DNA of 64,000 bases from Raillietiella orientalis (Eukaryota). The notes below the pieces were generated by a model. It was given only the letters and a program-made list of their open reading frames with translations, did not search any database and was not told the DNA's origin. The position numbers and the translations under genes were made by a program. The DNA is taken from contig JAYWIR010000026.1 of NCBI GenBank assembly GCA_036172245.1, forward strand, positions 2,232,001 to 2,296,000, in the 5' to 3' direction. Of the stretch, positions 1 to 64,000 are shown one piece after another. Every line of letters starts with the position of its first letter. The stretch's first letter is position 1.

Positions 1-1952
1 GTTTCCCTGTGTGGTGATGCCCCACCTCACTGTGCGGCATCCCCATCTCCAGAGATGCGAGGAGCGCACGGCTGCCGCTGGCCCTTAGCACCGCGGCGAT
101 GGGACGCGGTCTGATCCGTGCAGGGGGACGGACGGCTCAGAGCTGCGAATCCCCCCCCCCCCCCACACATAGTTCCCCCCCCCTCCCCCGAGCCGGTGCG
201 CAGGTCACACAAGCAGCGGCTGCTACAGAAAGGTTGCCGCTGCCTTGCGTTCCTCGGTCGTCCTGCCTCCGGGAAGCCGGGAGCCCCAGCGTCCAGGTGC
301 CGCGGCGGCTCCACAGCGTGCTCGGGGCCATACCATCCACGGCCGCTCGTTCTCGTAGGGAATTGCGGGCAACAAGGAAAAAAGTTCTTTTGGGCCGAGC
401 GCAGCGCTAAAACTGCTGGTCGCCTTTTAGCGGACCCGCTGGTCCGAAGGGGCGGAAGAAAAACGGCGGGGCCGATCTGATCCGTCGATTGCGGGAACGC
501 ACCCGATCCTCGCGTGAGGAGGACGAATGCTTCTCCCTTTTTCCCCCATAACGAAGATCGATCGTTCCGTGCCGTGCGTTGAAAGGTTGCGCGAGAAGGA
601 CGAAGAGCAGCCTCCACGAAAGGAGACTTCCGAGTGCGGAAGGCCGTTCCCGGTTTCTATTTGTTTGTTTGACCCACTCCCCAGCTGTTGCTTTCCTAAG
701 ACGCTCGAGGACAACGGCAAGGGTCTCCCTCCTCATCCTCCTTCAATCCTGCCGCTTCCTGCTTGCGTCTCTCCAGATCTACTTTCCGCTCCCCGAGCGC
801 GCTTTTTTCCAGCTATGCCGAGGGCTTTGCAAATGCGGAAAGTCACCTTGCACGCCATTTTCGCTTCAGCTGATGTTCCTTACGTCGAGCATCATGCAGT
901 CGACAATGATGCTGATCTTTGGATGATCCTGTTTCAAATGACAACGTTTCGATGCTGCCGCACGTGCGTGGAGCCTTCGCAGAGCCTCTGCGTTTCCATG
1001 GCAACCACGCTTGGTTTCTCACTGCTTCCGGCCCTCTGATGTTTCCCTGTTGAGACACACCGAGGCGTACATGCAAACAAGCAAAAGTAAAAATAATGAT
1101 CTAGAAAGGGCAAAAAAAAAAAAAAAAAATTCAGATACCGTCTTTCGGCTCCTGCCTTCAATGTGAATCCGCCCTTCGGAAACTGAGGCCTACGATGCGG
1201 AAGAAGGTCTTTTCGGGTGTCCATCGTCAAGGCATGGAAGCCACGTGACCTTTCCCACACATGTTTTCACGATCGGTCTTTTATGTTTTGTTTTGCGTTT
1301 CAGTATCCGAAACTGTGTATTCGAAAGACAAGAGATGGGGGCAGAGAAAAGTGATACCAGAAACAAATTGAAAGTCTACTACAGTATCAGTAAAGCGTCG
1401 TGGAGAATTTCTAGATGTGCACGCTACAGCTTCAGCGATGCTGCGAAACTTCCGGCGATCGAGTCGGCAGAAACGAGCCTTGCTCCTCCCTGCAACAGCT
1501 CCCGGAAGGGGCCACCGCGGGAAGACCGGGAATCGCTTTTGGGGCTTTTCGCTGCCATCAAAGTAGCGGTGGTGAAGAACGTGTCGTCGCATGCTCAGGT
1601 TGTGCAGAATGGCTCCTTTTCCCATGTTTTCCACACTTCAGAAGAAAGTGTTGCACAATACAAGCAGCAGGGAGCAGCTGAACCTAAGCAGGAACACACA
1701 AGAATCCCCGCTGAAACGTCAGCGGGAAACAAGATCGAAATCAACAGCGCAGGCTGATATTCGTCGAACCATCATAGAAAAAAATAAGGAATACAAGGTT
1801 TATTATAGAGGTATCCGTAGAATAACAGCACGGGCAAACGTTTCTGCTTGAAGATCGCAAAAGTAAGTCTCCACGGCCGCTGTGCAAGGAGCCATCAACC
1901 ATGGAGAAAATCCATCTTCAGGGCAAATCGGGAAAGTTTCGTGTGTTTCCCG

Positions 1953-4900
1953 TCACTGCCTGTCGATTTTTCGGTATCTTTTCCGTACGCTGCTCACTGC
2001 GTCTTTGTACAGCACCGGATCCAGCTTGTAACGGGACCGCATCAGGGGCACGTAACCAAACTCTTTAACGAAGGAAGTGATGCACCGCTGGCACTTCTTC
2101 ATGTGCTCCTCGCCGTCCTCCATCCTGGGAAATGAGGAACCATCATGGATCATGACCTTTGGCCTTTCTATACCAGCACTCGAATTTAAAACAAAACAAA
2201 ACAACAACAAAGAACTGAACCTGACAGAGGAACGGCGAAAACATTGCAATACCCGCCGGCGCGTACTGTCTGAGGGTCCGTGGTTTCGTAAAAAACCTCG
2301 CGACACAACCGTGGAAAAAAGGCAAATGCACCCTCCCCCCCACTCCCCTTCCCCCGACACATATCGCATGCACACGAGGAGTACAACGAAACTCGGAAGA
2401 TTCTCGACGGCGACGAGAGATACCACAAAACTCGCATGAAGAATGTGTGGTGTACGGTCAGCCGGTGCCATCGCGACACCAGATTGTAAAACGCCGTGGC
2501 ATTCCCGGCAAAAGTTTCCGCGGAGGAATCAAACAAGAAAACAGAAGGGAAAGCATTTTAATGGTTGTTTCCAACGGAACTGGACGTTCGCGGATTAAGA
2601 TGGGCGGCTGCGCCACCTATCGCCACCTTTCCGGTCCCTGCGAGCCGAGCCGAAAAGCATGGAGGGTTTGGCGGTGGAGCCGAGCGCCCGGCGGCACCAT
2701 CTTCGAGCGCGTTGGGAGGGCAGCGGCGGCGTCCACGTGGGCAGCACGGCACGAAGCGGCCCCACCCACTCGAACCGCGCTCGCAGCAGCACCCGTGAAA
2801 ACGGGATGCGGCGAAATGCTGAAGGGGGGTGGGCACGGAGTCTCATGCGGTCTTGCACCCGCGGCAGGGCCCACTTGGACGCACGCGCGGCGGGCGCTGA
2901 TTTGGAACGCCAGCTCCGAAGGGCACGCCTTCCGGCCTTGCGCGCCACACCGCCGTGTTGTTCTCGGAACGAACCACCAAGCGCGCGCACCCGCTCCGAC
3001 GGCGGCGACTTCACTGCGGAACCGGGGCACTCGTCCTTGCCGTTGTCCGACGATCTTTGCGCTGCCTTGGGGGAGATTTGAACTCCCGGCACGTGAGCAC
3101 GCGGTCCGGAAACGCGACGCGTGGCCCCGAAGGCACGGCTCGGGGACTTGCGCTGCCCCGTCGGGGAATCACGGAAGACGTATTTTTTCTTCTTCTTCCT
3201 GCGAGCCAATCCCGCAAATCCATCAAATGGTACTCTGATGATGCTTCGAGATGTGGTCGCTGTTAGCGGTGCTGCACGGATTGGGGATCGGCCCGTGCAG
3301 TGTTTCCTGCCTGCGTACCGTGACGCAGGAAGGCAGATTGGGGTCATGGCGTCTCCCTCCACAGACACTCTACCACAGATAGGCGCCGTACCTCCGCTCA
3401 CTGGGGAAACCTTGTCCCCCCCCCCCCTCCCCCAGTTCTCTGTAGCGGCGAGGACCTTTCCCGGAAAGCTGACCTCCAGTTACTGAAACGAAAATTGCAC
3501 GCGGAGGTGGCAACAAAAACCATCGCGCCCCCCACGCGGCAGCAGCCCAGATACCGTTGCCTGCAGCAACCGTCGGCAACATTACGGCCGCGCGCGCGCG
3601 CACGCATCGCGGAAAAGGAGCGCGCCAGTAGCCCCCCCAGGAGCCACTTCAGAGAGGCCGACGAGCCCGAGTCCGCAGCGGCGCGCCGTGCCAACGCCGT
3701 TCTTTCGCGGGGCGCAGGCTGCTGGAGAGTCCTGGGCGCTTTGTGGCAGCACGCGGGGGCCCCGTGCGGAGCAAACGAGACGAGAACCGCGCGGCCCACC
3801 CTCTGGCAATCGGCGGTTCCTCACTGACGCGCACGTCCTCCCGACTTTTTTCCTGTTCCCCGGATGCAACAAGCCAAACACAACGGAAGCACACTCCGCA
3901 CATCCAAGAAAGAAAGCAATGAACCTTTGGCTTTGCGAAGGAAAGTTTTTAGTAGTTACTTTGATCGGGGCGCACTTGGTGACGTGGCTGACCAGGAAGT
4001 TCATCAAGATATCTTCGCAGCTCTTCTCTTTCTCCACGACCTGGTGCATGGAGGGACGCAAGAACTTCGTGTACAGATGGTGGTAGTACCGGTGGTAGAA
4101 CGCCCCGTTCGTCAACACGATGCTGTAATCGTTCACGTGCCTGGACGTGTAACCCCAGGACTTCTTAAAGGGGGAAACGCCACGGATCACTCAAGCGACG
4201 AAGCCGGGAGGCGGTGCCCGTACTTTCACCTGGTTCCAAAAATGCAACCTGGAGAAGAATCCGACTATTCTTTCGGGGAACTGGGTCCAGACGCGGAGCG
4301 CGAAATTGATCTCCTCCGTTTCCATCGGCGTGTCATCGTCCAGGGCCAGCACGGCGTCCGTCTGGATAGCTGCTTGGGGATAAAACTTATAAGAAACGGA
4401 CGCGTTCGGAGCCCTCAATATAATCAGGGGCACCGAAGTTTTTGGGAGCGAGGAGCTCTCTGGAGGGTGGCTACTGGAAGACCAGATGATTAGAATCTGA
4501 GGTTGCACGTCAAGTGATGCTGAGGAATCGCGCACACGAAGTTACCTTGGAAATGTTCTGGCTTTTGGCTAGGTTCCGCAACAGGGAATACAAGGGTGCG
4601 GAGCTTGTGTTTTCCTTTCGGTAAAAGATGACGGCAGTGAAATTGGGGCGCGGAGCAGTGCCGATCCTCGTGTGGTAAAACGGGAACCGGTCCAAGGAGT
4701 CAGCGAATTCGCCATCATAGAACAGCGCCCCGGGGAAGACGTTCCACACGAAAGATGGTTTAGCGCGGTACTTCCAGATCCGGCCTTTTAGGACCTGAAA
4801 CGCGTGCTCGCCTCCCCGTTCTGGGAGAGCAAGGGGTGGAGGCACGAGCTCCCTGCTCACCTCGAACGTGGTCGACACGATGTTCTCCAGGGAGCTGAAG

Positions 4901-7900
4901 TAGGCCCAATACAAGAACAGACACTGTTGCTTCAGCCTCACTACAGTGTCTTCGCTTATGGAGCGGAGGATGTCAGGGATCTTGAAGGCATTGCATTCGT
5001 TAGTGGCGCCGCCACCCTTTCTCTCCCGTTCTTCCAGGAGAAGGCAGTTCATCCACGCGAGTGACAGCGCACAAGAGACGCAAAAGAGGCAAGTGGGCGG
5101 TAGCTCTTTTGGTTTCACCCTTCGAGGCGCGCGAATCGCACGCGGTGCGAGCGCCGGCCACGAGTCGACGACGCTGACCGGCTGCATGCACCGACCACTG
5201 GACTCGTGCAGCACGCCGCACGCACCCACACACACTCACAAAAGGAAACAGAAACGGGAAACCTGGAACAGCATCCTCTCGTCAATGCGGATCACTGCTT
5301 CGTTCCAGTCTATCACCTCGCTGAATGGGAGTACCCAGTCATTGCTCAGTACAACTGGGATGCAGCCTGCCCGCAGAGTTTCCAAAAACCGGTAAGATCC
5401 CAGCCTTCTTCCTCTTGGGACAAGGCAAAACGTGGAATTTTCCAAAAGCGTTTGGTAATCGTGTCTAAGTTGGAGGCAAACCAGAAACACGAATGAGCAA
5501 GCGCAATTTCAGATGGAGACGAACAAAAAACAAACAAACAAACAAACGTCGCCGTCTTGCGGCGGATGGAGTCCCGAAAGGATGAGCAAGCTTTCCTCGG
5601 AGCTCTTCGGCCCGAGAACACATTCGAAACAAAGAGCATCCCGCGCTGCGCTTTCAAAGACGTATGAGAACATTTGAAGGAGGAAGCAAAGCTACCGTCG
5701 TCCTCTTGCGAGTCCCCGTTCGAAGGCAAACGGGGACGGAGGGAAAGGACGCGTCCCTTCGAGCAAGAATTCGACGGGGAGGAGGGATCCGTGTCGCCCA
5801 CGACTGCCATGTGGCTAGAAGACCGCAGCGGGCCAGGTAGGCGAGAATCGACAGTGACAGCCAGCCAGTTTACAATTTCGGAGGGGTCACACGCTCGCGG
5901 CCAATGGAAGAGGAAAGGCGCCGTGCACGGCTAGGGAGCTCGAGATGACCCCGAATTCGCCTCAGTGACCACCACCACCACTGATGAGAGCTCGCGAAGA
6001 CCAAACACCATCAACTCGGACTCCACCCTCACGTTACTCAAAACAGCTGCGTATTAAATCGACGACCGAGCCTCGTTCAGACTCTTAAACAGACAGATAC
6101 GTGTACAAAAGAATTCAGGTTTAGAGAAAGTCCCAGAGTTAAGGCGCGCCCCACGGAACTTCGGGGCCTCGACACCTGCTCTCGGGAATCCGATGACGAT
6201 CCACTTCGGAACACTCCTCGTGCACGTTCGAAACTGCAGCCGTGCTGGAGCGTTTTTCGCAGGTGAGCACATTTTGTGGGTACTCTCTTCTGGACGCCCT
6301 CGATTTCCTCTAAATGAGCTACGAAGCTGAGTGCTGCCGTGTCCGTGCTTCTCGTTGCTTCGAGGAGAACACGTGAACGCACGCGAAGAACGCTCGACGT
6401 CTCCATTGCAAGAACTTGAAGAAGACTTCATTTTACTCGAACGAAACACCAACAGTTTGTTCACATGTCGACTGCCTCCTGTCCAGAAAAGCGTGTGTTT
6501 TGGATGCGAAAGGTTACGGGGGCGGCAGGGCGATCCCATGGCAAGTCATCTTCGTAAACGCAAAGAGAAACCGTTGCTGCAATAAATGATCTTCCGCAGC
6601 CTGAAATCCCCCGAGGTCCGGACGAAATCCTGGCAGTTGAAACGCAAAATTGCGGTTGCCCAACGGGATTGATTTCGAAAACACTGGAACCTTCCACATG
6701 GCCTTCTGCGGTCACGCGAAATCACTGCCTCCTTGGAACAAGGTGTGAAAAAAATTGCCAGGAAACGAGAGGAGCTGGATGCAAGCACGAAGTCACTGCG
6801 CGAATACCGAAGGAAAGAAATTGAAGACCACCACCAAGAAGCGTTTTCAAACAAGAGTAATTAATCTCGTAATGAGATTTTTAATCTCATCCCCGGACTT
6901 GGAAATTCTAGAAAACGTATCACCTTCTACCTTGAGGTCATCTACCGAGCTCCCGGGATAGGCACTACTACTTAACAAGTTTAGCTTTGCTAATTGAAAT
7001 CCTAAAAAGAAGAAGAAAAAAGAAACCCTGAGATTTTGGATCTTAGAGCACGACTGCAAAGTGAACTTCCTTCGAAACTCTCCTGTCGAAATGAGCCACT
7101 TGTTTGTTATTCAGTTTTTCGTAGCTGGGCAAGTGTTTCCTGCCAAGCGCACCTCGGTGCAACGCATTTCGAGACCTTCATCCTTTAATACGGCGCTAAG
7201 TGCGACGTCCCTGTGATTTCCTTCCAGGGGAAAAGATCATAACCGTTGCCACGTGAGCGGAGAAATCAATTTCCCTTCGGAGCGTTAACTTCGAGGCGTC
7301 GTTTTCCCATTCAACGACTTCCCTGAGCCGAAAACCCCTCAATTAGGAATCCTTTGAGGACTGCTTGCAATTCGATCTTCGCTTCCCAATTTCAGAGTGC
7401 CCACACAAGTACTCTTAAAATTGAAACCCCAAACCCGATGCAGTCCCGCTTCTGACTTTGAAACCTGCAAACTGCAAAAATTTGTAATTTCAACACAACC
7501 GCTGTCCAAAAAGCTTTTTAACAGAATAAACAAAACAAATCAAAGCCTCAGCACCACATGCTTTGAACCTCATTGATTTTACTGACTGCTTCTCATGATC
7601 TCATGTGAGTGAGAGCTGCTAAATTTACTCATCTGGAAATATTTCACCCAAAGATTTTCCGTCTAATATCGATCTAGTAACTGCAGCTGGTTAGGGAACT
7701 ACTACAAAACATTATCAGCAGAAACTGATCATTCATTCAAAAGGATCCCATTCACTTACACGAGCAAAAGATTATACTAATAATCAAGTTACCTTTGTGT
7801 ATCTGATACAGATAAGAGATATACAGAAATACATTTCAATTACATTTATACATGAATTCTTTGCATATACGCATAGATGTGGGAACTGAACAAACAAATT

Positions 7901-8851
7901 CCTTAAGAATTCTCGATCAATTCTACACTAAATAATAAACAGTACTCACTTTTCATATTCAGAATTATCAATTGAACACCTTTCATCTTGGCTGACCTTC
8001 CAATTTTTTCCATGTCTACAAGTTGTTAGCAATATTATGTCCTTTCCATTATGAATATGATATAATGCATTGCGTGTTTCTGAACCAATACCATAAACAT
8101 AGCGCTTCCCTTTGAATGCTAACAAGTAAGGTTTTTTCGTTTTCAAACGACTTGTTGAAATGAATTCTTTCAATGGAACCTTTATGGGATGATCCACAGG
8201 AATGAGAGGCCATGATATATCAAAATTTGCTCTGTTTTTTAAATGTGACATGCTAGCTTTGGCCAGCATAGCTTTTCCTAAGGGGATATCCACATCCTCC
8301 ACGTAGTTGGGCCAAGTGCCTGAATATAAATTGAAAACAAGGTGGTTTTTTCCATCATCCCACTTTGAATTCTCCCATAAATTAGAGTGGGCATTTCTAT
8401 GATAATTGATGGATAATATATCACGATCCAAGGTATCCACAGCTGATATATACAAGCATGCATTGGAGGAATCATTTGTAAAATATTTTGACTTAATAAT
8501 TACAGAATACAAGTTTCTGCACAAAGCACTTAGTTGATGTTTATATTTGGTCACAGTATACAGGTGCACTGTAAAATCGTGACACTTGGAAAAATTAAAG
8601 CAAGAATCCAAACTGCATGTATTAAATTTCTTATTGTCTAAACTTCTGATATGATCATAAACATCAAAATCATTTTGCACATATGACTGAGAGACATTTG
8701 TGACTATATCATCAAATATTAAATATGGAGGATATACATATCTGTCCTTTAAGTTTTTGTGACCATATTTTAATCTATGACCCCCGATATAAAAAAGAGC
8801 CAGAAAGGCTACTGATGATAAAAGTAAAACATAACGTTTTTTCAACTGCAT
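1953..8851 (-). CDS. EXT1: Exostosin-1 (heparan sulfate polymerase, tout-velu orthologue); 7 coding exons: 8851-7950, 5464-5263, 4980-4861, 4794-4546, 4496-4230, 4163-3925, 2124-1953 (~716 aa)
   Basis: Starts [13 protein letters not shown] followed by a TM segment. Contains exostosin motifs [34 protein letters not shown] and [21 protein letters not shown]64 motifs DAVLALDDD and [11 protein letters not shown], and ends [21 protein letters not shown]. All introns are GT-AG and exon lengths sum to 2151 nt in frame. The last acceptor (2125) is the least certain. Confidence 0.93.
2950..3320 (+). mobile_element. Decayed non-LTR retrotransposon APE endonuclease remnant inside EXT1 intron 6, antisense to the gene
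   Basis: LGGDLNSRH resembles the APE GDFNA(R)H motif, and a downstream IGDRPV resembles SDHxPV. The frames are broken. Confidence 0.33.
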
Positions 8852-10258
8852 GTTAAAATGCAATCTTCATAATTTGCTGACTCATTAATATTTCAAATAG
8901 ATCATCATTTACATTTTGCATTGAAGCAAGATTCTGATGATGATAATAGATAGCCATTGTAATGCACTATATCATTTTTGTATTCGAATCACATTTTGCA
9001 CACCCCGAAAATAATACAAAATATCGGTCTTTCTAACATTGTCTATTTTTATGAGCTAAAGCTATGGGATGTGCTTCATTCACAGATGAATTGCTCTGCA
9101 TAAGTTTTATAAAAACCTAAAAGTAAAGTAACATAATTCCAACATATAGGCATACATCTAGCACAACTGATTATAAATCCAATTATTCACCACTAAGCTT
9201 TTTCAGGAGATTTTATAATCAACACCTCTGCAAACAAAGCACTCAATGTCACAAACTTCAAGATAGCCTGTGCAAATCCTATTTTCAAATAAAACTGCTT
9301 GAGGAAGGAAGTGCTCTAATTCACATAATTGAAGTAGAAATGACATCCTCAACAGTCATCCCCACATCAGAAAGGAAAAAAGCAGTAATTTTTAAAATTC
9401 CATATACATGAATTTTCGATGTTCATAATGGAATGGAAAGTCTTACAGCTTACACAAAATCGCATTAATCTTATTGGGCTTTGGAAGAATAAAATGCAGG
9501 GCAATGAATTTACAAACTTTCTTTCATTCAATAACTGGCACAACTTAGTGTGATTTGAAATCCTGGAAATTACATTTGAAGTTTTCTGATTATTACTTAA
9601 AACAACATTGCCTGAAATGATTGGAAAATTAAGTACATAATATAAGGAACTTCTTCAATATCTGGTGATGCCTGCAATAACGAAATGGTTCCTGAAAATC
9701 ACTGCCAATCTTGGTACAATGCATGCAAAATCGAATGCAAAAGCACTCCTTTAGAAGCAGATGCTTTATATGCATCCAGGAACCCAAGGGTAATGCATAC
9801 AGTAGTTTCGTTATTCATTAAGCACCTTCACCGCAGTCCACTTGGTCATACAAAAAATCTGGATACGGCTGCAAACCGTTGTTTCCCACCCACAATAGAG
9901 CGGTAAAACACACACACACACACACACAACAAACTGACTGCATATTCTTGGAATACACATATGCTCGGATCTTTGAGACTTGTTGTCCAGATATAACCGA
10001 TGGATCTACATTTTGACCAGGGTGAAATCGTTAATCCACATCCAAGCAACCAATGTACTCACAAGCCACACAAAGGGCATCTGTCAATATCTCATGATGG
10101 GAAATTTATAACAAAGTGAGCATCAAAACGGTGCACACATGGCTACGAAGGATGTAATTGTGGTGATCCACATCAACTGACGCTTTATATTACTCACTGC
10201 AAGTGGTCAAAACAAAAGAAAACAGGGGGGGGGGGGGAATGCAATTTTTCTTTTTGCC

Positions 10259-10292
<34 letters not shown>

Positions 10293-10610
10293 GTTTCCAA
10301 AATGACAGCGTTCCGGAGGATCTGCAGAAGCTAAAATGTAGTGATCACTTTTCGAGAGGGAGAAAGGCAAGGCGGAAGACGCGACACCTCGCCGAAGTCT
10401 TTGGCATGCACATTCGTTCGATCTGATCCCACGCGTTTCTCATGTGTGCCAGGACATCGTCCCTTGTCAAACGACGTGCACAGATCGGGCACGGACGTGC
10501 CCCGCGTACCACGTCGGGAGTCAAAAAGGTTCATAATTACCAGTGCCATGCTTCGCGGGGACGGCCCCTGCCGACGAGCGACCCTGCAGCTTTTCCGTTC
10601 GCCTGCTACT

Positions 10611-11000
10611 TACAAGAAGTGGCGAGCGCCGGCCGAGAGGCTCCAGAGAGGGACGGGAACACTCGCACCGGGCCGAGCCACCGGCGCCGTCGGTGGAGAC
10701 CCCGCGCGCCCTCGCGCTGCGGGCTCGACGGGCGCCGCCGCCGACCGGCGTCAGGCCGCTGGCGGAATGCATCGGGAAGCCGACGGGTTACTGCTCCTTC
10801 CAGGAAGAAGTGGCGAGCGCCGGCAGAGGCTCCAGGGAGAGCGGCTGGACGGGAACACTTGCACCGGGCCGAGCCACCGTCGGCAGAGACCCCGCGCACC
10901 CTGGCGCCCGCCAGCCGCGCTCCCTCGCACTGCGGCGCGGCGCTCCGAGGGCGCCGCCGACCAGCGTCAGGCCGCTGGCGGAATGAATCGGGAAGCTGAC
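10611..11000 (+). repeat. GC-rich tandem duplication, two imperfect units of ~190 nt
   Basis: AAGAAGTGGCGAGCGCCGGC...GCACCGGGCCGAGCCACCG...GCGTCAGGCCGCTGGCGGAATG-ATCGGGAAGC occurs starting at ~10613 and ~10805. Confidence 0.9.
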
Positions 11001-11939
11001 GAGTTCCTACAGGCGTGGCGCCTTGTCCCGGGAGCAATACATACCAAATGCCTGCTGGCGTACTTACATTACTTTAGCATGCGTTGCTTAATTGAAAATT
11101 TCCCCTTGGTTCGCGGTGCAGCGCGGTTTTGCCCAAGTTAATCAGCTGCCTAGTTGGCTTATAGTTGCCTAGTTTTTCCTTTTCTGGATAGTTCCCCATT
11201 CCCTGGCACCCGAATCCAATGCGTTGTCGTGTACTTTGGTGTTTCACAATCACGTGAAACACACGAAGATGCATGTATTGTACGCGTACGGCGGGAAATC
11301 AGTGTATGCAAACCGGCGTTCGTTCATTCCATATGCATTGTTCCACTCATTCCGTGCATTTCTCCGTCTGCACAGAAAGAACGCGGAAGTCGTGTGCGCG
11401 GATATCTTCTAACCTCGGTACTCGAACTGCCGCCCGCTTCTGGGATTCTTATTTTCCATTAAAAACCAATTTATCCATCCCTACGGAGTAGCTGCGTACT
11501 ACTTACTGTGTGCCCTGACGCACACACTCACACACACAGAGAGAGAGAGAGAGAGGAGGTGAGGGGGAATCTGAGGTTTAAGCTCCCATGTCCTCTTGAC
11601 CATTCAATTCCGTGGATGAGCATAAGACTGTGGACCCACTGAGTAGCAATTGCGTACAATTGGGTGCCTCCTTCCTCCATACTGTTGGTTGCCAGTTTCA
11701 GATTACCCATTTCCGAAATAACGCAGTTGACGTAAATGTATAATTTTTCACTGCAATTTGGGAGATAGTGATGAGAAGACCGCAAGGTAAACCGCAACAT
11801 GAGAAACTGATTCCAACAGTTGAGCTGCGTGCAGAGCTCTGAGAATATTCTCTGATTGTTCGAATTTCTCATAAGCAGACGCACCACCATCCCCTAATCT
11901 GTTTATGGGGAAAGAAGAAGAACTCTCGAACGCTAAGCA

Positions 11940-12300
11940 AGGGAGGAGCTCGTGAGCTCTATGGGGAGCATAATGGGGAACAGCGAGTGCGGTCCAAAGC
12001 ACAATTTTGGCATCGGTTACGTGATCGATCGAAATAAAGCTGCCATTCCTCAGGAGGAAAGAGACAGTAGCAAAGGAGAGGAAGCAGAATACTTATGTGA
12101 AGTGGAAAGAGAACGAGGGCTTCCGGCTGCTCTCGGTGGGTTTGACGAGATGTGCTCTGCAATGTGAGGCAAAAGAGAGCACAGCGTCTTCCGCCGGGGG
12201 TGACGGCTGGAGACGAGGCTCAACGTGGCATTCTTCCGAAGATCAGCTCCTGCTCAAACACGTCAAGAGATCAGCTGATCCGCTTTAATTTATTAGCAGT
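11940..12300 (+). mobile_element. Possible decayed RTE-like endonuclease remnant
   Basis: GNSECGPKHNFGIGYVI resembles the RTE APE segment SG...H..GVGF. There is little other support. Confidence 0.22.
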
Positions 12301-13049
12301 CCCAGATGAAGCTTGTCTAGGGATCGAAAAGATCCCTAAGCAACGAATGGGCCTGTCTTTGAACGCTCACCGACATGAGAGGTTGCTTTTGACCGAAAAT
12401 GCAAAGAAGCTTAAAGAACGAAAGCCCAAAACAACATCGCTCACTTGAGCGAGCTTTACAGGTGCACTCCTGTGGTTACTCCACAAGCGAAGAGGATGGG
12501 ACCCGCCGAAGGTTTTTCATGATTGATTTTCTCGTAAAGCAATTCGCTGCTGAGGCAACAACTTGCATCTTTACCAGCTTTTTTCTTTTTCCTTTCTGAT
12601 CAGCTGTTATACCGCAGCGTTATTAACAGTTGGATACCGGAGGCAGCATTTCATCAGAATTAAAGACGGCTCTCCGGTGCGCAGAGGGTCCAACAGAGGG
12701 CCTGCCCGGTTTCGGTGCTGACCGCGATCCATCCTTTAAGAGGAGGTCAGGCACGCGCGGTCATTGAATGGAAGACGCGCAAGCGCGGCTTAAGCTGCAG
12801 AGGCTGCCGAGCCCAGGAAGAATCGCATGCGGACACTTCGTCTGTGCGCGAATCCTCTCTTGACGAATCGAGGACAAGCGATACCTGCTGCCGGTGGCAA
12901 AGGAGGACGCGCGGAGTCATGGCCGCCTCAGGCCTTCCGAATGAGAACTCAAAGGGAGAGGATGACGCCTGGAGAGGCCGGAAAATGCCGGCGATGGGGA
13001 TGGAAGGGGGGGCGAGGGGAAGAAAGTTTCATGTATATATATATTAAAA

Positions 13050-16000
13050 AAAAAAGTCCTTCCGACTGGGCTTGACCGGCGCCTGCCGGCAGATTTAGGA
13101 AACCGGGCGCCTCCCAAACTGGAGCTCCCGCAGCCTGTCGGCTCGACCGATACCTGGCAGCAATAGTGAGTGGGTCCTCGGCGCATGCGCGCGAGGCTCC
13201 AATGGCACCAAGTCGACACCGCGAGAGCGTAGTTTACAGGAACGGCGTCCTTCCGGGATCGCCTTCGCGGGACAGGAGCAGGCGGGGAAGGCAGAGCAGA
13301 TGGAACCCCCCCCCCCCCCCGCAGAGAGCGCTGCAGACAGCAACGCACCCGTATTTTTCCGAGGTCCTCGAAGAAGCAGATCGGGCGTGCACGTTGGTTC
13401 CCGACAGACCGCGACAGAAGAAGGGAGGTCGCCATTGGTCCGCGCAGCCCTCCTTCGTCCTTCCTCCCCTGAGCCAAGGACGCACCCAGGGTGCTAGGGT
13501 GGGCTGGGGTGGGCGTGCGGACTGATTCCTGGGGCAGAGAACCCGTGGAGGTATGTCCGGTGGCGCCTCGGAATGGCCCTGTGGAACCATGAGACTTCGT
13601 CGAAGCTACGTGAGGGGGGAGGGGTAAAGCCCAGCCAGACAGCTCCCGCCACGAGGAAGCGTCGCGCTCTCCTCGGCAGCCGTTTCCCGGGAAACTCGCT
13701 CTCGTCGCTAGCAGAGCCGCGGCAGCACGGCGCGCACGCGCGCGGTCAGAGTCGCTAGTCGACTCCCGAGCCACCCATTGGCGGATTCGGGAGGCGTGCA
13801 GTCCCCGAGAGTCACGTGACCCACGGCTTCTCCGACGCCCTCCCGCCACGTGTTCCTCCGCAAAGGATACTGCTCCTCTGGCCGAGGGCGCATCCCCGGC
13901 TGGGATGGCGAGCGGCGGTCCCCACCACTCTCCGACCCCTATCACAAGCGGAAGGAGGGAGGGGACCCATCATGTCGCCAAGGGTCATCCATGCTTTTTC
14001 CGGAGGCGTGCGCCCACCCACTTTTCTTCGACCGCCCTCCCCATCGCCGTCGCTGCTCGTGATCGTCGTTTCCAGGGTTACCGGCTTCGCAGCTGCTGTT
14101 CGCTCTGCACCCACCCGAGGCCGCCAAAGTGCAGCGCCCTCATCCGTCACGAGGTCGAGAGCACAGGGGGAGGAGGGCGAGTAGGGGAGGGTGGAGGAGG
14201 AGCGTGGTTTCTCGCGACGGCGCTCTCCTCGAGGGGTCGTTCTGCCTTCTTCCGTCAGGGGCTCACGGCAGCTCGCTGCCTAGCGGACGGCTTCTTCGTC
14301 AGGGAGATCGAAGGGTTGCAGCTTCCGGACCGCCCAACCGCCCCTTCCTCCCCGTCCCGACTCCGCCGTCCGCACGCCCACGCCCGTTTTGCCAGATGGC
14401 TCCGCGGGACTCGTGGAGCCCCTAGCGAGCATTCCAGACGTCTTCACTTGCCAGGGGAGACCCCGCCAGCGCTGTCTCTCGGCAGGTAGAGCAAGGGGAA
14501 GGTGGAGGAGCTGGTGGAACATCTCCTGGACTTTCCCCCTCCTCCTCTTCTCCCTCTTTCCCTTCCCAGGTCCCATCCCCCATATGGAGGCTATGCCGAG
14601 GGTCCCAAGGGTAGGCGGGACCGCCGATCGAGGCGCACCATGTGGCGGTCCGGGATGCGTAGCGACGCGCCCTCCACCTGTCCTGCTGGGCGCAAGCGCC
14701 ACGCAGCAACGGGGCGTCGGCTCGCCTCTCTCCTCCCTTCCCATCCCCGCTCCCTCGGTCATCGGCTCCCATGCTCGCTGTTTCCAGGATGGAGGTGGTG
14801 ACGAACCCCCCTCCCCCTCGCTATTCTCCTCTCCGCTTTCTTCTGAGGCGTTAACTTCCAGACGAGCGGCGGAGGGCCTCTGGACGGAAGGCGCGAGGTC
14901 GTGGCGGCTGCAGACCGTGGTCGCCGCAGGGGCGGGACGGTGGCGGTGCGGCTGCTGTCGCCCTGCGCACTCCAGTCCAGAGCTCCCACGCAAACGATCC
15001 TTCCCCCTGCTCCTCCCCTTCCGCGCCTCTCTCGTGACCTCCGAAGCGTCGCGCCCCCCTCCCAGAGGGAGGGGGAAGGGCGTCTTCGGCCCGGCGACCC
15101 ACCGCGGCTCGTTCGCCAGACCGGCCACCGGAGGTCGTCCTAGTCAGCAGTTCCGCGCGCGATCCCCGACCCATCCCTGGGTGAGGAGGATCGCTCCTCT
15201 CCCATTCCTCTGCTTCTTTCCCGGGAGCGTCCTCCGTCGGTGCCTGCGCTTCACGAGCAGCGTCCGCTCCAGAGGCCCTAACCAGTCCGCGCCTCGGGAG
15301 ACGCACGCGCACGCGCGGATGTTCCATCTCGCAGGTGGGTCCTGCCGCGCCCGCGTGACCTTTCGCAACCGCGCTCTCAAGGGGCGCGCGGCAAGGGACG
15401 TTTCGGGCTGCAAAGGTTCCGGTCGCGAGCCCCGGGAACCGAAGGGAAACGCGCCGCTGCTCCCCGCGCCCCACTCGCCATCCAAGGAACTCTCACGGGA
15501 GCGGAAACGCCGTTTCCGCACGCATCACCAGGAAGCGCTCATCCAGCAGGTTCGCCGTGTCGGAGTGGGCCAAAGCCCGGCCGGGCGCCTCGATGCCATC
15601 CGATGGAGAGTATCGCCATCTGGCCCCGGTTGACCGGCCGGGATTAGAACACGATCCTCCTCAGGACATCGAGGAGCTCTTCGGTGTTCCCCTTCGGCTG
15701 TGAAGACACGGAGCCGTACCACGAGGCCGGTTGATGCTGCCCCCCCTCGGGGGTCGCCTTTCCAGCGTGTGAGGAATTGCACTGCTCCCTCCGGGAGCAC
15801 CCTTCAGAGAAATTGGGGACCCCTTCGGGATCCTCTTGAGAGAGGGGGGAATTAGGGAGCGGTTCCCCTGCGGGCTCCCTCTGTAGAAGAAACGAGGAAT
15901 GGACTCCCTCCGGAGGGAGTTTCCCTTCGGATTTTCCTACCAAGCGTGAGAGAGGGAAGGATCCCTTCCTCCGGAGTCCTTCCATAGGGTGGTTCTCTCC

Positions 16001-16150
16001 CGGGATATCCCTATAGCTTGAAGGGTCACTACGCGCACCCTCGGGTGGCGTCTGCAGTATTGAAGAGCTTCGTGGGCCTCACCCAAGGAGGCGGGCGGTC
16101 CCTGAGGGCTCACCTAAAAAACGGGAGTCGTCGCCGCCTCGCCGTGCCCG
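13050..16150 (-). mobile_element. Decayed L1/Tx1-like retrotransposon body with RT remnant
   Basis: The minus ORF 12917-13945 has degenerate RT-like blocks in the expected order: SLAQGRKDEGGLRGPMATSLLL (~PK..NWRPISLL), CFFEDLGKIRV (~LDFEKAFDRV) and LARMRRGPTHYCCQVSVEP (~VRQGCPLSP..EP). 15630-15720 is the reverse complement of 18095-18180. Confidence 0.45.
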
Positions 16151-16189
16151 GATCACGAGGCAGAAGACTCGCTTCTTCTCTTTGGGTGG

Positions 16190-17330
16190 TTTTCACCCGA
16201 TAGCGCCGGGACGTTTATTATAAAAATAGTAAGCATACAGGTGTAGGGCCATCGGCAGTAGAACATCCGAAAAAGTTCGCTGCCTGCTGAGCAACCGGCA
16301 CGTGGGCCGGCGAGATTCTCCTTGGCAAAGAAGGGGGGGGGGGCAAATAAAAGTAAAAACAAAATAAAAGTCAATAAAAAGAGAAAACTCTGGGGGGAAT
16401 GGGAAGCGATCACCGTGAGCTGGAGGGCGTCTTCTGCATCCTTTCCTGGATGCCGGCAAGTTACATCCGAGTATGCCCCAGATGGGGCCGTCTTGCTGCT
16501 GTCCGCAGAAAGCTCAAGGCGAAGGGCAAATGGCGTCCCTGTTGTGCCGTCCTCCCCTCGCGCAGCTCCAGGGCACCATAATCCCGCTCAGGCAGCAAGG
16601 AGCTGCTAGGGATGTGGAGGGTGAAAGGGCATCGCGCAGGAAGAGGCATCCTGGGATTGTCCGTCAATGTTCCAAGGGTCGTTGGGTAATGCAACCACAG
16701 AGGCCGGAGGGCAACACAGTCTACGAGCAGGTGCGGGAGGAATTCCCGTTCCCCGTACCTGCAGCAGTTGGGGTCCGCAGCCCCCCCAGGTTCAGTGGGA
16801 GAGGTGGACGCTGCACAGGAGGTTCCAGTGCAGCAGCAGAAGTGTCGACGCCTGCCACTTCAAGAGAAGGACCCAGTTGTTTCAGCACTGGGGCCACTCG
16901 AGATCTTGTGGGATCTCCAGCAGCTCGCCCCAGCTCAATAGTCCTTTCGGTGGGGCACTTAAGGTCGCAGCGTCGGTGAGCTGTTCCATGGTCCAACCAC
17001 CTAATTCCTTCGTCAGAAGACCTATTTAGCAACTGACCACCCACTTGGTCGTCTGGTTACTGCCCAGGTGCTCTTTGAGGGAGGGCAGTGCTGCGGCTAG
17101 GAAGGTTCTTTGTGCCCACGGGCACGCGGTGGCTGCACGATGACGTTCTGCAGCGAGCTGTTGTTGCAGAAGGAGTGCAGCAGTCGCTACCGCGTCTCTG
17201 GGATCGTTTCCTTGTGCGGACGGCACTGCCAGCAACCAGGAGCTACCGTTCGCGGGCCGGCAAAAGATCCAAGTGGGAATCTTCTTTGGTGGTGGAATTT
17301 TTCCTGAGGGCGCTTTGTTCGTTCCCTGAT
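16190..17330 (-). mobile_element. L1/Tx1-like element 3' part (copy A)
   Basis: Zinc-knuckle-like PNCCRYGEREFLPHLLVDCVALRPLW, followed by a T-rich 3' UTR and AATAAA plus hairpin. Homologous to copies B-D. Confidence 0.6.
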
Positions 17331-17989
17331 GGACCTCGCGACTGCGCGCGTTCCCCTAGGATCCACCGACCCGATAGCCGCGCCCCCCGCTTCCTCTGAC
17401 GGCGCAAGGAAGCGAGGGAACTGCCGGTGGAGCCCGGTCGTCCTCTCCGGAGGGTCGCACGCTGCGGGCTACTCGGCCCTCGCCGCACCGACTCTGCTTC
17501 GATTGCAGTGGGTTCGCTGCCCTCCCCCTTCGTCCCCGGAGCGTTCCGTCGAACGCGGGATGGAAGTGGGCGAGCGGGCTGGCAGGAGAGAAGCCCTCGA
17601 GCACACCAGCAGGAACGTCCGCCCCCGCGTTGGGGAAAGGGGTTGCAAACCAGCCGTGGCCTTCTTTCATTCCCGGCCAGGACTTCCTCTCTCAGCGCCC
17701 GATCCGTTCGCTCCCGGGTCGAACGCACTCGCAGCAGCATCCGACCTACTAGCTGACCCAACGAGAACCCCTCCTCCGCCTTTGCCATAGAGGCGGAGGA
17801 TGAGGATTTTGCGCGAGCTCGGCGTCTCCGTGGTGGCGCCGAGCAGGGAGGCAGAGATGTTTCACTGAAGGGGAACAGCGAAGGAAGGGAGAGGCGGGTG
17901 CCGCCCTGTGGGACCGTGAATTTCACTTCTAAGTGTGAGGCTGACGTCACGTCAGCGACGGTGGATCGCGTTTTTAGGAAACGATCTGC

Positions 17990-19100
17990 TACCGTCGGAT
18001 TCTGAGTGGGGGGGAGCTAGGACGAAGGAAAGCAGGGTGCGATCGCAGAGCCAGGGGTGATGCTCCCCCACTTCTACCCGCTGGGAAGGATGGGTCCATC
18101 TGCACAGCTGGAGGGAAACTCCGAAGGGCTCCTCGATGTCCTAGAAAGATCCTGGAAGGTCAACTTTTAATCGCGGCCAGTCGACGGGGTAGGTCGGTGG
18201 TTTCTGGCTTCCACCGGTCCTGCAGGTGGCCACACTGGCAGGAAAAGCGGATGGATCTCGTGCCACCCCGCTAACGGTGGTGCCTGGTTTCAGGAAACCG
18301 TTCGCACGTAGGCTCATGGACTTTTACACTGGGGAGTGCTGCTGGGTATTCCGGAGGAAGTCCTGCAGTGACCCCCGGAGCTCATGAATACCCTCACCTA
18401 TCCCCCTCCTTAAAGTGGCAGGAGTCGGCATTGATACTGCTGCACTGGGACGCCCGCCGGCATCATTGGATACGGGAGGGAAGGGTGGACCCGAACTGTG
18501 CAAGGTGCGAGGAGCGGGAATCCCTCCCGAGTCTCCTAGTGGACTGTGTTGCCCTCCGACCCCTTTGGGGACGCTTCGCCTGCCGCAACCGTTGGAACCC
18601 CCTGCGGCAACGCCAGTGACGTTTGGAAGAGCCCCTTCCTGCGCGATGCCATCACGCCGGGCCCATCCCTCCCTAGCAGCACTGTGCTGCCCACGCAGCG
18701 GTATCGTGGCTGCATGCAGCAACTCCAGAGGAGGGAGGGAAGAACGACAGGACGCCATCCATTTTGCTGTTGTCTTCATGAGGACAGCGTCAAGGTGGCC
18801 CCATCTATGAAACACAAAACAGGAACTTGCCGGCATCCCTACAAGGATGCAGTGGACTCCAGCCAGCACACAGTGATCCCTTCCCGGACCCCCCTCCCAT
18901 TTTTTGACTGTATTTTATGTTTTTTTTTTTTTCTTTTTGTTTGTCTCCCCTTCTCCTGTGCTGACGAGGCGAACCCTGCTGGCCTGCATGCCAGATCCCG
19001 GGAGGTTCCTTCTCGAAGCTATAAGTAACGTGACAGGATCAACGTCCTGCCGCATTCGTTTATTTTTTATAAATAAACGCTCCCGCGTGACCGGGTGTCA
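17990..19100 (+). mobile_element. L1/Tx1-like element 3' part (copy B), inverted relative to copy A
   Basis: HHWIREGRVDPNCARCEERESLPSLLVDCVALRPLW (zf-RVT-like), a T-rich 3' UTR, and AATAAA at 19072 followed by a hairpin. Confidence 0.6.
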
Positions 19101-21270
19101 ACCAGTGCCACACCCGAAGCCTACGGCTAACCGGTGTTATCTTGCGTAGAGGAATCGATACCCACGACACACACCCCATCTCTCGGCATTCCCAGGAGAG
19201 GGGTCGAGTCCGTGACGCCTGGTGATACGCGCGGAAGTCTCAGGCACATGGCCGCCCCTGCAGGCGTCAGGACACCGAGAGGATCGACCGCCTTGGGGGT
19301 CCCGCTCGGACCGAGCGATGGACAGCAGTGCGCTCTCGAGCAGCCGGCTAGGGGCAGAGGACAAACGGCTGCTAAAACGGACCCGGTCAGTTTCGGAGAG
19401 CGGAGCAGGGCAGGGACGCTCATCAACTGCAGTCATCTTATCCATCTTCCACACTCGAAGACGATCATAGCTTGTTGAGTTCTTCCTGCCCAGGTCACCG
19501 GTCTCATCTTTTGCCCGCGATCCGGGAGGCGGTGGAGGTACGCAAATCGCTCGGGTCTGCAGTGCACGGAAGACTCCGGGGTTCTCGGGAGGATTCTTCT
19601 TGGTTCAGAGTTTCGCGTTCCTCCGTGGTGGACAAAAACCCTGCTGCACGCAGAAGTACAAGATCACGGGATTTCCCACGACGAAGGATTTTCCTAAGTT
19701 TCTCGCCTTCTAGGAAGAACCCCGGCTCGGCAGGTGGGGTTCACTGGGACCGCAAGGGGTAGCGGACGTGAGCCTCAGAGTGTCCGTTTCTCTCCGCCCA
19801 ATCCTGAACCGCCACCATTTGGCGGTTCAGGATTGGTTTATCCACCCGTCTTCTGGCCATCACCGGAATTACTTCGCCGATTCTGTGTCCTCTCGCTTAG
19901 CCACCTATCGCTTAGGATCCTTGCTTTCCCTGGGCGCCTGTCTTGCAGGAGCTCCAGGAGTGCTGCTCAGGGGTCTACCCCGTCTCCTGTGCACTCTGCT
20001 CGAAGATCCTTCCTCGTTTGAGACTTCAGTCACCGGAAATACCCCTCTGCACCACACAGCTTCTTTCGGAATTGCTGGCTTCTCCAGCCCGTTTGCTTTT
20101 TCCGCCATTGGTTGGTCGTCCCGGGCAGGCGCAGAATTCGATCTGTCCCTCTGATCCTTCCAGAATAGGAGAAACTCCAGTTGCCGAAGGAAGATATTGA
20201 GACGGAAATTCCTTCCGGTCGGCCTGTGGGCTTGGGAACTTCCAGTCCGAAGGGGATCATCTTCCCGCGTCTTCCGGAATAGCGTGCGGAGTCGGAAGTG
20301 ACTTTCCTTCTTTCCTTCTACCCCTGGTCTGCGGAGCGAACGACACGTTTACGAGAAGCTTCTTGTACCGGCCTCAGCTGCTCGGCTCCTGCTTTCCGAA
20401 GAGTCGTGACCGGGATGTGTAGCGACTGGGAGAGAGTCTGTGCGAAGACTATGAAGGCACCCGGGAGGCGCGGATGTGCGGTGGTTGTGTGGTGCCTCCG
20501 AGACTCCGCGTCTTGGTTCTTGGAAGCTCTTGGACCAGGATGGCCATCGAAAGCACCAGCGGCAGGCCGCTTGCCAACCCCGTCATCTGCTACGAGTTGA
20601 CACTAATGAGGCTTCTCGTGATACTGCTTTAAGTTTATTAATCTACTAGAAATGGCAATGACCGTGGCCGTTGCAAGGATTCTTTTTGCGATGTGTGCTT
20701 TCCCTTGAGATTGCTGAGGTGACGATGTACATTTGTGTTCACGTCTGCCTCCATGCAGTGTAAAAGAAATTGAATTTTCCATGTTTAAATTTCATTCAGA
20801 CTTTACATATCTATCATGAATTTTTGAGATGTACTGATATTCTGAGCCCATTGAATTAAAGGTCTGTGCAAACTTATCATGCATTTAAAAGAATCTAGAG
20901 ATACTAAATATACAAGCAAACACGTGTGCTTATGAAATGAATGGGTGAGTAACTTAAGCGAATCCTTGTTCCGTGGTCTTCCAGTAAATGCATTAAATGC
21001 CTTTTTTTCCCCTCTTTTTCTTTCCAAGGTGCATTTCTTGCTCTTACAAAATGATTAAGATGAAATATCAAGGAAGCGTGGTTAACTCAAGTATCAATAT
21101 TGTATGGAGCTCCAAGTTATCATAGCATCAGACAAAAAGTGCTTCACCCAAACATACTGCGGATATCCCTCGAGGCAAATTGACAAACAAACACTCAGAA
21201 CATTCCACGGAAGAAAACGATGATTGCTAAATTAAAGTTGGAAACACGCCTACAAGAACATGCCTCTTCC

Positions 21271-21321
21271 AGCCAGAGCTGCCAATTTAGTGGGTTTCCC
21301 GCTAAATTGGCAGCTCTGGCT
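21271..21321. repeat. 51-nt near-perfect palindrome/hairpin
   Basis: AGCCAGAGCTGCCAATTTAG (21271-21290) is the exact reverse complement of 21302-21321. The stem extends by T.G and GGG/CCC around a TTT loop. Confidence 0.92.
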
Positions 21322-21689
21322 ATGGCAGCCCATCTACCTATCCGCGTTTTGGGATACCCATCTAGAGGCTAAAAATATTTTATCCCATTGAGCAGGAATC
21401 CCAGTGGTTTTTAAATCACTGGCCATGGAAGTTTACGAGTTTTTCATAAATGGAAAAAAAATTTTCGACTGTGAATGTTGTAAGCAGTCTTAAATAGAAT
21501 TTCGGATATTTTATCCACCCCTGTTGCTAATGTGATTTGTTAATGTGACTCACATTAACAAATTGTTGCATTGATATTAAAGACTGTCTTATTATTAAAA
21601 TATTTTGATATTTAAATTGTGATCGTTGTAGTTCAGCGTCAACTCGTTTGAGTGTTTCATTACAATTTACAGACTGCTCTAACCGGAAG

Positions 21690-24600
21690 GGTCCCCCTGG
21701 TGTGGGGGGTCCGCTCTCCGTTGTATGACCAGAGGGGGAATTCCCCACTCCTTTATTCCTGGAAGGACCCGAAGGTCGACTCCCATTGTTCCGGCCTTCA
21801 TCGGGGTCCTCCGGTTTGAACACCACCGGTGCCACGCCCGAATGCCTCGGCCAACCAGCGCCATCTTGCAGGAGGAACTCGGAACCCAACGACGCAGTGG
21901 CGTCAGTTTCTGCCAGAATATTCGAACCCGCAACGCATGGTGCCACGCGCGGAAGTCTTAACCACAAAGCCTCCGACGCGGGCTTGCACATGATAAGCTT
22001 GCACAGAGTGGAAGATGTATCAATAAAATACAAATGTAGGAGATGTAGTGCGGATATACACTTAGCAAGGCCTTCGCACCGTGTTTGCGATGGGGAACCC
22101 TCCTCACCTGCCCCCGTGGTGACGGTACGAGTGTCAAGGAGGCTCGTCTGTACCAGACCGGAGTGCGGCATGGCCTTCTCCACGAGAAAAGGCCTGCTAA
22201 ACTATCAGGTCTGGCATGAACGAACTGGGAGGCGGCAACTTGCCAGCGGAGGAAGCATGGTGCAGATGGAAGCTCCATACATTAATATACCTGGAGAAGA
22301 AAGCGAACACCCAGAAAGCAAAGAAGCAAGAAGATGAGACGTCGGTGATGCTCCGAGATGCTCCCGCTAGAAGAAGAAGAGGAAGGAGGGCTGTCTGGCA
22401 ACTTGAAAGCAATTATAGACCCTCTGATCGAAGATGATCTGATCGAAGATGATCTGAGAGAAGACACGGTAAAGGAGCAATTACATCCCGCTCCCATGGA
22501 ATACAAAGTGTGGTGTGATTCCCCCCTCCGTCTAGACCGTCATCACCCAGCCACAGTTGCTCTGGAGTACGAACGAGAACAACCAGAAGAGACGAACAGA
22601 ATGGAAGCCATACAGAAGATATGGAAACCAAGAGGCAGGACAGGAAAGCGGATATGGAGAGCGAACTACTCCTAAAAATTCAGAGAGGAGAGAATTCATC
22701 TCCAGAGGATCCTAGATGAAGAAAGACCTCGTTGGGAGGACTTTCTTCTGACATATCAGGATGTGAAAGTTAGCATTCAAGAGATACTCAGAGTTAAAAC
22801 AAAAAGGTGGAGAGGAAAGAAGCCGAGGATTGACCCAAACAACAGATCGTCAATCTAAAAACTTTATAACATCAACAGAAGAAGAGCAGTTCAAGCGATT
22901 TTAGTCCAGCAGAACCCAACTTGTAATTTGGAGGTTAGCGAGGTAGAAAGGCATTTTCAGAATGAGTTGGAGACAAAACAGGAAACAGACAAAAAGCTTC
23001 CCAAGAAGATAACTCTGGGAAGAGGCCAAGTGGCATCCTCCGTAGACCTATCTCCATTTGCGCAAGAGGGGGTAGAGGTGATACTGCGGAATGCGGAAAA
23101 CTCATCCCTCGGAGAAGATGAAATCATCTACGCAGGATGGAAGAGCATTGATCCAGAGACGGAAATGCTTACGATAATCTTTAATACAATCTTTAAAAGG
23201 TTTCGCCGAATCTCAGAAGAGTGGAGGTGGACCAGAACGGTACTCATAGCGAAGAACCCCTCAGCAGCAGAAGACATCTCCAGCTGGGGACCAATATCCA
23301 TTGGCAACAGTGCATACAGACTGTATGCCAAATGCTTGGCCGCCCGAATAAGAAGATTTCAGAAAACGAGATCATCGGCATCTAAAGGTAGGGCTTCCTG
23401 CCCTTTGATGGAGTGTTCGAATAGAAGTTCATCTAACAAACAAGACTGGATGCTTCTTGCATCTGGTCGGAGGACTTCTGGGCAGTCTTAATAGACTTTG
23501 CCAATGCCTTCGGCACGGTCTCCCACGAAACAATCATGGGAACACTGAAAGAAGCAAGAGCAGGAGAAGAATTAATGGATATTATTCAAGAAGCGTGTAC
23601 AGGAAGTTCCACTTTCATTCAGCTGGAAAATACAGAAATGAGGACCTTCTCCGTGCGGCGCGGAGTGAAGCAAAGATGCCCCCGAAGCTCACACCTATTT
23701 CTCATCTCAATGGAACCCATCCTCCGCTCAATGAATGACCACTATGGGGAGGACGGGATACTGGCTTACACCGATGACATCGTTATATTGGGCAAGGAGG
23801 AAGCAAAAGTGAAAGAAATGGTAGCGCATTTCCAGAAATTATTGGAGCAAACCAGCCTATCCATCAAACCGGCTAAATGAGCCTGAATATTCTACACTGG
23901 AAAGACTCCTAAAGGTCCAAGGGACGTGGAAATTCAGGTGAAAGAAGGAAAAATCCCTTGTATTGCCTTGTCACAGGCATACCAATACTTGGGAAAACCC
24001 TTTGGTGTTAAGGTATTCAATTCACAACCATCCAAGGAGGACATCTGGCAGAAGGCGAGTGCCATACTTGAGAGTGAACTCTCAGGATCGCAGAATATGG
24101 ACGCAATAAAACCTTCTTCTACCCCAGTCTAGTTCATTACGAGAGGCTAGGAATTCACCAAAAAGAAGAATGGCAGCAAGTAGACGAAGAAATCAGGAAG
24201 CAAATAAAGTAGGCCTTACACCTACCATCCTGGACAGCCAATGAGTACTTGTACGGATAAAGAAGCAAAGGCTGCCTAGGACTGATGAAGCTAGCTGGAG
24301 AATCCGAACTCTTTACCATGCACAGCTGCCTCAAATTTTTCACCTCACCAGACAACGCGGTAAGGAAGTTAGCTCACGATACTTTGGAGGAAGTGGTCCA
24401 AAAACGAACCCATGAAGTGCCGACACGAAAATCTCGGGGATTTCATGACGGGTACTCTACACAGAAAAACCACACGATCGGGAAATGATATAGAGAGCCT
24501 CTGCATGGAAGGAAGGAATTCTCTAGAAGGGTCAAAGCCCTCTGGGAATTTCAACAAGGAAAACCCAGTATGACAATTGATGGCGTAATCTTTACCAGCA

Positions 24601-25530
24601 ATGCAAGAAAAAAGCTCACCTCCGGAGTGAGATCATTGCAGAGGGAACACGCATGGCAATTCCTAATCCAAAACCACATAAGTCAAGGGAAAACCATGCA
24701 GTGTGTGGCATGCATCACTCCTCGAGCTTTTCTCACACGGACGGAATCCACCCATGATTTCAGGATTAAAAGTTTATCCATGCAGCAAGACTAAACTTAC
24801 TGCCAATCAACGCTGGACCAACCAAAAAAGGACATGAGAGCATATGTCGGCGTTGCGGGACAGTGGATGAAACGCCATCTCACGTGTTAAACAGATGCAA
24901 GAAGCATGTTCCTCTGACGATGCAACGTAATGATTCGATCCAAGAGATCATCAGGAAAACCACAGCGGATGAAGCAAAGTGGAGTCTTGTCTCAAGCAAT
25001 CGGAGAGTACCAAGAACCACTTCCAGACTAAAACCAGACCTGGGTTTAGAAAAACGAAATCAGATAAGTGTGCTGGACATCTGCTGCCCATAAGAAAATG
25101 GCAAGGAGAGGTTCGGCACATCCAGAAAAAACAAAGAAAAATACAAAGATGGGGATTAGTGGAAAGCAAACGAAAGTACATGCGATCATTGTCGGCTCTC
25201 TGGGAGCATGAGATCCTGGTAATGCAGAAGTAATCCAGTACTTAGGAGCACCAAATAAGAAGCATGTGGAGCTGAGGCACCGGCTGGTAGCCACCTATAT
25301 CCGGTACTCAAGTGCCATATATGCAACTCATGTAAAGAAGGAAAATGGCAACCAACTCGATCGCCTAGATAATGATCTCCCTCCGGAGGAATTAGAACAA
25401 ATCAACGAAGCCCCGTAAAGGACGGGGAGAAAATAACCGCGGGGGACTCTCCAGAGCCCCTTGCATACAAGCTTTGGAAAAACACACAGAACGAACAATA
25501 AAGTTTTCTTTTAACTATAGGTAACGAGAC
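21690..25530 (+). mobile_element. Near full-length, disabled non-LTR retrotransposon with restriction-like endonuclease (R2 group, NeSL/Utopia-like)
   Basis: N-terminal C2H2-like CTRPECGMAFSTRKGLLNYQVWH. RT blocks GPISIGNSAYRLYAKCLA, DFANAFGTVSH, RRGVKQRCP, LAYTDDIV and YQYLG, then NEYLYG.RSKGCLG. C-terminal CCHC CRRCGTVDETPSHVLNRC and RLE motifs RND, LKPDL...LDICCP and IIVGSLGA. Many stops and frameshifts. AATAAA at ~25497. Confidence 0.9.
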
Positions 25531-26170
25531 CGGAAGGGAGACTCTCCTTAAAAACGTATCGAACATGTGCAGCAGTAGCTTCATAGCATATAGTTCACGT
25601 TAATAACCGTTAGTTTGCATTTTCTTCTTGTGATAATGAATCCTAATTTTAGGTGACATTAAATGATGCGATAATGATAATAATAAATTATTATGTATTA
25701 AAATCTGGAGATTTTTTTTGGAAAATCGTGGGATTTCGAAAGGCCATCTTGCTATTAACTTCTGTTGGCAACCCTGCTTCCAGTCCCTTAAGCGATTAGT
25801 GAGGGGATGGGGCAGCGAGAATCTTTTTGAAAGCAATCGAGTGGTGTAAAAAGCCCATCTGCATTTGGATAATGGTGCACCATGAAAGTTTAAAACTTTG
25901 ATTTTGTGGCATTGCTTTCTACATGATTCATTGCTACATTCCATACGTACTTCCTACATTGTACATATATATTCCTCTGATTTCAGTTGCCTAACCAAAA
26001 CAGAAAGAATGCTTGTGATCTTTAATTTGTGGTATTTCAGAAATGTTCTGAAGTGAATACAAAAAGCGCATTCTTTTCGCACATTCGGTATGTTTTCAAC
26101 GTGTCTAACATTTCAAAGTGTCTTGTATTTGTAGTATTGAAAGTTTGTTGTAGGTGTATATTGAATAAAT

Positions 26171-27455
26171 ATGTCCTATTCATCTGTTGACCTTAGTTCA
26201 TACAGGGATCAACATTTCAAGGTATTTTTGCATCGAAGATTTTGATTTATTCATTATTTTCGTGTTAAGTTGTATGTAAAGATTCTGGTTGTGTTTTTAC
26301 TTGTACATTAGGATTCATTATGAACTTGAGTTATTTAATAACGCGTCATTCAACAGCCGTATCTGACGTTTGTTAATTTGTGCATTTTTATCAAAATGTT
26401 TTGAATCAAAACAAAGCGTGGATCACGAGTGGATTCTACAATGTTTGAATTAAAATAAATTTCCATATAGTATTATTGTTTTAAATATGTATGGTAGTGT
26501 ACCTTGCTGTAAATAAGAAATGTTGATTTTGCTTTATTTTTCATATCTAGTAAATAAACAGTTGTATGAAGAATTTCAATTAGGCGACCAAATTTTACAG
26601 AGTTAATTGCATCTTTTCATCAAAAAGATCTTTTACTTTTTAAATATACATGATACCATTTATAATTATAAAATGTATAAATATATTTATAAAGGATTCC
26701 ATTCCATCTCTTACATTTATCAAGAAATTATCATTATGTTTCATTATATTAAGTTTGCTTGGTTTTCTTTAACTCATCAAAGTTTATGTTTTATTGTTTA
26801 AAGGGAAATAAATCAGATCAAGAAAGATTGTTGAGAACATCCACCACCTTATATCTTGGAAATTTGTCATTTTACACAACTGAAGAACAGATACATGAAT
26901 TGTTTTCAAAAGCTGGTGACATTAAACGAATAATCATGGGACTAGATAAATTTAAGAAGACACCATGTGGATTTTGTTTTCTAGAATATCCTTTTTTGAA
27001 AAAGATTACACTTTTACGATATTTAATTTGTAGATTCTTTGCTAATATATTGGAACATAAAGCAATCTGAACACATTTCACATTGTTGAATTGTTTTATG
27101 TTGGAAGTGTAAAAGCCTTTGATATGTAGTAATACCCTTAACAGAGTTACATATTATCAACGAAGTGATGCAGAAAATGCCATGAGGTATATCAATGGGA
27201 CAAGACTAGATGATCGTATTATTAGAACAGATTGGGATGCTGGATTCATAGAAGGAAGACAGTTTGGTAGAGGGAAAACTGGAGGACAGGTGATATTACA
27301 AACAGATTGTGTTAAAAGTAATTTAAATTATTTATTAGGTACGGGATGAGTACCGGACTGATTATGATGGAGGCAGAGGTGGATATGGAAAGATAATGCA
27401 TCAAAAACTTTTGCAAAGTGGTGCAACTTTCATTGCCAATCCAAATAAGTTGTGA
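26171..27455 (+). CDS. NCBP2: Nuclear cap-binding protein subunit 2 (CBP20); exons 26171-26221, 26804-26985, 27151-27289, 27339-27455 (162 aa)
   Basis: [85 protein letters not shown] and GGQVRDEYR.DYD.GRGGYGK. The 489 nt are in frame when intron 2 is spliced as AT-AC. Confidence 0.97.
26986..27150 (+). other. U12-type (minor spliceosome) AT-AC intron, NCBP2 intron 2 (165 nt)
   Basis: 5' splice site ATATCCTTTT, branch point ACCCTTAAC (27134-27142), terminal AC at 27149-27150. Splicing restores CFLE|YY. Confidence 0.95.
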
Positions 27456-28904
27456 TTGAAAAGTCAGATTTTGCATTCAGATAGCTTGCTGATCAAAGAA
27501 TCTTTTGGATGCAGTTCACATCTGAAGGAAGAGAAAATTATTTCATTAACTGTATCTAAATGATAGGACTGTAAATTAGACTGCTGTTTACAAAATCAGG
27601 TTTCAGTTATTAGTTTCATGTGTTCCAAATCTTTAAAGTGACTCTTTATGGGAATCTTTCTAATGACAATTGTATCCTGCACATCATGTGAAGCATTTGG
27701 CTCTTTATGTAATTGTTTTGTGACCATTCATTGAGCCAGTTTGTGGAATGCTTTTTGTAAGAATTGCCACATCATTTTGAAGAAAAAGTTATCTAATTCT
27801 GAACAGTTGTGGGAGTATTTAAAATCTGAGTATTGACATACCAAGTAAATTACTACAGAGATAAGTTTCAGTTTTTTCATTCAGGTTTCCTGTTTTATTA
27901 AGAATTTATAAGATAATTTACAGTTTCCATTTAGCATCACAGTAAGTCAAGGTGTAACTGCCTACGTTACAGAGCAGTAGCATTAAAGGTTTTAAAACCC
28001 TCTCAACTCTGTGTGCCACTTCGTAAGGTGGTGAGATTTACTTGAAAAATCACATTAAATGCTGATCATGGACTTTCAGAACATGGTGTATGTTTCTCAA
28101 ATCCCTGCTTAATATGGATAAAATTTCGAATCTTATGCACTGATTGCATAAGAAAATTTGTTTCAGTTATGAGATCAACACAGCTCCTTGTCCATGCAGT
28201 CTTCCAGACTTTACTGTTGGTTTTTCATCCAATAGTAAGGTTGTGTATTTAGAACTGCATTCCTGATTGGTATTGAAGTGCAGTCCAGTGTTCATCTTTT
28301 TCTCCTAAGTGATAACTTTGTACCATTGATCAATCTGAAACATCAGCAAAAATTTATACTCCAAGGTTGTTTTCGCGGATCTTTTTTCACGCAGCTGGGA
28401 TGAATGACAAAAGAGGAGCAAAACGTGTTCAGCATTAGGAAATGCGCGTGAATGCAGAACATCTTTGAGACGCATAAAAAGAGCAAGGAAAAAGAGCAGA
28501 AGCGTAGACAGCAATCTTTTTTCCTTTTCTATCGTCAATCGCGGTTCGTCTTTAGAGGTCTTTTTTTTTTTTTTCCTTCTTTCAAGCAGCGGTGAAACTT
28601 CATGAAGACAAAAGGAAAATATTTCTGGCTTTGCCGGGATAAATGTTGGTTGTTTCCCTCGCGAGCACCTGCAAACTGGTTATTGAACGTCCATAGATGT
28701 GTGTGAAGCATTCAGCTTCGAGTGCATGCCAGGAAAAAGGTCTAATTGAGAGGAGCGTGACCAACATCGAATCAGCGATGCGAAGTGGAATGTCAGATGA
28801 TCACATCCATTCACATCAAAGCGTTTTTCCATGGCACAGTACCAGTTTGATTGTCATTTGAGCAATCTTGGAAGAGATAAATTGTTTTCAGGTGATGCTA
28901 TTCA

Positions 28905-29620
28905 GTTTTTCATCCGGATTAGCCAGGGCATTTATTATAAAAATTGACATTCTTGGTAGACCACTTGGTTCTATCACCCACACGGGCAAATAATTTTCAT
29001 TCGCACTTGCTGCTAGGAGTCGGATGCGGGGACACGGGGAGAAAAACCAGAAAAATGAAAGAATGTTTGTTGAGGGGGTTGGGAAGGGATCACTGTGTGG
29101 CCCGCGGCGTCCCGTTCATCCCCTGGAGGATGCTGGCAGGTTGGCGTTTGTGTTTTCCCAGATGGGCGATCCTCAAAAAGTGTTCGACAATGGATGGCAT
29201 CTCTGTCGTACTGACCTCTTCTTGTAACGTTCCATGCTTCCAGGATGGCTCCTATGCAGCACCTTTTGCTCTCGGCAGTGCTTTACCCAGGAAGGAGGCG
29301 CTTGATACCGTCTATGGGATTGCTCCCAGGGGTCCGGATGGTCATTGCAAAACGTTCCCAGAGGACTGGAGGGCAACACAGTCAAGGAGCAGGTGCGGGA
29401 GGGTCTCCCTCCCCCCCGCACCTGCCGTATTCTGCACTCACACTCCCCAGGGTTCCGTGGCGGGGGCGCGCTTTGCACGGGAATCCCCCCCCCCCCCGTG
29501 CAACAGCAGCGACTCCGATCCCTGCCACTTCAGAGGGACGATGCGGTTGTCTTGCAGCACTGGGGGCTACATCAGGGTTTCTCGAGGAATCCCCAGCAGT
29601 TCTCCCCAGCTGCTATTTAG
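28905..29620 (-). mobile_element. L1/Tx1-like element 3' part (copy C)
   Basis: GRCGGRETLPHLLLDCVAL, nucleotide similarity to 16700-16900 (GGAGGGCAACACAGTC...GAGCAGGTGCGGGAGG), and a terminal AATAAA plus hairpin. Confidence 0.6.
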
Positions 29621-32507
29621 TGAGTACCATCAAAATTTTAAATATTCTTATTTACGATAGGATGAGATATTTAAGGTATATTGCTAAGTTTTCGTTCTTC
29701 TTCTTCTTAAAGACATTGGAGATTATTCAATACCAAGTGTGAGGTTTCCCTATAAGTACAGTGAATGCCTGGTTTCAAATGCTAAATCTGAATACATGCT
29801 GAGGACTTGTTCGCGGGTGAACCTCAAAGGCTCGCATGTGAAACTTCAGAGGGGGCTCAGCAAAAGACAAAAAACATTGAAACGATAAAAACTGACGATG
29901 ATACCCAGGTTTGCAAATGACTTCTTTCTAAAAGGGATAGGTAGGGAAAGGGTGGAAACTGAAGATAAAGTTGCAATGCTACTCACATTCTAACATGAAG
30001 AGAACTTCAAGTAAAATATTTATGCAAATGCAGTCAGACTATTCGAGATGTTTAAATGAGAAACTTGAAAAGATTCGGTATATACGGATAGAAAAGTACA
30101 CAACTTTTCAAGTTATACAAATGTACTAGGAAGGAAAATGAAGGAGAAGAGCCAGAACGCTCTCCCAAAAGATATTGAACTCACGAATGTTAAGCGGAAA
30201 CCGAAGACTAAAGATAGACGATGTCAGTTCTTTTCCGTGTCACACATGATTTTCTACATGTTGAGTGTTGTAATCATGTGATATCTGCTTTAGTCGGAAC
30301 GAATGATGCTTTCAAAAAGTATCGTGCCAATCAAAGAAAAATACCAATTTGCTTTTACTCAAATCCCTTGCTGACCCCGCTTGAATGATTCCCCGGTAGG
30401 GTGGTGTGAAAATTCTGAAACTTGGCCCTGCATTCCCGAAATCATTACTCGAATAAAGACTGTCGGATGAAACATGCCAAAGTCGAAATCTGCCTCAAAG
30501 TAAACTCACACTACGGGTTCGAGTAGATCCAGTAAAGAAGATACACGATGAGCTGATTTCATGTTTGGAAATCTTCAAAGTAAAATGAGTCTGTCTACTA
30601 GACGTGGTTACCCGTTGAATGATGATGAGCACCAACTTGTTTGTGCTGCTTGCAGAACAGTGTAATTTTCTTACCGACTCTTATAATAGGCTTATGAGTT
30701 TTCTACTATTAGTGGACTATTCCAGTCAGAAAAAAGCGGTTTCCTTAGGTTCCTGCATTTTCTTTAACATTTCTCAGATTAGCTAGCAAGCGATTTTGTT
30801 TTCTCCTTTTATTTGGTATTCTTAAGCATATCCCAAGAGGGAATACCCGACTTGAAAATATCACACAAACCGCTGCCTGATGGATTTAAATGAATGACCA
30901 CACGTTGCCAGTCGTTGGGGTGACCGTTTGATTAATATCACAAATCCTCTCCGCTCCTGCATGAAAGGAAGAAAGAAATGGAAGGAAAGGAGGAATGAAA
31001 GGAAGAAAATGAAGCTGAAACGAAGAATATGTTTGCTTTTCATTGTCAGTATAGTCACACACTAGACGTGCTAAAATCCATGCTCGCTACTATAGATTTC
31101 TCATGTTTTTTGCCAATCTTTTTTGGTTGTTCAAGATGTAGATTTTTGGGTGCCATCTGGAATGTCCGTTATAATCTCCTGTGCTGTTTCATGTCGGACC
31201 CAACGAATACAATAAAGAATATGATTGCCATAATCGACTGCTCCTTCGTCTCGCAGAGGAAGATGCATACTACTGAGGACGGGCACGCTCCAAGATACAA
31301 AGGGTGCATAATTTTTCTTCTTACACCACAGACGTTTGCGTAATGTGAAATATTGGTCCGCTGAATAAAGTATTTATTGCATCATGATAAAAGGTTCACT
31401 CTTCGCGTAGCATTATAAAAAGTCCCCTCGTTTACGTGATTGCATAAATGGAGAGACTATGCTTATACATGGATTTCACGGTGTCACGAACTGCCCAAGC
31501 TACTTTGAGAATTGGATAGAGAAAGTGCATCAACTGATCTTATTCCAATCATGTAAGGTGGTATATGAAAGCAGCCGGTTGATGAGGTAATGGGTGAGAT
31601 TCCTGCATAGTCCAAAGCAACGAAGGAATGGGAACTGTTCAATTTTCGTCGAAAAGCAAGCTTTTCGTTTAAATGAAGGATCGGTTTTGTTCAAGGAACA
31701 AACAAATATCCTTGGCCATGGCAATTTTTGTAGAGCAGACTTTTTCTAAGAATTCAAACTCTTGCAAGAAAGGTCGGGCCCGCCCAGTGCCACCGGGCCC
31801 GTCCTTTCATGGTGAGAAAAACCCAAAGCTTGATGAAATGCTCACCCACGTCCATCACCCTCAGATACGGATGAGCTTTTTTTGGAATTTGACATCTTCG
31901 TAATGAGCTGATAATTTTTTTTTTTTTTAGAAATAAGGCGCAACATGCAGATTTTTCAAATTAGTGCAGGTATTCTCATGAAAAAAAATCATATCCCAGC
32001 TGCATGCACCGTCACCGAGTGACCCCATTCAAAAATAGGAAGGAACTTTTGAATGGCATTGCAATAAGTATTTCATCAAGCTCACAAACTTATTTTCCCA
32101 TTAATTTCTTCTAATGCGACTTAAAACCCGATTCTGTTCACTCAGGGAATTACCACGGTTTTTGAATTTTTTCCATAGCGGTATTTTAGCGAAGAACAGC
32201 ACTTTGGATTTCTCCGTGAAAGTGTTTCACATGAAAGTATTGGATTGTGATTTGTCATTCATTTGGGACTTGATAAAAGTATGAATTACATTCATAATGT
32301 AGAGTCCGATTTGGGTGTTTTGCGAGAGGTCCCCAACAGTGTTTTGAAACTTACAAATATCACCTTTCGAGATGTGTTACGTGTGGTTGTGTTTCAGGTG
32401 GTGGTCAAAAGTGCAGGATGAGTGCTTAACATAACTGTCTTTCAATATTTCACTTTAAAGAACTAAGATTGAGTTGTGTTCATTTTATTCACCGTGTGGT
32501 TTGAAGA

Positions 32508-33716
32508 ATGGTGGATAAATTGGGTATGTTTTCTTGAGTATTTGAAAGTATCTTGAAATTTTCCTTGAACTTACTTGAAACAATTTTAGTCAACAGCAAG
32601 GCAAATGCAAAGAGAATTTCGTTTGTGGAAAGTTGTTTCGGAGCATCTGGCCAGGTTTGTGGTAAATCAGTAAATATGGAATGCGTTTGCAGCCTCTTGC
32701 AATTTCTGGCCGAGTTTTGGTTGGAGAAGGCATGCTTATAAAAATGTGTCGAAAGAGAAGGAAATCCCGTCAGTTTTTTCTGTTTAATGACATCCTTGTA
32801 TATGGAAATGTGGTCGTAAATAAGAAAAAAGTGAGTGTCAACTTCAGCATTACACTTTTTTACAGTGTATAATTTTTACCCTGATTTGCCAGTACAATAA
32901 ACAACACATTATTCCTCTCCAAGAGGTCAAGTTGGAAAATATTGAAGACACAGAACGTAAGTGCTCAGAATGCATGTTTTATTTTCAAAAGATCCAGGGT
33001 TTATGACTGTCTAGAATTGCAGAATGGATGGTTGATCCACACAACAACTAAATCCTTTGCTGTGTATGCAGTCACTCCAAAAGAGAAACTTGAATGGATG
33101 GCCCACATTAACAAATGTGTGCAAGACTTGCTTACAAAGAGTAAGAATGAGAAGTAGCGGATGTTTAATCTTTCAAAAGGTGGTAAGAAACCAGTACAAG
33201 ATTATGCTGCTGTTTGGGTGCCTGATGCACATGCACAAGTCTGCATGCGCTGTGAGCATACAGTGTTCAATGTGATTAATAGACGAGTGAGTATAGATGC
33301 AAAAAGTAAGACGTTTGGTTGTTTTATAAAGCATCACTGCCGTCAATGTGGAAAAGTTGTATGTGGTTCTTGTTCTAGTAGAAAATTCTTAATGCCACAA
33401 AGATCCTCAAAGCCACTTCGTGTTTGCCTGACTTGTTACGATATGCTAATTCAGCAAAAATCATCTAACCAAACTGCAGTCAAAGGTAATGCCATTTGAG
33501 AGCTAACATGCTGACTTTTATGTGAAAGATAATAAACTTGATTCTTCTGGAGATGATTCAGACGATGGAAAGTTTCCTGAGAGCCTAGACGATGATCAAG
33601 TGAGTGTGTAATGCATAATGCACATTAGTAAAGACCCTTTTCAGACCAGATTTTATCGTAGTGGGAGTGTAGAAATTGTTGCATCACAACTGAAGCTTCA
33701 CTTCCATAAGTTATAA
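32508..33716 (+). CDS. PLEKHF2: Pleckstrin homology and FYVE domain protein Phafin2-like; exons 32508-32523, 32590-32654, 32693-32830, 32893-32956, 33015-33140, 33180-33286, 33332-33485, 33529-33599, 33645-33716 (~270 aa)
   Basis: MVDKLVNSKANAKRISFVESCFG. PH domain GRVLVGEGMLIKMCRK..KSRQFFLFNDILVYG and KSFAVYA..EKLEWM. FYVE domain AAVWVPD..CMRC..RRHHCRQCGKVVCGSCS..LRVC..C, then an acidic tail. 813 nt in frame. The last two exons are less certain. Confidence 0.94.
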
Positions 33717-33784
33717 GTTACAAGTCTTATAAATTTTGAATGTTATCCATTTTAAATAATATATTTATTATAATAAGGGAACAG

Positions 33785-36700
33785 TTATTGTGGGGCTGAT
33801 GCACTAATAATATTTTCTGCATGCCTCTGGTATGTATTATCCCATACTTCCTCAATGGCTTTCACCCATTCTGCAGCCTGGTACTCAGGGTCTTCTAAAT
33901 AATACGTACGATTGGGCTGAAGCAAACAAGTTATTGGTTACATATGAGTGATTACTTGCAGTGTGTACATAGAAGACTTTAAAATTTTTCATTTCCACAC
34001 GCAACATGTTACTCCATGGAATTTCACCCTTTAAAACTTTGTTGCAGGGATCAACATAGTAAAGATGAGGTCCTGTTGTTAGCAGAAACATTCGTCTTCT
34101 AGCAAAAAGTCCCTACACACGTTGACAATGGAGGTAATCACTTAATACATACTTTTCGTTTGTCAATAAGTCCCTGTTTAAGGATGAGATGTCCATCAAC
34201 AAATTTATGCCAAGGACTGTTTTGGCTCTGGATTTCTAACCTATGCATATGATCACTTGGTGTTAGTGCATGTAACTGCAGTTTCCTTTTGCCTCTTTCC
34301 TCAAATGACTTTCCAGAATCTAATGATTTTGTCAAACGTAAAGGCGAATCGCGATCTGAATGATGCAATTCAGCAATAAGTAAATGTGTCATATGCTTAT
34401 CATCAAGACCAGGTTGAATGTTAGGTGGAACCTGGAAGAAATGACGCTAGCAATATAATTTCTGTTCACTGTTATACCTGGTCTTCAATTGGTTCTTGCA
34501 TAGTTTCAAAAAGCTCAGAAAATATAGGAGGAGGTTTTTGTTTATACAAATTTTCCAATTCCAAATGCTCGAAAAATGGATCACAACGTATAGACGTGTA
34601 GGGAATAGCATCAGATGCTCCTAATCTTGCTTTCGGGTCTGTAACCTAAAAGAAACACTACTTTACTGCTCTTTTTACAATTTTATTTCACCTACCAGTA
34701 GTTTCTGTATAAGACTTTTCGCTCTAGGATCAAATTGTTCCGTAAATTCATAATTTAAATTCAAGATTTTTTGAAAAATCCCATACTCATGCCTAAGGAC
34801 TTATTAAACTGAACTTTATGTAATATAGGTACACACATTTCATGGAAGGGTGGTAAGCCTGACACCATTTGATAAGCAATACAACCAAGTGCCCAAAGAT
34901 CACATGAGGGTGTGCAGACTTCACCTCGAAGTACTTCAGGAGAAACATATTGTGCAGTACCAACAAAACTCTTTCGCCTTGAAGAGGTTGTTCCTATTTG
35001 ATCACCATCACTATTGCTCTATGATTGAAATGATTCACTCTAACCTGTGCTGGTTGATGCTTCATTGATAAATTTTGCAGAACCAAAATCCGTTATTAAA
35101 ATGTGCATTTGGTGAGATAATAAGATATTTTCCGGTTTCAAATCTCTGCAATGGAACGTATTTAATTTCAAAATAGAAAAAACATTTACCTGTGAATGAT
35201 TTTTAAACTGTGCAAATGCTCTAAGGCATGTACTAATTCACCTGCATAAAACTGAACACATTCTAAAGGAAAATTCCCTGCCTGATTGATGTGAGTCAAG
35301 AGTTCTCCTCTGGAAGCATATTCCAACACAAAATATGAGCATGTTAAGAAAGCAATGTAGACTTTTAATTTTTTTTAACATCCCAAAGGATACATAAGCG
35401 ATTGACATCTTGAAATGTAAAATATAACTTGACAAAAAAAGGGCATGATTCCCTCTGATGTTGATTTAAAATATTTAAAACTTCTTTTTCACATTTCACA
35501 TATTCTGTCTTTTTCTCACGCAGGATATGTACTTTCTCACAAACTTTAACTGCAAAGCATTCATGATAATCAAATTTGTACAAAAAAATTCATTAAATCT
35601 TACTTGCAAATTCCTTTTGAGAATGTATATCCTTGCAAAGGTACACCTAAAGTAATTATCATTATAACCAAGACACATTTGGGCATATCGTTTAATACTT
35701 AAAGGTAATAAAAACATAAATGAAAAGTTGTATGTATATCAGGACAACAGTTGACATGCTTTACAAACTTTCTGTTTAGAAATTGATTTCTTAACATAAG
35801 GAACTCGTTACAAGAACAACTTAAAAAAAACCTCAGAAAACATTTACAGAAAAACTGAAGATTTTACTGTGCTAGGCACTATTGTTTCGGATGAAATGAG
35901 TTCGTACAAAAGCGATAAACACACTTGTGGGCAAATCATTACTTTTCTTCCTGTTTCATACAGATGGAAATTCTGATGTTTTCATCTCCACACATGGAAT
36001 AACTATACAACATCATTCTCAAGCCTTTGCAGGATGCAGACTCTTTATATGATAATTAACTGTTATATGTAAAAAAATCTTAATTCACGAGAAATTGCTG
36101 TTCAAAATGCCAATGCAAACAGCATTCGAAAAATTCTCCACTTAAGAGCGAAACCTGTCAAAAGGTTCCACCTTTTGTTCTTGTCATAATGCATAATGAT
36201 AATAATCAAACATCTGCAAAAGAGTTTTCCACGTTACCATTTCTATGACGTATCATATGAATGGAAACTGTTTTACACAAGAGCTAAAATGTCTGAGATG
36301 GACTTGTGGTTTCTAATCCGAGATTCTCCACAGTTCGATATGCAATACCGGGCTGCTCGCCTGTTTGGGCATTCTTTTAAAATTTCCTGTAAAAGTTTTA
36401 AATGCTTCTACGCTAACAGAATTTGAAGTGCTAGCAAATCACCAATTTTACTTTCCTAACATTTTTTTCCAAACACCTTGGACGTTCACCGTTTCTGTAA
36501 TTTTTGGGCATTTACATGATGCCGTTCGATATCGTCCTATGTCGAAAATTCCCCATTTTCTAATTACCTAAACGCTCTTTTCTATGCAAAAATTCGCAAA
36601 GTCATTAGTTTCTTTTCCTTCTTTTCCATATGCATTATTGACTTCGATCAGACAGGACACTATTTCACAAATTTCTTTCTATTGAAGAAGGACTCTCTAC

Positions 36701-37226
36701 ATTTGTGCCCAATGCAGCACAAGAAACATCCATGATCCAAAGACATTATGTAAAACCCATTACTAATGTGATATTCTTTTTTTTAAACGCCACAATTATT
36801 TGTGCAATTTCGCAAATTATCCACTGACTTAAAATTAAAAATAAATTGTGCATTACTGTTGAAAAGCTTCCTTCACCAATGACTCGACCCCAAATGAAGT
36901 CTTTGTCTGTTCGTTTCACATGGTTGGATTTAGTTTCCGTTTGTTTCACAGGTAGTTCATTTTTCTTAGGACTACTAGGGAATTGATATTCATTAACTAT
37001 GGAAAGAAAAATTGGCACGTTACTTACAGCAATTCTGTGGCACAAGTATTTTCTTTCTCATTGCTTTGCAATGTATTTCGTGCATTTGTTTTCTGTTGAT
37101 AAAATTCTGATTCCCTCTGAATTTGTACATTATTACTGAGATCTTGAAATTTTTTAACTAAATCATCTTCTAATTTACTATTTGTTTCTTTCATCATCTG
37201 TATGGATTTCTTATTTGATGCCTCAT
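33785..37226 (-). CDS. PDPK1: 3-phosphoinositide-dependent protein kinase 1; exons 37226-37028, 36974-36857, 35646-35604, 35549-35394, 35334-35190, 35145-35045, 34993-34837, 34792-34696, 34645-34478, 34431-34153, 34112-33960, 33916-33785; start codon uncertain (in-frame Met at 37197 or further upstream exons)
   Basis: [43 protein letters not shown] and [13 protein letters not shown]-terminal PH domain [49 protein letters not shown]. Exon phases are all consistent. Confidence 0.93.
33917..33959 (-). other. GC-AG intron (43 nt), last intron of PDPK1
   Basis: Donor GCAAGT, acceptor TTCAG. This junction gives the conserved VHT|PNRTYYL; the GT 4 nt downstream is out of frame. Confidence 0.85.
35335..35393 (-). 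other. U12-type intron with non-canonical GT-AT termini in PDPK1 (59 nt)
   Basis: 5' splice site GTATCCTTT, branch point TTTCTTAAC, then ATGCTCAT|. The junction restores [15 protein letters not shown]. Confidence 0.8.
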
Positions 37227-40200
37227 CTAATTGGAATGATATTTTTAAAATTACATAATTAACAAGAACATCGATTGATATTGAGAACCAAGAACAATGC
37301 ATACATACAATGATGACTGTAACATATAAAGAAGAAAACTAGAAAGAAATCAAAATATCGTATACTTGAATCGTGAGAGTTGTATGTGTGCTTGAGTTTT
37401 AAATCCTGAATGTCTCTGAAATTAATTATTGAAAATATTACCTAAAACTTCGAGTATGAATCGACGGAGATATTAGCTTCCTCATGTTAAAAAATGATAA
37501 GAGTCTACCATAATCACATATTTTCTTCTATGAATTACACACAAAGGAATGCATTACCTCTATTTATTGTACCAAACTATCATACTACAACGCCAATTTC
37601 TGCCACAAACCAAATTGATGAAATGGTAAGGTGCAACAATTGTACTGTGCATTGAATCAAATTAAACTATTGCATTCATATTGTTCATTATCCATTATAA
37701 AATGTAATCAAGCACCATGAAACTGATAGCCTAAATCAATGAAAAGGAAAATCTCTAGTGAAACAACCTCTAATATTACAATAATAAACAGTCAGCAGTA
37801 ATATTCACCTTGGCCAATACATCAACATTATACTAATTACAATGGATTGTTACAGTACTGTATGACTGCTGCAATGTACCATGAATTTATAAAAATTACA
37901 CATTTCAAGAGTTTTCCATTGCTATGAAATGCTTTCTATTGTATTGTTATATATAAAAAAAAAGTGCTACTTTTCATTGGACTATAAAAGATAACAACAA
38001 GGAACAAAGAATTACAGCACTGTAAATGATCTTTGTATTCATTTAAACAATTCACAGAGAGATTATATTAAGTATTATTTCACTATTTTTGAACACAAAA
38101 ACTTGAAATAAAAAATTATTGGTGATGCCTTTAGTTTTGCAGATCCTAAACTTTCATCATGTGATACAATTTACAATAAAACTGCAACCCAACATTAAGT
38201 ATTGTCACATTGATACTTGTTAATATTATGCACTAAAATTTCAAAAACTATTAACAAATATCAACAACTATCATATTTAGTTTCACACATGATGTTGGAT
38301 TTAAAAAAATTTACCACATATTACATACACTAAAGAACATCAGTATTCTTTAACACACAAAAATTGTATTCATGAAATCATGATCTTCCATAAATCTAAT
38401 GTAAAAACAATGCAAACAGATTAAACTTCCTCTATTTCATGAATAATTCAAGGAAAAATTAAAACTTAGATGTTTAATGAAAGAACTTCCCTTTTGTCAA
38501 ATACTGTTTTAGAACTTAGTGCTGTCCCATGAAGTTCTTTAATAGAGATTTGTTATTACAAAAGCTAAACCTTCATATACATGGTCACTTGCAATTTAAA
38601 AAATTAATGTTTGTTCAGAAATGGTCATTTTCATGTTTTAAGAATTCTGTGTTCAAACACTGGTAGTATTTTTTACCACACAAATATGACAAATATAAAA
38701 TAAATATATAAAAATGTAACACTCAATTTGTAACCAAACTTAAGCTGATAAGTTAGCAATGATTAATGAAAACGTTTAAAGATAGTACAGAAAATTAGGA
38801 GTCTAAACACTCTGAATGTGGTTTCATAGGTATAAACACAAATACAGGTTCACTCAATTTTAGAAAAACACAAAAACACTAGGATGAATTTTATTAAGGG
38901 AGGCACTAATTGGATCAATAGTTGCTCCTAATATGACAGATTTATGAAATGAAAGCATATGCTTGGGGTATGGTCATTTCTTATTTTAAACATTTTCTGG
39001 ATATTGAAGAAAAAAATAAAATTGACATAAGAATGCTGGGAATTCTGTTGAAAGGGACTTTCATATTGATGTTTTACATGAACTATTATTTCATTTTATA
39101 AATAAATTGGTCTGATGATTATCTTACCTTTTCAACAGTATATCTTTAAATACTGGAATGAAGACACAATTTTAAAATATTTGCTGATTCAACAACAATT
39201 TTTGCAACTAAATCTAATAATGAGATGATGTCAACATAGCTGAAAAACATGATGTTAAATGTAGGCAGGCTAAAAGCAAATTTCATAACAATTAAGTACA
39301 CTAACCAGCACCCCCCATGCAAAAATACAGTCACTGTATTGAAAAAACTCCTTAATGATTATTATTACTCTTCAATGATCTTTTGGTGCAACAAAGTTTA
39401 ATTAATAATAACCTGAATAAAAATCCGATAACATATGCAAGATTAATCTTCAAATGGCAAAATTGTTTACAATAAAAGCAGAAACATAAAATGAGTGAAC
39501 AAACTTTGCCAGTATGTTTCTTGGGCAATTGTAATCAGGATTCGTAAATTGGCATAGTACAATTACGCCTATCTAGCTTATGTCTTGTTAACTCATAAGT
39601 AAGCATATTCTCAAAATTAATTTATCCATGAACACAATGGGTGAATTAATTTTACCTCCTAATTATACCTCTTAAAACAAAGTACTTCACATTCGACAAG
39701 CATTTTAAAATCTTTGCATTCAACTAGACATCCATAAAAAAAACAAAAATGTAATAAAAAAAATGAATCATATAAAAATTACATAAACCATTAGTTATAT
39801 GTGGAGGGAACATACTCCTACATGAGCAATGAAGAAACATTGGATTTCGAAGTTGTTAAGATAACCATTAAAGATCTGCTACAGACATAACTTCCTTTTA
39901 AAATGCTGACATGATAAGCATTTAACAATAAATAATCATGGATATACACGATAAAGCACTGTGCATAAAATTTAAAAAGTCTGTAATACATGCTGAATAA
40001 TAATAGCATCAGAACTTTGGTTTCCATGTAAGAAAATGGAATTAACCTCTTCAATTAACTTCAATGATGACTGAAATTTTACATGAACTCTCGAGAATGT
40101 AAATAAAGCATAACTGCAAAATTTAAACTAAAAAACCCATGTTCACTGTCCCCTGCAATGATGAAAGTTTGTCACATGGGAAAATTGTGACAACAAAGAT

Positions 40201-40756
40201 CATCTTTTTGATTACAATCCATTGCATACATCTTCAATCATTTGATACAAAGTTTAAATCTGGGGGCACATGGATTCAGTGTTTAGTAATGCCTACATTT
40301 TTAAGGGGAGTTTGTCAAACGTTAAAATTTGTAGCAAAATTTGCAATTAAAGTCGTCCAACTAATATATCCTAGAAATGAAAAATGCAATGTTCTATTGA
40401 ATAAATACTTTTCACACATATGAACACTTGAAATGTAAATGCCATTTTTTGTCAACTTGTCTGTTTATCCCAACATTCTATAAATTATTTTATCCTCATT
40501 ACCTACCACCTGCTTATTCTGTAAAAGGGAAGAATAATTCTAAAGTCCACAATTGCACTATATAATCCCATGTTCTCATTGGGATTTCCGCACTTTGTTG
40601 AACAAAAAATAACACTCGAGATTCTGTTTTTGTTATATAAGCAAATGAGAACCTGTTCGAATTGCTTTCATGTTTACAAGTTCCTATTCAATTTAAAAAG
40701 CTTCTGTAAACTTTTAGAATGGCAAATTGAAATTATGAATCTGGTTTAATTCATTA

Positions 40757-40816
40757 ACTCCTAAGCATTCAAATTTCAGAATGAATGCAGCACCTGCATC
40801 TTCAATGCTTAGGAGT
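40757..40816. repeat. 60-nt stem-loop with a 13-bp perfect outer stem and an inner 6-bp hairpin
   Basis: ACTCCTAAGCATT pairs with AATGCTTAGGAGT; inner ATGCAG-CAC-CTGCAT. Confidence 0.8.
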
Positions 40817-43800
40817 AATCAGCTATACAATCCAAAGTGCGATCACATTAATAAGGAGCTTTGCTAAGACACTGATGTGCCAATCTAAAGACTCATAATC
40901 TTTGATTACTTCAGTGCTGCCTGCAACCTTTGATCCATATAAATACTGGAGCACAAAATTTCAAGTGATATTACAATTATTAATACTTTGACTCAATCAA
41001 TACTACTCATTGATCTATGATGATTTTCCACTTATTTTTCTTTTATTACTAGTGTTGTCCATTATTGCCATTTGTAGCAAATATATCTTATCTCACTTGA
41101 TTTTTCTTATTTCAAGCATTTCATGGAACTTTGGAATTGCAAAAGGATGTATAGTTATAACTTCAAATTCATTATGGCCATTTACTGCTGATACCAAAAT
41201 AACAGTTTTTTTATTATTCCTGCAAGGTAGTATATTTATGTGCACTGCAAGTCTTTCATTCCTTAAGTTTCTTCAAGATAATGCATAACAAGAAGAACAT
41301 GGAGGATCCATAATTGTTCTCGAGAATTATGAATCACATGCAATATGTAGATTCGGTAAATAAATATGAAGAACCACTGACTGGTACTCTACTTTAAAAG
41401 AGTTTTTTGAATGGCTTTTTTTTATTAACTTTTAAAAGTTTTTTTTTTTCCAAAACACTTGATTCTGAAATATTTATTATTTCGTAGTACTTTCAACAAA
41501 ATACTGGCTATGCTGCAAATACGGCAATGCCTACAGAGAGTGGTGACCTTTTGAGTGCTTTTATAATGAGAATTTATAAGGACAAGTAGTGAATGTGCAT
41601 GTAAAACACAAGTGAGTTACATAAACGCTAATTCTAAGGAAATAAGATTTATTGGTTAAAGGGATTTCATAGAAAAAAATTTCTGCATATCTGGAAAGAC
41701 CAAGTGGACAAGTGTACAACCAAATTTACTATGACTTGCATACATTACCTTGAAAATAAGAATTAGATTTAATGTAATCTCAGATTGCATAACATTAAGC
41801 TCTTAAATGGAAACGTTATTTTTTAGAGCACAAGCCTCAAACTGAACACTTCTTCACTTGAGTCATGATTAGTAAACAAAAGTGATCATACTTTTTTTAG
41901 CAAACAAAAGTGAATGCAAATTCCTCTAATTCAAATACCCAATTCGATTGGATATGACCTGAGATTGCATACTTCACAACAGAAAAGTAAAGATTCAATC
42001 CAAAACTGCAAACAATTTAGTGAGAATAATCCAGAAATGCAACATGCCAGTTCACAATGACAATTAACTGATCCTGAATAGACTGAAGACAGTATGACAC
42101 AAATCATTGACTTGGAAAACTTTCTGAATCTCAAAACAACAAAGACATTCAGCTATAAATAGTGATGAACATTGCAACCCAAATGAGTATTCTACATAAA
42201 AGATTGCTTCAAACAAAAGCAATAATTTACATATGAATGTACACAATGTTACACTCTAGAAAATTATAAAACTTGTGACTTGACATTGGGCTTAAACAAT
42301 CAGCTGATGCATAAGACTCTGCACTGAAAAAGCAAAAACTGAACCAATCCTTCAGAAGATTATGATATCCATGAAGATAGCCTCTCATATATTTTACAAA
42401 GATGGAAACAAACAATCTAGCTCACATGTACTACGAACTCTCTGCTTTTACACAGATTGGGGAGATCAGCAAAACCTGAAGATATTCTAATCACCAGGTT
42501 TACCAATAAGTAGAATACTAAGCTACTATGTAGGGTGAGAAATTGTTACTTATATTATGGATATGTCAATACTGCTGTGATGTCCATGACACATATGAAT
42601 CCACAAAGGATCAGAAAAAATGAAACACACATCAAGAAAACAACATTTACAGGGAACCACAATAGAAGCTCTAGGATAGAAATTCCAGAAATTGTGGTCA
42701 AATGCTATAAGTAATCTGCTCTGCAACTATGACATTATTGCAAATATTTCACCAATACAATCCATTCCGATCTTAAAACACAACTGCTGAAGATATAAGT
42801 AATATACGAAGTATTTCCCTTTTAAAATGCAAATACTTCAATATACTAATCGTTTTGCGCAATAATTTTAAAAGCTGTTTATAATTCAACGGAGTCTATC
42901 TTAAACTTTCATTTTCCAATATTCATCCCATGATGTGGTAATTACTGACCTGGAAAAATTTAGGAATTTTTCTAATATGCTTTAAAATACACAAGGATTT
43001 AAGTTTCGGTTTTTTGCAATATACTTCTCCTTTTCACTCTGCAATTAATAATCGTTTTGGCTTACAAATTCTGTTTTACGATTTACACAAAATTGCACGA
43101 AAATAACACACAAAAATCACAATATAGCTCACAAAACAAAACAACCAAACGGTTGCTGGAAACCAATTCCAATTTTTGGAGTATACCATTCATTTCAGCA
43201 TGATAGAGAGAAGCACAACACATTTCTATCATTACAATTCTCCTATTGTGAAATGCAACTATAGCAAGCATCTCATTTCATTCAAACAAAATACAGCTCA
43301 ATGCAAACTTTGATAAATTTGCCACTATTGCTAACGAAACATCCAGATCTACTTTAAATACGTTAAAGAACTAGGAAAATCCATTTCTAAAACTTTTCAT
43401 AACAGCATGGGCTGAAACGAACTATGCTGACTCACTTTAGCTCGCCATGAAATTCGTCTATTAATTGCATTATTTAAGCTGCAAATACGACAGCATTTGC
43501 AAACACTACGTGTCAACACTTTCATTCAAACCACAATCCACACTTCATTTCTAAATGCTAACTGAATTCATCACTCGAACCAACAACAACTAATATTTGC
43601 ACAATGTCACCTGAAACGGGAGATAAATCAAGAGTTCAATGGTGCCAACACTCAAGTATGAAACGAAATTATTTCAAAACTCAAGAGCTTAATTGTGAAA
43701 CAAACCTTTGATATGATTAATTAATAACAAACTTACTTTGAAATTTATCATGTAACCAAATAAAAATAATAAAATGAAACAAATAAAAAGTTAAACCGGA

Positions 43801-46800
43801 AACTGTGCAATTCGTAGGTCACCAGAAACAATCAAGTACGTTAGTATGCTTTCATATCATAATGTAAATAGACTTTTCACTTCAGAAAAGGATTAATATT
43901 CATGTATTACAGCTCATTAGTTTCTATAAATACAGAACGTGTTGCTATTTTTTTGGAGCACGTTTCAAAAGATTAACGTAGATATTCTTACAAATTCACT
44001 GAAACGCTAAACTATTTGCCAAACAAAAGGATGAAATCGTGAACTATGAAGGAAAATACAACTCGGAAATGTAATTCCAAGGTGATGTTTCCACAGTTCT
44101 AATTTCTTTAGTTTATCTGATTGTTGATAATTTTTAAGTGTGATGCTATTATAGTCATATCACGGTGATAATCGAGTGTGACAACTTGGATGATGAACTT
44201 ATGTATATGTATTTAAATCGCTTACGTATTGTGACTTTTTCAATTAGTCGAGTTAAGAAATAATTATTAATCCTAACGATTCTTACACAGATATCTTTCA
44301 AGAGAATATATGAGAATGCTTATAATATAATATTATTTGCATTCATTATGCTGAGTTCTTACCATGGTGTGCTACAATAATGGGTATGTCCTAAATAAGT
44401 AAATAAATAGAGTAATGGGAAAAAATTCAGTTTAAATGGAACCGATATGATTTCGTAGCTTTCATCGTAAATGCAAAATTGGGTTTATTAGTACAATAAC
44501 ATACAAGATGAGCAATAAAGTATTTTTTAAAAACAATACTCAAAGTCATGTATCTATATACTGGAACTGAAAATGTAGTTCTAAACTTCAGAATATTGCA
44601 TTATGAATTTAAACAAAATGTATTGTCAAATAATGAAATTCAGAAAGAATTCAACTCAATGATTTTCTTTACATTTCTTAGAACTTGAAGCATCCCCCAA
44701 ATTTATGCCGTTAGTTTTACTGAATGTATAAGACGATAAAGCAAAGCTTTAAGTTGCTGAAACTGTTTACCAAACTTTTACGGTGCAAATTTCACTTCAT
44801 TCAGTATGTATTCAATACTTTCAGGAATGACTGCGAGAATATGAAGATTTTCTTAGGCTTTGAGTTCCCCATTATTTAAATTTTACAGCAATCTGTAAAC
44901 TCAATCTGGGATACCAAAAGGAAAGATAATAGAAATAGTGCGTAAAAAATTGTAACAAATTGTTAGCCTGTTGATCATTGGAAAAAGTATGCTGGAAACT
45001 TGTGTACTAGTTGCTTTATTTTGTTAATAAGGCTACTAGTGCACTTTATTTTGTCAATCAGATTTTATTATTTTCGAAGTTTTCTAAAGCCACTTGTTTT
45101 CCTTTTCATCCCTGAAAATTTGTAACAGATGTCATTATCACATAAATCAAATATATTCATTCAAAAAAATCTTCGCCAGTTACCACTAAGGCTATCAAAT
45201 GTTTTTTTCTTTATTTAGTTCTTTGTTGACTATCCGATATATGAATATATCCAAGCACTATCTCGAATCTTTTAACTTACCAGTGGCTTTTATCCCTCGA
45301 AGTTTCCCACTGACGTGAATTTCCTTTCATCTGGTACTTGAATTAGCAATCGCACAAGTCAGCTTTCCATTGCACTTCAGCTACAGATCTCATTTTCTAA
45401 GTCATCAGCTTTCTCCTGCTTACTCGTATAAAGGGGGAGTGAGGTCATGTGGTAAGTAGCAAGGAAATTACCCAGTGGCAAAAAGCTAATTATGTGTTTC
45501 AAAAAGGGTAATATTTTTTTATTGCTCAGTGAATTTGATTCATCAAGCTAAGTGGTATGAAGCAAACTTTAAAGAGCTGCAATATATTATGAACTTTGCT
45601 TTGTTTGGAACTTTTTTTTGCATGAAATATGCAGTCTTGTAAGTTACAGCTGATTGTAGGAATTTTCTATTAAGCTTGGTTAACAAAGCAACAAAAGCTA
45701 GTTCATATTAATCACAGAATCAAAAAAAACAGAAAATATTACTAAATTTAAAGATCAAATAGAACAAAAATAAACTCTTACAGGAAAAAGGACAATTTTT
45801 TTTTTGATGAAATAAACAAAATCAGTCCATGATATATGGAGAAGTTGGTAAGTAAATGTTTTCAATGAAATTTGCTCGAATATGCATATGCAACTTTTTG
45901 CATACAGGTTTTCCTCAGAATGAATCATAAAATTTCATTTTTGAGTCGGGTGTTTATCATTCTTTCTTCTTTTTTTCTTTTCTGAGATTCTTTGTGTTTC
46001 ATTTCTTCACGGTTGACGGTGCAAACTTGTATACCGTGACCATTATTTAGATAATTTCATATTATTTACTATAAAAATCCGCAGATTTTTGTTTTCCTGT
46101 TCCTGACACGGTATTTCATGCATGTCCTAGAGTGCTTCTGTCGGCTCCCCGTTTGACTTATCAAAAAACATGCTGAAAGAAAGCACAATTAAACCAAAAA
46201 GTCTCATCGACAAATATCCAATGGCATCAGTGTCCGACGCATACAGGACATTAGACATCTTAGAAGTCATGCGCAAAAATCTGTTGATTAATATGACACT
46301 GAAGCCGCAATGATGAATCTGAATACACATAAACAATTAATGCTACTGAGCACAATTCAAGTCACACGTTGTATACAGAATATCCAAAGAATTAAGGGAT
46401 GGCAACACTGTGCAGTGTCTGCAGAAATATCAGTAACTAAAACAGGGGAAATATCTCATAGTCAAGTGCTTATGTCGTCATTCAGTTTCTAAAATTAAAT
46501 GGCATTCTCTTAATCCAATGAAACCATCTGAGTTGCCATCCGAATATTCAGTTTGGTCCTTTCAGTAGTCTCTTAAAGCTGGAAAAAACTTGCAGACTAA
46601 ATGAATCGAATCGTTAAAAAGAAAAATGAAAATTCCCTGAAAAATGATAGTAGAAAGTTGGATCACAAAGACGGAATTACAAAAGGAAAAATACTTCTTT
46701 TAAATTGTTTGTTTGTTTCGTGTTGATCTGAGACGTAAACAAGAAATCTCCAGAAATCTTTTTTTGTATTGTTTTTTTTTGTGTGCTACAACCATGCTGT

Positions 46801-46826
46801 CTTCGTTCTGGTATTCCTCCATACTA

Positions 46827-46871
46827 TGAGGCGAGCTGCGGCTGCCTCGCCTACGGATTAAGCTCGCCTCA
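46827..46871. repeat. GC-rich inverted repeat with an 11-bp perfect stem
   Basis: TGAGGCGAGCT ... AGCTCGCCTCA with a 23-nt spacer, in AT-rich surroundings. Confidence 0.75.
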
Positions 46872-49729
46872 GCCACTTTCGAGGTTTCGCTGCAAACGGC
46901 TATTTTTTATTTTTTTAAAAAGAAGCAGTAATATGTCCGTAGGATGCTAAAAATACAGTTGAAGATGTAAAGCCCGAGTTTTGTTATTTTTTGTGAGCTG
47001 CTGATCGAACTGTGCTGTGGTAAGCTACATATTTTGGTGCATTGCCTCCTATACGTATTCAAAGTTCAGAGTGAAATGTTTCATGGGAAAATTTCACTAC
47101 GGCTGACTTGGCCGTCGGGAAATCTCTACTTTTTGGAAGGCTGTATCCAGTGGAAGCGCTTGGTACGTTTGTACAGTTCGGTGTTTCATTTTTGACACAA
47201 ACTGCCCGATGGGAAAAGAAGTCTGCATGAAGTACCTTTTTTTTTTTTGTTCCAAATTGTGTATCATTCGTTGAAATACGATTCTGGGGTTAAATATTTC
47301 GTTTGTGGAAGGTTTCGGAATCGTTCCCCAAAACTGGATCTCTCTCTGGTTCTGATCCTCCTGCCGTGATCATTCATTCATTTTGTCAACCCTACCGTTC
47401 TTTTGTCTTAGTTTATTAATTACAGACATTGGTCTATGATAATTCGCGAGCTAGGTGAACCAGAATGAAAGCGCGGTATTTGTGATTTTTATATTATTAT
47501 TCTGCTCAAATGCTTTAAAACAGGAACCGAAATCTATTAGTTGCGTTCTCTAACCACGTGTAGGTATCACTACAATTGGTTAAGGGTTGTACGAAACCCC
47601 ACGTGGAAACTTGTAAGACTCACTATTGTATTAGGTGTCCTGGAATCCTGTTGGAATTATGAATAATGAAGTATATTTGGAATAATGAATGTACGTGTGA
47701 TTTGAAACTTGATGAAAAAGATAGCAAACTTGATAAAGAGCAGACCCAAAGAAACTTTTTCCAAATGGTATGGTTATTCAAGAGAAAGTCAGAATTTCTC
47801 TTGGAGATTAAGATTATAAAGAGATGACTCAGCATTGATATCCTGAAAAATTCGCTGGTTTGAATGCTTTAGGAAATTCGGTTTTCATAATTTTAGAGTT
47901 CTTGGTGCTGGTGCTGACTCAGGCAGCAAAAGCATATCCTAAGTGTTAGCTGTGACCAGGATTGACATGTAGCCATATAAAGAGTAAAGAACCTAGTGTA
48001 GCCTAGTGTCAAGGTCTGATCTTCAGTTTTTAGCATTATTGAAAGAAAACTGTTTATTCAGCTGGCCCATGAAATACAGCAAGGAGGTGCCAATGATTTG
48101 AGCATTCCAGATTTCATCACCGCAAATGTGTCAAGAATGTTTCATGGAAGCTGCAAGAGGATTTGGCCATAATGAGTAATGAGGGGAAAAATTCTTCATT
48201 TGTAATTCTAGGAAATTTAGGATCTGAAATTAAAAAATTGTTAAAACTTGAAAGGGATAAACTATGGGTTGTTCTCCCATAGTGAGGCCATTTACCTCAC
48301 TACGAGAAAACTGAGTTTAGAATTGCTTGAGTGAGCACAGCTTCGGTATAGAGGGAGAGAGATTAGAGGCCAATGTTAATTTAAATGATGAAATGCACTT
48401 GATTCCAAAATGGATCTTGTATTGAATCAGAGTTCATATTTGTTAAGTGCAGCAGATTCACCCTGCACACTTAACTGGATAGATTCTTTGGGAAAAGTCT
48501 GGTATGAATTCCAAGAAAAACTTGTGCAAAAGTCACTGTTGGTGTATGTTGGATGTTAGCAATATCTTTACAGACCTTGAGTAGCTAATTTCTTAACAAA
48601 GCTGTTATACCTTATAGCTCTGCAAAAGTATCTGTTGTTTTAGTGATATTTTTGATTGTGCATCTGTTATCTGTTGGCATGTGCTAATGCATGCTCTTGT
48701 CTTCCATGTTACATAATCTGTCATATATTCTGATAGTTGCTCACCCATTTAATCTGATATATATATTTCAAAAGTCTGGATCTGGGATTACATAGACAAG
48801 AAAATCAGTTTTTATTCTTTCTAAAAGAACTGTGTATTTATTATCAGTTTTCACCAAATATGGTGTTTCTTTCCAAAAGGCTTTCTAATGTCTAAAAGCA
48901 GGCACAGATGTGCATTCATGTGCATTTGTGCTCTTGTTATAGTCTCAAGTCCTTTTATTCACCATGACTGTAAAATTGCTTGTTGAGTCCATGCTTAAGT
49001 GATTATGGAAGGTTTGAAATTAAATAGAAAGCTCATGCCTTTGGAGAAGATGAATAGCGTTATCATAAGTTGTTTTTGAAAATCTGTTACTTGGTGCCAC
49101 ATATCTAAAAAAATTTGATGAGAATTTGGTCATCAAAGTTAACTTATAAATGTAAGTTTGGAGATTATGAAGGAACAAAATTGTTGGCAGAATAGAGGTA
49201 TGCATATGATTTCCTTTTCCTGAAAGTCATGTTATCCTACAAATCAGTAGTTATATTTTAACTTTCCCTGTAACACAAAGATTGCTGAGGCAGATGACCT
49301 CCATTTTAAATGTACAAATGGATCTGCTGTAGTCTGAACTATAAAACATGGCAACAGAAGGCAGTGGACACTCGGATGGGGTGTTACAGACATCAGTCCA
49401 GAGTTGTTTGGTCTAATCTGTCACCTCCTAAGACTTTGGAGGAAGCCGTTGTGACTTCAGTAACTGCAGTGCTGTTTTTCCTCGAGGAAGGAAAATGACA
49501 ACAGCAATGGAACTGTTTTCCTGCTCCTAAATGGGAATAACTAAACTCCCAGGCATTTGATAGACAAGGCAGCTGGCTGATATGATAAGCCCTGGTTGTT
49601 GAGCAAAAAAACTGTTGTGGTAGGCAGATCTGCAGATCATTCTGCCACAAGAATCGGTGATCCCCCCATCTCACTACTTTCACTCAATTAGCAGTCAACG
49701 TCAGTGCTCTTTTTGCATTCAAGTCTCTC

Positions 49730-50100
49730 ATGCAAGGGATACTGCCACCACTGGATAAATGACATATTTCCAAACCATCTCAGGTGAAGTAGGATCATTC
49801 CCACACTGGCTAGTGAGCTGTAGTGGCCCAAAAAGCAGTTGGCAGTGCCTTGAGGGAGCCCTGCAACGAACCCAGGAAGTCATCACAATTATCTCACAAA
49901 TGTAGTGGGAGGGCACCACATGGATAGCAGTGAAGGATCTCATTAAAGTTTCAAGTCTACTATGTAAAGATATGGTGCAGTAAACCAATGTCCCTTCCCT
50001 CCCACCATTTGTCTCATTGTCTTTTGGATCCATTCCATCTTCACAGTGACTGATCAGTGAGTTGATGGCTCCTCTCCAAAGAATCATAGGATCCATTGCT
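49730..50100 (-). mobile_element. Possible highly decayed LINE RT remnant
   Basis: GREGTLVYCTISLHSRLETLMRSF resembles KG...NYRPISL.S...KL.ER. GC content rises locally. Confidence 0.28.
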
Positions 50101-50896
50101 TTACTTATGCATGTTGACTGATATCAATAAACTTCCAGTGTAACAGGGTGGAAACCACTTGACATCAAATTGTCACCAAATGGATACCTAGTGCTTATTT
50201 AGTTACTTACAATTTTGAAACCAATAAGGGACAAATTAACTAAACTACATATTCCCCAAATTTTCAATTGCATTGGTTCAAAAAAAAAAAATGAAAAAAT
50301 GAAAAAACTGGGCATAAGGCAAAGTAGAAAGTAATCCTGTACTTTTAATCATTGATTTCCAGGAATACTTAAAGCCTGCAGGTCTACTGTACTAAAATAC
50401 ACAGTAATTTTGACAGCTTTTGGATATGCATTTTATTCTGCCATGCCTAATTAGATTATCCTTTGTTCTGATATATGTAATATGCACTAACTTTTCTCCA
50501 ACAATGTATACATACACAAGTATAAGTACTGTGAATGAAAAGCAAACCTACAAAGCATTGCATTTTTAATCAAATAATAATCATGCAATTTCAATGCAGA
50601 CACAATTTCTTTCCATTAAGGATGCAAGTTGTACAATAAATCCCTCAAATCATCAATATGAGTTTAAAAAATTTTCAGGTACATATTTACTGTTTATTTT
50701 CTGGATTTAAATCCATTCTGATACAAATGTTAAATTCTGAAAAATTTCATGATAGTTTTATATATATATCTTCACAAAAATTGGCATCCTGAGAATCAAA
50801 AGACAATTACACTTTCAATGAAGTCAAGAATGATGTTGCTTTCTTGCCTATACAGTGCTATGAAATGCTCATGACACACTATTATTTGCATAATTT

Positions 50897-51729
50897 TTAT
50901 TGTGTCCCTCTTATTTGCTGACTTAGCCATTCCATACCTTCCACAAGCCCTTCACCACTTAATGCATTTGTGGCACATATATACCATGGTTTATCACTGA
51001 TGTTTTTTAAGTCTAAACATGTAGAAATTTTTATAACTGTGGCAGAATTGTCTACATCCATTTTGTTTGCCAAAAAAAGAATTGGAATTTTTTTGGATCT
51101 GATGTCAGCATGTTTAAGCATGAGATCTAATTCTTCTTTTGCAACTACAAGGCGTAGAACATCACTACTATCAATCACAAAAATTATCCCATGACACTGC
51201 TTGTAATAATGTTCCCATAATGTTCTGTATCGTCCTTGGCCTGCCATGTCAAATATGGTCACATTAAAGTTGCTTACTAAAAGCATTTTACAAAATACAC
51301 AACTGTAAGTTCTATTAAACAGAAATGAGTATCAAAGGAGAATGCTAACATGCATGCTCTTGCACTTTCAATGATACAAGTGTTGGTGCCAGAAAACAAG
51401 AAACCAAAGGCTGTAATGTAAATTTCAATAATTCTATCCCATGCAAGCTCAACTATGTTTTTATTTTTATAAAATTAGAAGTTTGTGACTAAGTGGTGGC
51501 CAGGTGATCAGTGCAATTTAAGAACTGGTTTCTTAACAGTTAATACATTACTTTTAATGTTTTCAACACTGAAGCCAACAGTTGGAACGACTTCGTCTGC
51601 CTTTGTTTCTGGAGATTTAAAATAATTTACTATTGTTGACTTCCCACTATTATCAAGTCCTAATATCACCAGAGAAATTTCCTTTTTTTTAAAGGTAAAC
51701 AAATTTATAATTTTTTCCAGTATCCCCAT
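50897..51729 (-). CDS. ARL6: ADP-ribosylation factor-like 6 (BBS3); exons 51729-51552 and 51276-50897 (185 aa)
   Basis: MG start, [10 protein letters not shown]-loop, [53 protein letters not shown] and [17 protein letters not shown]. One 275-nt GT-AG intron; 558 nt in frame. Confidence 0.96.
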
Positions 51730-54499
51730 ACTGATCATATACATGGCATAGTTTGTGATGCTGACTGAAATCAATGCATCTATTAAAAATATTGTGGAGC
51801 ATGGTTTACATACTCAAGATGCTTACAAACTACACACTACCACACAAAACTGCATATTGAAAACATATGCGTTAAGAAAAAAATCTTTTATTTTATATCA
51901 CACTTACATTTTGTGCACTTCTGGAAATGAAGTTTTTCTTACTACATGTTTCCAATAATCGTGCATTAATATATATCCACAATCTACACCTGTTAAAGAG
52001 CAAAGTACTAAACGTATCGATAATTATTTCTGAAACAGCTTATCCTACTACTGTTGAGAATAACTACAAATTTACAGTACCTCACTCTAAAAATGCAAGC
52101 TAAAACAATTTTACGCTACTCTATCATTTCATACTTTTCAATGAACTCTTATCTACAAGTTTTTCATGGGATGTTGTCTTCCTTGCAGACAAACATATAC
52201 TTCACTTTGCTTCTTTTCAAGAGGTCACAAATGAATGAATACATGAGTTTCCCCTCTGGAATGTTTTTAAGCAGTTGGAAATCATTACACGAGTTACAGA
52301 CACAATTGCAACGCACTTCAGAAGTTCCTTCTAGGTGCTTGGTTTCCCACGTTTCCGACTTCCCATCGAGTGCACGAACAGGGTTGTCAGTTCGCCATTC
52401 ATTTCGCTTTTTTTTAATTTTATTTTGTTAATGATATGCAAATGTTTTACAGTTATTGATGTCTTTGATCTGATCATGGAACAAGTTCTTTTTGTGCTAT
52501 ATTATATTGAACGCAATGGCTTAGCTCTTGGAATATAAATCAAGAGGATTTTTGGCTAAGAGATAGAAGCATGGTTTTTGTTGAAACAGTTTCCCTTTGT
52601 GAGTTTGGCAAAATTTTCACATATCCAGGCTTAAGAAAGCGAAAAAGCAACTGCAAAAGGCAGGAAAATTTATCAAGGGAGTTGGAAAATTACATTCAGG
52701 GATATAGTCTCGAAATACAATGAGTTGTTTTTTTTTTTTTTACAAAAAGCAATTACCAAAAACTCAGTGTAACCATTAATTAAGATAGTCGTTAATCATT
52801 AAAAAAATGCCTGTACAATATTACAAATGATACAAAGAGCAGATTAATTACGAAAAAATTATGAGCCACATCATAGAACGGATCTTTTTCTTTATACTTG
52901 CCAATCCTTGTATTTAATTATGACACTCGGAAATCTGCATTGGAACAATGTTAGTTCAGGTATCTGTCCAAGTGTTTCCAGACACAAAAGGCAGCATGTC
53001 ATCAAGTGAGTGGTGTACTTTGATTTAGGATTGTGCGAGAGATCGGAAAAATTTGTAGCCGAGGGAAACAAAGTGCTTAAATTGCATGATCGAATATTGG
53101 GTTTTAATCTAAGCTGATTTGAGACAACCAGATACTCTTGATTACTTTAACATTATCTTTAAAAGGTGATCAATGTTCACCATCAATTCATAATGCGCTT
53201 CATTCAATTTCACTCGATCTCGCTCCTGTTCTCAAATCTAAATACTTTTGAACGGAGGCCCATTCCAATCAAAGTAAACAAGGATCAAAGGATGACGTTC
53301 TGCTTATAATTCGTTTAAATAATTCTCATTTGTTTTCTTGGAAACTGGCCTTCTGTGTAAATAGAGAATGAGCTGTTTTCGCTCATCTCCCTGTACATAG
53401 GTGTACCACATACTAAGACAAGAGCAAACTGCTGTATCCACTGGCCTTTTATTTTGCGAGGAACTCGAGAGAGAATATCCTTCACGGAAACACATAACCT
53501 ATTTACATACGACAAAGTGGACATTTATGTCTTACTGAGGCTACAAATCAATCTGATTTCTATACTCTCCATTATTTCCTATCCATCTTCCCTTTTCTCT
53601 ATCTGTTTCACCAGTCGTAGCCTCAAAGTTAGGAATATTCTACTACCGAGTCTAACCTTAGATTAGCATAGAGATTCCTATTAATAGTTATGCAATCGGA
53701 TGGAAACTTTTTAAATTAAGCACTCTTCAGTCATCTCGGTTAGTTTTCCTCAACTTGTCTCCAAATAACATAATTCTCAATGATCCACTCAGACTTTGGA
53801 TTAGCTTAACTTGGAGGTAACTTTTATGTAACTTATTGAAGCTGAGCTTAAACTCTGCAAAGGAGGCTGTCCTTGATTGATATGTCCTTGGATAGTTCCG
53901 TAATTAGCCAATATAGATTTCTATATTAGCCAATAATTTCCCAAACCATCATAGTTGCTTTTAATTAAAAAGATTGAAGATTACTTCATGAAGTAACCAC
54001 ATCTGTTTACATCGTTTCTGGTCAAGCCTCAAAGAAAATGATATCATGAAAGCCTCTTTATTTACAGTCTTATTAAAAATAACGGATTACTTTTGCAAAG
54101 TTGTTCCTTACTTAACAGTTATCCAAATTTCGATGAATTACTTGGCACGCCATATGTCCGCATTGAAGATATATGTCTTCAACACATTAATTGCAAAGAG
54201 GTGCGTGGTTTAATGAGTATTCAAAACGGATATTTGCTGCTGGGTCTCCATTTAGCTCCTTTTGTCGGTGTTGTCCTCAGCCCAACGTGCTATGTATCAA
54301 CATCCTTGAACGCAAAGTTTCACGAATCCTTAATTACTAAATGATTTTCTTCTATCAACTCAGTGGCATTTCCAATACATGAGTAACTTTTCGTTCCCTA
54401 TAATCAAATCCATAATTTTGATAAAAGGAGCAGAACAGGAAGGAGCAACAAACACTTACCTTCATCTCAATAGTTTTGCTGCTGTAACTATCATCATTC

Positions 54500-55070
54500 T
54501 CACATGAAACCAAAATACAGAAGTATAAAACGAGATATTGTATGCACCCATATACTATCTTTCTATCCTGTTGGTTATGCGGTTGCTGATGCACAGGAAA
54601 CCAAGTAAAACACACATTTGTGGTCTAAAACGAACACACATCTTATTCTAATCCCTGGATCTTCTTGTTCTTCACTCTGATACTAGGCTTTTCTCTCGAA
54701 AACTTATCACAGTAAAACCAAACTTATTACTATTATCAAAGGCAAATATGAAGAGAAGCCAATTCAAGGACTACTACTGTGGAGTTTAAGAAGACCTATC
54801 TTACATCAGCACAAGAAACTCTTGCTTCCATTTGCCTTACCGTCGTATGAACACAACATTCTTCTACTGACATGACCAGCCAATACATCACAAACTCTCA
54901 TGCTTATTCTATCAGAGAAATACCCTATCATCAGGTACAAAGTAAAAATCAACTTGTGAATGGCCAAAGTCCTCATGACGCGCATCATTGCAATGAATAC
55001 GGACAACCTTCCTCCCAAGAGTCAACATCCAGAGAAACTGAATCAAATCTAATGTTGTATAATGTTATAT
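54500..55070 (+). mobile_element. Possible decayed RTE-like RT remnant
   Basis: TVEFKKTYLTSAQETL resembles FVDFKKAYDSVDRE.L, and an upstream PGSSC resembles PGRSC. Confidence 0.28.
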
Positions 55071-55104
55071 AGCAACCTTCTCCCAAAAGCAATCCCAAGG
55101 AATA

Positions 55105-55521
55105 CAGTGGGCTTCTGTATAAAGCGAGGGGTACGTTCCGCGTCATAGAAGTCCTATGGGTTAGTGGTAGATTAGATAGCACGAACAAAACAGATTTAAA
55201 AAGATATGGGGCGTATCTTCAACGATACAGCAGTAAAACATCCATCATCTCACCTTAGGAAGAAAAAAAATTGAACTTTGAACTTGAAATAATGATAATA
55301 ATAAAGCAAGCCTTCCAGTTTCCTCGGCATTGGATCAATTGCAACAACTTCATGGTTCCGGCTTTGGAAAAATGTGCCTCCTTGCGCTCTTTTGACCCAC
55401 GAAAATTCGGGCGAAATGAAATCCGACCTACTGAAATCACGTGCTCTCGTTCTTTTCCAAAACCACGAAATTTACCCGTAGCTCTGCAAGGGGGTGATTT
55501 ACCGCGTTATGCGAGGGTCTG
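55105..55521 (+). mobile_element. ~420-nt non-coding repeat, pogo/Tigger-like MITE candidate (copy 1)
   Basis: Near-identical reverse complement of 63476-63899. Begins TA|CAGTGGGC...GGGGTACGTTCC and ends CCGCGTTATGCGAGGGTCTG, which form degenerate terminal inverted repeats. Confidence 0.7.
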
Positions 55522-55999
55522 TTTTCGTGCTTGCACACGGGAAAGAACTCTTTCGCAAGCATAGCTATTTGACTAACAGCGTGCAAGAGTTGGTTAGCTG
55601 AGAGTGCTGGGGTCTACGGAAGAACTGAGACGCGTCTGCTCTGTGCCTTTCACACGGTTGGCATGACGACGACGACGGCCTCCTATTTGCTCTCTGTGCT
55701 CAGACTGTTCAGTCATCGGTCCTTCTCCGATTCTCACACTTGTGATCCTTCAGCAGAGAATGAGAAGGTATGATTCCCTCTGGTGCTCTTCCCGATCCAC
55801 AACGAGGATCATCATGGAGTTACGATTTCCGCGTACTTTCATTCATATCCGGTAAACAGCACAGCACAGACCCGGTTCAGGAGCATCTATCCCCGCAGCA
55901 CACACTCTCGAATCTCTAACCGTTCGTCGCGGCCGGTGACCGTTTTGAGTCACCGGACGACCCGACCAGCACACGTTCCGGCTGTGCAGCACGTTGGCA

Positions 56000-56500
56000 C
56001 ACACCGCCCTTCCGTTTTCCGTCAGCCCGCGTGCGAGGGACCCCCAACTCTCTGAACACCGGGTCGCCTTCTCCCAGGGTTGCCACCCTTCTTGCCCTAT
56101 TCCTCTGCCAGCGGGAAGTGGTCTCCTTCCTCTGCAGAGCCTCTTCCTATGCTGCTGCCCCGCAACCCCCACGTGGTCACGCAGCGTCGAGCATGCCGGC
56201 TCGACTTTCGTTCTGAAGCACCGAGGTCTGGGTGGAATTTCGAAGTCGCCCCCTGGGCCCCCTTACTTCGGGACCAACGCTTACCCCCCCATCCTCCCGG
56301 GGGCGCTGCGCAATCTGGGATGCACTTGGGATGGCGGAGCTGGAATTCACCTGGAAAGTAGGGTCGCCCTCACGACACTCGTGGATTTGGGATTCACAGA
56401 ATCAGCGTCTCGCAGGAAAAGCAAGGCCAAGCAAAAAAGCAAGGAACGGAGAGCCCGGCAGCGCAAGAGGCCTCCGGAGCATTCGCTAGCCCAAAGACAA
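56000..56500 (-). mobile_element. L1/Tx1-like RT remnant
   Basis: LVPK*GGP, then after a frameshift RLRNSTQTSVLQNESR, resembling LIPKKGD..LKNWRPISLLN.DYK. Confidence 0.35.
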
Positions 56501-56589
56501 AATGGCTCTTGCTCATGCAATTAATAACTGAAACGGCTCTTTTTTTACTCATCACAATGATCCTGAAGAATGCACATCGGCAGCTTCCA

Positions 56590-57590
56590 ACAGCATCGGT
56601 GCCGATCAGAACACCGGGAGATCATTAAAAATAAATATATGCGCTAATTACATGTATTAATATTTATAATGACATAAATTAACATATGGATTAATATGTA
56701 TTCTAAAGACTACAAAAAATAAATGCCTTTTATGTACATTGAGATAATTTTTATATATCGTTATAAATAGATTAATATACAAATTCATTTCAATACATAT
56801 TTATTCGTAAATTGATAATACGTACTTATGATATGTATTATTGGTATGTCTAGTAAAGAGCATATATATATCAATATATATTGATACTTATAATACATAC
56901 ATACGATATGAATATATAAATATCGAATTATAAACATGTATATTTACCAGATGATCAAAATGCGGAACATTACAGATGAACTCATCATTTAGTGAGAAAG
57001 TCGCATTTATTGAGTGTTGCTGAAAACGATAAGAAAATGAAATACATTTCTTTTGTTTTTTGAATTTGTTTGCCTTTTCATTTGTTCTACTATTTTTAAT
57101 TGTCATCATCATTTTTTTAATTCGCTATTTATGAATCATTTAATATATATTTATTATATGTACAAATGTGCACTAAGGTCTATAATAAGCATATACATTT
57201 ATTTCTCGTAGGCTTAACATTGTGTATTCATCTATCACTTAATCTGCATATTAGTCTATCTACCTGTCTTTATTAATACATATAATAAATACATTATTAA
57301 CTATATTAATAATACGCGCGTTAAGATAATATTGCTTTTAATAATATGCATTTTAATAAATATTAATAAATATGTCTGTTACAATAAATTTGTACATTGA
57401 TCCATAAATAAATATGGACATTAACGTACATAATAGGCATATATTTATTTTTATAAGATATAGAGTAATGCATAATATAATCTGTTTAATAGATTTCAAT
57501 CTATAAATTTATTCATGTATGGATTTATATATTAATACGTATACATAACAAACGTATGTGTTTATTTTCAAGATCGTTCGGGATTTCGAA
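56590..57590. mobile_element. Very AT-rich insertion with degenerate terminal inverted repeats (copy 1)
   Basis: The left end GATCATTAAAAATAAATATATGCG matches the reverse complement of the right end CGTATGTGTTTATTTTCAAGATC. The internal segment 56890-57060 is homologous, inverted, to 61310-61470. Confidence 0.55.
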
Positions 57591-58645
57591 GCAAACTCCA
57601 ACAGCATCGAACCGACTACGCAGGGGTTCAACAACGCCCTTAAGACGGCACTCCAGAAGAGCTTGAAGAGCTCTCCTAATAATTTCTCGACCTCTTCCTT
57701 TCTCTGAAGAAATGCATCATATTGAAAGTTTGCTCTTCCTAACAGCGAACGGATGCAGAGGTGCAGAAGCTCAAACACGCTATGGTGGAGATGTACGTTT
57801 TGCTCGGCTACGTAAAGCACTCAGAACGAAGTTTTATGCTATTCATAGGCAGGCAGAGGACGCTGTGACCCCGAGTGTCCCGCCGTAAGGACTGCTACGC
57901 TGGGGAGAGCTGCTCGGAATACCTTCGGAGGAGATGAAGTGGTCCCCAGCTGGTTGGGAGAGTGGCAACTTCCCCCTGAAGTAGCAGGAGGTGGCGTTGC
58001 TCATGTCGCATTGCGGAATCCCGTGTATCCCATCCGCCTCCATCATTGGACACGGGAGAGTGTGGATGCCTGTTGCGAAAAGTGCGGCGACAAAGAGACT
58101 TTGTTGCACCTCCTGCCGGACTGGTCGACCATCCTAGATATTCCCGAAGGCTGCCCCAGGGACATTTTTAAGCGCCTCTTCGTTCGCTCCGGCCTTCCGC
58201 CAGCAGCGTCCCTAGAAGTTCTCTGCTGCATTCGAGGAAATCGTGGCAGCCTGGAACGCGATAGGAAGAGGCCAGAGTGGCAGGGACGCCATCCGCTGCC
58301 ACGGATCTTTTTGAGGGCCTAATCGAGGTGGCTCCACCTGGGCAATGTGAGAACGCAACTTGTTGGCATCCTGGACGGAATACAGAGGACGTCTCCAGGC
58401 AAACAGCTTAGTCGCTTCCCTTCCCCAAGACACATCTCCCTCCCCATCTTTTCCTTTTTTTTTTGTTTCTTTTTGTTTGTGGTCTTCTCTCCCCCTTCGC
58501 CACGGAAACGAACCTCGCCGGTCTACAGACGGCGACCGACAAGCTGGAGTGAAGTGGTGAACCAAGTGGTTCACCACACAATAATAATTATTGTGTACTT
58601 TTATTATCTTAATAATAAATGCCTCGACAAATTCGGGTAATAAAC
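57590..58645 (+). mobile_element. L1/Tx1-like element 3' part (copy D)
   Basis: RLHHWTRESVDACCEKCGDKETLLHLLPDW, a T-rich UTR, and AATAAA at 58614 followed by a hairpin. Confidence 0.6.
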
Positions 58646-58689
58646 ATCCGACACTCAGGATGACCACGGAGGCATCCTGAGTGGTATGA

Positions 58690-58900
58690 GGGCGAAGCAC
58701 TGGTCAGGCGCCAGCCAGGACGAGATCTGCAAGGCCTGTGGAGAACCGAACTCCCCGTCCTCACCTGCCCTACGCTGCGCCGCGACTGGGTCAAGCTGAA
58801 AGAGGTGACCAGCCTGCAGACGCTGAAGAAGATGGAGACCCTGGAGGGGATCTTCGAAGGGAGCAGCCCTGACACAACCCAGGGGTCCTCACTACCGTCG
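58690..58900 (+). mobile_element. Additional LINE C-terminal zinc-knuckle remnant
   Basis: DEICKACGEP, then after a frameshift VLTCPTLRRDWVKLKE. Confidence 0.35.
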
Positions 58901-60989
58901 CCCTCTTCATCACGAGCATCGTGACATGAAGGGCAAAAATGTGGACCAAGATAGGCAATGCGCCGACAGTAGGCATCCTGAAAGGATTGCTGAAATAGGA
59001 AATCGGGATCAGGAGCTGTGGACGCATCTCCGCTTGGACTTACCGTTACATCCTGCACAGGATTGAGGAACATGGTCAAGCGAGTGGAATCCCCGCAAGA
59101 ACCTAGCGACTCCTTCCCAGAAGAATACCCCAAAACGCAAGCGACACGCAGTGGCATTCGAACTCCGAGAAAGCGAAGTCGAGTGACAAAGTGTTGTACC
59201 GTGAATCAGTGTGACATATTGATATAAGAGTTGCCAAATAAATTCGCCCCACAGCGAGTCGGACTGGGGGGAAACGGCTCTTTTCTGTGAGCACTTTCAG
59301 GATGGTCGAGGCGCTGCTGCAGCAGCTGAGCTTCTGTCCGTATTCGGAGAAGCTCGAACGCCCAGCGGCCAGGTCTTTCGACGTTTGGTCTGCTTGGTTT
59401 ACTGGAGGAAACGTGGCGATGGAGAGGCTGAACCGATAAACATTTCAGTCTCGCAGCGGGAATCCCTGAAACGATGCTTGCGATTTTCGTTCGGGAAATT
59501 CGGCACTGACAGGATGAGCCGACAGGATAAACAGGATTTTCGTTTCGTTCGATAAACGGGGAGGGTTTCGTTTTTGCCTCGGGGTGCGAGGAGATAAGTA
59601 GCGACTTGGAGATGTGGGAGGCGCTGCTTGGCACAAACGTGACCCACGTCCTCACCATCCTTTTCCTGTTGAATTGGCCCGACGTTAGTTCTAACAGTGT
59701 GATAAGGATGAGGTCTCTCAAATTTGGACACAAGAAGAAGTGTTTTCTGCTGAGTCTAATAATGTGAATTGGAGAGCACCGTTCGATATTGCCCAATGCA
59801 TTGGCCAGAAGCCGTGGCTAAACACACGCCAGTTGAACTGCCCACACAAGTAGATGGATAGATCTCCAATTAAAGGATAAATGCTGTTATGTAAGTAATT
59901 TTCCATTATGAAACAGAATTTGGTGATATTCATGCAATCGATAGCTAAGAGAAGGGGACTTTTAGGAATTGGCCATGACGCGTGTTACAAGAGGATTCAG
60001 TTTGCTAGCTGACAACGCGGGAGCGCCACGAGCGCCTGTACATCGCTGTACATCATGTACATCACTGCCACGAGCGTCTGTGCGTCGCTGTTTGGGTTAA
60101 TCAGGGTGATTAAATGGGTGACCTGAGTGGCTTGAATCGAGGTTAAGTGAAAATTGGTAAGCAGACGGAAGGCTCAAGAGCTATAAGGATGATCTACGGT
60201 AAGTCGGTGCCTGGACAACAGAGGAACCGTGATCATCACGTCCTTTCCAGATGCCAGATTCGAGAATTCCACACGGAAACAGCACTGAATTGTGGACGTG
60301 TTCAAGGAGTAGCGAGGTCCTGGAGCCATCCGGGATGCATTCTGGTGCTTCAGGAGTTGCATCTGTAGGTCTGCACAGGCAGAAGGTGAGGAGGGCAGAG
60401 CTGGTTGTTTGCGTAAGGATGGTTGCAAGTGTGACTATGATGTATGACGTGTGAAGCAGTTCCATTGATTAGCGAAGAGAGGGAAGAAGGGAAAAGTAAG
60501 TCAAAAACAGCTTTTCGCATCCAGATAAAATTGAATGGAGGGTGCGTCTCAGGTTCGACTGATTAATCAGCACGACCGCATTGGTTTCAAGTGGCACGTT
60601 GCAGATGACCTTCACCACGGAGTACTCTGCCGACAAGTCATGTTTCCAGTTATTGACACATCTGAAGAAATGGGAAAATCAAGTTTTTTTTTTTTTTAAG
60701 GTAAACACATGGCAGGCAGGAGAAGAGCGGAATTGGAGAGAAGGGGCTACGTCGGGGGGGTTTGAAGTGTCGAGATGGGGTTGATGTTCAAATCGTTGCG
60801 GAATGTAAATGTAATTGACGGGGGATTGTATATGTAACGATACTTTTTGTTAGTGAGAATAAAGTCGTGGGCAAATTGCTGTAAGCACTTTAAGGAACTG
60901 GCTAGAAATTATTCGAACTATTTAAAGGAATGAAAATTTCGCGCAGAAAGTAATGTCTGCTAGGCGGAAGTCAATGGCTCATACAGGTG

Positions 60990-61670
60990 CTAATCAGAAT
61001 CTCGAAATACATCATAAAAAATAAATAAACATGATCGTTATGTATATCAACATATATGTATCTATATTAACGCGCAGATTTATTTGAATATGCATGCATA
61101 CTTACTTGCACTTATTGACTTACATGCTATTTCTATACTTAACAATACGTATCAATATATATGAAAGATAATAGAAAATAAATACATGTGTTCATTAAAT
61201 GTATTTACACATATGGTAAATACGTTAATATATGCTTATACATATAATGAGTATACATTCAATGAATATGAATACTGAATACAAAAAATAAAAAATAATG
61301 GAAGGGAAATTTTTAAAAAGGAAAAAAAATTTTCGCGTCCCATTTTCCTATCACTTCCAACTTTCAGCAAATGAAACTTTCAGTAAATCCCATTTTCGGC
61401 ATTTCGATAGTTTGATAAGTATATACGTTTATAATTCGATGTTTATATATTCATTTCACACATTTATTATAATGAACACATATTAACTTTCTATAAATTC
61501 TAACACGTATGTTAATACACATTACTAATTACATTAACAACGTGCAGGTTAGTAAATGCGAATAAATATGTATGCTGAAGCAAATTTGTGTGCTAATCTC
61601 TATGTAAACATATGTCTCAACATGCATGAGAAACCTGCATATTTATTTTCAATTACCTCTGGGGATTTCG
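60990..61670. mobile_element. Very AT-rich insertion (copy 2, inverted relative to copy 1)
   Basis: Termini resemble copy 1 (ATCAGAATCTCG...CATAAAAAATAAATA and TATTTATTTTCAA...GGGATTTCGA), and the internal segment is shared. Confidence 0.55.
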
Positions 61671-61699
61671 ACATTCGGGGCTGTGATCGATGGGGGTTT

Positions 61700-63470
61700 T
61701 GAACCAAACCCGGCCTACTGAGTACGCGCATGAATGAGCCGTTGAATGGGGTGGCATGACGAAGGAAACAGGGGACAGGGTCCAGATCCTTCCGCCTCAA
61801 GATGTTGGATGCAATGTATCCCGGGGGCAATGGAGAAAACCCGATGGATCAAAAAGGCGTGAGGGCATTCTGAGCTACGGCTTTTGGTCCGTGGAGAAGA
61901 GATGGATTGAGCGGTGAGATGACATGATGAAAATGGACCACCATGGATTTCAGACATTTATGACAGAAGGCACAGTGATCTGAGAATAACGATGGAGCGC
62001 CTAATGGATAACAGCGTACTTTGTACGGGAGCTAAACTTTGGATACAAGCCGAACGAACTTGATGTTGAATCAGGAGTCTGGGAAGAGAGTAAATAGGCG
62101 CGGTAGCCATCTTCTCGACTGGGGTTTCTTTACACGATTTGAGCTTAGATCGGCGTGGGTCAAGTTGGTTTGTGTTTCCGAGCACTGCGTGCACCAAAGG
62201 TCAAGAGATTCAACAGTTCTTCGGTTAGAAAGATGGCAAAATTTGGCAATGGTGCGCCGACTCTGTGCGAGACTCCATTCTTAGCATTGCACCTCCAATG
62301 GAATTGAGCGAGAAATTGGGGGCTGGGAGAAACCAATGCAAGGATGTTGAGTGGGTTGCACCTACTGTCTCCATGCTGCTCATTAAGGCTCCTTCTGAGT
62401 TGGTAATCACGAATGGTGTTGAATATGAGATGGATATGGAATTAATGTGAGGCACACGTGTGCGCTGCTGCATTGAGGTAGTTTAGATAGTTCCTTATTA
62501 ATCAATATGTATGTTGAAATAAATTTGTGTGTATATATATATATATATACTACCAAAGAATGGCTATTATGCAAGTGGTGGTTTATGCTGGCGATCACGG
62601 CGAATGAAAACCGAATAATTTTGTTGCATATGGTAGGTGCCACCTTGCATCATTCATCAAGGCACTGCTTGGAGAGGTTAATCGCTTGCCTTATGATTTT
62701 TCAGAGTCCTAATCGGCATCGGGGCATCACGTGGCGTGTGCTTTGCTTCTTGCCTCAACTGGGAAATGGTCCATCTGGAGGTTATTAAAATGCCGTCAGC
62801 ATTTGGTTGTTCCTGGAGGCTTGCGGATCAGCAGATAGAAAAGTTTCGTTCGTCGTTTATGAGATTCATTGACGAGCAGGGCAACTTTTTGCTTGATGTC
62901 TCAATGATGAATGGATGTGCATGTGTGTGTATGTAGGTAATGTACATATTGTACAACTTGAAAGCAGTAAGAACCGGTTCGAAATTCATGGTTTTGCACG
63001 AGGCATCGGTTTGCATGTGCATCGCACATGTATGTTGGGTGCTGAAATAATTTCATATGGAAAAGATGAAGAATATAATGCAAGAATGAGTTGGTTATTG
63101 ACCTTTTTAGATACTCGATTCACAAGCCCGATATTCCAAATTCAAGCTATAAAGTCTGGGATTGATGATAGAAGAAAGAGAAGTTGATGAGGAACGTGAT
63201 TTGCCCCACGAGGGAGGTGCTTGATAGATTGGACAAGTAATAACAGTTAGGAAGAATAGTAAATGAAGATGAGGATTTCTTGGAAGGGTCTACCGGAAGA
63301 ATGACATATATAGCGAGAGCTGAATAGTAACAAGGTGGAGAGATTCTCAGAAGAAGGAAAGCAGGGTCTCAGGACGCGAGTCGGTTTTGGCAGGAGGTAC
63401 GCACTGGAGGAAAGTCTTCTCTATCAGTGGCCAAGGATATTTGTTGCTTTGAAAGGAATCGAAATTAGCC
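61700..63470 (-). mobile_element. Highly decayed LINE (Jockey/I-like) RT remnant
   Basis: QNHEFRTGSYCFQVV (~Q.GFR...S...QL), DIKQK (~DI.KAF) and IQSLAPVQSTLL (~L..VQN..LR) occur in the expected order. Confidence 0.35.
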
Positions 63471-63475
63471 AAAGA

Positions 63476-63899
63476 AGACCCTCGCATAACGCGGTAAATC
63501 ACCCCCTTGCAGAGCTACGGGTAAATTTCGTGGTTTTGGAAAAGAACGAGAGCACGTGATTTCAGTAGGTCGGATTTCATTTCGCCCGAATTTTCGTGGG
63601 TCAAAAGAGCGCAAGGAGGCACATTTTTCCAAAGCCGGAACCATGAAGTTGTTGCAATTGATCCAATGCCGGGGAAACTGGAAGGCTTGCTTTATTATTA
63701 TTATTATTTCAAGTTCAATAACGGATAAACGCTTTTTTTTTCTTCCTAAGGTGAGATGATGGATGTTTTACTGCTGTATCGTTGAAGATACGCCCCATAT
63801 CTTTTTAAATCTGTTTTGTTCGTGCTATCTAATCTACTACTAACCCATAGGACTTCTATAACGCGGAACGTACCCCTCGCTTTATACAAAAGCCTACTA
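63476..63899 (-). mobile_element. ~420-nt MITE-like repeat (copy 2)
   Basis: Reverse complement of 55105-55521 with a few substitutions and one small indel region. Confidence 0.7.
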
Positions 63900-64000
63900 T
63901 CGTACTGGGGTTATGCACAGCTATGGCAGTAAGAGTTGTCTTTAGACTATTTTGACAAAATTAGTGTGTTTTTCTAAGACAACTTGTTTCTGGATGAATT

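Follow-up and report, generated by a model that had tools for sequence, protein, structure and literature searches.

A locus on the minus strand of the 64,000-nucleotide stretch of DNA analysed here (the window) raises the question of how an intron that begins with GT and ends with AT can be removed from the gene of a conserved protein kinase. The intron, at 35335..35393, interrupts the kinase region of a PDPK1 (PDK1) gene, and a preliminary description had presented it as a minor-class intron of only 59 nt with non-canonical boundaries. Such an intron could be what it seems to be, but the picture could also result from a wrong base, from a different splice junction, or from a gene copy that no longer works. 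It has been pointed out that the U12 class is not defined by the terminal dinucleotides (Turunen et al., 2013), and GT-AT introns have been placed among the G-type minor introns (de Wolf et al., 2021). Our analyses of the gene model, the splice signals, the possible junctions, and the orthologous introns suggest that this is probably the ancestral minor intron of PDPK1, which would have shrunk to 59 nt and exchanged its last base from G to T, and which would still be spliced by the minor spliceosome as a GT-AT intron.

The PDPK1 gene model

When the GT-AT junction is used, the PDPK1 frame is intact: the coding region at 33785..37197 on the minus strand consists of 12 exons with 1719 nt, corresponding to 572 codons without any internal stop. 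There are 11 introns, one of 1210 nt and ten of 40–59 nt, and the short introns other than intron 4 have lengths of 40–54 nt. The termini are GT-AG in nine of the introns and GC-AG in the last one (33917-33959, minus strand, 43 nt, GCAAGT...TTCAG), and intron 4 is the one with GT-AT. Its 59-nt length thus fits the other short introns of the gene, and within this gene it is the last base alone that is unusual. Exon 4 (35394..35549, minus strand) ends with ...FTFQDVNRL and the first base, a T, of a Tyr codon, intron 4 (35335..35393) is in phase 1, and exon 5 (35190..35334, minus strand) begins with AT TTT GTG..., which completes the Tyr codon.

In blastp, the spliced model matched all 51 retrieved proteins, and identities to insect PDK1 proteins were 53–59% over about 490–537 residues. 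The alignment with P0001 showed 59.0% identity over 493 residues (model residues 76–562), and that with P0002 showed 55.9% identity over 537 residues (model residues 32–558). The 572-residue model is colinear with known PDK1 proteins in their order of an AGC-type kinase domain followed by a C-terminal PH domain, the conserved residues of both domains align with the homologues throughout, and an insertion of six residues before PFFVKL is common to the window protein and the insect proteins. The domains PF00069 and PF14593 were precomputed on the database matches, and this annotation is that of the matches and not that of the window protein. In a protein search with exon 4, the best match was 73% identical and no protein of the same species was found; for the linker/PH exon (34153-34431), no relative was detected at E ≤ 0.001 among 28 candidates. 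Judged by these alignments, the gene is a PDPK1 orthologue.

The state of the gene also bears on the idea that the window contains a decaying or redundant PDPK1 copy, in which a G-to-T exchange has killed the splicing of intron 4 while a second copy elsewhere does the work. In favor of this idea, one would expect a PDK1 gene that is not correctly spliceable to disappear or to be replaced. However, the frame stays open through all 12 exons and 572 codons, the other ten introns have good splice sites, and the conserved kinase and PH-domain residues align continuously. This is not what a decaying gene would be expected to show, and we find this explanation hardly credible.

Minor-class signals of intron 4

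On the minus strand, the sequence across the intron is ...GAT GTC AAT CGC TTA T / GTATCCTTTGGGATGTTAAAAAAAATTAAAAGTCTACATTGCTTTCTTAACATGCTCAT / AT TTT GTG TTG GAA TAT GCT..., in which the slashes mark the boundaries, and this agrees with what had been described. The intron (35393..35335) can be abbreviated as GTATCCTTTGGG...TTGCTTTCTTAACATGCTCAT, with exon 4 ending at 35394 and exon 5 starting at 35334. Its 5′ splice site GTATCCTTT (35385..35393, minus strand) contains the full U12 consensus /RTATCCTT at positions +1 to +8. The candidate branch-site motif TTCTTAAC (35343..35350, minus strand) deviates by one base from the U12 branch consensus TCCTTAAC and was counted as a branch site; its two A's are at positions −11 and −10, the second of them being base 35344. 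The 3′ end is CAT (35335..35337, minus strand), with a T at 35335 where the orthologues carry a G, and the resulting GT-AT termini belong to neither of the main U12 combinations, AT-AC and GT-AG. The flanking T/AT repeat allows the junction to be shifted by 1–2 nt, and its three possible registers (T/GT..AT/AT, TA/TG..CA/T, and TT/AT..TC/AT) all lead to one and the same mRNA; it is only in the GT..AT register that the U12 5′ splice site motif is found at +1.

Taken individually, the motifs are not enriched in the window, as RTATCCTT had 7 matches with 4.06 expected, and TYCTTAAC had 6 matches with 5.22 expected. The combination of TATCCTT with a TYCTTRAY located 20–50 nt downstream was found once, compared to an expectation of 0.05, and at least one such match occurred in 4 of 100 shuffles. 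This sole pair of the window coincides exactly with the exon ends that are demanded by the protein alignment.

The window also contains an AT-AC U12 intron in NCBP2 (CBP20; 26986..27150, plus strand, 165 nt, ATATCCTTT...CCCTTAAC), to which the preliminary description had compared the spacing of the PDPK1 intron. This comparison was correct, as the branch A is at −10 in both U12 introns examined. Since the NCBP2 intron is a textbook AT-AC U12 intron with this spacing, the organism very probably possesses a working minor spliceosome. An Rfam scan of the window gave no match, and no minor-spliceosome snRNA was found within the window.

Choice of the 3′ junction

The best PDB matches for both exons that flank intron 4 are human PDK1 chains. 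Residues 1–50 of exon 4 align to chain residues 38–81 of 1z5m_A, and exon 5 aligns to residues 84–130. After the last Leu of exon 4, exactly one residue is left before exon 5, and this is the Tyr encoded by T/AT; joining 35394 to 35334 results in RL-Y-FVLEYA, which is colinear with human PDK1. The same was seen when the window protein was aligned by MAFFT with the 46 retrieved homologues that have 240 or more residues (five shorter ones were left out): 45 of the 47 rows, including the spliced model itself, have Tyr in the junction column and no insertion. The two exceptional rows are P0004 and P0050, database PDK1 predictions with insertions exactly at the intron position, which end with an Asp before F-V. 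These insertions look like mis-annotated introns, and their final Asp (D = GAT) can be explained by the last G of an intron that is read through together with the AT of the following exon.

For intron 4, every possible 3′ end from 35374 to 35301 was enumerated. Retention of the intron leads to a stop after 9 codons, and the use of the first CAG downstream, which would result in an 84-nt intron, gives RL followed directly by a TAG stop, both as had been stated previously. Apart from the 59-nt intron, ends in AG, AC, or AT that keep the frame without a stop are the AAG of a 32-nt intron, the CAT of a 53-nt intron, and the AAT ends of a 26-nt and a 74-nt intron. The 53-nt CAT end is only 2–3 nt past the branch A's, the 26-nt AAT end is upstream of the branch site, and the 74-nt AAT end is about 25 nt beyond the branch site and deletes F-V-L-E. 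A second AT follows directly downstream of the proposed end (35333..35334, minus strand), with the branch A at −12; the resulting 61-nt intron would cause a loss of the frame and a stop after 33 codons. As judged from the translations, the GT...AT junction is the only one that restores the conserved L-Y-F, a restoration that the preliminary description had noted.

The implication that there is no other in-frame junction did not hold, as the AAG at 35362..35364 (minus strand), which is the only in-frame AG end among those enumerated, would complete a canonical 32-nt GT-AG intron (35393..35362). If the major spliceosome removed this intron, a PDK1 with nine additional residues (FYIAFLTCS) in place of the Tyr context would be produced, without any stop. 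Weak donors are used elsewhere in PDPK1 (GTATAA, GTGTGT, and GTTAGA), and GTATCC is therefore possible as a U2-type donor. However, all ten other PDPK1 introns have at least 40 nt, and the acceptor has an A at −3 that follows a run of A, whereas C or T is found at this position in all of the other ten introns. Furthermore, an insertion is absent in 45 of the 47 aligned rows, with the two exceptions looking like annotation errors, and the perfect U12 5′ splice site together with a well-spaced branch site would have to be mere coincidence. The use of this junction, or of another in-frame non-canonical end, is in our opinion very improbable.

The orthologous intron in other animals

In human and mouse, PDPK1 has been listed among the minor-intron genes (Olthof et al., 2019, BMC Genomics 20:686). 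According to supplementary file 1 of that study, the minor 5′ splice site is TGTGTATCCTTT in both species, with TGT as its exonic part, and the branch sites are given as ACTTCCTTAACT in human and TCTTCCTTAACC in mouse (Olthof et al., 2019). The nine intronic bases of this 5′ splice site are identical to GTATCCTTT in the window, and the mammalian branch sites resemble TCCTTAAC, whereas the lengths are very different, with 3644 nt in human and 5080 nt in mouse (Olthof et al., 2019) as compared to 59 nt in the window. From the TGT exon end, which agrees with a Leu codon followed by the first base, T, of the Tyr codon, and from the orthologous loci described below, we infer that the mammalian intron is positioned at exactly the codon that is interrupted in the window.

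Two short ORF-style proteins from the exon 4 search, P0009 and P0029, have tails with ...RL-CIL, which correspond to T/GTATCCTT read through in translation. When metagenome contigs were scanned on the basis of aligned exon-4 peptides, 80 PDK1 loci were obtained. Directly after the same Leu codon and T, a GTATCC or GTATCT donor was present in 12 of them (GTATCCTT in nine cases, and GTATCCTC, GTATCCCC, and GTATCTTT in one each), another GT donor (GTAAGT-like and others) was present in 6, and 62 loci, most of which look fungal, continue without an intron straight into Y-F or Y-V-L. The downstream exon could be located for eight of the 12 loci with U12-like donors (L006, L009-L014, and L023). These complete introns have the codon, the phase, the GTATCC donor, and a TCCTTAAC-like branch motif in common with the intron of the window. 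They are 223–840 nt long, their branch A is at −12 to −17, and all eight end in AG, so that the intron of the window differs from its orthologues in length and in its last base. The comparison with orthologous introns, which had been proposed as a check, thus supported the U12 donor and the branch motif, but it did not support the AT end.

In the group of loci with the arthropod-type insertion (L001-L008), two have a U12-like donor (L004 and L006), three have a U2-type intron at this codon (L002, L007, and L008, with GTAAGT and lengths of 70–90 nt), and three have no intron (L001, L003, and L005). As far as these loci can tell, the PDPK1 intron is labile within this group, with one minor intron having been both converted and lost. 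From donor, branch motif, phase, and codon position, it is well supported that the intron of the window represents the ancient U12 intron of PDPK1, at a position that is common to mammals and many other animals.

With its T at 35335, the intron end is only one base off the orthologues, and the same picture would also arise from a miscall or from a rare allele. According to this explanation, an error of sequencing or assembly would have occurred at base 35335, or the base would belong to a rare, possibly heterozygous and defective allele, and the true end would be CAG, which would make the intron an ordinary GT-AG U12 intron except for its short length. The AG ends of all eight complete orthologues and the fact that only a single base differs agree with this. 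It also agrees that an independent copy of the intron locus was found neither by the exon 4 protein search nor by exact-pattern scans of genome_contigs and viral_contigs, in which an N was placed at base 35335 and which gave no match. On the other hand, base 35335 is not part of any homopolymer (context GCTCATATTT), which is an argument from the sequence context rather than from reads, and there is no sign of errors in the other ten introns and in all 12 exons. In addition, GT-AT introns constitute about 0.5% of the human and mouse U12 introns, as derived from the 7 GT-AT cases among 66 non-canonical introns, which in turn are about 5% of all U12-type introns (Sheth et al., 2006, Table 2), and an erroneous substitution at any particular position in a finished assembly is probably less common than this. 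An error or a rare allele at this position is therefore unlikely in our view, although its probability is appreciable.

Other features of the window

Human and mouse NCBP2 are listed as minor-intron genes as well, and their minor 5′ splice site is of the GT type, with GGA/GTATCCTTC. In the window, the intron is of the AT-AC type, apparently in the same Glu codon; if the codon is indeed the same, this would be a subtype switch of the minor intron between lineages.

Blocks with a GC content of 52–67% are found at 1-6000, 10000-20000, and 58000-60000, whereas the rest of the window has 27–47% GC, with 27–40% in the genes. The long ORFs of the GC-rich blocks overlap on both strands and have translations rich in Arg, Pro, Gly, and Ala; no Pfam match was obtained for them, and they look non-coding. 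An ORF at 7946-8863 (minus strand, 305 aa) encodes an EXT1-like protein with an Exostosin GT47 domain (Pfam E-value 1.3e-19), whose identity is 40–56% to proteins of arthropods, echinoderms, and fish and, over its full length, at most about 50% to any database protein. An inverted repeat at 55094-55525 and 63471-63910 is made up of a 177-nt and an adjoining 248-nt piece, with arms that are 95–98% complementary and about 8 kb apart, and it could represent an inverted duplication or the ends of a mobile element with terminal repeats. A 62-nt direct repeat at 19204-19265 and 21922-21983 has 73% identity and a tRNA-like appearance, and its two units may derive from a SINE of tRNA origin.

Discussion

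The explanation that we prefer builds on the U12-type motifs and their spacing, the colinearity of the junction with known PDK1 proteins, the positional orthology, and the otherwise intact gene. Use of the intron 4 site by the minor spliceosome in vivo, and the efficiency of this use, we infer from these features. In a compact and AT-rich genome, the ancestral U12 intron of PDPK1 would have been reduced to 59 nt, and an exchange of its final base from G to T would have converted a GT-AG intron into a GT-AT minor intron ("G-type, GT-AN"). U11 and then U6atac would pair with GTATCCTTT, U12 would pair with TTCTTAAC, and the 3′ site would be picked mainly by its distance of about 10 nt from the branch A, as in the case of the AT-AC intron of NCBP2. 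The CAT end would be accepted, and exons 4 and 5 would be joined to ...CGC TTA T/AT TTT GTG.... Splicing could thus persist because the choice of U12 3′ sites depends largely on the distance from the branch point, and because AT would be tolerated after a GT start.

The points against this explanation are the AG ends of the eight complete orthologues, from which the T at 35335 is a single-base departure, and the rather short distance between the branch A and the proposed end. Moreover, the second AT is located at a branch distance of −12 and shifts the frame, and the in-frame site is therefore not obviously the one that would be favored by distance alone. One could imagine that both adjacent AT ends are used, the in-frame end at a branch distance of −10 and the out-of-frame end at −12, which is nearer to the usual optimum, so that a large share of the transcripts would be frame-shifted and degraded, and the dosage of PDK1 would be set by the 3′ site choice of the minor spliceosome, perhaps together with a wider loosening of U12 3′ ends in this organism. 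This would be a throttle on insulin/PI3K signaling that is based on splice fidelity, but we consider it a speculation with rather little chance of being correct. The preliminary description had taken a related step when it suggested that, in this lineage, the 3′ dinucleotide is recognized in a relaxed manner or that there is a regulatory bottleneck. As stated, this step is unsupported: GT-AT introns are documented in human, mouse, and Physarum, and a single such intron, out of the two U12 introns examined here, is therefore uninformative with respect to the lineage. Neither a lineage-wide relaxation nor a regulatory bottleneck is needed to explain the intron.

If the T at 35335 is real, a conserved and presumably essential gene would have a 59-nt GT-AT minor intron as its only productive splice at this position, and the locus would be a natural test substrate for the distance-based choice of U12 3′ sites. 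The intron is also a trap for genome annotation, since pipelines that are limited to GT-AG and AT-AC introns break PDPK1 at this point, and the database predictions P0004 and P0050 appear to be broken at the same intron.

Rare U12 introns with ends other than AG or AC have been reported, as the preliminary description had pointed out. In human and mouse, 4 and 3 GT-AT introns of the U12 type have been tabulated, for example in DEADC1 and SLC24A6, and GT-AT is conserved between the two species in two genes (Sheth et al., 2006, NAR 34:3955, Tables 2 and 3). Productive GT-AT splicing is reported from experiments (Dietrich et al., 2005, as cited in Sheth et al., 2006), and GT-AT has been counted among the conserved non-canonical termini of animals (Larue and Roy preprint). 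In Physarum polycephalum, GT-AT accounts for 17% of the non-canonical introns (Larue, Elias and Roy, bioRxiv 10.1101/2020.10.12.336362). That organism has a changed branch motif, TTTGA, and more than 20,000 U12 introns, whereas the intron of the window has the classical TTCTTAAC at an ancient position in a gene of the metazoan type. This branch motif and the arthropod-like protein speak against Physarum as the source of the window, which looks like DNA of an AT-rich metazoan with very short introns and a PDK1 closest to that of insects. With respect to length, minor introns can be shorter still, with a median of 39 bp in Blastocystis (Larue and Roy), and with respect to spacing, the −10 position of the branch A falls short of the optimum of 11–13 nt that is given for the distance between the U12 branch point and the 3′ site (Turunen et al., 2013). 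The GT-AT introns of Sheth et al. (2006) are located in other genes and have RefSeq transcripts behind them, whereas the intron of the window was read from genomic sequence alone. That PDPK1 is a minor-intron gene and that GT-AT is a rare U12 subtype was already known, and the case described here changes neither. What the intron of the window has in common with the GT-AT introns of human and mouse is the combination of a U12 5′ splice site, a U12 branch site, and an AT end that is a single base away from GT-AG.
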